NCBI GenBank assembly: GCA_964016885.1 | Contig: OZ024741.1 | Coordinates: forward strand, 43,276,001-43,340,000 | Length of the DNA: 64,000 nucleotides | Direction: 5' to 3' | Origin: Eledone cirrhosa | Taxonomy: Eukaryota | Part shown: in pieces, positions 1 to 64,000 of the stretch | Layout of the letters: every line of letters starts with the position of its first letter | How positions within the stretch are numbered: position 1 is the stretch's first letter | The notes under the pieces: generated by a model | Seen by the model: the letters and a program-made list of their open reading frames with translations, nothing else | Database searches by the model: none | What the model was told of the DNA's origin: nothing | Made by a program: the position numbers and the translations under genes

Positions 1-649
1 CTTAAATATTCGGCCATTTTGTCCGTAGGAACACTAAGAATATACCATAGCTCAAACCCAGTACCGAAACACATATGAAAAGAACTCTGTTTGTCAGGGG
101 CTTACCCTACCTACAGTGTTTTACTAAAACATATACATCTTTTATTTCTACACTAGTCTAATTGTTATTTATGTGTTGTTTAGATTATAGATCTATTAAT
201 AACCAAGTTGTAATTTATAGAAGACTGGACATTATATTTCCTTTGAGCTGTCTATATTGTACATCTATTGACAGGGAAATATATCTCTATATAATGGACA
301 TAATATTTCTTTATGGTGTTATCTATATTAGTTTTACTAACATCTAAATTACCTCGTTATATGATGGTCATATGATTTCATTATGTTCTGACTATATCCA
401 ACTTCCATTTAAATCTAAATTATGGACACACACACACACACATTTATATATGTATATGTGTGTGTGCGTGGACGTGTGAGAGTCTGTGTATGTGTGTGAC
501 TGTGTATGGGCTTGTGGCCGTATGTACATATATATATTGATATTAATATATATATATATTTATGTGTGCGTGTTTATGAGTGTATGTATGTACATGAATG
601 AATATGTATATATATATATATATAGCGTCAATGTGTAAGTGTGTGTGTA

Positions 650-683
<34 letters not shown>

Positions 684-803
684 TAGATCTATATACATAG
701 TTATGTACGATATTTTTATTCATATATCTCGTTATGATGGTGATACACAAAATGTATTTAAGATGCGAGTATAGCTTATTCGAATTTTAGTAGCGATTGA
801 GTA

Positions 804-854
804 AACATCGCTGATGATAGATAAAACATCTTGAAAACACTTGTGTTTCGCGTT
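804..854 (+). ncRNA. Type I hammerhead ribozyme-like motif
   Basis: aacatcg CTGATGA t-agat aaaac atct-t GAAA acac tt gtgt T-T cgcgtt: canonical core with stem II and stem III; stem I weak. Confidence 0.55.
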
Positions 855-1077
855 CTTATACAGCTATTGAGATTGATATTGCATGATCAGAGTTTAAACC
901 TTCATAGTAAGATTTATGTATCTTCATTACGCATACGCCTTCATATAATAGTCTTTTATGAATCGCAGTATGTTAGTTATAATAGAAATAAAAGTATACA
1001 TACACATCTTTTCCTTTGTTGATGCATTCACCGACGTCCACCTGAAAATATGCCGAGAATAAAGGAAAGAATGGAAA

Positions 1078-1079
<2 letters not shown>

Positions 1080-1167
<88 letters not shown>
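1080..1167. repeat. (CA)n microsatellite (one of dozens of (TA)n/(CA)n/(GA)n tracts in the window)
   Basis: Direct reading. Confidence 0.99.
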
Positions 1168-1174
<7 letters not shown>

Positions 1175-1179
1175 ACGAG

Positions 1180-1434
1180 AGAATTAGAATTTAGCTTCGA
1201 ACATAGCTGTATATAAGTATGTATTTGAATTTCGTATTTCTAAAGAAATACCGTATGATTATAAATAAACGTTTAGTAATCCATAACTATTAATACCACT
1301 GGCAGCTACTGCCAGCAGGCGGTGCCTGGCAGAAACAAGAGGGACATATTTATAATCATATCGTATTTCTTTAGAAATATGAAATTCAAATACATATTTG
1401 TATACTGCTATGTTCGAAGATAAATTCTAATTCT
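1180..1434. repeat. Fold-back element, ~87-bp imperfect inverted arms around an ~80-bp spacer
   Basis: 1180-1267 (gaattagaatttagcttcgaacatagc...tgattataaat) is the reverse complement of 1347-1434. Confidence 0.85.
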
Positions 1435-1568
1435 ATTATATTATAAGTTGAGCCAACTTATACAGCTTCATATGCAAATGAGATTAATCACCTAATTTAC
1501 ATAGACGAAAAAAAAAAACTATATATTTTCGCATGTTTCAAAGGCCAGCAGTAGCAAGAGCGGGAGAG

Positions 1569-1612
1569 ATCGTCCTGACGAGTACCAGTTGAGTTTGAAA
1601 TTCATTGACGAT
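1569..1612 (+). ncRNA. Minimal type I hammerhead ribozyme (degenerate stem II)
   Basis: atcgtc CTGACGA ... GAAAT tc ATT gacgat: 6-bp stem I atcgtc/gacgat and intact core. Confidence 0.65.
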
Positions 1613-1737
1613 TGTCCCTCTTGCCTTCTGCCGGGTACGGCCCGGTGGCGTTAGCTGCCAGTGGTATTCATGGCTATAGATTTCTACGTGTTTATTTATA
1701 TATAGAAATACAAAATTCAAATATATATATATATATA

Positions 1738-1933
1738 TAGGGAAAAGTATGACCCCGACGGCAGAGTTCCAGCCGTTTGGACGGCTATTTCTGAGTCCAG
1801 AAATAGCCGTCGATACGGCTGGAAGTCTGCCGTCGGCGTCATAATTTTTCCTATTACCCACTCTACTACCCTAAGTATTGAGTACTCTGGTGAGTTATGG
1901 TCCATCTGGTTCCTTACCACAATTCCTTCGTTA
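1738..1933 (+). mobile_element. Short fold-back remnant of PLE family A 3' end (half-ribozyme arms plus ~78-nt tail)
   Basis: Homologous to 54281-54417, 50137-50195 and 45943-46135; flanked by (TA)n. Confidence 0.85.
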
Positions 1934-2039
1934 TATATAAAAGGATCGATCGACTTTCGTCAAATCGGACCGAGGAAACAATGTTTTCGTCGGTCTTTCC
2001 AGTCGCTAATACTATCTATCGGTCGCAACTCCAGGTAGA

Positions 2040-2158
2040 AGGAGCAACGTGAAATAAATTGTCTTGCTCAAGGACATAACGCATCGCCCGGTCTAGGAAT
2101 CGAACTCACAATCTCAGATTGTGAATCAAATTCTCTAACCACTCATCCACACGCCTTC
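2040..2158 (-). mobile_element. tRNA-derived SINE head
   Basis: Minus strand has A-box-like tgagtggttaga and B-box gttcgattcc, followed by tccttgagcaagac...tttcacgttgctcc, which is shared with ~16515-16550. Confidence 0.8.
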
Positions 2159-2208
2159 GTTATATATATATATATATATATATAATGGAAAAATGTGAAC
2201 AGGAACAA

Positions 2209-2316
<108 letters not shown>

Positions 2317-2327
2317 CAAAATGTTCC

Positions 2328-2369
<42 letters not shown>

Positions 2370-2373
<4 letters not shown>

Positions 2374-2794
2374 GGAAAAATTTGAACAGGAACAAAACAG
2401 AGAGGCAGTACAACGAATGTTTATTAATTTCACGCTCTGGAGAGTGGGGGTGTTGGTGGGGAACAACGTTTCGGGCATAAGCCCTTCCTCAGGTGAGAAA
2501 TGTGTGGGAACAGAGTTCAAAGGGTGTGTAGGGGAGTGGTGGAGAGACATATAGCGAAAGGAAACGGTGCGAATGAAATTAAAAATAAAAATAAAAATAA
2601 AGCATGATCAAAATACAAGGAATGAAATAAATTTAAATATAAAAGCATGATCAAAATAAACTGAAATTAAAAGGGGGGTAAAACAGGTGGTGGAAGGTTG
2701 TGGGGTGTGTCGGGGTGGTGGCGGGTGGAGTGGGGAGAGGGAGACGGGTGTCCGAGCGGGGAGGGCTGAAGGTGGTGTGTGTGTGTAGGTGTAG

Positions 2795-2825
<31 letters not shown>

Positions 2826-3178
2826 AAAGTAAGGGTTGGGGGAAGAACGGGGCTGCATATTCAGGAAGAGGTGGGTGTGTGTGTATGTGGGGGGGGGGGG
2901 GGGGGGGGGTTGTATGTCAGAGTGCCTGTGCGTGTGTGGATAGAGGGGTGGGGGAGAGGAATCAGGAGGCTGAGGGTGTAAATATGTGGTGGAAAGCACG
3001 TGTGTGTGGGGTTTAAGCGTGTTGTGGGTGTAGGTGGCGTGTGGAGAAAAGAATTTGGGGTGTGTGTGTGTAGATGAGTTATATAGGTTATTACGTAAGA
3101 GGATGGTTGAAAAATTGGTAAAATCCTATGATGTTCAGTGGATTCTGTGGTGGTCAAGTTACACATACGAGTATTCCA
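2370..3178 (-). mobile_element. PLE 3' end/pseudo-LTR fragment with hammerhead-like motif at ~2462-2496
   Basis: Minus strand CTGAGGA a-gggc ttat gccc GAAACGTT, a typical Penelope minimal HHR (stem I poor). The terminal tip recurs at 2183-2211, 2313-2331 (inverted) and 49937-49985. Confidence 0.65.
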
Positions 3179-3199
3179 TATATATATATATATATATAT

Positions 3200-4147
3200 G
3201 TGTAGGTTGAAGGGATATTTAATTTGTTGGAAATCCAACAAATATAAATGTTTATAACTGATTCAGAGCACTCGACAAATTTTGGAGTAAATATTCAATG
3301 ATATTAAATAAATGGAAACTATATTTATAAAACCATATTTATTCTATTATATATATTTTAAGGGTACCAACAAAACTTTGGTACGCTTTCATCAGATAAA
3401 ATACAAAGTCTGTTTTATAAATGTTGACATAGCCAAGGAAATCATACCTTATCAGTTGAATATTCAGGTAGTCGGATTATAGAACAGATTTTTCAAACTT
3501 ATGGATAAATATGCAAATGAATATGTAAATAATTGAAAAACCGTTATTTTAAACGCTATGGAGAGTTTAGATATATTATAATAAGAGAGAAATAAAGAAG
3601 AAGGAAAAGAGAAAACGAAAAATAAGAAGAAGGAAAGGGGAAAAGGGAAGGGAAGACCACATATAACGTTAATTTGGGGGGAATATATTCGAACATTTGT
3701 CTATGTATATATTTATATGTAGAATTATGTTTGTAAGTATTTATCTTATTATATTGGAGTGGGTTAAATATATATATCTATATATATTTTATTAGCATAT
3801 GTATTTTTATTATATATATATTCAACATCCTTCGTAACTCATATTATAAACATCTAATAATTGTAAATTATCCTTTTAATAAAAATACATATGCTATTAA
3901 AATATATATAGATATATATATTTAACCCACTACAATATAAGAAGATAAATACTTACAAACACAATTCTCCATATAAATATATACATAGAATATATTTCCC
4001 CCAAATTAAGGTTATATGTGGTCTTCCTTTTCCTTTTTCCTTTTCCTTCTTCTTATTTTTCCTTTTCTTTTTTCCTTCTTCTTTCTTTCTCTCTTATTAT
4101 GATATATCTAAACTCTCCATAGCGTTTAAAATAACGGTTTTTCAATT
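3200..4147 (-). mobile_element. Non-coding PLE-related element with decayed HHR (3341-3402, minus; GAAA>AAAA) and ~270-bp inverted duplication (3531-3815 vs 3880-4147)
   Basis: Homologous to 57893-58234; arms are visibly reverse-complementary. Confidence 0.8.
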
Positions 4148-4292
4148 TTTCTATGTATATATATATCTATAATCTATAATATATATATAATCTATGCATA
4201 TATATATATATACACTCATGTATATATATATGTGTGGGTGTAGGTATATATATATATATATATGTATATATAAATACACACACACACACATG

Positions 4293-4361
<69 letters not shown>

Positions 4362-4362
4362 G

Positions 4363-4397
<35 letters not shown>

Positions 4398-4458
4398 GTG
4401 GGTGTGTGTGTATGTATATATATATTTGAAAATGTACCAATATTGAAAATGTACCATA

Positions 4459-7400
4459 TTGAAATGTACCATATTGAAAAATGTACCAATTCCCTCTAAG
4501 GATGAATTCCTTCTTCTTATACAAAAAACTAACCAATTTATTAGAAGAGTTTGTTGGCGGACATACCACTTCGATAACAAAACCAAAAGAGATGAGAAGA
4601 AAAACTTTTATGACTTTCGCACATATAAAAACCCTCCTCACAATTCTATGCTTGAAAATTTTGAAAAAGATTTACTAAATATGATTAAACACAAATCAAA
4701 CTTGATTAAACACAAATCAAACTTTCAAAAAGAACTGGACTCTCCTCTATTTAAATTAAAAACTTCTAGTAAAATTCATCTCCACTCTGACAAAACTGGC
4801 AACTTATACCATATGAACATTGATGAATATAACCAATTCATTTGTAAAGAACTAAGGAAGAACTATAAGAAAACCAGTAGTACAGCACTCACCTCGATAA
4901 ACAATAAATCATACACCATAGTAAAGGAACTCAACATCGAAGATAGAACCGAACCTTTCACACCAAAAGATCCACACTTTAATCTGAAAGATCACAAATC
5001 TGACTTCAACTCAAAGCCATCGATTAGAGTCATATGCTCATCTAAGTCGGACATCGGAGTAATAAGCAAGAAGATTCTTGATAAAATTATCCCACAAATA
5101 AGGAAGCATGTAAAACTACCGGTATGGGAAAACACTTCCCAAGTTATCAATTGGTTCTCCAACATCAAAGATAAGCCCTCAGCTTCATTTCTCCAATTCG
5201 ACATCGATGCATACAATTCACCAATAGCCCCAATACTTCTGAACCAAGCATTAATTTTCGCTCAAAATAGATCGGATTTAACTATGGATGACATTAAGAT
5301 CATCACACACGCCAGACAAACTCTATTGGACTTCCAGGACGAGTATTGGACTAGGAATACTTATAGTGAATTATATGATATTACTATGGGCTCAATGGAT
5401 TCCGCCCAGGTTACGGACCTTGTGGGCCTCTTCCTCTTACATAATTTGAATTCCTCTTTTCCTCACCTCAATGGTGGTCTATATCGCGATGACTGTCTTC
5501 TTCTAGCTGATAATCTTAGTCTCTCAGCAATTGAGAGAAATAAAAAGCATATTATGAAATTCTTCAAAAATTACTATAATCTTGCGGTTACTTTGGAAAC
5601 TAGACTAAAAAGGTCAATTTCCTCGACATCTCTTTAGATCTATCAACAGGCATTACCAACCCTACCACAAACCAAACCAAAACCTCCATTATATACATTT
5701 ACTATCTAACCACCCTAGTTCCATACTAAAACATCTAGTCTACAATATCTCACTCAGACTATCTAAATTATCATCTAGTGAAGAAATATTCTATAAAAAT
5801 GCACGTTATTATAATGAGGCTTTAAATAGAAGTGCCTATAAAGATAAAGCATTTTACATACCTAACACCATGAATAACCCTAGCATACAGCCAACAATAA
5901 GCAACAAACACCGTAGAAAACACCAAAAGTTAGTGCCGAAAAACCTAGATCATACCATTACTCCCAATATCCACATTAACACGAATGACACAAATTCTCT
6001 AAAAATTACCAATCCTATCGATTCCGAATATTTCTATAACTTACCTAATATTATTACTACAAACCGTGCAAAAACACCTAACTCCACTACTCTTAAAAAA
6101 GCAGTTAATAATAACACCTTATATCTTAATTCTCACAATAAACCTAATGATATATCACCTATCACATCGAACCTTCAACATAACGAAACTACACCCTTGC
6201 AATCCAAAAAACTAGAGAAACATATCCGAACTACCGTATATAACAAGAATGATACCGAAATTCCAGGTCCTATCAATAATGCTTCATTAACAAAACTCAC
6301 AATATCCTCTACAAATCAAACAAAAAGCAATAAATCAAAAACTAATACAATTCAAAAATCTACTAAACAATTAGTTCACACCCATAATAACAATCACAAT
6401 GTTATAATTTCATCTGATAACAATATCTACCCTCAAACTTCTATACATACCCAATATAACAAGAGGAAACCTTTTTAGGAACCATAAAAGAAATGTACCA
6501 TGGTATAACGCGCCATTCAACTTGCAAACTATGGGCCAAATCCCTAAAAGATTTTTTACAATTCTCGATAAGCATTTCCCACCTAACCACAAATACCATC
6601 AAATCTTAAACATAAATACAGTAACATTTTCTTACTCCACATCGAGCAATATACAAGAAAAAATAAGTGCATATAACATCTATAAATGTAAAAAAGCTCC
6701 ATCTATACCACATACAAGAGCACACCACATACAAGATAACTATGGTAATACTACAACGCATAACCAGAATATTACTGCATACCCACCTGAAAGATCCACT
6801 CACTCACCTCACCAGCACAATATAGTAGACTACAACCAACTACCATCTTCCTCATCCTTAATAGGGACTAAGATTTACATACCCAATCTAACTAATAGCG
6901 CCCAAAACAACCATGACTCCATAAACGCTATATCAAGTATAATTTCACCTACTAGCAACAATTCGGATTATAACCACCCTACCGTAAACCCTTCTATCCC
7001 AAATAAAAAGGTAAACACAAATACTAGCACTATTATTGAGAATATGGATAGCACATCTGAAACCCTATATGCAAACGGTTGTAATTGTATAATAAAAGAA
7101 AATTGCTCCTTAAATGGAAATTGCTTAATTAATAATATAGTATATAAATGTGTAATCACCACTAAAGACTCTAATCAATCTTATATAGGATCCATTTCTA
7201 ATCCATTTAAATCGAGATTTTATGCACACACCCACAGTTTCCGAAACACAAAATTAGCAAATACCACTTCTTTAGCAGAAGCAATTAATAATTGTAAGAA
7301 GAAGAATATTAAATATAACCTAACTCCGAAGATTCTTAAGAGAACTATTTCTTATCAGGGCAATAGAAGGTTGTGCGGACTATGTTCCCAAGAAACTTTT

Positions 7401-7505
7401 GAAATTACTAAATCGAAGGACACTCTATTAAATAAAAGACAAGGATTAATTTTAGTATGTAACCATAAAATTAGAAGGACATTCAAATATTATAAATACA
7501 ACTAA
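4459..7505 (+). pseudogene. PLE reverse transcriptase + GIY-YIG endonuclease polyprotein (frameshifts near 5610, 5655 and 6475)
   Basis: ORFs 4459-5637 (RT, YRDD), 5870-6478 (linker) and 6522-7505 (GIY-YIG) join across frameshifts. Confidence 0.9.
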
Positions 7506-8039
7506 GCAAATATATAAAAATATATAGGTGAATAAATGTGTGAGTATAGGTGTGTGTGTGAATATGTATATCTGTGTGTGTGTATATGTATGTATATGCA
7601 TAAATATATGCCTATATATAAACATGTGTAACTATACATGTGTATATATATATATTTTTTTAATATTATATATGTTTAGAACAAATTATTCCTCACAGCA
7701 AAGAAATAACTAACTTTTTAAAGATTGTTCTATTCCATTCTACTTGATGTAACACACTAATCTCAGTACCCCCTTCTCCTCCAAGGATAATCTTCTTTGA
7801 CCATCAACACTTTTATATACAATATGCCTAAACTCATTTACACTAGCAACTTTCATTTCTTTTCTTAAAAGACATTTGATACCTTATCCACTGATGGCCT
7901 ACTTATTCATCTACTACCACCAACCTTAAGGGTTTATACTGCACATTTCCATTCTTAACAATGATCAATTTCAACCTGGCTATAAAACCTTACTTATTCA
8001 TATGTATGCTTTTTTTGTATTCTTCAATAAACAATACTC

Positions 8040-8175
8040 ATTATTTCTGAGGACGGCGGGTAGTGAAGACGTATGTATTTTTTTCTTACTATGATATTTT
8101 GTAATATGTTTTACATAAATCAATAATTGAACGAACATACAGAGAACTACCCCCCAGAAACGATCGTAAAATAAT
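8040..8175 (+). ncRNA. Type I hammerhead ribozyme with ~100-nt extended stem II
   Basis: attattt CTGAGGA cggcgggtagt...actacccccca GAAAC gatc GTA aaataat: 7-bp stem I and palindromic stem III. Confidence 0.85.
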
Positions 8176-8390
8176 GTGTTTTACTATGAATTAACAGTTT
8201 TGTGTTTAATTTCATTGTTTTAATATTTCTATTTTGACTCTGTATCCAATTGAATTATATCGTTGATGAAAATGTTTGTATTTTAAAATTTGCTTCACGA
8301 CATCTTCTACATACGGATTACATTGAGTTCTTTATACGGTTTAGACCCTACCATTGAGTGGTATATTTATCTATATCTATATATATATAT

Positions 8391-9238
8391 AGGAACGAGT
8401 AGGACCCCTACGGCTGAGCTCAAGCCGTTTCGACGGCTAATTCTGGACTAAATGAACATTTTTATCCTGGTATTTGAATAGCCGAGCTTCTCAGGGGGTA
8501 ATTCCATATATGGTAAAAGTGATTGTCACAAGGATTGGTCAAACGTTTGTTGTTGAGACATAATAATTCTATCATGGCAATTTGTGGAGGGAAGGGGTAG
8601 CTGAACCTGTCAGTAGGAGAAAGAGGGAGAGGGGGTGGAGGAGACCCAGTCATGCGTTGATAGTGCCGACTACAGCTGGGCAGGAGGTCAAAGAAGATAC
8701 TAGGGAGGGGGAGGGGGAGGAAGTCGAAACAATAAGTAAAGCAATATGGGGTTAATATATAGAAAAATACCGAGTGTTAAAAAGCAATAAAATGTTAAAA
8801 AAATAAACAATTTCTGGTTACTACGACCTAAGGACAGCTATCAAGTCTCTCACTGGTACTGCTAGACTAAAGAAAGGTTTAGTAGGTGGGACGGAATTAT
8901 AATGAGACCCTTTTAAGAGGTATAAGTAATAAACCGAGTATATCTTACGGTGACGGGTCAACAAGTGAGGGGCCAAAATACTAAAGAAACTACCACGAAA
9001 TAATAATTCAGAGTCCCGAGACCAGTACGAAATAAAGGTTTCTACCCCAGGCACAAGGCCAGCAACCACCCAGTGCAAAAAATAAACTAATACGAAATAA
9101 TAATTCAGAATCCCGAAAAAGAATACTAATACTATCTTTAAGGGTGCCGCCACGATACAAAAATTCTAGTGCAAACTATATAAATGCTCGTACGAAGTAT
9201 ATGTAAAATTTGATACGGAAAATTAATTCAGAACCCCC

Positions 9239-9269
<31 letters not shown>

Positions 9270-9405
9270 ATACTGATATAAGAGAAATTAAAGCAAAGAT
9301 ACCACTAAGAAATATAGAAAGCACGGAAAAGGGGCAGCGATCGGATAAGAAGGCAAGTATCCGGGGTCTAACACATCTGCTATAAAAAGCGGAGTCGGCC
9401 AAAAT
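8391..9405 (-). mobile_element. Diverged PLE family A 3' UTR fragment with HHR at 8404-8499
   Basis: Colinear homology with 50137-51170. Minus strand reads acccc CTGAGA..cggcta..tagccg..GAAACggct..agccGTA ggggt. Confidence 0.8.
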
Positions 9406-10434
9406 CACTTGTTGACCCGTCACCGTAAGTATACTCGGTTTATTACTTATACTTCTTATCTGTAGAACACTCATCCATTTACGTGTCTGTAGAACACTCA
9501 TCCATTTATATGATTTTTCACGTGTTGGGAGTCCAGTTGATCAAACAACTGCATACTTATATTGAAAATCAAGAGAGGATCCACCTTCATAATAAGACAC
9601 AAATCACTAACAGCCATATTTTTTATTGTGTATTATTTCCATATCAACAACCTGTTTCCGCAACGTTAGTTTCATTCTCGTCCTCCATAATGTACTCACA
9701 ATAAATTTATTACATTATGCACCCTAACTGCTATTATCTCATATAACCATAACAATATTGAATTCGCTACTTCAAGAATTCCTATATGTAACCATTTTTA
9801 TGTTACTTCATAAAATCTATTATATTTCACTACATTTAATTTTAAATTTTCTATTACACCATCCATCATCGTTTATTTCTGTTTCTTTTTCATATATTTT
9901 AATATCTCAGTTAATAGTTCCCTTTTTAATCTCAAAAGAATTCGTTTTCTTACGATAGATGCAAACAATGTATATGGCTTCCCTTTTTTTCCATTAACGA
10001 TACTTAAAATCCTGTTAAAATTTCCGAACATTAAAATCAACGTCCCGTTTAAAATATAATCAGGCGCTTCTACTTAGGATATAAACTTGTCTTTATACAG
10101 AAATGGTGTTGTTGTTTTTTATCAATATATATTTCTCATATATAATTATCTAAACATGATTTATTACCTCCGTAAGCTACAAACGTTATTTACTTCCAGT
10201 AAATTGATTCTCATTGTAGTTAATCTAGTATTGAACTGACAAAGCCCATCATTAACAAAAAACAATCAGCAAACAACAACTTTACTTCTACATAATGAAA
10301 CAACTTTCATATTGATATAAAAATTGACCCAACAATGTTTTCTATTTAACTCTCTTAAGCAGTGAACTCTTACCACATCCCCTTACAACGAGTAATGTGT
10401 GTTTCATATGAGAAAATCAATATATTATTTACAA

Positions 10435-10610
10435 GGACAGTGGATTGGCAGTATCGGTAGAGCGTCGGACAACATGCATTGAATTATGCCCTTTTAGGTT
10501 AGCTTTGCTTTTCATCCTTATGGGGTCGATAAAATAAAGTACTAGTAACGTACTGGGATTGAATTAATCGGTTCTATCTCTTCCCCAAAATTGTTGGCCT
10601 TGTCCAATAT
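10435..10610 (+). mobile_element. tRNA-derived SINE with Deu/Nin-like domain (internally deleted)
   Basis: ttggcagtatcggtagag head and tttcatccttatggggtcgataaaataaagtac core; homologous to 43846-44030. Confidence 0.8.
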
Positions 10611-12032
10611 TTTATTTACACAACGTTTTACTATAACTAGAATGAAATGGATCTCCATTGCTTTCTACATATAGTGTTTCCACATAGGTTGTTCGGTCAA
10701 CACAACAGTCCCCTTGCAGTAATTAAAGTTTTTCAATACTGTATCATTTTATTTCTCACTAGAAGCTTATGACGACTCGCTGCGCCATTCATAATTATTT
10801 AGTGTGTTATAAATTCTTTAAGGTAATATAACATGTTCTTTAGACTTCCAGTGTTTCATATTATGACGTAGTTAATCCTCCCTAAGAATCAATCTTTCCT
10901 TGAGCATCTTATGAGGTATTCAATAGCTTGAAGTATGACAGTTTGCACAGTTCTTGCTAAATCATCCTTTCCGGTCAATTTTGTGTCAACTTCACGTGGC
11001 CGACTGACATGTTAAACAGCAAAATGGCAGTTCATTGACTGTTCTGTTTAATAGTGAGCAGTAGGATAGGACCATGTTTTCCTCGGGAGACAATTGCAAA
11101 TATCTGAAGCAGTAGTATTTCGTCTTCTTGGGGGGCTTAGAGACAAATGTCATAATGACGAACTATACTTACTTATGGATATCTGTTATACATATAATCG
11201 AAGACAGAAGATTATCTGATGTCGAACAAAATTCAATTTCTTAGCTCGGAATATGTTTAATGTGGAAATATCAGCTATATAGACAATTGTGAAACTAGGG
11301 GACACGGGAGAAGGAGTTACTATGGTGGTATTAGTAGGTGGTGGAAGTAGGTCAGTGCACTAAAACAAGTTAGGTCATTCAATATAAGGTCAATCGTTCT
11401 AGTTGTTGAACGGTTATAAAATAGTTGATTAGTGTATTTAATGTCTTCATCGGTTAACTTCCAATGGAGGGTAAATGTCATTTTCTTCTTAACTGCCATG
11501 TTAGCAACGGTCGATCTACGGATCATCCTCATCTATCTAAGATGTTCAACAGACGGAAGAGGGTGTGCTTAAGTTAAAGTGTGCGACTGTTTGTAAATGC
11601 ATGTGTGCAATCCAGATCTAAGAATAGTAGGGTTGCCTTGACCTAACTATGTGTGTGTTTGCATAGTTTTATAGCAGTCATATGCGGAGGTACACGTGAA
11701 CTACAGATTACACACAAGCACATACACGCTGATTATCACACAACATCCCGTGCCTGTGCACACATATATGCATATATGGTTGTCTACACGCGGAAGTAGA
11801 TTGATAGAGGGAAGGAAATGAAGAAAAGAGACGAGAACGAAGAACAAACGGCTAATATGTAAAGGTGAAGATCAATAATTTAGGAATAGTTCGTGGAACT
11901 ATCCAATGGAACTGGAGAGCCCAGTCCTCCGATAGATAAAGAAAGGGGGGGGGGTATATACACATCAACGTAGCAAGGGTTTCTAAAGTATCTGACACGT
12001 TTATACATTGATGAGAGAGAGAGAGAGGGAGA

Positions 12033-12095
<63 letters not shown>

Positions 12096-12589
12096 GGTAT
12101 TTTTAATTATAAGCAAACTACAGAGTTGTAGGAAGGTTTTAACTATTTCGTCTATATGTGTTAAAAGAATTAGGATATTTTCTATTATTCTGTAGGAGCC
12201 ACATTTTATTCCACAGTACAGTGGTGCACAAATCACACGGAGACACCCCTCATTCATATTTGTGTTTGTGATTTTAAGCATTGACCACAACAAAGAATGT
12301 TGTATTTTATCCTGCTTAAGCCTCCATATAAGCTCGGATACCTATGTGTATTAAAATCAATACAACATATGCTTGGCTCATATTCAGATGTAAACATCAC
12401 CTCAATAGCAGGCTTTTCTAAACAAAAACAACAAAAAATGGTTTATTTACATTTGAGTTTTCTGCATGACGACAATGCATTCAATAACTGTTGAATAACA
12501 ACCTATTAATGTCATTGAAATGTGCATAATAGGATGATGCAATGGAATAAACTGATGCTGAATATGTGATACCATCTCTCTTCCTATTC

Positions 12590-12656
<67 letters not shown>

Positions 12657-12701
12657 TCACACACGCACACACATACACTCACTCACTCACACACACACAC
12701 G

Positions 12702-12733
<32 letters not shown>

Positions 12734-13022
12734 TATATATATTTATATATATATACATATACGAATATATATATGTGTGTGAATGTGTGTATGTGCATGT
12801 GTATGTGTGCGTGTCTCTGTATGCTATGATTGTTTATAGTGTGTCACTTTCGTTATATTGTATCGTAGTTCTGGTTTCGAAGTAATTCAATACACAATAT
12901 TCATCCAACCGACAAACGCTTTGGTAAACTTTGCATGGAAACAGTATTATATTTCTGAAATATCCATTACAATTATAGTTATTATAGTATTTACACATAC
13001 ATGCATACCTACCTACCTACCT

Positions 13023-13089
<67 letters not shown>

Positions 13090-13826
13090 CACACATACAT
13101 AAATATATACATACATACATACATACATACATACACACATACACACATACACACATACATATATAAATATAGAGATACAAATGTATACATCCATACATAC
13201 GGACATACATATATATACATATATACATACAAACATACATAAAAACATACATACATACAATACCATCATAAATGCATATAGGCATGCATACGTTTCTTAA
13301 ATACATATATACATACATACATGCATAAATACCGATATACATAATACATATATCAAGAGAGTGAGAGTGTAGGAGAGATAGAAAGTGTTGCATCATAAAC
13401 GTTAAACTGTGTATTGCTTTGTATATTATATATATCACATGTACTAATACACATTTGCTGTCAATTTAATGAGGAGAATGTAATTTACTGCTCTGGTATC
13501 CCTTGCCAATGTATCTTTCTATGTAAAAATATATATTTGTTTCATTTTATACGATAGCGAAGTAGAGAAATTTACAACCATCAAACCATGATATTCACTA
13601 TCACTAATAATCATATATATAAAAAACAAAATATATCCACAAAGAAGATCTAAAGGCCAGGCCACTTTTGAAGAAATCCCTTCAACTATCACTTTGATAA
13701 GTCCGCTTACTATAAATTTGTTAATCTTTTTCATGCGTTTTTACTTGATTATCGTTCGAAGTAACAATCTAATTTATAGACAGTTTGAAGAAAGCGTCAC
13801 ATAGCAACTGCATGTAATGTTACATC

Positions 13827-13911
<85 letters not shown>

Positions 13912-13913
<2 letters not shown>

Positions 13914-14155
13914 CGTTTCTGAATTTGTTTAGCAAGATTCTTTATCTGAAAACGTGTGTTGAAACCGATATTGTTATGCTTTGGGAGTGTCATGTTGCCA
14001 ATAAGAAACACACGCACCAGATGTTTCACTTCAATTTATTATAAATTAAATTAATAAATTCCTAAATTTATAAATTTATTTTATAATAAATTGAAGTGAA
14101 ATAACTGGTGCGTGTGTTTCTCATTGGCAACATGACCCTCCCAAAGCATAACACT
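13912..14155. mobile_element. Fold-back insertion in (TA)n, ~75-bp arms plus ~58-nt one-sided tail
   Basis: 13972-14044 is the reverse complement of 14081-14152; extra 13912-13970 on the left only. Confidence 0.8.
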
Positions 14156-14169
14156 ATATATATATATAC

Positions 14170-14216
<47 letters not shown>

Positions 14217-14240
14217 CAATTATATACATACGTTCCGCAC

Positions 14241-14326
<86 letters not shown>

Positions 14327-14862
14327 AGTATGTGTGGTGGTCTACCGACACCTCAGTTGGCAGGTTGGAGCACTCGAGGAGTACACAGGTTGATTTGTTT
14401 ACTCCGGAGTAATGTAAAATAAGTAAGTCAAACATGTTAAAGTTGGCTTCGTTTATTATAAATTCCTGCTATATATATTTCTGTGACAGCCATTATTGGC
14501 TGTCACCTCTTCAGGCAGTACAAATTAATGTAGAAAGAATAGGTAAGCATGGTGTTGAAAAGTGTTCCACTCTGTTAATTCATCCATATGTCCAGCTCCT
14601 GGGTGTGTTGTTAGTCCTACGAGGCACTGGAATCATATATGATTCCAGATATGATTCCAGTTCCTCGTAGGACTAACAACACACCCAGGAGCTGGATATA
14701 TCGATGAATTAACAGAGTGGAACACATTTCAACACCATGTTTACCTGTTCTTTCTACATTATTTCGGACTGCCTGAAGAGGTCACAGCCAATAATGGCTG
14801 TCACTGAAATATATATAGCAGGAATGTATAATAAACGAAGCAAATTTAACAACTTTGACTTA

Positions 14863-14866
<4 letters not shown>
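14327..14866. mobile_element. Fold-back non-autonomous PLE derivative with two HHRs (14466-14518 minus, 14769-14821 plus)
   Basis: ctgc CTGAAGA ggt(g/c)acagcc aataat ggctgtcac GAAA tatata TA gcag in both arms; ~215-bp inverted arms; ~90-nt tail on the left. Confidence 0.9.
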
Positions 14867-14902
<36 letters not shown>

Positions 14903-14985
14903 GCTTTCAATTTAGCTTTCAATATTTAATACCTTATATAAAATACATACACTTTAATATAAATACATAAATACAATTTAGCTTT

Positions 14986-15052
<67 letters not shown>

Positions 15053-15064
15053 ATATATAATTAG

Positions 15065-15770
15065 CTTTCAAAAAGGGCGATCTTGGAATGGCTAAAAACT
15101 ACCGTGGCATAACATTAATGGCAATTGCCGCAAAGATATACAATCTCATGCTGCTTGACAGGATAAGGCCTATCATTGACCCCTTGCTGAGAAAAAACAA
15201 AAATGGCTCCGCACCAACAGATCAACATCAGGGCAAATACTGACTATTCGGCGTATTTTGGAAGGCGTAAAAGCCAAAAACCTCCCAGCAACTCTCCTGT
15301 TTATTGACTTTTCAAAAGCATTCGATTCCATCCATCATGGGAGGATGAGAGAGATACTTCTAGCCTACGGCTTGCCAAATGAAACAGTACATACCATCAT
15401 GATGTTATATAAAAACACTCGCGCAATGGTGCTCTCACCTGATGGAGATACCAACTTCTTTGACATCATTGCAGGAGTACTCCAAGGGGATACTCTTGCA
15501 CCATATATTTTTATCATCTGCGTCGACTATGTATTTAGAAAAGCCCTGGACGAAAACTTAGAGCTTGGTTTCACTCACAAAGCGAAAGTGTAGACGCCAT
15601 GCAGCTCAGAAAATCACCGATGCTGACTATGCGGATGATTTAGCGGTCCTCGCTGACTACCTTAAGGATGCAACATCACTAGTTCACAGCATCGATTCAG
15701 TTGCAAAGGAAATCGGACTCTATGTCAACGCAGGCAGAACAGAATATATTTCCCTGAACCAAGACTCCTC
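15065..15770 (+). pseudogene. RTE-like LINE reverse transcriptase fragment
   Basis: KKGDLGMAKNYRGITL, LLFIDFSKAFDSI, GVLQGDTLAP and YADDLA across frameshifts. Confidence 0.92.
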
Positions 15771-16329
15771 ATCGAGTCGACAGGCTGGGCGAAGTGGAGT
15801 ATCGACCACGACTACTTCATTTTGTCATTCTGTAAGTCACATATTTCCTTAGCTAACGCGGTAATTTCTCGAAGCTCGGACCTTTTAAAAGAGTGAGTGT
15901 CTCCATACCATATTTTCTTAAAGAGGTTAGATGTAGTCCCGACATACTTGTATGTCCCTAAGTTGTCGTAATTTTGCATTGGTACACAGTGTAGGTTGAT
16001 TAAGGTCATTTTCGTCCCAATATTTAAGATAATGGTTTTCGATTGATGTTCTTATTTTAGATCGATATGTATTTAGTTCGATATTTCGAGACATAGTCAA
16101 TGATATGTGAAATATCTTTAACAAATATAATATAATTTAATTTTTTTTTTCTGCTTGCTAATTTAAGTAGATGAAATAAATACAGCAAACCATATTACAT
16201 TTTATTTATGTACTATACAGTTATGTATAGACCTTCGAGAACATGATAGACACCGCATCGGTCTCGACGATGAGATTCCACGTAGTGAGTTGAGATGTAA
16301 GATTTTGAGTATCTGATAGACACATATTT

Positions 16330-16830
16330 GAGGCATTCCGTCGGTTGCGACGACGAGTGCTCCAATTGACCCGATCAACGAAACAGCCTGGTTTTGAGTT
16401 TTGAAATTGACATGCAACTGGAATTTCACTGGGAGGTTCAGCGTGACACAGAATATGACAAAAGGCTAGTCATTCAAACAATAGTTACATCTCACTTTTT
16501 CCAGCTGAAAGAACTGGAGCAACGTGAGCAACGTGAAATATAGTGTCTTGTAAGCCGAATACCCTAACCACATATCCTTCACGCAGACACGTGTACCATT
16601 AGTGTAATTCACAAGCCACACCAGCATACCACAATGTATAATACGGTTAGACATTTGAATGACATGTACAATCCACCTGACACAATTCCTGTCAATCCAA
16701 TTTCACCTAGAAGGGTGGGGTAGACCATGGGCTATTTTAAACCACTTTCATAAGATCCCATACTGGGGGATCGAACGGAGTATCACTTGGCTGACAAATA
16801 AATGTCTTCAACACACTACTATGCTTCTGT
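16330..16830 (-). mobile_element. Two decayed SINE fragments
   Basis: ggagcaacgtg...aaatatagtgtcttg is shared with the 2040 SINE; B-box-like gttcgatccc on the minus strand at ~16768-16777. Confidence 0.6.
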
Positions 16831-17191
16831 TGATGCGATAAAATAAAAGCTAATCAAGTCCAACGGTCGATTCAAGTGTCCGTTGTACCACTAAACAGAC
16901 ACGCGTGCCATTGTGTCGGACATATAAATAAATATTTCTAGCAACCTATTTTTATTGATATGGTTAATAATGTGTTTCTTATTCTTATGATATTATTAAT
17001 GGTTAGGTTGATGTGAGTTTAAATTGTTTGTTGATATTGATGGTGATGTCGCTATAATTTGTATAACGCTTTTCTCGCTGAATTGATATTCAATTTCCAT
17101 CGATTCGTGTCGAAGTCTGGACAGAACATTTCATCAATTATGTCTTTGAAGTTTTGACTAAATCAGACAAACTTTGGCCACACACACACAC

Positions 17192-17287
<96 letters not shown>

Positions 17288-17756
17288 ACATATATATATA
17301 TACACAGACACACATATATGTATATATATAGATATATATTAGATTTTGGGGTAGTGTATGGTGCATCTCGTAATATACACTGTTAAATTCATGTACCACT
17401 TTCTAAGATCAGACGAACTTTAATTTATTGTTTCGAGTTCAACGGCTTAAAAAAATAGTTATATTACACTGTAATTAATTCATTGTAACCTCTTAAGTTA
17501 TAAAAATGTGGTTTATTACCAAATAAACCTACAATTATGTTGTCGCATGATAACATTTTGTGTAATATCAATGAGTAAAAAATCAAAAGTAATGTTTTAT
17601 GTTATAAGGATTTTTACCACATATTTCATCACTCATCCAAGGTTAACAACACTGTAAGTTATAATATAACACATTATGCAATACAATCCCATTATGCCTT
17701 TCCATTTTTGTTCCAGTAACTAGTAATATAAATACCAGCTATTATTATATTATTGT

Positions 17757-17878
17757 GTTGAGTTGGAATCCCGCCGAGGTTAACTTTGCCTTTCATCCTT
17801 ACGGGGTCGATAAAATAAAGTACCAGTAATGCTGTGGGTAATTGCTGGCCTTGTGCCAAACAGTGGAAACAATTATTA
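17757..17878 (+). mobile_element. 5'-truncated Deu/Nin-like SINE
   Basis: gcctttcatccttacggggtcgataaaataaagtaccag core. Confidence 0.8.
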
Positions 17879-18945
17879 TATTATTGTGTATATTATTTAC
17901 ATCTGTGTCGGGACTGATGGAGCTGACATTTCATTACACCCGATTCAGCCATCATTAACACAGCATTTGCTTTTCATTTAATGTGTATGAATGTATATAT
18001 CATGCAGGGCATCTTCTCCTTCATACATATTTGGTTGTTACATTTAGCATGTCGAACAAATTTCATCATCTAAGAAATATTAATCATATATTGGTCCCAT
18101 ATTATTAATGTGAAGTATATGCGGAAGATTTGAACTTCATATGCATAAACTAAATATCATAAAAACTTAGAATATACCTAGTTTATGTCTTGCAAAGTAC
18201 TCGTTGAAAGGTTACATATGTGGAACAAATGACTCTGAAAAACATTTAATCGCGTCATGTACCAATGAAAGTTAGTCTCTCAAAATAGAACAGTTTCCAA
18301 CTCACGGTTTCACATCAAGAATTTGGGAAACAGACAGAAAAAAATGACTATATCTATTCTAATTATGTAACTGTTTGGGAAGAGATTAGATTTTATTGCT
18401 GTAAAGTTTATACATTATGTACCAGTAACATATAGTTATAAAATATCACAATTTCTTGATTTCATCTTAATGTTTTCGGCTAATTAAAAATGCAGTATCC
18501 TTTCTATGGAATTCAAAATACTTGTACTTAAGAATGAAATCAATATTAGTAGAATCGATGGTTTTCTGCTGAAATATTCTATCTTTGCCTTCCATCTTCC
18601 AAATAAACTTTTATATACGTCTATTTTATTTAGTTACATATTCATTCACACAGGTTCTTTCCTCTATCACAAATATGCTAATCTGAACAACAAGTCTAAC
18701 TCCAACCCCAACACAATTACCATATTTTCCTGTGTATAATTTATATTTATGTATGAGCCTGAAGCAATCATTAGTTTCACAAGAATTCCAACGTATTAAT
18801 TTAGGTCTATACATTGTAGACCTGAAGCAGGAAGAGACATAAAGAAAAAATGATAGAAAATATATGCCTTTTATATATGTGATAATTCTAAAGGTGATAT
18901 CTACCAAAAACATATTGAAGGTAGGTAAATCATCCAGATGTATAA

Positions 18946-19010
<65 letters not shown>

Positions 19011-19098
19011 ATTATGCATATGTATATCTATATATATACACACACAGACACACACAAATATATATACGTATATATGTATATATATAAATATATATATT

Positions 19099-19151
<53 letters not shown>

Positions 19152-19876
19152 GTATGTATATATTGAAGGAATAGTGTAGTAATATATCAGACGACGTGGA
19201 CATTTCAATCAATCAAAGAGCGATAATTGGAATTCAGTTCCTAAATTCTATATCGTAATGTAGCATTTATGGTAGCTCAAATATTAATTATCAATGGAAT
19301 TATTAAAGCAGACTTAAAGCTAGACATGTCGCAACTCATTTCTGCACTGTGCGCTTCGGTCGTTGAATGGGCATGTAGAGCTGGGACCGGTGCGCGATTG
19401 GATGCGGGGGTACCTGCTTTGTAGGTGGATGTAAGTGGATGATGAAGCGCGTCTACCTGAAATGGAAAAAAAAAAGTTTTGTAAAAAGGGCTATACTTGT
19501 GCACGTGCATAAGCATGTGTTTGTGTGTTTGTGTGTGTTTGTGTGTGTGTTATTATACGTCCGTACGAAGCTAAGAAGAAAGGTGTGTGTATATGTGAGT
19601 AAAGGAGTGTGTGTGCATGTAAGTACGAAGCTATGAGCAAAGGTATGCTAATATAAGGGTGTGTATGTGTATATACAGAGCAGTGAAAGGAAAATTGGTG
19701 TGAGCATATATATAGTCGGCATGTATTAGTTGTAAGAGAAGCTGCCAATGATCAAGAGAAAGCGATAGGAATCTAGGGGCGTGATAATAGACGGGGTATT
19801 AGAGAAATTGGGGAGGTGAGTTGAGTCCAAGGGGGGAATAGGACCCAAGGCGGTGAAGCAGACTTTGTTCAGTCCT

Positions 19877-20716
<840 letters not shown>

Positions 20717-21039
20717 TTTGGCAACCATTCAGCGTGTGGCTGAATGAGGAATTAAAATAATTAACAATCAGAGCAATATATAAGTTTGATTTGTACCTAA
20801 TTGTGTATAGTTAACTATATGTCTAGTCAATTTCTACGGGCTATTAGAAATACTAGGAAATTCTTCTATGGCTGTGGATCGCGGATAAAATACCTATCAT
20901 TTATTTATCTATTGTTTTTTCATAAGTACATTTTAAACTTATAGCCTCGTTTAATTGATTTTTTTTATGTGGTTGATTATGCGGATTGGGAGAAGAAATA
21001 CTGTATATATTTTATCAAATGATCTATGGACTTACATTC

Positions 21040-21094
<55 letters not shown>

Positions 21095-21095
<1 letters not shown>

Positions 21096-21602
21096 TAGAA
21101 TTGGTGCTCTGGAATAGCGATATATACCAAAAAAGTACCAGAAAGTACGAAACAGAGCTCTGTCAGCTTTATCTCCCCTATTTGCTGAAAATTGAAGTAA
21201 GTGAGACTGTCACTACTCTAAAACAATAGCGCAAGGTCTTCGAAATTCTTTTAATTAAGCATACAGTGTATTGAAAATACACTATATATACATTCATATA
21301 TATATATCGCTATTTCAGAGCACCAATTCTAATTTTCAATTTTTGCTTGACCGGCAAGCGCCCTGTATAATCAGTTCCTTATTATTACTGGAATTCTATA
21401 AGAATCCAACATTCATAATGTTCCGGAAACAGGCGGAGTAGTTAGCTATGATAAGTACCAAAACATATGAAACAGAGCTCTGTCAGCTTTATATCGCCTG
21501 TTTGCTGAAAATTGAAGTGAGACTTTCACTACTCTAAAAGAATAGCGTAAGGTCTTCGAAATGCTTTTAATTAAGCATACAATGTATTGCAAAATACACT
21601 AT
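21095..21602 (+). mobile_element. Partial tandem HHR element (HHR 21444-21488; truncated copy 21135-21167) with short inversion
   Basis: agct ATGATAA gtac...GAAAC agagctct GTC agct. 21135-21282 duplicates 21455-21602; 21095-21123 is inverted at 21304-21333. Confidence 0.7.
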
Positions 21603-21604
21603 AT

Positions 21605-21692
<88 letters not shown>

Positions 21693-22243
21693 AAAATATT
21701 ATATAATAATGATAGTGAGTAAAATCGAAGTTGCAGGTAGCATCTCTCGAAAAACGATCCTCAGAAACCTGCCCAAATACTCGATAAGATAATATCGATG
21801 GATCTATAAATTTATATCTTAGAGTAATAAACATACGTTAACGGTGTTAATGAATGCAAACAGGTTAATACGAAATATCCCTAATTAGTTTCTGTGAAAT
21901 CCTGAAACAAGAATCCAAATTGTGCAATGTGCAAGTCTGCAATCTATCAAGATCGAACGCGGAATCACTTTTTCAACAGAAATAACGTTCTGAGTGCCAT
22001 CCACTCGGTGCATTGTGTCTGCTGTTAATACTATAGTATCAGCTATAGTAGCGCGGTCACGTGTTCTTTCTCAAGGAATGAGGAAGAATTACATATGGAT
22101 TTTTGGCGGGTCAATTCGAAGTGTGAAGAAAGGAATCAACTCACAGCCTCTGAATTAAAGCTCTCGACCAAGTTATCAAATAAACAGAACTCATTGATCA
22201 ATGAAAAATCAATTAAATAATATATAATATATAATATATAATT

Positions 22244-22352
<109 letters not shown>

Positions 22353-23139
22353 ATGTATATAATATGAATGTGTATGTGTCTACTTGAGTATATATATGAG
22401 TGTGTTTGTGTTTTAATAATTTCTCTTAAATGCAAAGAGACCCAATTTCTAACTAAAATATACTGCATATGTGGATCTGTATATTTTGAGCTATATGTGT
22501 GCATCTATGTTTCTATTTCTATACGTATATATTGGATATGCCGATAATATAAGCAACATTTCTGAGATATTTTGAATATTTTTCCAATTCGGTGAATTAT
22601 CTGTAATTTCGTAGTTAACTGTACTCTTCTGCTTCTGTGAAGCCTAGCTTGTCAATATTTCTGTTGAGAGAGTTCGTAACATATCAAAATGCCCCAATAA
22701 TCGCAGGTAAAAAATCGAAATGTAACCTCGTTGCTGAATACCTAGGGGATCCCTATTAATTTAGAATGAATATTCTCCTTTTCACTAATCATTAACGGTA
22801 TTTTAACTTCTGATACGCAACCAATTCCCACACCTGTGAATGTTTTTTTTCTATGCACCATATTTCTATTTCTGGTCTGTAATATTTACTGTGAATTTTA
22901 ATTGGAATATTTCACAAACAGCAATTCGTATTATGTGTGATCATGCCCTTTTTTATGCCTCAGATATTTCTTTAGCATTTTCTTTCCGAGATTGTGAAAG
23001 CATATTCTTCAAAGTGAGACACATGATGCCACTTGTTTGTTAAATATGGTCTATTTTGATTATATATATTAATTTAACTTCCAAGCTTTATGACAAGAGA
23101 ACCATGCATCAATTTCATTTAATAAGCATACATATTTTT

Positions 23140-23405
23140 ATCCGCGTGATTCGTTGTAGCAGGGCAATGCAACTTTCAGATGGTGTGGAATGTATTTTCG
23201 GTCATCATTCATGGAAAATTTCTCAAGAAGTATCTTCCCATCTCTCGTGATATTATCTGCCAGGTGCAGACACATTTGTTGTATGGATGGGCACCCATGC
23301 CCTGTGGTTTGTAGACATTGGCGAAATGATATATTGCGATAGTCAGACGCTTTTTGGGTCGATGTTAAGCCTCTGCCACCCTGTACACGTCGTTTCCGCA
23401 TTAGT
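23140..23405 (-). pseudogene. Probable decayed non-LTR retrotransposon fragment
   Basis: RKRRVQGGRGL resembles the post-RT PRxxGGRGL motif; single motif only. Confidence 0.4.
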
Positions 23406-23899
23406 GCTGTATATATGCATTTTTAGTATTTATGTATGTGTGTATGTTTGTATGTAAGTATTTGTTTATTTGTGTATGTATGTTTATATTGAGATATCGG
23501 CCTGAAAGTAACAAGTGTATGAACAATTCACGAACAGTAATGCGGAAAGACTAAAGCATGTGGTCAAAATATAACAGCTTTGACTGCTAGGAATATAACT
23601 AGGAATATGAACTGTACAACTGAACATACAGAACATCTTTCAAATATCCGACAGAGAAGATACATGTGGGTAATTCATCGTCTTTTTTACTTACAGGCTT
23701 ATATTATTTAGGATTCTCCAGACGGCACGGCTCTAGTTTAGGATCACCTAGCTCATTCTAATATTTTGTTGTTTATAATACTATGTACAATGTCAAATTA
23801 TGCAATTGTTATTTAACTAAGCAGAGTTGGTTGTAACGTGATAAAAGTTTTCCTCTAAGTTTATCCCAGGTGATATACATTTTAAAGAGGGTATTGATA

Positions 23900-24079
23900 T
23901 AGAAGCTCGTGCTGAAAAGTTCCTATTTAAAGGGTATCGCGAGAGGGTAGTGCTGTTACCTTTACGCGTGAGGTAGGACCTCTGCAATGAGTGTGTAAAT
24001 CTGTGAAGGAAATATGTTGAATAAACTTATAATTATTTTATTTTACCCAAAGCCAGGAAGTTTTCAGCACCCACTCGTA
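23900..24079. mobile_element. Tc1/mariner-type MITE
   Basis: Imperfect TIRs gtgctgaaaagttcct / aggaagttttcagcac, right end ...ctcgTA. Confidence 0.65.
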
Positions 24080-24770
24080 ACAGATATTCATATGTGGATG
24101 TTTATATTTGATTTCTTTGTACCTTGTGCTCATCCGAACCTACAAAGAAGTGATAGTACTTTTATGCTATTATTGTTGTTGGTATTGGTGGTGGTGTTGT
24201 TGTTATGGTCTTGATGTATTTGGGTAGATATAAGGGATTAGATATGTCACTTCCTGTTTGTTTATAATTTCCATGCGTCAATATCAATCACCAATTATCA
24301 TGACTTAACAGATAAACTATTGAAACAAATTTTATGTTGCGTTTATCATCGTATGTAATATTAGTTGTTCTTTTAATTATTTATGTGTTTTACTTTTATC
24401 TCATTCTAGAATTTAATGTAAAAACACAAAACAACATAGTGTGTAGTATCGTACTGCAAAACATATTCTGCTTCAATAGTATGGAAACGTTTCCAAATTT
24501 AAAATTCTTCAAATATATATTTATCGGTTGAAAAATCACTCCTGATTATACAGCGTTTGTTCTTTTCAATTACAGAGACTTTTATAACCGTAAAAGTTTT
24601 CACCCAGTAACATTTCTCTCATATCTTTTACATACAAAATAGAAGTCAGAATACTGTAAATATTATCGAAAGTAATGTGATTGTAAATGTGGCACTCATG
24701 CATAAAGTCGGCAAATCTCTCTCTTACGCTGTATATATATAAATATATATATATATATATTTATATATAA

Positions 24771-24870
<100 letters not shown>

Positions 24871-24875
24871 AAGTG

Positions 24876-24914
<39 letters not shown>

Positions 24915-24950
24915 TTATATATATAAGTGTATATATATATATATATATAT

Positions 24951-26791
24951 ATACATTTAGAAACACACAGATACATGCGGACACACACATATATACATGA
25001 ATGCATCCGCACCCAACTGTGAGTTAAGGGTGCCAACTTCACCGATGTTGCTCAATGAATGACTGGGACAGACCAATTCAGTTTGAACCAGACTGAACCA
25101 GTATCAGAGTTAAAAATACATTATGAAGAGAGAAGAAACATTTAGATATAATTAGTAATAAAATGTATCATACCTAAACTGTTCCTAAATTCCTCGACTA
25201 CGTAGTTTCATGGCATAAACAAAAACAATATATCAAAGATATAGAGTCCTTGCGAGGTCTGCCGACTTATCAAGAGGATACCTCATTTTACTAGTCTCAA
25301 GAACGCGTCTACACGACGTGAGAAAGAATCCCAAAAGGCGGAGGGGGAGATAGTCACGCGATATAACGGTCGAGAAACAGAGCTAAGCCTCCTATAACCA
25401 CGAAAAAAATACCACGGAGGCGGAGGGGGCATTCATATCGAGGCCGTAGAAGAGGTAGTGAAGAAGGCGAGAAGTATGAGTAATGGAAGCTTTCCAGTTG
25501 TCCCCACACTTCAAAGATTGCTCGACCAGAGGGAGTTATTAATACATTTAGAAACACACAGATACATGCGGAAACACACATATATACATGAATGCATCCG
25601 CACCCAACTGTGAGTTAAGGGTGCCAACTTCACCGATGTTGCTCAATGAATGACTGGGACAGACCAATTCAGTTTGAACCAGACTGAACCAGTATCAGAG
25701 TTAAAAATACATTATGAAGAGAGAAGAAACATTTAGATATAATTAGTAATAAAATGTATCATACCTAAACTGTTCCTAAATTCCTCGACTACGTAGTTTC
25801 GTGGCATAAACAAAAACAATATATCAAAGATATAGAGTCCTTGCGAGGTCTGCCGACTTATCAAGAGGATACCTCATTTTACTAGTCTCAAGAACGCGTC
25901 TACACGACGTGAGAAAGAATCCCAAAAGGCGGAGGGGGAGATAGTCACGCGATATAACGGTCGAGAAACAGAGCTAAGCCTCCTATAACCACGAAAAAAA
26001 TACCACGGAGGCGGAGGGGGCATTCATATCGAGGCCGTAGAAGAGGTAGTGAAGAAGGCGAGAAGTATGAGTAATGGAAGCTTTCCAGTTGTCCCCACAC
26101 TTCAAAGATTGCTCGACCAGAGGGAGTTATTAATACATTTAGAAACACACAGATACATGCGGACACACACATATATACATGAATGCATCCGCACCCAACT
26201 GTGAGTTAAGGGTGCCAACTTCACCGATGTTGCTCAATGAATGACTGGGACAGACCAATTCAGTTTGAACCAGACTGAACCAGTATCAGAGTTAAAAATA
26301 CATTATGAAGAGAGAAGAAACATTTAGATATAATTAGTAATAAAATGTATCATACCTAAACTGTTCCTAAATTCCTCGACTACGTAGTTTCGTGGCATAA
26401 ACAAAAACAATATATCAAAGATATAGAGTCCTTGCGAGGTCTGCCGACTTATCAAGAGGATACCTCATTTTACTAGTCTCAAGAACGCGTCTACACGACG
26501 TGAGAAAGAATCCCAAAAGGCGGAGGGGGAGATAGTCACGCGATATAACGGTCGAGAAACAGAGCTAAGCCTCCTATAACCACGAAAAAAATACCACGGA
26601 GGCGGAGGGGGCATTCATATCGAGGCCGTAGAAGAGGTAGTGAAGAAGGCGAGAAGTATGAGTAATGGAAGCTTTCCAGTTGTCCCCACACTTCAAAGAT
26701 TGCTCGACCAGAGGGAGTTATTAATACATTTAGAAACACACAGATACATGCGGACACACACATATATACATGAATGCATCCGCACCCAACT
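24951..26791 (-). mobile_element. Retrozyme-like tandem array, ~3.1 x 591 bp, one HHR per unit (25192-25277, 25783-25868, 26374-26459)
   Basis: Identical ORF-track entries recur every 591 bp. Minus strand reads cctc TTGATAA gtcggca...tgccac GAAAC tacgta GTC gagg; (TA)n flanks. Confidence 0.9.
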
Positions 26792-26806
26792 TATATATAT
26801 ATATAA

Positions 26807-26867
<61 letters not shown>

Positions 26868-27044
26868 CTGTATATGTAAATATATATATACATACATACG
26901 CATATATATATGTACATATATATATACATATATATAATATATATATGTATATGCATGTATGTATGCATATATATATATATATATATCTTCTTCTCCTTCT
27001 TCTTCTCCTCCTCCTCACATATTCCTGAGAGAGAGAGAGAGAGT

Positions 27045-27945
27045 CATGGGAGCAGTGACTTCAAATATTCCCTCCAGCGGGTCCCGTCAGAAGTAACGAT
27101 CTCAAATTGATCTGGCTGGATCATCAACTGAGAGAAGCCGAGTTAATGGGATATATACAACCATCTTGCTCAGATATATCCCTGGGTCTCATGCTGGTTG
27201 GTTTTGCCCGTAACATTAGTCATGTAATTCTTTCACTAGACATTATCACCATATGACTGTATTAGCGGAGCTGTGATCCCTCAATTCGCAGAAGTAGCCG
27301 ATCTACCTGGAAGGAATCTCTGATCTCTGAGCTACGTACTCTATCGGCCTCTTGCATTCGTGATCCTATTATTGTGGCTATATAATAACCTCCCTTCTTC
27401 TGATGACCGAATGTTGAATCTGGCGCATTACTGCACCACCCCCTGCAATACTTGCTCTTAATTCGGCCTCCTACCTTCCATGGCTCGTGAAAACTGCCTC
27501 AAAATACTTGAACCTATCTACCTGCTTCAGAGGAATTCCACGCACATGTAGAGTGCATTCAATGTCTCATTCTTCAAAACACTGATTTTCATTCCTGCCC
27601 TGTAGCCCTCAACAGCAAACCTATCAAGTGCATGTCCGATTTCAACTTTCGACGAGTTATGTAGTACAATGATGTTTGCAAATTCCAGCTAGTTGATCCT
27701 ATACCCGCCAGTCTTGGGTTCCCATCAAGCCCGGCTGCGTATATCAAACCTGTACATGACGATTATGAACGTAAAAGGTGAGAGTAAGCCCCCTTAGCGG
27801 AGTCCAACACCCACATTCAATAGTCTTAGCTTAGCACTATTTATCCGAACTCAAATACTTGGGCAATCATATTGAGACATCACTAAAAAAAGAAACTGTC
27901 CATTGATTCCATACTCCAGCCTAGCCTTCCACATGTCATGCACTG
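27045..27945 (-). pseudogene. Decayed RTE/BovB-like LINE RT and C-terminal fragment
   Basis: Minus-strand translation shows GLR*G.LLSPFTF, LEFAN (YADD remnant), GMKIS and LKQVDRFKYFEAVFTSHG. Confidence 0.75.
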
Positions 27946-28257
27946 AACATATTCTGAAATTGTTCCTTTTGAAGCCATAAAATTAGAAAAAAATGCGGAA
28001 TAGAATATTAAGGAATGCTCTAGTATTTATGTTCGTATGAATGTTGCTAAGTGGAAATCATATGATATGGTACCCATTCTACGATGGTGCTATATATTAA
28101 ATTATTAAACATATATGTATGAGTGGATGTATGTATCTTTGTATCTATGTTTATATGTTTATATGTCCCTGTTTATGAATGCATATAGGTAATACTATAT
28201 GTATGCACGCACACACACACACCCATATATATATGTGTGTGTGTGTGTATATATATA

Positions 28258-28288
<31 letters not shown>

Positions 28289-28289
28289 T

Positions 28290-28365
28290 GAGAGAGAGAG
28301 GTGAAGAGAGGAAAAGAGAATGAGAGAGAGAGAGAGAGAAAGAGAAAGAGAAATAGAGAGAGAGG

Positions 28366-28440
<75 letters not shown>

Positions 28441-28490
28441 AGAGAGCAGACAGAGAGCGAGAGAAATAGAGAGAAAGGGAGAAAGAGAGT
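28290..28490. repeat. (GA)n-rich microsatellite
   Basis: Direct reading. Confidence 0.97.
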
Positions 28491-28964
28491 CAGGCTGAAA
28501 ATGATATGAGAGAAAGCGAGAGAATAATGATCGGTCTTAAGTTCTAAAGAAATATTTTTCGGAGATTGTATATTTTATAAATATCATTTATTTATATATT
28601 AACATATTAAATCGCTTAGTTCAGTTACAGAAAATCATGTTCTAGAATATATTTTAAATGTAGGAATGTTCTTTCGACATCAAACGTGGTTTCGCATATA
28701 TTTATGGATGTGCAGATTGTGTGTGGATGATACGCTCTTGACTATATCATAAGTTTCAGTATATATAGCTACCATTCCTGCTCCAGCACATATTCACTCA
28801 CTCACCAAGTCACTCATCCACCTACTCATTCAGTCTTTCATTCACTCACTCAGTCACTCACTTACTCACTCCCTCATTCTATCTATCTCTCTGATTTTCT
28901 TTTCCCCCTATCTTTTGCCTACCTTCGGATTTATAGACACTCACTTGCGCATACACACACATGC

Positions 28965-29025
<61 letters not shown>

Positions 29026-29170
29026 TATATACATATATATATGTGTATATATATATATACGATTATTAATAAAAAATATAATAATTGAAAATATATAAGA
29101 CCACAATGCATAGAAAATAATAAACACATGTACAAACTACAAATATACTCATGCAGGCTTAGAGTCACGT

Positions 29171-29251
<81 letters not shown>

Positions 29252-29252
<1 letters not shown>

Positions 29253-31507
29253 TAGCAGAAGTACTCAGCGTTGTCCGGGTTTAAGTCGACCTTTGGTCTG
29301 TTAGAATGTGTGAAAGTTACTTCCCGCGCATCACATGTGCAGAAGAAGAATTAAAAGGGCCTTTATCTTAACCTCGGCATAATGGCGAGTCTTTTGTGAC
29401 AGTTTTCAAGAATATAGGACGTTCCTGTAAAAGGTTTTCCCATGTGTAACTTTGCCTTGTTTTTTTGCGCAAAGTCGAGCCCCGCTTCAGTTTTATTGAT
29501 TTTTTACATCAATGCGTGATCTCTGAAGTAGATTTGAGTAGCTAAATACCTGTCCCGGTAAATTTGCTATAGGTGAAAATAAGTTGATCAAAATTGTATC
29601 TAGGGTTATTTCCATTTGCCACAGCCTCAAGCCTCGTCTGACGGGATGTTGGTGATTCCTCCGTCAGCGCTTGTTGGCGACGAAGGCGAACATCAGCAAG
29701 CCTTGCCGTACGTGATGTTGGTGACTCAACCAGCCGGGAAAGACGTCTATCAGCGAGTCGAGATTCGCGCTCAGCAGGTGTTTCCTAGAGAAAATTAATT
29801 AATTCTACTGGTTAGCTAAGCCAATGGAAGTGTCAATAGTAAATGAGAAAAGTCTAACATGAACAAAAGGGAATCAAGGTAAGATAATAAATTTAATATA
29901 ACTACGATTAGAATGTTGTAGTTGCTTAAAAGTGGTGACAGTTAGGATAAACGCAGTACTTGCAAATATTAAGGGAGAATATTGCATAAAGGATTAATCA
30001 ATTGTGAATGAACTCATACCTGAGAACGCCTAATTCGTTGTCTCAAAGCAATAGCTGTACCTTTTTTGGAGGTAAGTCTTGAACGTTTCCGTGTGGGCAT
30101 AACGACGTGTAACGAAGTTTTTATGTTAGAGAGAGGTGATTAAATACAGAGAGAGATGACACCAGATTCGTTAGCATGGTTACTGGTGAATGGGAAGGTT
30201 TGGAAATATGATTACAATAACTTACAGAATTTTCCCGTCTATAAATTGCACTTAAAATAATTAAATTTAATCAAAAAACAGCTCTGCGCTTTATACTCCG
30301 GTGAGCCTTATGTATAAATAATACAATGGTAATCAATCACGGCTCTAGACTAAAAGTAAAGAAGATAGCATTTTCTGGTTGGCCTTACACGCCGTTGCGC
30401 GGACCTGATTTTAAATGATACGCCTTATATCCTGGTGAGCCTTATAGAGCGGAAAATATCTATTGGAAAAGAATACGAATTCATGACCAAAGTGTGACAA
30501 AATAGGCGTCTATACAGCGCCTGAAACAAACTTGTCCAAAACCCTAGGATTTTTCTCGTTAAGTATCCACCCAAAAGGAACCGTTTTTTAGTTACAAAAA
30601 ATAACCAAAGTGTATAGAGTAGTTATATTTCTGACATATCATGCCAAAAAGAACAATATATTCAAAAAATGTTCTAAAGTACATTCAATCTCTCTTTTTG
30701 ACCGATATCTTAATAAGCAAGTTATCGATTTTTTATTGGCTGTCAGTATCTATCTGCATGCAGGTGTGCACGTGTGCGCAATTAATTGCAAATACGCTCA
30801 TAACATTTAGTCGGAAGCAGAACAAAAAATGCCATTAGAGGTGGGCTAATAATGAAGACAGAAACCCTGGTGAACTTACGTTTAAACACCCGAAAAGTTA
30901 CTCACTTCCTGTGCAAAAGACTGTATTATAAATTAAGTAATCTTTTAGAATCTTTTGTTTAAAAAAGGAAAACATTGGTACGACGTAAATTATTTTACTT
31001 GTATTGTATGTGTACAACACAACTTGGTCAACGTATTATTTATTTATTTTTTTTAAAAAAAGCATCATTATTTAAGACTGTTTGAAAATTTACTCACAGC
31101 TTTTAGGTTCACAAAAGACACCATTAAATTTGGTTCCCTTTTCAAATAGGGATAATACTGTATTTCCACTTGAATCAGGTGGAATATGAAAAGATAAACT
31201 CTTTACTGAGACAGCTGGGAAGACATGCAGCTGGCCGTCCAATCAATAACGCACGTCCTTCTATGGGCATATGAAATTTATTTTTATTGCGCCAGATGTA
31301 AATTAAGAGTTATTGTGTTCGAATTCACATAAAATTTCATTGGAATCGAAGAACATTCTGTCATAGGGACCGATTATCGATTTTTCGAAAATTTCAAGTA
31401 GCCTATTCCACTCTACGCGTTGAGTTTTATATATGTGTGAGGTGTCATGGACATTGGATGAACAGTGTAGCATGCAAGTTCGGTACACTAAACAATGTCC
31501 ATCTTCC

Positions 31508-31515
<8 letters not shown>
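29252..31515 (-). mobile_element. Non-autonomous Helitron-like element (right boundary uncertain)
   Basis: Minus strand ends cccggacaacgctgagtacttctg-CTAG-t (imperfect hairpin + CTAG before T). The other end runs into (TA)n as tatataaagggaag. Confidence 0.6.
30223..30462. mobile_element. Degenerate pogo/Tc2-like MITE nested in the Helitron-like element
   Basis: tacagaattttcccgtctataa ... ttatagagcggaaaatatcta, with internal repeats of (g)ccttata..c.ggtgagccttat. Confidence 0.5.
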
Positions 31516-31568
<53 letters not shown>

Positions 31569-31737
31569 TAAGAGGAATTCCAACTTTGTCTGATTTACTC
31601 GTTTTATTTACAATCCTTTAAAATATATAATGGTATTATAATGAAATAGTATGATAGAATATTAAATTCTAAGTGTTAATTGAACAATTACTTTCATGCT
31701 TTCGCATTCTTCAGGTTCATAATATGTGGTGACAGTC

Positions 31738-31823
<86 letters not shown>

Positions 31824-33021
31824 GAGGTTTTTTTTACAAAATGAAAAATAACCGAGGTGTCCTACACGAGTGAAAGTATAAAGAAAAAGAGAGGAAATCG
31901 AAAATGCAACTGGAGTCTTATTTTTGTTTAAAATATACATATTTATTTGGTTCCTTTACCGGTTTCGCAGTTCTTCTGCTTTTCAAAAGGTGAGTTGAGA
32001 TGGAGTGTCTGTGGTTTTTCTCAAATCTGGTTGGTCTCTGAATGTTACTTGTTTTATATGGAAAACGTGGCTCGAAATGCCAGGTTTTTCGAGAAGTAAT
32101 TTGATTGGTTTGTCAATAATTATAATAAACTTCGCGCCAGTTCGCGTTACAATAGTTCTTCAAATAAGAGGGGGGGGGGGGATTGTCACAGGTTGGTTTT
32201 TCATATATGAGTGTTGGAATTTCTTTTTACTTGTAAAAATGGGCTCACGGAGGCTTTTTTTGGTTGGTTATAAATGAAATTATGGCTGTCACGTGAACAA
32301 GTTTTCATCAAATTTTCGTGCCCTTATTTGGAAATCCATTCTGTAGCCTGTTTAGAGAATTTTATGATAAGTGAAAGATAATGGTCAAGAGAAAGGGATG
32401 GGAGAATTGTTCTGGTTCAGTGAATATGGTTAGTTCCCTGGGGTGTCAGAATTCACATTTTCTATTGAATAAAGAAAGTAAAGATATATATGTTTATTTG
32501 TGTGCTTGTGTGTGTGTGCGTGTGTGTGTTGTGTGTGTGTGTGTATGTGTGTATTGGAAGATGATTCTATTAGTAGAAATGGGGGAGGGAGTTGTGTGTG
32601 TGTGTATATGGGTGTTATGTGTGTGTGTGCGAGTATGTTAAGATGGAGAGAATATATATTTTGTGTGTGTGTATATATGTGTGTAGGAAAGTGGTTCTAT
32701 TAGTAGAAATGGGGGAGGGAGTTGTGGGTGTGGGGGTTGTTATGTGTGTGTATGGGTGTTATGTGTGTGGGAGTATGGTGAGCATGTTAAGATGAAGAGA
32801 ATATATATATATATATTGTGTGTGTGTGTGTGTGTAGGAAAATGATTCCTTTAGGAGGAATATTTTTGAATGAACATATTTTCCTTACTTATTCGTATTT
32901 GTTCTGTTGTATTGTCAGTGCAAACGTATGTTAAGGTTTATTTAGTTCGGGTTTTTATTTTCTAAAGAAGAAGGTGTTATGTGTGTGTGTATGTCATATT
33001 ATGGTGTTGACATAATGTATA

Positions 33022-33830
33022 TTAAACCATATTTAATGCTGGTCTATGTTTCTGAATAAACATATTTTCATTATTTATTCGTATTTGTTCTGTTGTATTG
33101 ACAGCGCAAAGGTAAAATGGGAAGACTTGGAATTTGGGTGTCTTATTACTTGCGCAAATGTCTAGATGTGCACTTAGTGGTATCTGTCTCGTGGTTGGAT
33201 CTCGTAATTGTTGGCGATGAACTGTCATTCTGTTTCTGAGTGTGAGTTTAGTTTGTCCTATATAATCTTCATTGCATCCTTTACATTTAATGGTATAAAG
33301 TAGATTTTTTGATGAGCAAGTGAAGTGATTTTTTACAGTAAAATTTTGTCCTGATATAAATGTATACGTGTTGCCTTCAATGAGGTGAGTGCAGGTTCCA
33401 CAATTAGAGCGACCACATTTTTTGATACTTGGTTGTGGGTTTGTGGTAGGTAATTTGGCAATGGTGAGTAATGTTTTCAGTGATTTTGGTTGTCTTTTGC
33501 TTTGGATTGTTTTGTGTGTTTCAAGGGCTTTTTTCATTCTTGGGTTTTGTTTTAGTAGTGGGATATTCTTGTGAATAGTGTTGTAAGCTTCCGCATTTCT
33601 TGGGTTGTATGTTGAGATATATGATAGAATATTGGACGTACATTGAATTTGTTTCTGTTTCCGTAATTCATCAATGCCTATTGCTTTAGCCCTTTCTATT
33701 CCATTATTTATTAGTAATAGTGGGTACTCTCTCTCGAGTAGAATTTCCTTTAATTCTTGAAGTCTTTTATTTCGCGTTTCATAATTGGAGACAATTGTGC
33801 AAATTCTTCTTGCTAGGTTAAAAGGAATGT
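33022..33830 (-). CDS. PLE thumb remnant + GIY-YIG endonuclease (CCHH type), open frame, RT core missing
   Basis: NIPFNLARRIC...TYNP...KCGRSNCGTC...CSSKNLLYTIKCKGCNEDYIGQT..RMTVH..SAH..E..FI..PALN. Confidence 0.85.
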
Positions 33831-33834
33831 TTTT

Positions 33835-34945
33835 TCAATGGTATTATTATATCTAATGGCATTTCCCCTGTTGTTGTGTGGTCTTGTATAGAAGTTTCGG
33901 ACGTATTGAGGTTCGGTTTGTTGATAGTCCGGGTTGTAGATTTTGTTCCTTTCTGTGGGTTGGGATCTACGGTTTTGGAACAGGCTCTGTGTGGGCAAGG
34001 GTCTACGGTTTTGGAATAGGTTTTGTGTGGGTTGTGATATGCGGATCAGGTCCTGCCTTGTGTTCGGGGATCTTTGGTTTTTGTTAGTAGGGTTATAGTT
34101 TTGTCTATGGTTTCTGGGATTATCGTTATAGTTTTGCTGGGGGTACGTTGGACGTTTTGTTACTTTTTTTGTTATTTGTTGTGCATGTGGTGTGTGAGTT
34201 TTAGTTTGTTTTAAAAATGGGTTACCTGTATGTTGTTCATTTTTGAAGTCCATTTAGTAGTTGTTGAATCAGGTGGCGTTTTATTCCCATCGCTGGAGGG
34301 ATGTTAGTTCTTCATCCTCACAGTTTTCTTTCCAAAGTTTTAGGGGTTTTTTGTAGAGTAGGCCTTCAGAGTGCTTTGAGATTTATGTGTCCATCTGTTG
34401 GTCGAGTGACTTGAAGTTTTCTTCGTTGGAGTTGGCTCTTAATCGCAACAGTTCTATTTCTGTTTTAAATTTGTCCAATGCCATCTTTTCTCTAAGTCTT
34501 TGTAGGTTTTCTGGTTCATTCGGGATTGGTTTCATTTGGAGTTTTTTGTGGAGGATGTTTGGGGTAGAATTTAGCCAATTTTCATATATGTCTGCCTTGC
34601 CATAATTTTTTAGGAGATTCCAAAGGGCGAATTTGCGGGCTGTAAGCTTTTGAGTCCAGATGTTGATTAGGGTGTTTTCACTGAGTGGACATCTCGCAGA
34701 TTGGGTTCTAACCGTTGTTCCAGCACTTGGAGCATTGCTGTTTCAGTGGTTTCGATTAGGTTAGTTAATACTGGAGTAATTTTCGTCTCTTGGGTATTTT
34801 CTGTTTCATCGTGGGGTCCTTTTTTATAGATGTGTATTTGGTCCACATTGTTGGTCAAAATTGAGAGTTTAGAGGAAATCTCTTTGAGTTTATTTAAGAT
34901 GTCCTGGTTCAGTGAGTTGTTGTTTTGTTGAGACTTTGGTGGCAT
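33835..34945 (-). pseudogene. Upstream/N-terminal PLE ORF, coiled-coil-like then Q/N/P/R-rich, disrupted
   Basis: Starts MPPKSQQ ~25 nt after the tandem pLTR end; pieces 34667-34945 and 33813-34253 with an intervening helical frame containing stops. Confidence 0.55.
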
Positions 34946-36340
34946 TTTCGGTCTTCGTATGGTGGGTATATATTAGAAAGTGAGGTTTTTTTTTACAAAA
35001 TGAAAAATAACCGAGGTGTCCTACACGAGTGAAAGTATATAGAAAAAGAGATGAAATCGAAAATGCAACTGGAGTCTTATTTAAAAAAAAATATATATAT
35101 ATTTATTTGGTTCCTTTACCGGTTTCGCAGTTCTCCTGCTTTTCAAAAGGTGAGTTGAGATGGAGAGTCTGTGTTTTTTCTCACATCTGGTTGGTCTCTG
35201 AATGTTACTTGTTTTATATGGAAAAAGTGGCTCGAAATACCAGATTTTCGAGAAGTAATTTGATTGGTTTGTCAATAATTATAATAAATTTCGCGCCAGT
35301 TCGCGTTACAATAGTTCTTCAACTAATAGAACCACTTTCCTACCCACATATATACACACACACAAAATATATATTCTCTCCTTCCTAACATACTCGCACA
35401 CACACACATAACACCCATATACACACACACACAACTCCCTTCCCCATTTCTACTAATAGAATCATCTTCTAATACACCCCCACACACACACAAGCACACA
35501 AATAAACATACACATCTTTACTTCAATAGAAAATCTGAACTCTGACACCCCAGCGAACTAACCATATTCACTGAACCAGAACCATTCTCCCAATACCATT
35601 TCTCTTGACCACTATCTTTCCCTTGTCATAACATTCTCTATAAAGGCTACAGAATAGATTTCCAAATAAAGGCGCGAAAATTTAATGAAAACTTGTTCAC
35701 GTGACAGCCAAATTTCATTTATAACCAATCAAATCACGTTTATTAAAAAAAAGCCTTCGTGAGCCACCTTTTTATTTAAGTAAAGAAATTCAAACACACA
35801 CACAACACACACGCGCACACACACAAGCACACAAATAAACATACATATCTTTACTTTCTTTATTCAATAGAAAATCTGAATTCTGACACCCCAGCGAACT
35901 AACCATATTCACTGAACCAGAACAATTCTCCCATCCCTTTCTCTTGACCATTATCTTTCACTTATCATAAAATTCTCTAAAAAGACTACAGAATGGATTT
36001 CCAAATAAGGGCACGAAAATTTAATGAAAACATGTTCACGTGACAGCCATAATTTCATTTATAACCAACCCCAAAAAAACCTTCATGAGCCCCTTTTTTC
36101 AAGTAAAAAGAAATTCAAACACTCATTTATGAAAAAGCAACCTGTGACAACCCCCCCCCCCTCTTATTTGAAGAACTATTGTAACGCGAACTGGCGCTAA
36201 ATTTATTATAATTATTGACAAACCAATGAAATTACTTCTCGAAAAACCTGGCATTTCGAGCCACTTTTTCCATATAAAACAAGTAACATTCAGAGACCAA
36301 ACAGATGTGAGAAAAACCACAGACCCTCCATCTCAACTCA

Positions 36341-36378
36341 CCTTTTGAAAAGCAGAAGAACTGCGAAACCGGTAAAGG
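36341..36378 (+). ncRNA. Minimal type I hammerhead, U3:A8 core variant
   Basis: cctt TTGAAAA gcag aagaa ctgc GAAAC cg GTA aagg. Confidence 0.85.
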
Positions 36379-36569
36379 AACCAAATAAATATATATATTT
36401 AAAAAAAAATTAAGACTCCAGTTGCATTTTCGATTTCATCTCTTTTTCTTTATATATATATATATATTTGTGTGGGTGTACACACACAAACATACACACA
36501 CATATACATGTATGTGTGTATACATATGTATTTATATTTATATGTCTCTATATATATATGTGTGTATAT

Positions 36570-36646
<77 letters not shown>

Positions 36647-38337
36647 GGTATATGTATATACGCCCATATATATGAATTTATATATATATGTATATATGTA
36701 TATGTAATAATGAGTGCGTGTATGACACACAGTAAGTTAAATGGGACATGAAATGTCTTTCATCTTTTTTAAACTAAACGAATTTTTGGTAGAAAATTCT
36801 CTCTGTTGTATATTTACGACGGCATTCTATTTACTGCCGTTTGCATAACTAATATTAACTTACAACCTTTAAATATTTTATTATCCAATTAATTCACTTT
36901 CATCATTTTTTAAAAAGCGATTCTATTTTTTTCTAATTGCAATCTATATTTTCCTACGGCATTCAATAAATTAATTTAAATATTTTATATATACTTTTAT
37001 TTAAAAAAATATATATTCAAGTGATCGGTGGTGGGAATAATTTGAATCTTGGATATTTTGCATGACAGGCACTGAAAATTATTTCTGTTTTTAATTTCAC
37101 TTTTCAATTATATATTTATTAAAATAACAGATTAAAGTTTAAGCAAAGAATCGCTGCTTTCACCCTTAACGGATCTTCTGAAACTAACAAAGTCAATCTG
37201 TAAACGCAGAAGTGGATATTTCAAAAAACGTTGCAACCGGAGGAAGACAGGAAGACGATACTTTGGTTCGTGGAAACGTTCGCTGGTAAAGAACGGGAAA
37301 AAACGAATAATACGTCATTAATAGGAGCAGTGAAAAAAATTACGCGCAAAGACAGAACCACGTTTGTGGTATAAAAGAGGTCGTAGACTAACATTCTCTT
37401 AGGTGGTTCATAGAGACGTTCTCTGGCAATGAACGAAAAAAACGAAGATAATACGTCATATGTGGAGCGTGGAGAATAACAGCACGCAAAGACAAAACCA
37501 CGTAAATAGTATAGCAGAAGTCGTGGACTAAAATTCTAATTAGGAGACCGAATGAATCTCCGCTACAGAGTTAGGAACAAAGTAAATAAATACAATACAG
37601 AAGTAATAGAAATAAATAAATACATACATGCAAACAAATACGTACATACACAAGCATACGCAAAACACTTACCATAGGTATACAAAGCCACGCACATATA
37701 AATATGTGTGTGTGTGTATGCGTGTATACAAATAAATAAATAATTATATAAACGAATATAAATAAATAAATACGTATATAACAAGCGCACACACATACCT
37801 ACATGTAAATACACGAGTGTTCGGGGACGTAAATCAACCAAACATGAAGTACACATATACGCGCACCCTACATACGTACGAATCTGCATACTCACACAGG
37901 CGCAAAACTCCTCCCGTATCCCATATGTACCAGAATATATAAAAATATACGCCATAACAATCAAATATACGTACGAGAAGGTTTACGTACCTTCACAAAA
38001 CATACGGGTAATAAATACTTACCTCCTGCCAGCATAACCAAGAACCTGGTAAGAAACGTTTCGTTTAGGCTTTCCCGTCTTTCCCCCAACGAGCGTATTT
38101 TCAACGACCATTCCACTTATTACAATGAAGCTCTTGCTGGAAGTGGATTTGTCGATAAGGTAGCATATACAGAGTACGAAAATAGACCTAGAAGAAATAG
38201 ATCCCGTCGCAGTTGTTGGTATAACCCACCATATAATATGGAGGTGGCCACACCATTAGCTAAGATCTTTCTTTCCCTTATTACGAAGCATTTTCCCCTA
38301 CACATAAATATAGTAAAATTTCGCTAAAACACTCACA

Positions 38338-39639
38338 GTGGTTAAGGATTTCGAAGTTGATGTCATCCTCAATGCTCGAAAGTCGGTGATTAATTTCGAC
38401 GACTCTATTTGGATTAAAAGATCCAATAGTACCCCATTCGACGTGAGTATGGGTGCGAGTGATTCTGCGGAGGTTACTGATCTTATCGGCATTTTCCTTC
38501 TTTTCTCTATCAAGGACGAATTCCCCAACGCGGGCGGTGGTTTGTACCGTGACGATGGTCTTTTGACCATGACTAAGTGCGGACCTCGTGCTTGCGACAG
38601 GTTCAGAAAAGAACTCACGGCCTTCTTTAAAGGCTTCAACCTCTCTATACAGGTTGAGGCCAATCTCTCGCTCGTTAATTACCTCGACGTTACCCTCAAT
38701 TTATTGAATGGGTTGTATTACCCGTATAGAAAGCCGAATGATACGCTTAATTACATAAGTAAGCATTCCAACCATCCTGCCAGCATAACCAAGAACCTGG
38801 TAAGAAACGTTTCGTTGAGGCTTTCCCGTCTTTCCACTAACGATCGTATTTTCAACGACCATTCCACTTATTACAATGATGCTCTTGCTCGAAGTGGATT
38901 TGTCGATAAGGTAGTATATACAGAGTACGAAAATAGACCTAGAAGAAATAGACCCCGTCGCATTTGTTGGTATAACCCACCATATAATATGGAGGTGGCC
39001 ACACCATTAGCTAAGATCTTTCTTTCCCTTATTACGAAGCATTTTCCCCCTACACATAAATATAGTAAAATTTTTAATAGAAATACTATTAAAATTTCTG
39101 ACTCTACGACGCCTAACCTTGCACATAGAATCACAGCTTCAAATTTAGCTAAACTACCTAGCCGTAGGAACACGTGCAACCCTGTAGTTAGTACTAACTG
39201 TAATTGTAGGAATCGGGTTGATTGCCCCCTATCCGGGAAATGCCTCTCTAGTAACATTGTCTACAAATGTAAGGTTTTAACACCCACGTCCCGTAGGGCC
39301 TACATAGGGCTAACCGCCAATAGATTCAAGCAGCGTTTTTACATGCATACCCATTCCTTTCGTTACCCCCTAAGAAGGAATATTACGTCACTTTCAGCTT
39401 ATATCTGGAGTCTAAAAGACAACCACACCCAATATAAGTTACACTGGGAGATCCTAGCTAGCGCTAGATCGTATAACGGAAATAAAAGACCATGTGACCT
39501 CTGCGCCGCTGAGGCCCTGGAAATACTCTACGCCACAGACCACATCTTAAACAAACAATCTGAGGCAATTTCGGCTTGTAAACATAAATTGCACAAAACT
39601 TTCCTGTATTACAGCCCCACGTTATACCCTAACGGATAG
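38338..39639 (+). CDS. PLE RT (C-terminal half, YRDD) + GIY-YIG endonuclease, uninterrupted 433 aa, N-truncated
   Basis: FDVSMGASDSAEVTDLIG, GGLYRDDGL, NYLDVTL, SNHP, WYNPP, CNCRNRVDCPLSGKC..IVY..YIG..FKQRF..H, CDLC, CKHK. Confidence 0.93.
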   Translation: MVKDFEVDVILNARKSVINFDDSIWIKRSNSTPFDVSMGASDSAEVTDLIGIFLLFSIKDEFPNAGGGLYRDDGLLTMTKCGPRACDRFRKELTAFFKGFNLSIQVEANLSLVNYLDVTLNLLNGLYYPYRKPNDTLNYISKHSNHPASITKNLVRNVSLRLSRLSTNDRIFNDHSTYYNDALARSGFVDKVVYTEYENRPRRNRPRRICWYNPPYNMEVATPLAKIFLSLITKHFPPTHKYSKIFNRNTIKISDSTTPNLAHRITASNLAKLPSRRNTCNPVVSTNCNCRNRVDCPLSGKCLSSNIVYKCKVLTPTSRRAYIGLTANRFKQRFYMHTHSFRYPLRRNITSLSAYIWSLKDNHTQYKLHWEILASARSYNGNKRPCDLCAAEALEILYATDHILNKQSEAISACKHKLHKTFLYYSPTLYPNG

Positions 39640-40555
39640 TACGATCTATACGTGGATATTTTACGTCTTGATGTGGGATCTAAGTATATGTTTTGTTTAT
39701 ACAATTACTTATTTGCATAGGTAAGTATTTATTACCCGTATGTTTTGTGAAGGTACGTATACCTTCTCGTACGTATATTTGATTGTTATGGCGTATATTT
39801 TTATATATTCTGTTACATATGGTATACGGGAGTTTTGCGTCTGTGTGAGTATGGAGATTCGTACGTATGTAGGGTGCGCGTATATGTGTACTTCATGTTT
39901 GGTTGACTTACGTCTCCGAACACTCGTGTACTTACATGTAGGTATGTGTGTGCGCTTGTTATATACGTATTTATTTATTTATATACGTTTATATAATTAT
40001 TTATTTATTTGTATACACGTATACACACACACACATATTTATATGTGCGTGGCTTTGTATACCTATGGTAAGTGTTTTGCGCATGCTTGTGTATGTACGT
40101 ATTTGTTTGCGTGTATGTATTTATTTATTTCTATTACTTCTGTATTGTATTTATTTACTTTGTTCCTAACTCTGTAGCGGATATTCATTCGGTCTCCTAG
40201 TTTGAATTTTAGTCCACGACTTCTGCTATACCATTTACGTGATTTTGTCTGTGCGTGCTATTGTTCTCCACGCTCCACATATGACGTACTATCTTCGTTT
40301 TTTTCGTTCATTGCCAGAGAACATCTCCATGAACCACCTAAGAGAACATTAGTCTACGACCTCTTTTATACCACATACGTGGTTCTGTCTGCGCGTAATT
40401 GTTTTTCACCGCTCCTATTAATGACGTATTATATTCGTTTTTTCCCGTTCTTTACCAGCGAACGTTTCCACGAACCCAAGTATCGTCTTCCTGTCTTCCT
40501 CTGGTTGCAACGTTTTTTGAAATATCCACTTCTGCGTTTACAGATTGACTTTGTT

Positions 40556-40606
40556 AGTTTCAGAAGATCCCGTTAAGGGTGAAAGCAGCGATTCTTTGCT
40601 TAAACT
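40556..40606 (+). ncRNA. Hammerhead-like motif with CAGAAGA core (mirror copy 37136-37185, minus)
   Basis: agttt CAGAAGA t-ccc gttaa ggg-t GAAA gca..tgc TT aaact; all three stems present. Confidence 0.6.
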
Positions 40607-40713
40607 TTAATCTGTTATTTTAATAACTATTTTCTCTACGGTTCTTATATATGGGATATATATTTATCCTTATCGAGCCCTCTTTGGATTTTAGTCTTCA
40701 AATTTATTATTAT

Positions 40714-40768
<55 letters not shown>

Positions 40769-41831
40769 TTCCATTCATCAACGACACTCATAAATGAGGA
40801 ACATTCATCAATGACACTCTTTTTTTAAATTAATTTTGGTCCATTTTAATTAAAGGAATCACATTCGGTATATATTTATTTAATCTTCTCATTACCATTT
40901 TGAAAATTGGCTAATTGCACAGACTCTTCATAATGCTGATCAACATTTATATACAGATTCAATGTCCAAATAATTCATATGAATAATAACATTTATGTAT
41001 ATATTCTTCATTATTAGGAAATGTTCTACTAGTAGAAAGTATTTATGGTAAGATTCCAAGATAATCTGATGACGTTTTATACGTCGTTTTATATTTACAT
41101 ATGCGTGCCAAGTAAAAGAAAAACACATCACAAAGGAAAACACTTCACAAAGTCTGTGTATTATATCAACTAAATAATAAAATAATACGTAAAATGGACG
41201 ATTATACCCACTAAACAGTCTAAATATTGATTCTTTACTAGCTTTATCTTTTCTATATTACAGCGTACAATAATAACACCTAGAAATAAAATATAAAAAA
41301 AATATGTTTTACAAAACTTGGATACAGTGAAGACAAAATAAATTGAAATTGGCTATAGACGATATATAGGTGAGAAGATGTATAATTGGAGCATCTACAA
41401 CTCCGAAAATGGCCCGGTCTTATCAGACCACTTGAGCGACGAAAATTGCATCGTTAGGGAAAATATGATATTACACTTTTTTTGTTTTGGAATAACTGCA
41501 ATACTATTGGATAAGGGAGTTTGATATATTTTAGTCAGATGGCGGTTCCAAATATTGCTATCTCTCTCTCCCCTTGTATGTATATATATACTCGAACATC
41601 AGTTCACGATAGTCTCACATCGCGAATAAATCAGTTCACAACGATGTCTTGAGTAATGAACATGCTAGCCAGCAACAGAAGTTGAAAAGAAGCTTGGAAA
41701 TATGATTTACTACGGTGATATCCATCACATACGATCTCTATCTCTCTCATTGTATTTCTATCTCAACATTTAGAGTGCCAAACATCATTCAGAAAGGAAA
41801 TAAGTTTGTGAGCCGAGCTTCTATATCACAC

Positions 41832-41944
<113 letters not shown>

Positions 41945-42014
41945 TTCAAGAGTAACCAATCTTAAAGAGAGAGATGGAGATAGTAGAGGAGATATGAGAG
42001 GAGAGATTGGTGAT

Positions 42015-42118
42015 TTCAACTAAACCAGATCAATTATGATATATAGTCATCTGATCCAGAAATATTATATGGAGTAGCGAAACAATTGTGAACGGACATT
42101 AATATTATTATTATTATT
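42015..42118 (+). repeat. Dispersed ~90-bp repeat ending in (ATT)n, inverted copy at ~46460-46552; possibly a LINE 3' end
   Basis: Reverse-complement match seen by eye. Confidence 0.6.
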
Positions 42119-42209
42119 CTCTACATACCTTACATCAAACTAAAATATGTTGACAATCTTTTAATAATGTCTTCCTTGTGAGGTTTGTGGTATTGTTTTG
42201 CTTAACTAA

Positions 42210-42258
<49 letters not shown>

Positions 42259-42259
42259 A

Positions 42260-42565
42260 GATTTGGGAACTACACGGTGTACAGTAATCTTGAAGGAAGT
42301 TAAACAGGGGGAATTACAATCGGCACTTTTTTCCTGTATAGTTATAGCTGCACTTATCTACCAAGCTGTAGAAGAATAGGCCTCTGGCTATCAGATAAAA
42401 GGTAAGATTCTATCAAATCTTAGCTCCGCAGACAATCTGGCCATCATGAGTTAATCTAGAACTGATCTGCAAAATGTTCAGAATGTTCTAGCTAAACATT
42501 CACTATCAACATCTCCAAAACAAAGTGTATGATAACTGACAAAAACAATGCAATCTCCAACATGC
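42260..42565 (+). pseudogene. Highly decayed LINE RT fragment
   Basis: LKEVKQGELQSALF (GVxQG motif), NLSSADNLA (YADD remnant) and INISKTKCM. Confidence 0.6.
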
Positions 42566-42654
42566 AATCTCTCTTTCGCGCGCTCTCTCTCTCTCTCTGA
42601 TTCCCTCTCCCCTCTCTCGTTCTCCTTCTCTCTCTCTTTCTCTCTCTCTCTCTT

Positions 42655-42693
<39 letters not shown>

Positions 42694-42710
42694 ATATATA
42701 TATATATATA

Positions 42711-42890
42711 AGTTTATTCCGGGTTCAATCGGGGGGTAATCTCAGTAGGTAAGGTACTCAATACATAGCAGAGTATAATTATTTAATAAAAGAAATGGCT
42801 TCTACAGGACTAGAGCTGTTTCATTCGGGAGAAATGAGGGCTTCCTGATGATCTTCTCGAATGAAACAGCTGTAGAAGCCATTTCTATAT

Positions 42891-42893
<3 letters not shown>
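42711..42893. mobile_element. Mini fold-back with HHR (42839-42880, plus) and ~70-nt tail on the left
   Basis: ggcttc CTGATGA ... GAAAC agct GTA gaagcc; inverted half copy at 42781-42832. Confidence 0.8.
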
Positions 42894-42987
<94 letters not shown>

Positions 42988-43845
42988 AGAAATAAATGGA
43001 AAAGATACTCAAAGATTATATAGTACAATGGAGGGTTATTCCCCTTCTCACTCTCCTCTATCTACCTTGCATTGGATTTTATCCGGACTTGACTCAACTG
43101 TCAACCAGGCTATCTCTTCGGATCACTGGGCTTTTTCCTTACTTTTACATATGTAAATATATGTAAGTGAATCGTGCTCAGCTTTTTTCCGTAAAATTGC
43201 ATTATCAGTATTTAAACATTTTAGAGATTTATATAAGCAGTGCATGATTCGCAAAAATTTTGAGGACTGCCCATACACTTAAGTGCATTCCTTCAAAAAT
43301 GTGCTATTTACTTTTGATAGCGTTCAGAATGACATGCATAATCTACTTGATGATGAGATATTCGTATTCAAGAATAGCTAAATAGTGGAATTTACTTTAT
43401 TCCCATTGATTTCCCGTAGAATATGACAATGATCTCTTTAAATTAAGCCATTACTAGAAGCTTGCCTAATATAGGTGGTTTCTTTTGTGTTAATATTCCT
43501 CTTATTAGACCCTTTATGGTTTTCTGATATAGCGTATTTTATTGCCATCTGTACATTCTGCTGTTCTTTTATGACCATCTAATTGTACTTCATTTTAATC
43601 GTTTATCAATTATTTATATCACACGCTCTTAATTGCTATCTTATACTTATCTAGAATATATGTTGCATTAACGCCACACGTCGACTAAAGAAAAATCAAC
43701 ATTAAACAACCTAAAATACAATAACCAACCGGCTGATATCCATGTGGATGTGGACACATAGCTATCATAATACAATAGACACATAAATATATAAATATAT
43801 CAGTGTATAAAGTGCTGGTCATGTTATCATAGAGTCTGAAATAAT

Positions 43846-44030
43846 TGTTTCTACTTTAGGCACAAGGCCAGCAATTACCCAGTGGATTACTGGTACTTTA
43901 TTTTATCGACCCCGTAAGGATGAAAGGCAAAGTCAACCTCGACGGGATTTGAACTCAGATCGTAAAGGGACGTAACTATGCTCGAAAGCATGGCGTCCGA
44001 CCCTCTACCGATACTGCCAATCCACCGCCC
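43846..44030 (-). mobile_element. Full-length Deu/Nin-like tRNA SINE with 17-bp target-site duplication
   Basis: atagagtctgaaataat at 43829-43845 and 44031-44047; B-box gagttcaaatccc on the minus strand. Confidence 0.9.
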
Positions 44031-44351
44031 ATAGAGTCTGAAATAATACAATATTTACAGTTAAGTAAAATGTAAATGACAAAAAAGTAGTACTTTTTTC
44101 AAAATATACAATATAATTGTGCTACCTAGGAAACAGTAATGAAGATGAAAGTGTGTAACAGAGCATATATGCAATAAATCATCTTGAGTATTCACAGAGC
44201 AGCTTCAATAAATACCAAAAACAAAAAAACAAAAATGATATATTGCGAATAATAACATGGATTATATAATGAAATAAAATAATAAATTGTATTTCTTTGA
44301 CAAAATATGGTAGTGAGGAAAAATTCTAAACTTCAATGAAAAATATAATAT

Positions 44352-44463
44352 AATTGTTTCTATTTTTGGCACAAGGCTAGCAATTAACCAGTACATTACT
44401 GGTACTTTATTTTATCCACCCCGTAAGGATGAAAGGCAAAGTTAACCTCGGCGGGATTTGAAC
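44352..44463 (-). mobile_element. Truncated Deu/Nin-like SINE
   Basis: Homologous to 43846-43955. Confidence 0.8.
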
Positions 44464-44485
44464 TATATATATATATATATATATA

Positions 44486-44698
44486 TTAGAAAGTGAGGTT
44501 TTTTTTACAAAATGAAAAATAACCGAGGTGTCCTACACGAGTGAAAGTATAAAGAAAAAGAGAGGAAATCGAAAATGCAACTGGAGTCTTATTTTTTTTT
44601 TAAATATATATATTTATTTGGTTCCTTTACCAGTTTTGCAGTTCTTCTGCTTTTCAAAAGATGAGTTGAGATGGAGGGTCTGTGGTTTTTCTAACACA
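44486..44698 (-). mobile_element. Neptune-like PLE 3' tip with decayed HHR
   Basis: Matches 31815-32025. Confidence 0.88.
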
Positions 44699-44726
44699 TA
44701 TATATATATATATATATTTTTTTTTT

Positions 44727-45040
44727 AGTATATGTTGGTTGTATACCAACACCTCAGTATGCAGGCTGGAGCACTTGACGAAGTGCGCAGGTTGGTTTGG
44801 TTACTCCGGAGTAATGTAAAATAAAGTAAAATAAATAAGTCCAATGTTTAAAATTTAGCTTCGTTTATTACTGCTATATATATTTCGGTGAGAGCCGTCT
44901 TTGGCCGTGACCTCTTCAAGCAGTCCGAATTAGTGTGGTATGGACAAATACATATGTTGTTGAGGTGCATAATTTTGTCAATACTCCGATATGCCCAGTT
45001 CCTGGTTGGGTTGTTATTTCACTGAGGAACTGGAATCATA
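44727..45040 (-). mobile_element. Relative of the 14327 HHR element (HHR 44871-44923, C3>U)
   Basis: Colinear with 14327-14640. Confidence 0.8.
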
Positions 45041-45091
45041 TATATATATATCATATATATATATATCATATATATATATAAATATATATAT

Positions 45092-45122
<31 letters not shown>

Positions 45123-45128
<6 letters not shown>

Positions 45129-45882
45129 TATGAAGAGAGAAGAAACATTTAGATATAATTAGTAATAAAATGTATCATACCTAAACTGTTCCTAAATTCC
45201 TCGATTACGTAGTTTCGTGGCATAAACAAAAACAATATATCAAAGATATAGAGTCCTTGCGAGGTCTGCCGACTTATCAAGAGGATACCTCATTTTACTA
45301 GTCTCAAGAACGCGTCTACACGACGTGAGAAAGAATCCCAAAAGGCGGAGGGGGAGATAGTCACGCGATATAACGGTCGAGAAACAGAGCTAAGCCTCTT
45401 ATAACCACGAAAAAAATACCACGGAGGCGGAGGGGGTATTCATATCGAGGCCGTAGAAGAGGTAGTGAAGAAGGCGAGAAGTATGAGTAATGGAAGCTTT
45501 CCAGTTGTCCCCACACTTCAAAGATTGCTCGACCAGAGGGAGTTATTAATACATTTAGAAACACACAGATACATGCGGACACACACATATATACATGAAT
45601 GCATCCGCACCCAACTGTGAGTTAAGGGTGCCAACTTCACCGATGTTGCTCAATGAATGACTGGGACAGACCAATTCAGTTTGAACCAGACTGAACCAGT
45701 ATCAGAGTTAAAAATACATTATGAAGAGAGAAGAAACATTTAGATATAATTAGTAATAAAATGTATCATACCTAAACTGTTCCTAAATTCCTCGACTACG
45801 TAGTTTCGTGGCATAAACAAAAACAATATATCAAAGATATAGAGTCCTTGCGAGGTCTGCCGACTTATCAAGAGGATACCTC

Positions 45883-45886
<4 letters not shown>
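45123..45886 (-). mobile_element. Second insertion of the 591-bp retrozyme-like unit (~1.3 units; HHRs 45199-45284 and 45790-45875)
   Basis: Near-identical to the 24951-26791 unit but in a different circular phase. Confidence 0.92.
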
Positions 45887-45942
<56 letters not shown>

Positions 45943-46135
45943 AACGAAGGAAATGTGGTAAAGAACCAGATGGACCATAACGCACCAAAGTACTCAATAC
46001 TTAAGGTAGTAGAGTGGCTAATAGGAACAAGTATGACCCCGACAGCAGAGCTCAAGCCGTTTCGACGGCTAATTCAGTCTTGAATTAGCCGTCGAAACGG
46101 CTTGAGCTCTGCCGTCGGGGTCATACTTGTTCCTA
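45943..46135 (-). mobile_element. Short fold-back remnant of PLE family A
   Basis: Same layout as 1738-1933 in the opposite orientation. Confidence 0.88.
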
Positions 46136-46145
46136 TATATATATG

Positions 46146-46214
<69 letters not shown>

Positions 46215-46327
46215 TCATTAGTAAAGCGAAACAGACCACAGATTTCCCAAGGAAGACATTATTAAAAGATTGTCAACATATTTTAGTTTGATGTAAGGAA
46301 TGTAGAGAATAATAATAATATTAATAA

Positions 46328-46457
46328 TAATTGTTTCTACTTTTGGCACATGGCCAGCAATTATCCCAGTGTATTACTGGTACTTTATTTTATCGACCCC
46401 TTAAGGATGAAAGGCAAAGTTAACCTCGGCGGGATTTGAACTCAGACCATAAAGGGA
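46328..46457 (-). mobile_element. Truncated Deu/Nin-like SINE
   Basis: Homologous to 43846-43970. Confidence 0.8.
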
Positions 46458-46574
46458 ATAATAATAATGTCCGTTTACAATTGTTTCGCTACTCCATATA
46501 ATATTTCTGGATCAAATGCTTATATATCATTATTGATCTGGTTCAGTTGAAAATAATTAACATAGGTAGAAATA

Positions 46575-48230
46575 GAGCAGCTCATCGGAATATTACATAA
46601 CATCAGAGCCGAAATCCAACCCTTGCAAGGAGGAATGTATAGCGACGACGCCCTATTTGCAGTTCACAATTACACTAATCGAGGCATTGACTTGCTCAAA
46701 AAACAATTACGCAGATTCTTTAAAAATAACGGTCTCTCTATCACCATCGAGCCGAACCATAAAGTAGTAAACTTCCTAGACGTTACCCTGGATCTTAACA
46801 ATAACCTATATTACCCTTAGCATAAACCAGGTGAAATACTTACATATATTAGCCCACACTCTAACCACCTACCGGCAGTCATCAGAGCAGTAATCAAATC
46901 TATCTCATATAGGATCTCCATGCTATCAGCAAATGAGGAGATATTTATGAACCATGCAGCATATTATAATAATGCTCTTTCTGAATCTGGTTATGAACAG
47001 TCCATTAACTACATACCTAAATGCCATAACACAGCAATTCACCACAACCATAATAAACTTAACACTAGAACTAGAAATACCTTAGCATATGGCCAGATTC
47101 GCAGGAATGTTAGCAGTAACAGCACTTATACAGGAAACCTTAATGGTGGGAGTGGCCTGCTTCCCACTCCAAGTAGCAAATTAAAAATTAACCCTAGAAT
47201 AGGAATGAGCAAAGGGATGACAAATAATAAATGCCCAGGTAATAATAAACTTATGAAGGCCCCTACCAACTCCACTAGAACCCCTAGAAGGAACAGGCCC
47301 AGAAATATCACCTGGTTTAACCCCCATTCTCATCTAATCTAGCCACTAATATCCCTAAACGCCTCTTCTCTATCATATCTAACCCCCACCCCAACCATAG
47401 ATATTACAAACTCTTTAATAAAAATAACATTAAAATCTCATTCTCCACAACACCTAACCTAGCTAGCCACATCGCATTCACTAACCATCATAAACTAAGA
47501 CAGTATAACACCCACACCGCAGTACCACCACCCCCATCAAATACACCACGCCATTACACCAATACTTACTCTAGTAGCACACCTCCCCCATCTAATCCTG
47601 CTAGCACTGACCAACCGCTTAGGTTAAACAACCCTACTCTCACTAACCGCAGAAGTAACTGCAACTGCCATTACCCTAATGCATGCCCACTAAACGGACA
47701 TTGCCTGACACCCAACATAGTCTATAGGTGCACGGTTAAAACTGCTTCGCAGACCAGCTCATTTGTCGGGTCTAACTCTAACTTTTTTAAGGTATGCTAT
47801 AACGCGCACTCTTTTTCCTTCCGAGACCCTAACAATAGATATTCGACATCTCTAGCTAGGCTCATTAAAAACCTTAAATTAACCAACATTGAAACTCACA
47901 AGACTGACCTAAAAGAAGTATAAATAAATAAATAAATAGATAAATAAATAAATACATACACAAGCACAATAACAACAAACACATATAAACACACACTAGT
48001 AAAGATAGAATACATTAACCAATACACAGTCACCCAATCACGAACACACATCAAACAAAACACTATACACACACCCAAACGCATGCGCAAAGAAGACAAA
48101 AAACAAAACAAATAAATAAATATATAAACAGACTAAATAAAGATGGCGTAGAAAATACAATGCAACGGGAGGAAACAATAACACGACTGACGATGTTGCA
48201 GATGTGCAATGAAAGAACTTTGATAGACTA
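46575..48230 (+). pseudogene. Decayed Hydra-type PLE (RT YSDD to GIY-YIG) with HHR-like motif at 48181-48222
   Basis: GGMYSDDAL, VNFLDVTLDL, SNH, TWFNP, CNCHYPNACPLNGHC..IVY..FVG; CTGACGA t-g-ttgca gatg tgcaa-t GAAA. Confidence 0.85.
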
Positions 48231-48445
48231 TATATATGTGTTTGTATCTATATTGTATCTCTATTTTTGACCGTTGGTCAGTCAATGGCAACATTGAGGA
48301 CCGAATAAATTAAATTAATCGATATAAAAGACACAGAAGCGAAAAGCGAAAACCAACCAAACAGTGAGTGTGTTCTGTTATTAATTCTGGCAATATTACA
48401 CAAATATGACCCTCCCCAGGTATAACAATATATATACATACATAT

Positions 48446-49452
48446 CTCCACGTGGAGTCGGTAACGGTCATTCCCTAAATTAGCACTCGAACTAAAACCT
48501 GTTGAAAAAGTGGCTTCCTTGTTCAATCATCTTACCAGTAGCCTAACATTATATATGTGAGCGGGCAGTACTTGATTTAGGAGTCGCAGAAACCCAAATG
48601 CTGGATTTTACCAACCATCCAGGGATCCGGGTAAATTTTCAATCACATATATTTTTATTTGTTCGACCCGAATTACTTGGTCGTTTTTTTTGGCTGTTCG
48701 GATGATTGTTTAACCATCGTCTCAGTGTGTTTGGCCTTTAGCGTATGTTGTAGCTCTGGTTCATCTGAATCATTGAGCGTTGGCCACACATCTCGGACGT
48801 TGTTTTTCGTTAATTCCTAAGCCGAAATACGATTCTCGCTAATATATATTTGTATTAATCTCCATAGTCTAGCTATTGACCAGTTAATTTTCTTGATATT
48901 TTTAGTTGATTCTATTGACTGATGAATAGCTTATGTTAACTTATAACCATTCTGTTGAGAGCTTTATTCGATTTGTGATGTTTTGCATTCTCGCAATAAT
49001 ATACACAACTGAATTCATTCCCCTAAAATAAGGGTTGCCTCCCTTGCCGAGCTCCACGTGGAGTCGGTAACGGTCATTCCCTAAATTAGAACTCGAACCA
49101 AAACCTGTTGAAAAAGAGTCTTCCTTGTTCAATCATCTTACCAGAAGCCTAACATTATTTATGTAAACGGACAGTACTTGATTTAGCAGTCGCAGAAACC
49201 CAAATGCTGGATTTTACCAACCATCTAGGGGTCCGGGTAAATTTTCAATCACATATATTTTTATTTGTTTGACCCGAATTACTTGGTCGTTTTTTGTGGC
49301 TGTGCGGATGATTGTTTAACCATCGTCTCAGTGTGTTTGACCTTTAACGTATGTTGTAGCTCTGGTTCATCTGAATCATTGAGCGCTTGCCACAGATCAG
49401 GGAGGTTGTTTTTCGTTAATTCCTAAGTCGAAATACGATTCTCGGTAATTTA
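48446..49452. repeat. Direct repeat, period ~606 bp (48446-48845 vs 49052-49452)
   Basis: Paired similar ORF-track entries 48278-48526 and 48941-49132; visible alignment. Confidence 0.9.
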
Positions 49453-49850
49453 TATTTATATATATATATATATATATATAGGTTTAGGAATAACCAAAGA
49501 CTGCTTAGAAATACATTGTTTAATTAGCTAACAGTGTTTCATCCGTACCCTAAGGCAGGAATCAACAGAACCAATAAACAAAAGTATATCAATAGTTGCA
49601 TGCTCCATCAAGCTGCGTCACCAGAACAAGGCTAAAGGACCAGCAAGGGGGTCCCGAGGCCAGCGCTATATAGAAAAAGACACAATACATGACGCATATA
49701 ATGTCATAAAATGTCATAAAAAATTACACCACCAGTTATCCTACATTGAGGTAAAACCACACTGTCATGCCAAGGGCAATATGTCTGCGCGTCTTGGCAC
49801 ATTGATATATTTGTCAACGATACTATATATAAATATATAAATATATATAC

Positions 49851-49941
<91 letters not shown>

Positions 49942-49977
49942 AAAATGGAACGGGAACAAAACAGAGTGGCAGTACAA

Positions 49978-50120
<143 letters not shown>

Positions 50121-50136
50121 TATAAATATATATATA

Positions 50137-53100
50137 GGAACAAGTGCGACCTCGACGGGAGAGCTCAAGCCATTTCGACGGCTAATTCTGGACTAAATAA
50201 GAATTGTTAGCCTGGTAAATAAGTAGCCGGACATCTCAGGTGGTAATTCCATATATGGGAAGATAGTAATTGTCAAAAGGATTGGTGAAAATTTGTTGTA
50301 AAGACAGTTGATTCTATCATGGCATTTAGTGGAAGGTAGGGGTAGCTGAACTTGCCGGTAGAACAAAGGGAGAGTGGGGGGAAGCCCAGTCAAGTGTTGA
50401 AAGTGAAATCTATACAACAGATTCTAAGGATAGAGTATAGAAGGTCGAAAAAAGTGTACTGGAGAATGGGAGTGGAGGGGAGGGGGTCAAAAAATAAGTA
50501 AATCGAAAGGGAGTAAACAAACAAGCCATTATAAAGATGAGGAGATAAATATATAATAAAAAAACAAATATATAAAAAAACAACAATTTCTGGTTACTAT
50601 TTCATCCCCACAATCCCCAAATCTCTCATTGGTATTGTTAAGCTATAGAAAAGTATAGGTGGAGAAAAATGCTAAATACGGGATTGTAGTGAAAGCACTT
50701 TATAAAGCCATCTTTACAGGGGTTCTGACACCACTGCAATAGTTAGTAGTAAACAGCCAATGCTATCTTACAATGACAGGTTAATAAGTTGAGGACAAAC
50801 ATACTAAAAAACTAATACGAAATATTAATTCAGAATGCTAATACATACTAATACCAAGAATACTAAAGCAAAGATACCACTAAGAATTTTATAAAGCTAT
50901 CTTTACAGGCTGTCTAACACCACTGCAATAGTTTGTAGTAATCAGCCAATGCTATCTTACAATGACAGGTTAATAAGTTGAGGACAAACATACTAAAAAA
51001 CTAATACGAAATATTAATTCAGAATACTAATACAATAAATACTAATACAAGAATACCAATGCAGAAATACCACTAAGAAATTTAGAAATCACAGAAATGG
51101 AGCAGCAACCAGAAAGAAGGCAATTATCTGTGGTCTAACACATCTGCTATAAAAATCGTAATGGGCCAATTCTATCTTAAAATTAAGGGAATGGGGGCTG
51201 AGGCTACAGAGGACCGATGGGCTGCATCGAGGTGGGCGAAAAGTTGAAAAAAAAAAGACGGCAAGGAAGGATGTCTGGGGTGGAAGGACTAGGAAGAGAT
51301 GGGGGAAGAAGGAACTATAGAGGAAAAGATAATAAAACTATAAAATTTACGTCTACCTTTGTAAGCAGGGATTACCCCTTACAAAGTCGGCAAGTGTGTG
51401 TTTCAGCACTTGTCTACCCCCCTCGCCCCAGGGTCATTATGGGGTTTGAGGGAGAGGTAAGTCCTACGCAATCTGTGTTTGCATGCAGTTACCAATTCGT
51501 CTTTCTTGTTTAGGAGTTGGTCATTCGAAAACAGCATTTGTAATGATTCCTCCGAGCATAAGTTACACGGACGGCGTCCTCCCGTGTAAGAGTTAGCACT
51601 GGACAGTAAGCTCCAAGTTAGATTGTATGTTATATTATTATCTTTGAGGTCCCAGGTGTGGCCCGAGAGTGTAGTGGTGTGACGCCGGGCCGGGTTTCGG
51701 AAAGTATGTCTGTGTAGGTAGATCCGGGTCTTGAAGTCACAAGCGGTTACTCCTATATAAGCTTTGTTGGAGGTGTCCGTCCTCATGTTGCACTGGTAGA
51801 TCACATTACGATCTCGGCATCTGTTGTTGAGGGGGCAAAGGGATCTATGAAGACAGTTTCACCTGCTGGTCGACTCTCCACTGCTGTCTCGGTTATTTCT
51901 TCCATAGCGGTTGAGTTTTTTGTTGTTAGATGAGACGATGTTTTGTGTGAAGTTAGGTGTGGTGCTGTAGGAGAGTTTAATGGTGTTTTTGTTGATTATG
52001 TTATGGTAGCGGTGTTGTAGTGGGAAGTGTTTTTCGATGAGCCTAAAGAAGATTTTCCCGATAGGTGTTGTCACCTTGGCATTGTGGGGATGATTGAGCG
52101 GCGGTGTCGCCTGCTGGTTCCGCTAATGGAAGCTGGATTTTAGGATATTTCATTTTGGAAGCCACTCCGCTTGAGGGCCTGGTTGTAATAAGGCGCATGT
52201 TCATCGAATATCTGCTCATTGGCGGACAGACGAGATATGCGGAGGGAGATGTTTTTAACTACGTTATTGGTGATGTTTCTAGGGTGGTTCGACCGGCCGT
52301 GGATGTAATGAAGGTTGTCGTTAGGTTTCAAATATGTGTAGTACCTAACCCGAGTAAACTTCCTGGACGTTAGACTTAATCTCGATAATGATCTGTACTA
52401 CCCATACAGGAAACCTAACTGCATTTAATCCACCGCCGGTCGAACCATCCTAGAAACATCACCAATAACCTGGTTAAAACATCTCCCTCCGCATATCTCG
52501 TCTGTCCGCCAATGAGCAGATATTAGATGAACATGCGCCTTATTACAACCAGGCCCTCAAGCGGAGTGGCTTCCGGGAGGAAATATCCTATTATTCAGCT
52601 TCCATTAGCGGAACCAGCAGGCGACACCGCCGCTCACGCAACGTAACGTGGTTCAATCCTCCCCCACAATGCCGAGGTGACAACACCTATCGGGAAATCT
52701 TCTTTAGGCTCATCGAAAAACATTTCCCACTACAACACCGCTACCACAACATAATCAACAAAAATACCATTAAACTTTCCTACAACACCACACCTAACTT
52801 CACACAAAACATCGTCTCCTCTAATAGCAAAAAATTCAACCCCTATGGAAGAAATAGCCGAGACAGAAGTGGAGAGTCGACCAGCAGCTGAAACAGTCCT
52901 AATAAATCCCTTTGCCCCTCAACAACAGATGCCGAGATCGTAATGTGATCTACCAGTGCAACGTGAGGACGGACACCCCCAACAAAGCTTATATAGGAGT
53001 AACCGCTTGTGACTTCAAGACCCGGCTCTACCTACACAGACATACTTTCCAAAACCCGGCCCGGCGTCACACCACTACACACTTGGGCCACAACTGGGAC

Positions 53101-54415
53101 CTCAAAGATAATAATATAACATACAATCTCACTTGGAGCTTACTGTTCAGAGCTAACTCTTACAGGGGATGACGCCTTCCGTGTAACTTATGCTCGGAGG
53201 AAACGTTACAAATGGTGTTTTCGAAGGACCAACTCTTAAACAAGATACGAATTGGTAACTGCATGCAAACACAGTTTGTGTAGGACTTACCTCGCCCTCA
53301 AACCCCATAATGACCCGGGAAGGGGGGGGGCGGTAGAAAAAGGCTGAAACACCACACTTGCCGACCCTGTAAGGGGTAACCCCTGCTTACAAAGGTAGAC
53401 GTAACTTTTTTATATTTGTTTATCTTTTCCTCTATAGTTCCTTCTTCCCCCATCTCTTCCTAGTCCTTCCACCCCAGACATCCTTCCTTGTCGTCTTTTT
53501 TTTTTCAACTTTTCGCCCACATCGATGTAGCCCATTGGTCCTCTGTAGCCTCACCCCCCCCCCTCCTTAATTTTAAGATAGAATTGGCCGATTACGCTTT
53601 TTATAGCGTTAGGCCCCAGTTAATTGCCTTCTTTCTAGTTGCTGCTCCATTTCCTTGATTTCTAAATTTCTTAGTGGTATTTCTGCATTGGTATTCTTGT
53701 ATTAGTATTTATTGTATTAGTATTCTGAATTAATATTTCGTATTAGTTTTTTAGTAGGTTTGTCCTCAACTTACTAACCTGTCATTGTAAGATAGCATTG
53801 GCTGATTACTACTAACCATTGCAGTGGTGTCAGAACCCGTATTTAGCATTTTTCTCCACCTATACTTTTCTATAGCTTAACAATACCAATGAGAGATTTG
53901 GGGATTGTGGGGATGGAATAGTAACCAGAAATTGTTTTTTTTAATATATTTTTCTCCTCGTCTTTATAATGGCTTGTTTGTTTACTCCCTTTCGATTTAC
54001 CAATTCCCCCCTCCCCTTCTCCAGTACACTTTTTTCGACCTTCTATACACTATCCTTAGAATCTGCTGTGTAGATTTCACTTTCAACGCTTGACTGGGCT
54101 TCCCCCACTCCCTCTTTGTTCTACCAGCAAGTTCAGCTACCCCACTAAAGACCATGATACAATCAACTGTCTATAACAACATTTTGACCAATCCTTTTGA
54201 CAATTACTATTTTCCCATATATGGAATTACCCCCTGAGAAGTTCGGCTACTTATTTACCAGGCTAAACATTCTTGTTTATTCCAGAATTAGCCGTCGAAA
54301 CGGCTTGAGCTGTGCCGTTGGAGTCATACTTGTTCCTATTACCCACTCTACTACGTTAAGTATTGTGTACTTTGGTGCATTATGGTCCATCTGGTTCCTT
54401 ACCACATTTCCTTCG

Positions 54416-54417
<2 letters not shown>
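50137..54417. mobile_element. 4.3-kb palindromic PLE family A insertion: left arm minus (50137-~52330), right arm plus (~52351-54417); each arm has thumb + GIY-YIG + long 3' UTR + HHR (50149-50244, 54229-54324)
   Basis: Mirror ORFs 51403-51804 and 52912-53172 (YIGVTACDFKTR); VNFLDV..YYPYRKPN near the centre; (TA)n flanks. Confidence 0.93.
51403..52074 (-). pseudogene. GIY-YIG endonuclease region with a single in-frame TGA at 51859-51861
   Basis: ORFs 51859-52074 and 51403-51804 are in the same frame and read ...STSR*NCLHRSLCPLNNRCRDRNVIYQC..YIG. Confidence 0.85.
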
Positions 54418-54460
<43 letters not shown>

Positions 54461-54463
<3 letters not shown>

Positions 54464-55509
54464 GAAACGTATAGAAAATATTGTAGCAAATAGCCTACAG
54501 TATTCCATAATATATAAGTGACTATAGCGTCAACATGGGAAAAATAGTTAACGTAAGATGTGGGAAAAATAATTCAAACTCAACTCGAAGAGAATCAGGA
54601 TAAAAATTCATCCACAGAATTTAGTGAAATCCAGGGAAAAATCAATAGAGCCTTAACTCATGATAAAATAAAGTTTAAAATACTCATCCTTCAATTTGGA
54701 AAAAACTTTAAATGCTCTGTATAGTCTTGAAGACTATTTCACGAAAACTTTCAGTGGAGATGGTCACGGTTGGAATTCGATCCTCAGCAGAGCTCAACTC
54801 GATAACCAAATTTCTCACTGATTAATATGCCAAAAAGGGAATTAAAAGCAGGCTAGTTCACCATCATGCGTGATTATGAAAATTAAAACGCACATGTGGA
54901 AAGACAGGGCTGGTGACGTCAGAATGAGACGAATGTGTGTTTACAAGAAACAACAGTCAAAAACATTCCGAAAAAACTCTACAATAGGGAGTTCAGCAAA
55001 AAACAATATTATCGCGGTTTTTTTATAAAAAAATACCGGGATTAGTCATAAATAATTTAAGCACTCTATGAAAGAAATCCGAGTATAAATATATAAATGT
55101 AAGGTATAGAAAATATTGTAGCAAAACGCCAACTGTATTCCATAATATATAAGTGACTATAGCGTCAAAATGGAAAAAATAGTTAACGTAAGACGTGGGA
55201 AAAATAATTCAAACTCAACTCAAAGAGAATCAGGATATAGATTCATCCACAGAATTTAGTGAAATCCAGGGAAAAATCAATAGAGCCTTAACTCATGATA
55301 AAATAAAGTTTAAAATACTCATCCTTCAATTTGGAAAACAAACTTCAAATGCTCTGTATAGTCTTGAAGACTATTTCACGAAAGCTTTCAGTGGAGATGG
55401 TCACGGTTGGAATTTGATCCTCAGCAGAGCTCAACTCGATAACCAAATTTCTCACTGATTAATATGCCAAAAAGGGAATTAAAAGCAGGCTAGTTCACCA
55501 TCATGCGTG

Positions 55510-55512
<3 letters not shown>
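54461..55512 (-). mobile_element. Retrozyme-like partial tandem, period 637 bp, HHRs at 54714-54793 and 55351-55430
   Basis: Minus strand gctctg CTGAGGA ... GAAA tagtct tca agacta TA cagagc; (TA)n flanks. Confidence 0.88.
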
Positions 55513-55589
<77 letters not shown>

Positions 55590-55596
<7 letters not shown>

Positions 55597-57808
55597 GTGA
55601 GGTTTTTTTACAAAATGAAAAATAACCGAGGTGTCCTACACGAGTGAAAGTATAAAGAAAAAAAAGATGAAATCGAAAATGCAACTGGAGTCTTATTTTT
55701 TTTTTTATATATATTTATTTGTTTTTTTTACCGGTTTCGCAGTTCTGCTTTTCGAAAGTAGATTTGAGATGCAGGGTCTGTGGTTTTTCTCACATCTGAT
55801 TTGTCTTTGAATGTTGCTTGTTTTATATGGAAAAAAGTGACTCGAAACGCCAGGTTTTTAGAGAAGTAATTTGATTGGTTGTTCAATAAGTATAATAAAT
55901 TTCGCGCCAGTTGGCGTTACAAAGTTCTTCATAGAAGTAGGGGGGGGGGGGGGTTTGCTCAGGTTGTTTTTTCATATGAATGTTTGAATTTCTTTTTACT
56001 TAAAAAAGGGGGCTCACAAAGCTTTTTTTTTATAAATGTAATTTGATTGGTTATAAATGAAATTAAGGCTGTCACGTGAACAAGTTAATTAAATTCGCGT
56101 CCGTATTTGAGAATTTATTTTGTAGCCTTTTAAAGAATTTTATTGCAAACAAAATTTAATGGTCAAGAGAAATGGGATGGGACAATTGTTCTGGTTCAGT
56201 GAACATGGCTGGTTCGTTGGGGTGTAAGAATTCAGATTTTCTATTGAAATAAAGAAAGTAGAGATATGTATGTTTATTTGAGTGCTTGTGTGTGTGTGTG
56301 CGCGCGTGTGTGTGTGTATGTGTGTATAGAAAGATGATTCTATTAGTAGAAATGAGGGAGGGAGTTGTGTGTGTGTGTGTGTGTGTATATGGGTGTTATG
56401 TGTGTGTTTGGGGGGGAGTATGTTAAGATGAAGAGAATATATATATTTTGTGTGTGTATGTGTGTAGGAAAGTGATTCTATTAGTAGAAATGGGGGAGGG
56501 AGTTGTGTGTGTGTGTATGTATATCGGTGTTATGTGTGTGTGGGGGGGGGGGGTTAAGAGGAAGAGAATATATATAGTGTGTGTGTGTGTGTGTGTGTGT
56601 AGGAAAATGATTCGGTTAGTAGGAATATATTTTAATGAACATATTTTCCTTATTTTATTCGTATTTGTTCTGTTGTATTGTCAGCGCAAACGTATCTTAA
56701 GGTTTCTTTAGTTCGGGTTTTTATTTTCTAAAGTAGAAGGTGTTATGTGTGTGTGTATGTGTCTGTTTGGATGGTTAGAATGCTATGGTGTTGACATAAT
56801 GTATATTAAACCATATTTAATACTGGTCTATATTTTTGAATAAAAATATTTTCCTTATTTATTCGTATTTGTTCTGTTGTATTGTCAGCGCAAAGGTAAA
56901 ATGGGAAAACTTGGAATTTGGGTGCCTTATTACTTGCGCATATGTCTAGATGTGCGCTTAGTGGTATCTGTCTCGTGGTTGGATCTCGTAATTGTTGGCA
57001 ATGAATGTCATTCTGTTTCTGAGTGTGAGTTTAGTTTGTCCTATATAATCTTCATTGCATCCTTTACATTTAATGGTATAAAGTTGATTTTTTGATGAGC
57101 AAGTGAAGTGATTTTTTACAGTAAAATTTTGTCCTGATTTAAATGTATACGTGTTGCCTTCAATGAGGTGAGTGCAGGTTCCACAATTAGAGTGACCACA
57201 TTTTTTGACAGTTGGTTGTGGGTTTGTGGTAGGTAATTTGGCATTGGTGAGTAATATTTTCAGTGATTTCGGTTGTCTTTTGCTTTTGATTATTTTGTGT
57301 GTTTCAAGGGCTTTTTTCATTATTGGGTCTTGTTTCAGTAGTGGGATGTTCTTGTGAATAGTGTTGTAAGCTTCCGCATTTCTTGGTTGTGTGTTGAAAT
57401 ATAAGATAGAATATTGGACGTACCTTGAATTTGTTTCTGTTTTCGTAATTCATCAATGCCTATTGCTTTAGTCCTTTCTATTCCATTATTTATTAGTACT
57501 GTCTTTCGAGTAGAATTTCCTTTAATTCTTGAAGTTTTTTATTTTGCGTTTCATAATTGGAGACAATTGTGCAAATTCTTCTTGCTAGGATAAAATGAAT
57601 GTTCGTCTTCGTGTTTTTGGATGGTTGGAGGTGAATAGCAGATATTGTTTGGAATCTGTTGGTTTGTAGTGTATGTCAGTTTCAATATTTGTGTCTTTTT
57701 TTGAGATTAAGATGTCCAGTTGATCTTGGGTGTATTCCATTGTGAATTGGATGTGGTTATTGATGCCGTTTATTAAGTTTTTGAAATCATTCAGTAGGTC
57801 GAGTGTGT

Positions 57809-57810
<2 letters not shown>
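55590..57810 (-). mobile_element. Neptune-like PLE, 5'-truncated, decayed (RT C-terminus + GIY-YIG)
   Basis: IQFTMEY..LDILI..TDIHYKPTDSKQYL..SNHP; EN ORF 56958-57320 is homologous to 33022-33537; same 3' end as 31815. Confidence 0.92.
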
Positions 57811-57842
<32 letters not shown>

Positions 57843-57850
57843 TAGATGGG

Positions 57851-57892
<42 letters not shown>

Positions 57893-57893
<1 letters not shown>

Positions 57894-58229
57894 GTAGATG
57901 GGATATTTAATTTGTTGGACAAATATAAGTGTTTATAACTGATTCAGAGCACTCGACAGTTTTCTAGACTAAATATTCAATGATATTAAATAAATGGAAA
58001 CTATATTTATAAAACCATATTTATTCTATTATATATATTTCAAGGGTACCAAAAACTAGTAGTCAAGGAAAATTCAACTGATAAGGTATGTTTCCTTGGC
58101 TATGTCAAAATTCATAAAACACACTGTGTATTTTATCTGATGAAAGCGTACCAAAGGTTTTGGTACCCTTGAAATATATATAATAGAATAAATATGGTTT
58201 TATAAATATTGTTTCCATTTATTTAATAT

Positions 58230-58234
<5 letters not shown>
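57893..58234. mobile_element. Fold-back with HHR (58130-58189, plus) and ~85-nt tail on the left
   Basis: attttat CTGATGA aag-c-gtacca aaggttt tggtac-c-ctt GAAA tatata TA atagaat; inverted half copy at 57978-58054. Confidence 0.88.
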
Positions 58235-58315
<81 letters not shown>

Positions 58316-58319
<4 letters not shown>

Positions 58320-61300
58320 GACGTAAAATAAGAAAATATTTTTTTAAAAAAATTTAAAAAAAATTTTTTTCTTACTTAAATTTTCACTCCAACTAATTAG
58401 TTTCTGCAATGGGATAAAGACAGTTACGTAATCCAACTGTCGAGAATTCATTGCGTCATCAGGAAGTCTATTCTCAGTTAAGTCTCCAGGCAATGCGCGG
58501 ACACTGGCGGCTCATATAAAAATAATAATAATTCGGTAGATCGAACAGCTTGCGAGGACTGGATTCTATGTACCGAAATTCTCACTGCTTCAAGTCAAAT
58601 GGCCGATTCTAAAGAATCAATCACGTGACACAGAGGCTAGTTAGAAGGAATGGGATGGTAAGATGACTGACGCCTACTAACACCCCAAAAAAAATTTTTT
58701 TAGAAGTGGTTTTGACAAGTTTGCTCGACAAATCAGTGATTTGGAGATAAATATAGATAATTTAATATATCAACTAACATAAGCGCACAGATGCACGCCC
58801 ATGCCAGCAAATACACAGGTTATGTCATAGTACCTAGGTGGTTCAATGCAGGAGAATGCAGAACAATAATATAAAGGACGTAAAATAAGAAAATATTTTT
58901 TTAAAAAAATTTAAAAAAATTTTTTTTCTTACTTAAATTTTCACTCCAACTAATTAGTTTCTGCAATGGGATAAAGACAGTTACGTAATCCAACTGTCGA
59001 GAATTCAGAAAGAATTCATTGCAGAAACTAATTAGTTGGAGTGAAAATTTAAGTAAGAAAAAAATTTTTTTTAAATTTTTTTAAAAAAATATTTTCTTAT
59101 TTTACGTCCTTTATATTATTGTTCTGCATTCTCCTGCATTGAACCACCTAGGTACTATGACATAACCTGTGTATTTGCTGGCATGGGCGTGCATCTGTGC
59201 GCTTATGTTAGTTGATATATTAAATTATCTATATTTATCTCCAAATCACTGATTTGTCGAGCAAACTTGTCAAAACCACTTCTAAAAAAATTTTTTTTTT
59301 TTTTTTTTTTTTTTGGGGTGTTAGTAGGCGTCAGTCATCTTACCATCCCATTCCTTCTAACTAGCCTCTGTGTCACGTGATTGATTCTTTAGAATCGGCC
59401 ATTTGACTTGAAGCAGTGAGAATTTCGGTACATAGAATCCAGTCCTCGCAAGCTGTTCGATCTACCGAATTATTATTATTTTTATATGAGCCGCCAGTGT
59501 CCGCGCATTGCCTGGAGACTTAACTGAGAATAGACTTCCTGATGACGCAATGAATTCTCGACAGTTGGATTACGTAACTGTCTTTATCCCATTGCAGAAA
59601 CTAATTAGTTGGAGTGAAAATTTAAGTAAGAAAAAAATTTTTTTTAAATTTTTTTAAAAAAATATTTTCTTATTTTACGTCCTTTATATTATTGTTCTGC
59701 ATTCTCCTGCATTGAACCACCTAGGTACTATGACATAACCTGTGTATTTGCTGGCATGGGCGTGCATCTGTGCGCTTATGTTAGTTGATATATTAAATTA
59801 TCTATATTTATCTCCAAATCACTGATTTGTCGAGCAAACTTGTCAAAACCACTTCTAAAAAAATTTTTTTTTGGGGTGTTAGTAGGCGTCAGTCATCTTA
59901 CCATCCCATTCCTTCTAACTAGCCTCTGTGTCACGTGATTGATTCTTTAGAATCGGCCATTTGACTTGAAGCAGTGAGAATTTCGGTACATAGAATCCAG
60001 TCCTCGCAAGCTGTTCGATCTACCGAATTATTATTATTTTTATATGAGCCGCCAGTGTCCGCGCATTGCCTGGAGACTTAACTGAGAATAGACTTCCTGA
60101 TGACGCAATGAATTCTCGACAGTTGGATTACGTAACTGTCTTTATCCCATTGCAGAAACTAATTAGTTGGAGTGAAAATTTAAGTAAGAAAAAAATTTTT
60201 TTTAAATTTTTTTAAAAAAATATTTTCTTATTTTACGTCCTTTATATTATTGTTCTGCATTCTCCTGCATTGAACCACCTAGGTACTATGACATAACCTG
60301 TGTATTTGCTGGCATGGGCGTGCATCTGTGCGCTTATGTTAGTTGATATATTAAATTATCTATATTTATCTCCAAATCACTGATTTGTCGAGCAAACTTG
60401 TCAAAACCACTTCTAAAAAAATTTTTTTTTGGGGTGTTAGTAGGCGTCAGTCATCTTACCATCCCATTCCTTCTAACTAGCCTCTGTGTCACGTGATTGA
60501 TTCTTTAGAATCGGCCATTTGACTTGAAGCAGTGAGAATTTCGGTACATAGAATCCAGTCCTCGCAAGCTGTTCGATCTACCGAATTATTATTATTTTTA
60601 TATGAGCCGCCAGTGTCCGCGCATTGCCTGGAGACTTAACTGAGAATAGACTTCCTGATGACGCAATGAATTCTCGACAGTTGGATTACGTAACTGTCTT
60701 TATCCCATTGCAGAAACTAATTAGTTGGAGTGAAAATTTAAGTAAGAAAAAAATTTTTTTTAAATTTTTTTAAAAAAATATTTTCTTATTTTACGTCCTT
60801 TATATTATTGTTCTGCATTCTCCTGCATTGAACCACCTAGGTACTATGACATAACCTGTGTATTTGCTGGCATGGGCGTGCATCTGTGCGCTTATGTTAG
60901 TTGATATATTAAATTATCTATATTTATCTCCAAATCACTGATTTGTCGAGCAAACTTGTCAAAACCACTTCTAAAAAAATTTTTTTTTGGGGTGTTAGTA
61001 GGCGTCAGTCATCTTACCATCCCATTCCTTCTAACTAGCCTCTGTGTCACGTGATTGATTCTTTAGAATCGGCCATTTGACTTGAAGCAGTGAGAATTTC
61101 GGTACATAGAATCCAGTCCTCGCAAGCTGTTCGATCTACCGAATTATTATTATTTTTATATGAGCCGCCAGTGTCCGCGCATTGCCTGGAGACTTAACTG
61201 AGAATAGACTTCCTGATGACGCAATGAATTCTCGACAGTTGGATTACGTAACTGTCTTTATCCCATTGCAGAAACTAATTAGTTGGAGTGAAAATTTAAG

Positions 61301-62050
61301 TAAGAAAAAAATTTTTTTTAAATTTTTTTAAAAAAATATTTTCTTATTTTACGTCCTTTATATTATTGTTCTGCATTCTCCTGCATTGAACCACCTAGGT
61401 ACTATGACATAACCTGTGTATTTGCTGGCATGGGCGTGCATCTGTGCGCTTATGTTAGTTGATATATTAAATTATCTATATTTATCTCCAAATCACTGAT
61501 TTGTCGAGCAAACTTGTCAAAACCACTTCTAAAAAAATTTTTTTTTTTTTTTTTTTTTTTTTGGGTGTTAGTAGGCGTCAGTCATCTTACCATCCCATTC
61601 CTTCTAACTAGCCTCTGTGTCACGTGATTGATTCTTTAGAATCGGCCATTTGACTTGAAGCAGTGAGAATTTCGGTACATAGAATCCAGTCCTCGCAAGC
61701 TGTTCGATCTACCGAATTATTATTATTTTTATATGAGCCGCCAGTGTCCGCGCATTGCCTGGAGACTTAACTGAGAATAGACTTCCTGATGACGCAATGA
61801 ATTCTCGACAGTTGGATTACGTAACTGTCTTTATCCCATTGCAGAAACTAATTAGTTGGAGTGAAAATTTAAGTAAGAAAAAAATTTTTTTTAAATTTTT
61901 TTAAAAAAATATTTTCTTATTTTACGTCCTTTATATTATTGTTCTGCATTCTCCTGCATTGAACCACCTAGGTACTATGACATAACCTGTGTATTTGCTG
62001 GCATGGGCGTGCATCTGTGCGCTTATGTTAGTTGATATATTAAATTATCT
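58316..62050. mobile_element. Retrozyme-like array of a 558-bp unit: ~1.2 units minus (58316-59007), then ~5.4 units plus; HHRs at 58386-58467 (minus), 59534-59615, 60092-60173, 60650-60731, 61208-61289, 61781-61862
   Basis: acttc CTGATGA c-gcaatg..gacagtt..aactgtc..cattgc-a GAAAC taatta GTT ggagt. Units look identical except for poly-T length; (TA)n flanks. Confidence 0.92.
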
Positions 62051-62665
62051 ATATATATATATATATGTATATGAGAAATCAAAAACGTAAGTCGATGCTA
62101 ATATCAATTATATCAAAAGAACCACAAGCTTTCATTATGCAGTACAATCGACGCCTGTGCATAGAAGTGAAGGCGAAAATATAAAATAGACGTGGACAAA
62201 AATGGTAGTGCACAACCATTGCATCAAACAAACGTTTGAATGGAACATCGAAATTATCTGTCGTACAACACCATAATTTTCAACGCCAACATCACACGAG
62301 CAGAGGAACACAAATTAGATTTTCTGCTGAATTTTTTATTATGGCTAAATTAAACATTGTTATGACAGTTTACATAAATTGAATTATGATATTGCTTTTG
62401 ATAACTAAAGTCGGAATCCAAATATTTGTCACACTACAAAAGAGAAAAAAAACCGTGTTCAGGGAAGTAACACGAGTGAGCTATTACCATGGATAAATCA
62501 GTTAAAATAAGTTAAAGGAAATTGCACTGAATGGCGTCCCACCAAGCTAACTAAATAATAGAATCATGTCCTGAGAGATGAAATGGTCTTGAGATTTGTG
62601 ATCACACACTCATACCCACCCAATCGCATGCACACATATCCATTATTATGTATATACAGAGACGC

Positions 62666-62744
<79 letters not shown>

Positions 62745-63014
62745 TATATTATTCTCTTCCTTGCTAAGTTACTTTACTTTGATCTAAATACCTATAAATG
62801 TTTAGTTTGAAATTGTCAGAATAGTCTTGGTTGATTGGACATTTTTCCCATTGCCATAGTTAAAATGTAGTAGTAGCAAAATAAGAGACTTTCTATAAAG
62901 TAGTTTTAGATACAATGTCTGAAGTAAAAATCGAATGGTTATAGGCGGAATATCTTTCATCATTGATCTGTTGAAATAAGGTTAATTAAATCTATTCCAA
63001 ACAGGACGCCAAAT

Positions 63015-63330
63015 CGACTAAGTGACTAAGAAATTCACTTCACAGTTGTTAGATCCCGGATTCAATCATATAGTGCGGCATTTTGGGTGAGATTCGTTTT
63101 TCACAACCTTCAGACGACCCAAGTTTCCGAGTTAAATTTATAAGACGTCACTTTGTGGAAACCTGCCGCATGGCCTGTACATGCAATTCGAAGGGATTGA
63201 CTTGTTAAACACCGTGTTACACCGAATCCCAATGAGGTTAATGTTAAACCTGCTGCACACAGCCATGGAGCGCTGAACGGATTTCTCGTTATTTTCACGA
63301 ATAAGTGGAACAGTCATTGTTGAAACCGCC
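63015..63330 (+). mobile_element. Decayed tRNA-derived SINE
   Basis: A-box-like ctaagtgactaag and B-box-like ggattcaatc, followed by gcggcattttggg..gacgacccaag; weak similarity only. Confidence 0.45.
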
Positions 63331-64000
63331 GGAGCTATCTTCTATACTCTTCCACGCTGTTCTATTCCATTTATAACATATTCGTAATCATTTTCCAAAT
63401 CTCTTATTATATTCTAACTAATCCTAGTATCATGGTTACTTTTATAAAGAGATCTACATAGTAGACATATATGATATATTAACCATAGATTATGTGACGT
63501 GACTCATGTTATTGTTAGTCTTTACAATTTATATTTGCACTTCCCTAACGAAACTCTGAAGATTTCGTTTCAATTTTCATTGCGCTTAATACATTTCTCA
63601 TTGCGTTGGATATATAACTTTCGGCATTAATTTTTCAATGATTATCAAAATTATCGACAAATAGATTGTTTAAATGTCAAATATTTAATTTAATGCCAAA
63701 ATTGATCAAAAGAAAATATTTCTTATTTTAAAAGTCATTGCAGCTATTTAATTGAAGAAACTCAATATCTCCCATATTCTGATTTCCCCCTTCAAGCTAA
63801 ATGTTATTTGATAAATAGATCAACTTATAGTAATATTTTAATCAATGCAAAACATTGAAACTATTAGATTTCTAATTTTATATCACATTTGTATTCACGT
63901 ATACTGGGGATTAGAAGGGAACCAGGAGGGGGTACACAACGATTAAGTGTAATCTAAAAAAAATGATATTCCGGTATTAGATGTAAATTCATTACCAATG

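Follow-up and report, generated by a model that had tools for sequence, protein, structure and literature searches.

Fixed, paired start sites and array-wide A-to-G changes in a 591-bp hammerhead retrozyme suggest copying of a circular RNA by a Penelope-like enzyme

A 591-bp repeat of Eledone cirrhosa, which is a non-coding, protein-free non-LTR hammerhead retrozyme, likely spreads as a circular monomer RNA that is copied by a Penelope-like element (PLE) RT-endonuclease from the two ends of an (AT)n break, a reading to which we give a probability of about two in three. The fixed, paired ends of its insertions and the A-to-G changes repeated along its arrays suggest that a borrowed Penelope-type enzyme likely rolled round one circle. 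A circular RNA template and a PLE partner have both been proposed for retrozymes (Cervera and de la Pena 2020, PMC7229834; Li 2026), as have circles as template for copies longer than one unit (Cervera and de la Pena 2014, PMC4209133), and the mobilisation of animal retrozymes by PLEs has so far been argued from co-occurrence and pLTR similarity. These ideas belong to the earlier papers, and the element class, its length and its U3:A8 core are also already known; what is new here is the counted genomic evidence, as the 591-bp family provides countable genomic footprints for both the circle-template and the PLE-partner ideas.

The 591-bp unit, its hammerhead and its relatives

The window, that is, the whole 64,000-nucleotide stretch analysed (positions 43,276,001-43,340,000 of contig C2 in a genome of 3.0 Gb), contains two single-armed insertions of the unit, both on the minus strand. 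The first (24951..26791) comprises 3.11 tandem units, starts at site A and has its inner end at unit position 68, and the second (45123..45886; 764 bp, 99.3% identical to the array) comprises 1.29 units, starts at site B, its first base being unit position 166, and has its inner end at unit position 338. In the array, 1247/1250 positions are identical at lag 591, compared with 285-413 at lags 580-599, and neighbouring units differ at 3 positions. The left ends of both insertions read (TA)n-ATACATT, which is AATGTAT-(AT)n on the minus strand. Insertion 1 lies between an (AT)n target run (24732..24953) and an (AT)n-rich run (26792..26986), and insertion 2 between an (AT)n target run (45038..45125) and an (AT)n run (45886..45928).

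The hammerhead core heptamer UUGAUAA occurs once per unit on the minus strand and never on the plus strand, and the longest ATG frames of the circularised unit have 45 aa (plus) and 75 aa (minus). According to this, the sequence-only reading, which had described a 591-bp array with a second copy at 45123-45886, a non-coding unit with one hammerhead per monomer and minus-strand 3' ends that both finish at AATGTAT running into (AT)n, was correct in all of these points. The same reading had supposed the unit to be unusually long for an animal retrozyme, which does not hold, since 591 bp falls inside the 51-972 bp given for retrozyme families in a recent survey, where the mean in ray-finned fish is 650 bp (Li 2026, bioRxiv 10.64898/2026.07.22.740005). 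The units follow each other head to tail and contain no ORF, so that, judging from the unit layout and the ORFs, there is no LTR/PBS/PPT organisation, and as the unit lacks an RT or GIY-YIG ORF it is not an autonomous PLE.

We have also considered that a longer coding PLE could lie behind the unit, which would then be no more than its pLTR, or that the unit could be a satellite amplified at the DNA level. Retrozymes are related to pLTRs (Li 2026, bioRxiv 10.64898/2026.07.22.740005) and 5'-truncated PLE copies look alike; however, besides the lack of any ATG frame over 75 aa, the arms of the aligned loci run unit into unit, a PLE frame lies directly upstream in 0/30 loci of an older lineage (three Hydra hits, at two loci, are about 1 kb away), and the strand-biased A-to-G marks described below point to RNA, which leaves this the least probable of all the explanations weighed here.

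The following elements of a type I hammerhead are present in the unit: the core boxes (UUGAUAA/GAAA/GUC, with cut site GUC), the 3-8 pair, in which U3:A8 replaces C3:G8, G10.1-C11.1, an NUH site and three helices (I, UCCUC/GAGGA; II, GUCGGCA/UGCCAC with a long insert; III, palindromic ACUACGUAGU). The U3:A8 core together with the helix II insert of approximately 45 nt makes it an atypical hammerhead. The consensus form is found on the minus strand at 25782..25869, at 26373..26460 and, at the inner end of insertion 2, at 45789..45876, while two of the five hammerheads of the window deviate: the one at 25191..25278, with a predicted cut between 25196 and 25195, carries a change at 25210 that turns G10.1-C11.1 into G10.1-U11.1, and in the one at 45198..45285 a helix III pair is lost through a change at 45205. 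Among 259 motifs collected in the genome by an anchored search, 247 have UUGAUAA, a share that is partly due to the way the collection was built, 11 have UUGAAAA (all in the relative that we call family X) and one has UUGAUGA. No Rfam family reached its gathering score over the window, and the eight weak matches at E<=10 were unrelated and included no hammerhead family; because of this, the ribozyme call rests on the core motif, the helix pairing and conservation. When the hammerhead was forced, the predicted fold was 2.8 kcal/mol above the free minimum of the stretch, and therefore the active fold is plausible without being dominant in the prediction. The circular minus-strand monomer is predicted to fold with an MFE of -170.7 kcal/mol (z=-5.1 against 40 shuffles). 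In Xenopus, cleavage was reported for one of nine retrozyme dimers (Li, Clavereau, Pollet 2026, bioRxiv 10.64898/2026.07.22.740005).

Searched across the genome, a 23-nt stretch of the hammerhead matches exactly at 7,505 places and its reversed control at none, and the best copies are 99-100% identical and spread over many contigs, so the 591-bp family is dispersed and young. For the counts given below we sampled 39 best-hit loci and 49 loci taken in order along contig C1 (from the first 100 matches), both sets requiring the hammerhead, and added six loci without the exact 23-mer. An arm exceeds one unit in 26/47 position-ordered loci, and the longest arrays reach seven units in one arm. One of the sampled loci (L082:2275-6128) holds a two-armed insertion that was duplicated with its flanks, the copies being 2.55 kb apart, and it was counted once. 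In contigs of four sequencing runs (type unrecorded) the unit closes on itself, which a tandem repeat would give as well, and 11 contigs of one of these data sets (X2) show a loose (AT)n end at 25116.

The family has several relatives. A 580-bp older lineage is 70% identical to the 591-bp unit and keeps the hammerhead core and both start sites. Family X (20 loci; L033:3375-3800 and L119-L138) is a non-coding and older relative that measures about 630 bp and has a UUGAAAA core; it keeps U3:A8 with different pairs in helices I, II and III and has a shorter tail with motifs in common with that of the 591-bp unit. A second retrozyme family is present in the window at 58312-62058 as two inverted arms in (AT)n; it has a 558-bp unit with a canonical CUGAUGA core, a palindromic helix III and start sites 122 nt apart, is also young, and reaches a maximum of about 11 units per arm elsewhere. 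Finally, an array family with a 310-bp hammerhead unit adjoins two of the sampled loci (L076:4294-5498 and L117:4873-5493). Upstream of the hammerhead, a TCACGTG(A) motif is found in the 580-bp lineage, the 558-bp family, family X and the pLTR region of a Neptune-type PLE (L169), and is possibly a shared internal promoter element. In the window, two GGCGGAGGGGG boxes and an E-box-like motif, which reads TCACGTG in the older lineage, lie at 25337..25430 and may form an internal promoter.

Two start sites and paired inverted arms

In the sampled loci, 128/132 arms start within about 7 nt of one of only two points of the unit, site A (unit position 1) or site B (unit position 166). This count comes from 88 loci, including the two of the window and leaving out L082 and L104; no arm of two others, L094 and L114, passed the 85%/60-nt filter. 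On the RNA, the distance from the cut site downstream to site A would be 245 nt, and to site B 80 nt, and both are putative starts of reverse transcription. Site A is used in insertion 1 of the window (24951..24957, minus) and has internal copies at 25542, 26133, 26724 and 45549, whereas site B is used in insertion 2 (45123..45129, minus) and has internal copies at 25116, 25707, 26298 and 45714, all on the minus strand. The 165 nt between them (24951..25115, minus) form a structured 'tail' with two long predicted hairpins that are kept across subfamilies; in seven subfamily sequences, pairing-compatible changes are two-sided in 5/49 pairs and one-sided in many.

The two sites stand out in the whole genome too. 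Site B has 2,517 exact (TA)n junctions and site A has 1,145, the latter being an undercount because A starts shift by 1-2 nt, while unit position 39, which is the longest AT match of the unit, has only 7. We therefore reject priming by microhomology only. The microhomology with the target sets the register and does not choose the start site. The sequence-only reading had taken the different starts of the two window insertions as free circular phases set by target microhomology, from a circular or multimeric RNA template. The part that stands is insertion into (AT)n from RNA, with a circle as the likely template; the phase chosen by microhomology has to be abandoned, and the mapping of end phases that had been suggested as a check places nearly all outer ends of the sampled loci at two sites 165 nt apart. 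The inner arm ends, for their part, are spread evenly over the unit. A target-site duplication cannot be read inside (AT)n, and 30/40 single arms end beside AT-type runs.

About half of the loci have two arms placed head to head (25/39 best-hit loci, and 23 of the 49 position-ordered loci when only independent ones are counted). One arm starts at A and the other at B in 45/48 of these two-armed loci (24/25 best-hit and 21/23 position-ordered), A+A and B+B pairs are absent, and in the remaining three one arm begins outside A and B. The six extra loci without the 23-mer added three further A+B pairs. In the 558-bp sister family (21 loci examined, of which one was unresolved and six were single), different sites are paired in 14/14 resolved two-armed loci. 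In the 580-bp older lineage, whose loci were selected through site A, there are 17 A+B and two A+A among 19 independent loci with both starts resolved, and because of these 2/19 the A+B pairing rule is strong and not absolute.

Inverted arms could also be produced if a single cDNA folded back and primed its own copying, with the tail trimmed afterwards by the endonuclease. Self-priming has been proposed for inverted structures and Penelope palindromes (Arkhipova 2013, PMC3846280), and among 44 A+B loci the joint is an exact palindrome in two and lies within 25 nt in phase in seven. However, neither arm contains the other in 13/44, which argues against fold-back copying, as these loci would need a further deletion, and the longer arm can be either of the two. 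We thus disfavour fold-back and regard it as very improbable. The joints between the arms (n=48) are blunt in 10 cases, overlap by 1-3 nt in 19 and by at least 4 nt in 4, and carry inserted bases in 15; microhomology at the joints is modest, as overlaps of at least 4 nt make up 4/33 of those without inserted bases (1.6% under the null).

Haplotypes, A-to-G changes and passage through the cut site

The units of one insertion are nearly uniform at the 30 common SNPs of the family. Pairs of units within arms differ in 25/5,904 comparisons (1,282 expected if random) and pairs between arms in 9/3,631 (791 expected), counts that are not independent of each other, and the two arms are identical in 34/39 loci when 12.9 would be expected. 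Furthermore, 29 variants are private to one locus and present in all its copies, and 20 of them, from eight loci, span both arms. In 5/39 two-armed loci the arms differ at one or more common sites, and therefore the copying sometimes moves to a different molecule, or mutations follow later.

The direction of the rare changes was analysed in 70 young loci of 90. Among the array-wide changes, 17/34 are A-to-G on the hammerhead strand, against only 4/88 of the changes confined to a single unit (Fisher p=3e-8), and in one locus (L112) every one of the 7-8 units, in one arm as in the other, carries six A-to-G changes. The array-wide A-to-G sites include unit positions 42, 70, 88, 114, 132 and 133. 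Of the 17 changes, two (at position 548) may represent alleles of an older subfamily. The single-unit changes lean in the opposite direction, 17 of them being A>G on the cDNA strand, which is what would be expected if an RT misincorporated G:U. The array-wide changes could result from editing of the RNA by ADAR; with regard to its neighbour preference, a 5' G precedes 1/15 edited sites compared with 28/132 A's, which is the right direction in too small a sample, and 7/15 edited sites are paired in the predicted fold, which is no enrichment.

The predicted cut site is crossed in 250 passes without an indel or a substitution. Inner ends fall at unit positions 240-250 in 3/132 arms, when 2.5 are expected, and in none of the six extra loci, and of the first 33 B junctions on C1, inspected by eye, 29 continue through the cut site. 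All these data point to a minus-strand RNA that underwent editing in its monomer form and was then copied seamlessly over and over, for which a circle is the simplest form. They place a monomer bottleneck somewhere in the lineage and not necessarily at each insertion, because a homogeneous source array would pass its haplotype on, so the haplotypes by themselves do not prove a circle each time.

Two other templates have to be weighed at this point. The same enzyme and the same two start sites could act on a linear multimer that homogeneous source arrays give on transcription and that is left uncut, and this is an unlikely alternative, although the strongest of those considered. Seamless passes through the cut site are equally expected from it, and PLE insertion in vitro uses unprocessed RNA and needs no hammerhead cleavage (Frangieh 2024, PMC11167929). 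However, the arrays in this genome gather unit-specific changes (88 singletons), yet only 12/131 appear at more than one locus, most of these being recurrent or at alignment edges; the six A-to-G changes of L112 need one monomer that was copied many times at some step; and single arms run to as many as seven units. Somewhat less likely still is a cut linear monomer from which arrays would arise by repeated jumps from the 5' end to the 3' end of the same or another monomer. Such jumps would explain multi-unit arrays without ligation, as well as the second haplotype at a few loci (L037, L059 and L074), but the 250 passes without an indel, the lack of an inner-end pile-up at the cut site, the 29/33 B junctions that continue through it and the near-total unity of the haplotypes all speak against them. 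We therefore return to the circular monomer as the preferred template.

On that template, the following course of events can be proposed. The minus strand would be transcribed and the transcript would cleave itself, the palindromic helix III probably allowing it to do so in dimeric form, after which the cut monomer would be re-ligated into a 591-nt circle and the RNA would acquire its A-to-G changes by ADAR editing. A dimeric enzyme encoded elsewhere in the genome would bind the structured 165-nt tail, and of the two ends of a break in (AT)n one would prime at site A and its counterpart at site B, so that twin-primed rolling reverse transcription round the same circle would give multi-unit inverted arms. 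The 3' ends of the two cDNAs would then be united by end joining, while copies with a single arm, to which both insertions of the window belong, would be cases in which only one primer left a product. We extend this, with slightly less than even confidence, to a joint reading in which the insertions record full PLE integration on circular RNA: the dimeric RT-endonuclease would grip the two-hairpin tail, each strand of the double-strand break would have a separate end of the tail for its priming, both active sites would roll round one edited circle, and the two cDNAs would be each other's second strand. If this is true, the inverted repeats of PLEs, their one-sided tail and second-strand synthesis would be explained in one step, and animal circular RNAs would be retrotransposition intermediates. 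The two start sites, the 165-nt tail, the 591-nt monomer and the (AT)n target are named here as exact parts for the in vitro PLE assay (Frangieh 2024, PMC11167929).

Candidate partners and comparison with known systems

Hydra-type and Neptune-type PLEs are inserted in (AT)n both in the window and in the genome, these labels having been read by eye from the linker motifs CxCX5C and CX2-5CxxC (Craig 2021, PMC8557442). Pfam recognised only 2/8 of the window frames. The earlier suggestion of comparing the unit with PLEs in order to find its mobilising partner gave no homologous pLTR: no pLTR similarity to the unit was found in 50 GIY-YIG loci (of 10,597 candidates) or in 30 old-lineage loci, the former showing nothing beyond short CA-rich matches and a copy of the unit itself close to one of them, and a profile of the tail searched against the 88 loci and the window matched only the 591-bp family itself. 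Family X and the 580-bp lineage were ruled out as the partner, both being non-coding relatives. The pLTRs of Neptune-type PLEs carry U3:A8 cores, and these families share with the unit only this core and a similar distance from the cut to site B (76 vs 80 nt). Neptune-type PLEs are thus the leading candidates, a proposal made on the likeness of the U3:A8 core.

Several PLE copies were observed along the way. Neptune-type PLEs with a U3:A8 pLTR hammerhead are present in the window at 31740-34972 (minus) and 55515-57603, and at L169:2300-7450, where a 938-aa open frame lies between two pLTRs and there are two end sites, 76 nt and about 144 nt beyond the cut site. A Hydra-type PLE at 37112-40716 (frame 38317-39639, CxCX5C linker) has two inverted arms and a tail of approximately 86 nt on one side only, and other Hydra-type fragments lie at 4447-7505, 46821-47923 and 50913-53834. 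Short palindromic two-armed insertions of PLE ends in (AT)n occur at 14419-14867, 3528-4150, 46021-46136 and 57970-58242, several of them with hammerhead motifs.

The family resembles the metazoan non-LTR retrozymes (PMC7229834; Li 2026) in its non-coding tandem units with less than 50% GC and one type I hammerhead each, its thousands of dispersed copies, its structured monomer and its co-occurrence with PLEs, and it differs from them by its U3:A8 core and long helix II insert. In the accessible text of those papers there are no fixed paired starts, two-armed insertions, one-haplotype arrays or array-wide A-to-G changes, and in the openly available main texts that were searched, neither paired start sites nor array-wide editing were described for retrozymes.

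The hammerhead itself is close to those of the Schistosoma Cercyon PLEs (PMC4209133), with which it shares the U3-A8 swap and a palindromic helix III suited to dimer cleavage. Unlike these minimal hammerheads, it has a helix III of 3-4 pairs, a long helix II extension and a tandem non-coding unit.

The closest parallels in the insertions themselves are with EN+ PLEs, whose signature is an inverted 5'-truncated copy and an optional tail of 30-40 bp at one end only (Craig 2021, PMC8557442; Arkhipova 2013, PMC3846280). The PLE protein PAc cuts and extends both strands and is predicted to be dimeric, and the PLE tail lies between two internal RT start sites (Frangieh 2024, PMC11167929). The 591-bp family has the layout expected of an EN+ PLE partner, that is, inverted arms, a one-end tail, two fixed 3' ends and a (TA)n target, and like EN+ PLEs (PMC8557442, PMC3846280, PMC11167929) it shows head-to-head arms, two internal starts that bound the tail, AT-rich or (TA)n targets and a hammerhead upstream of the starts. 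It differs from them in having no ORF, a tail of 165 nt instead of 30-40 and arms made of many whole units. Moreover, A/B pairing is near-strict in the 591-bp family, whereas PAc in vitro uses the start sites with no strand difference, and hence does not predict such strict pairing, and inserts without need of hammerhead cleavage (Frangieh 2024, PMC11167929).
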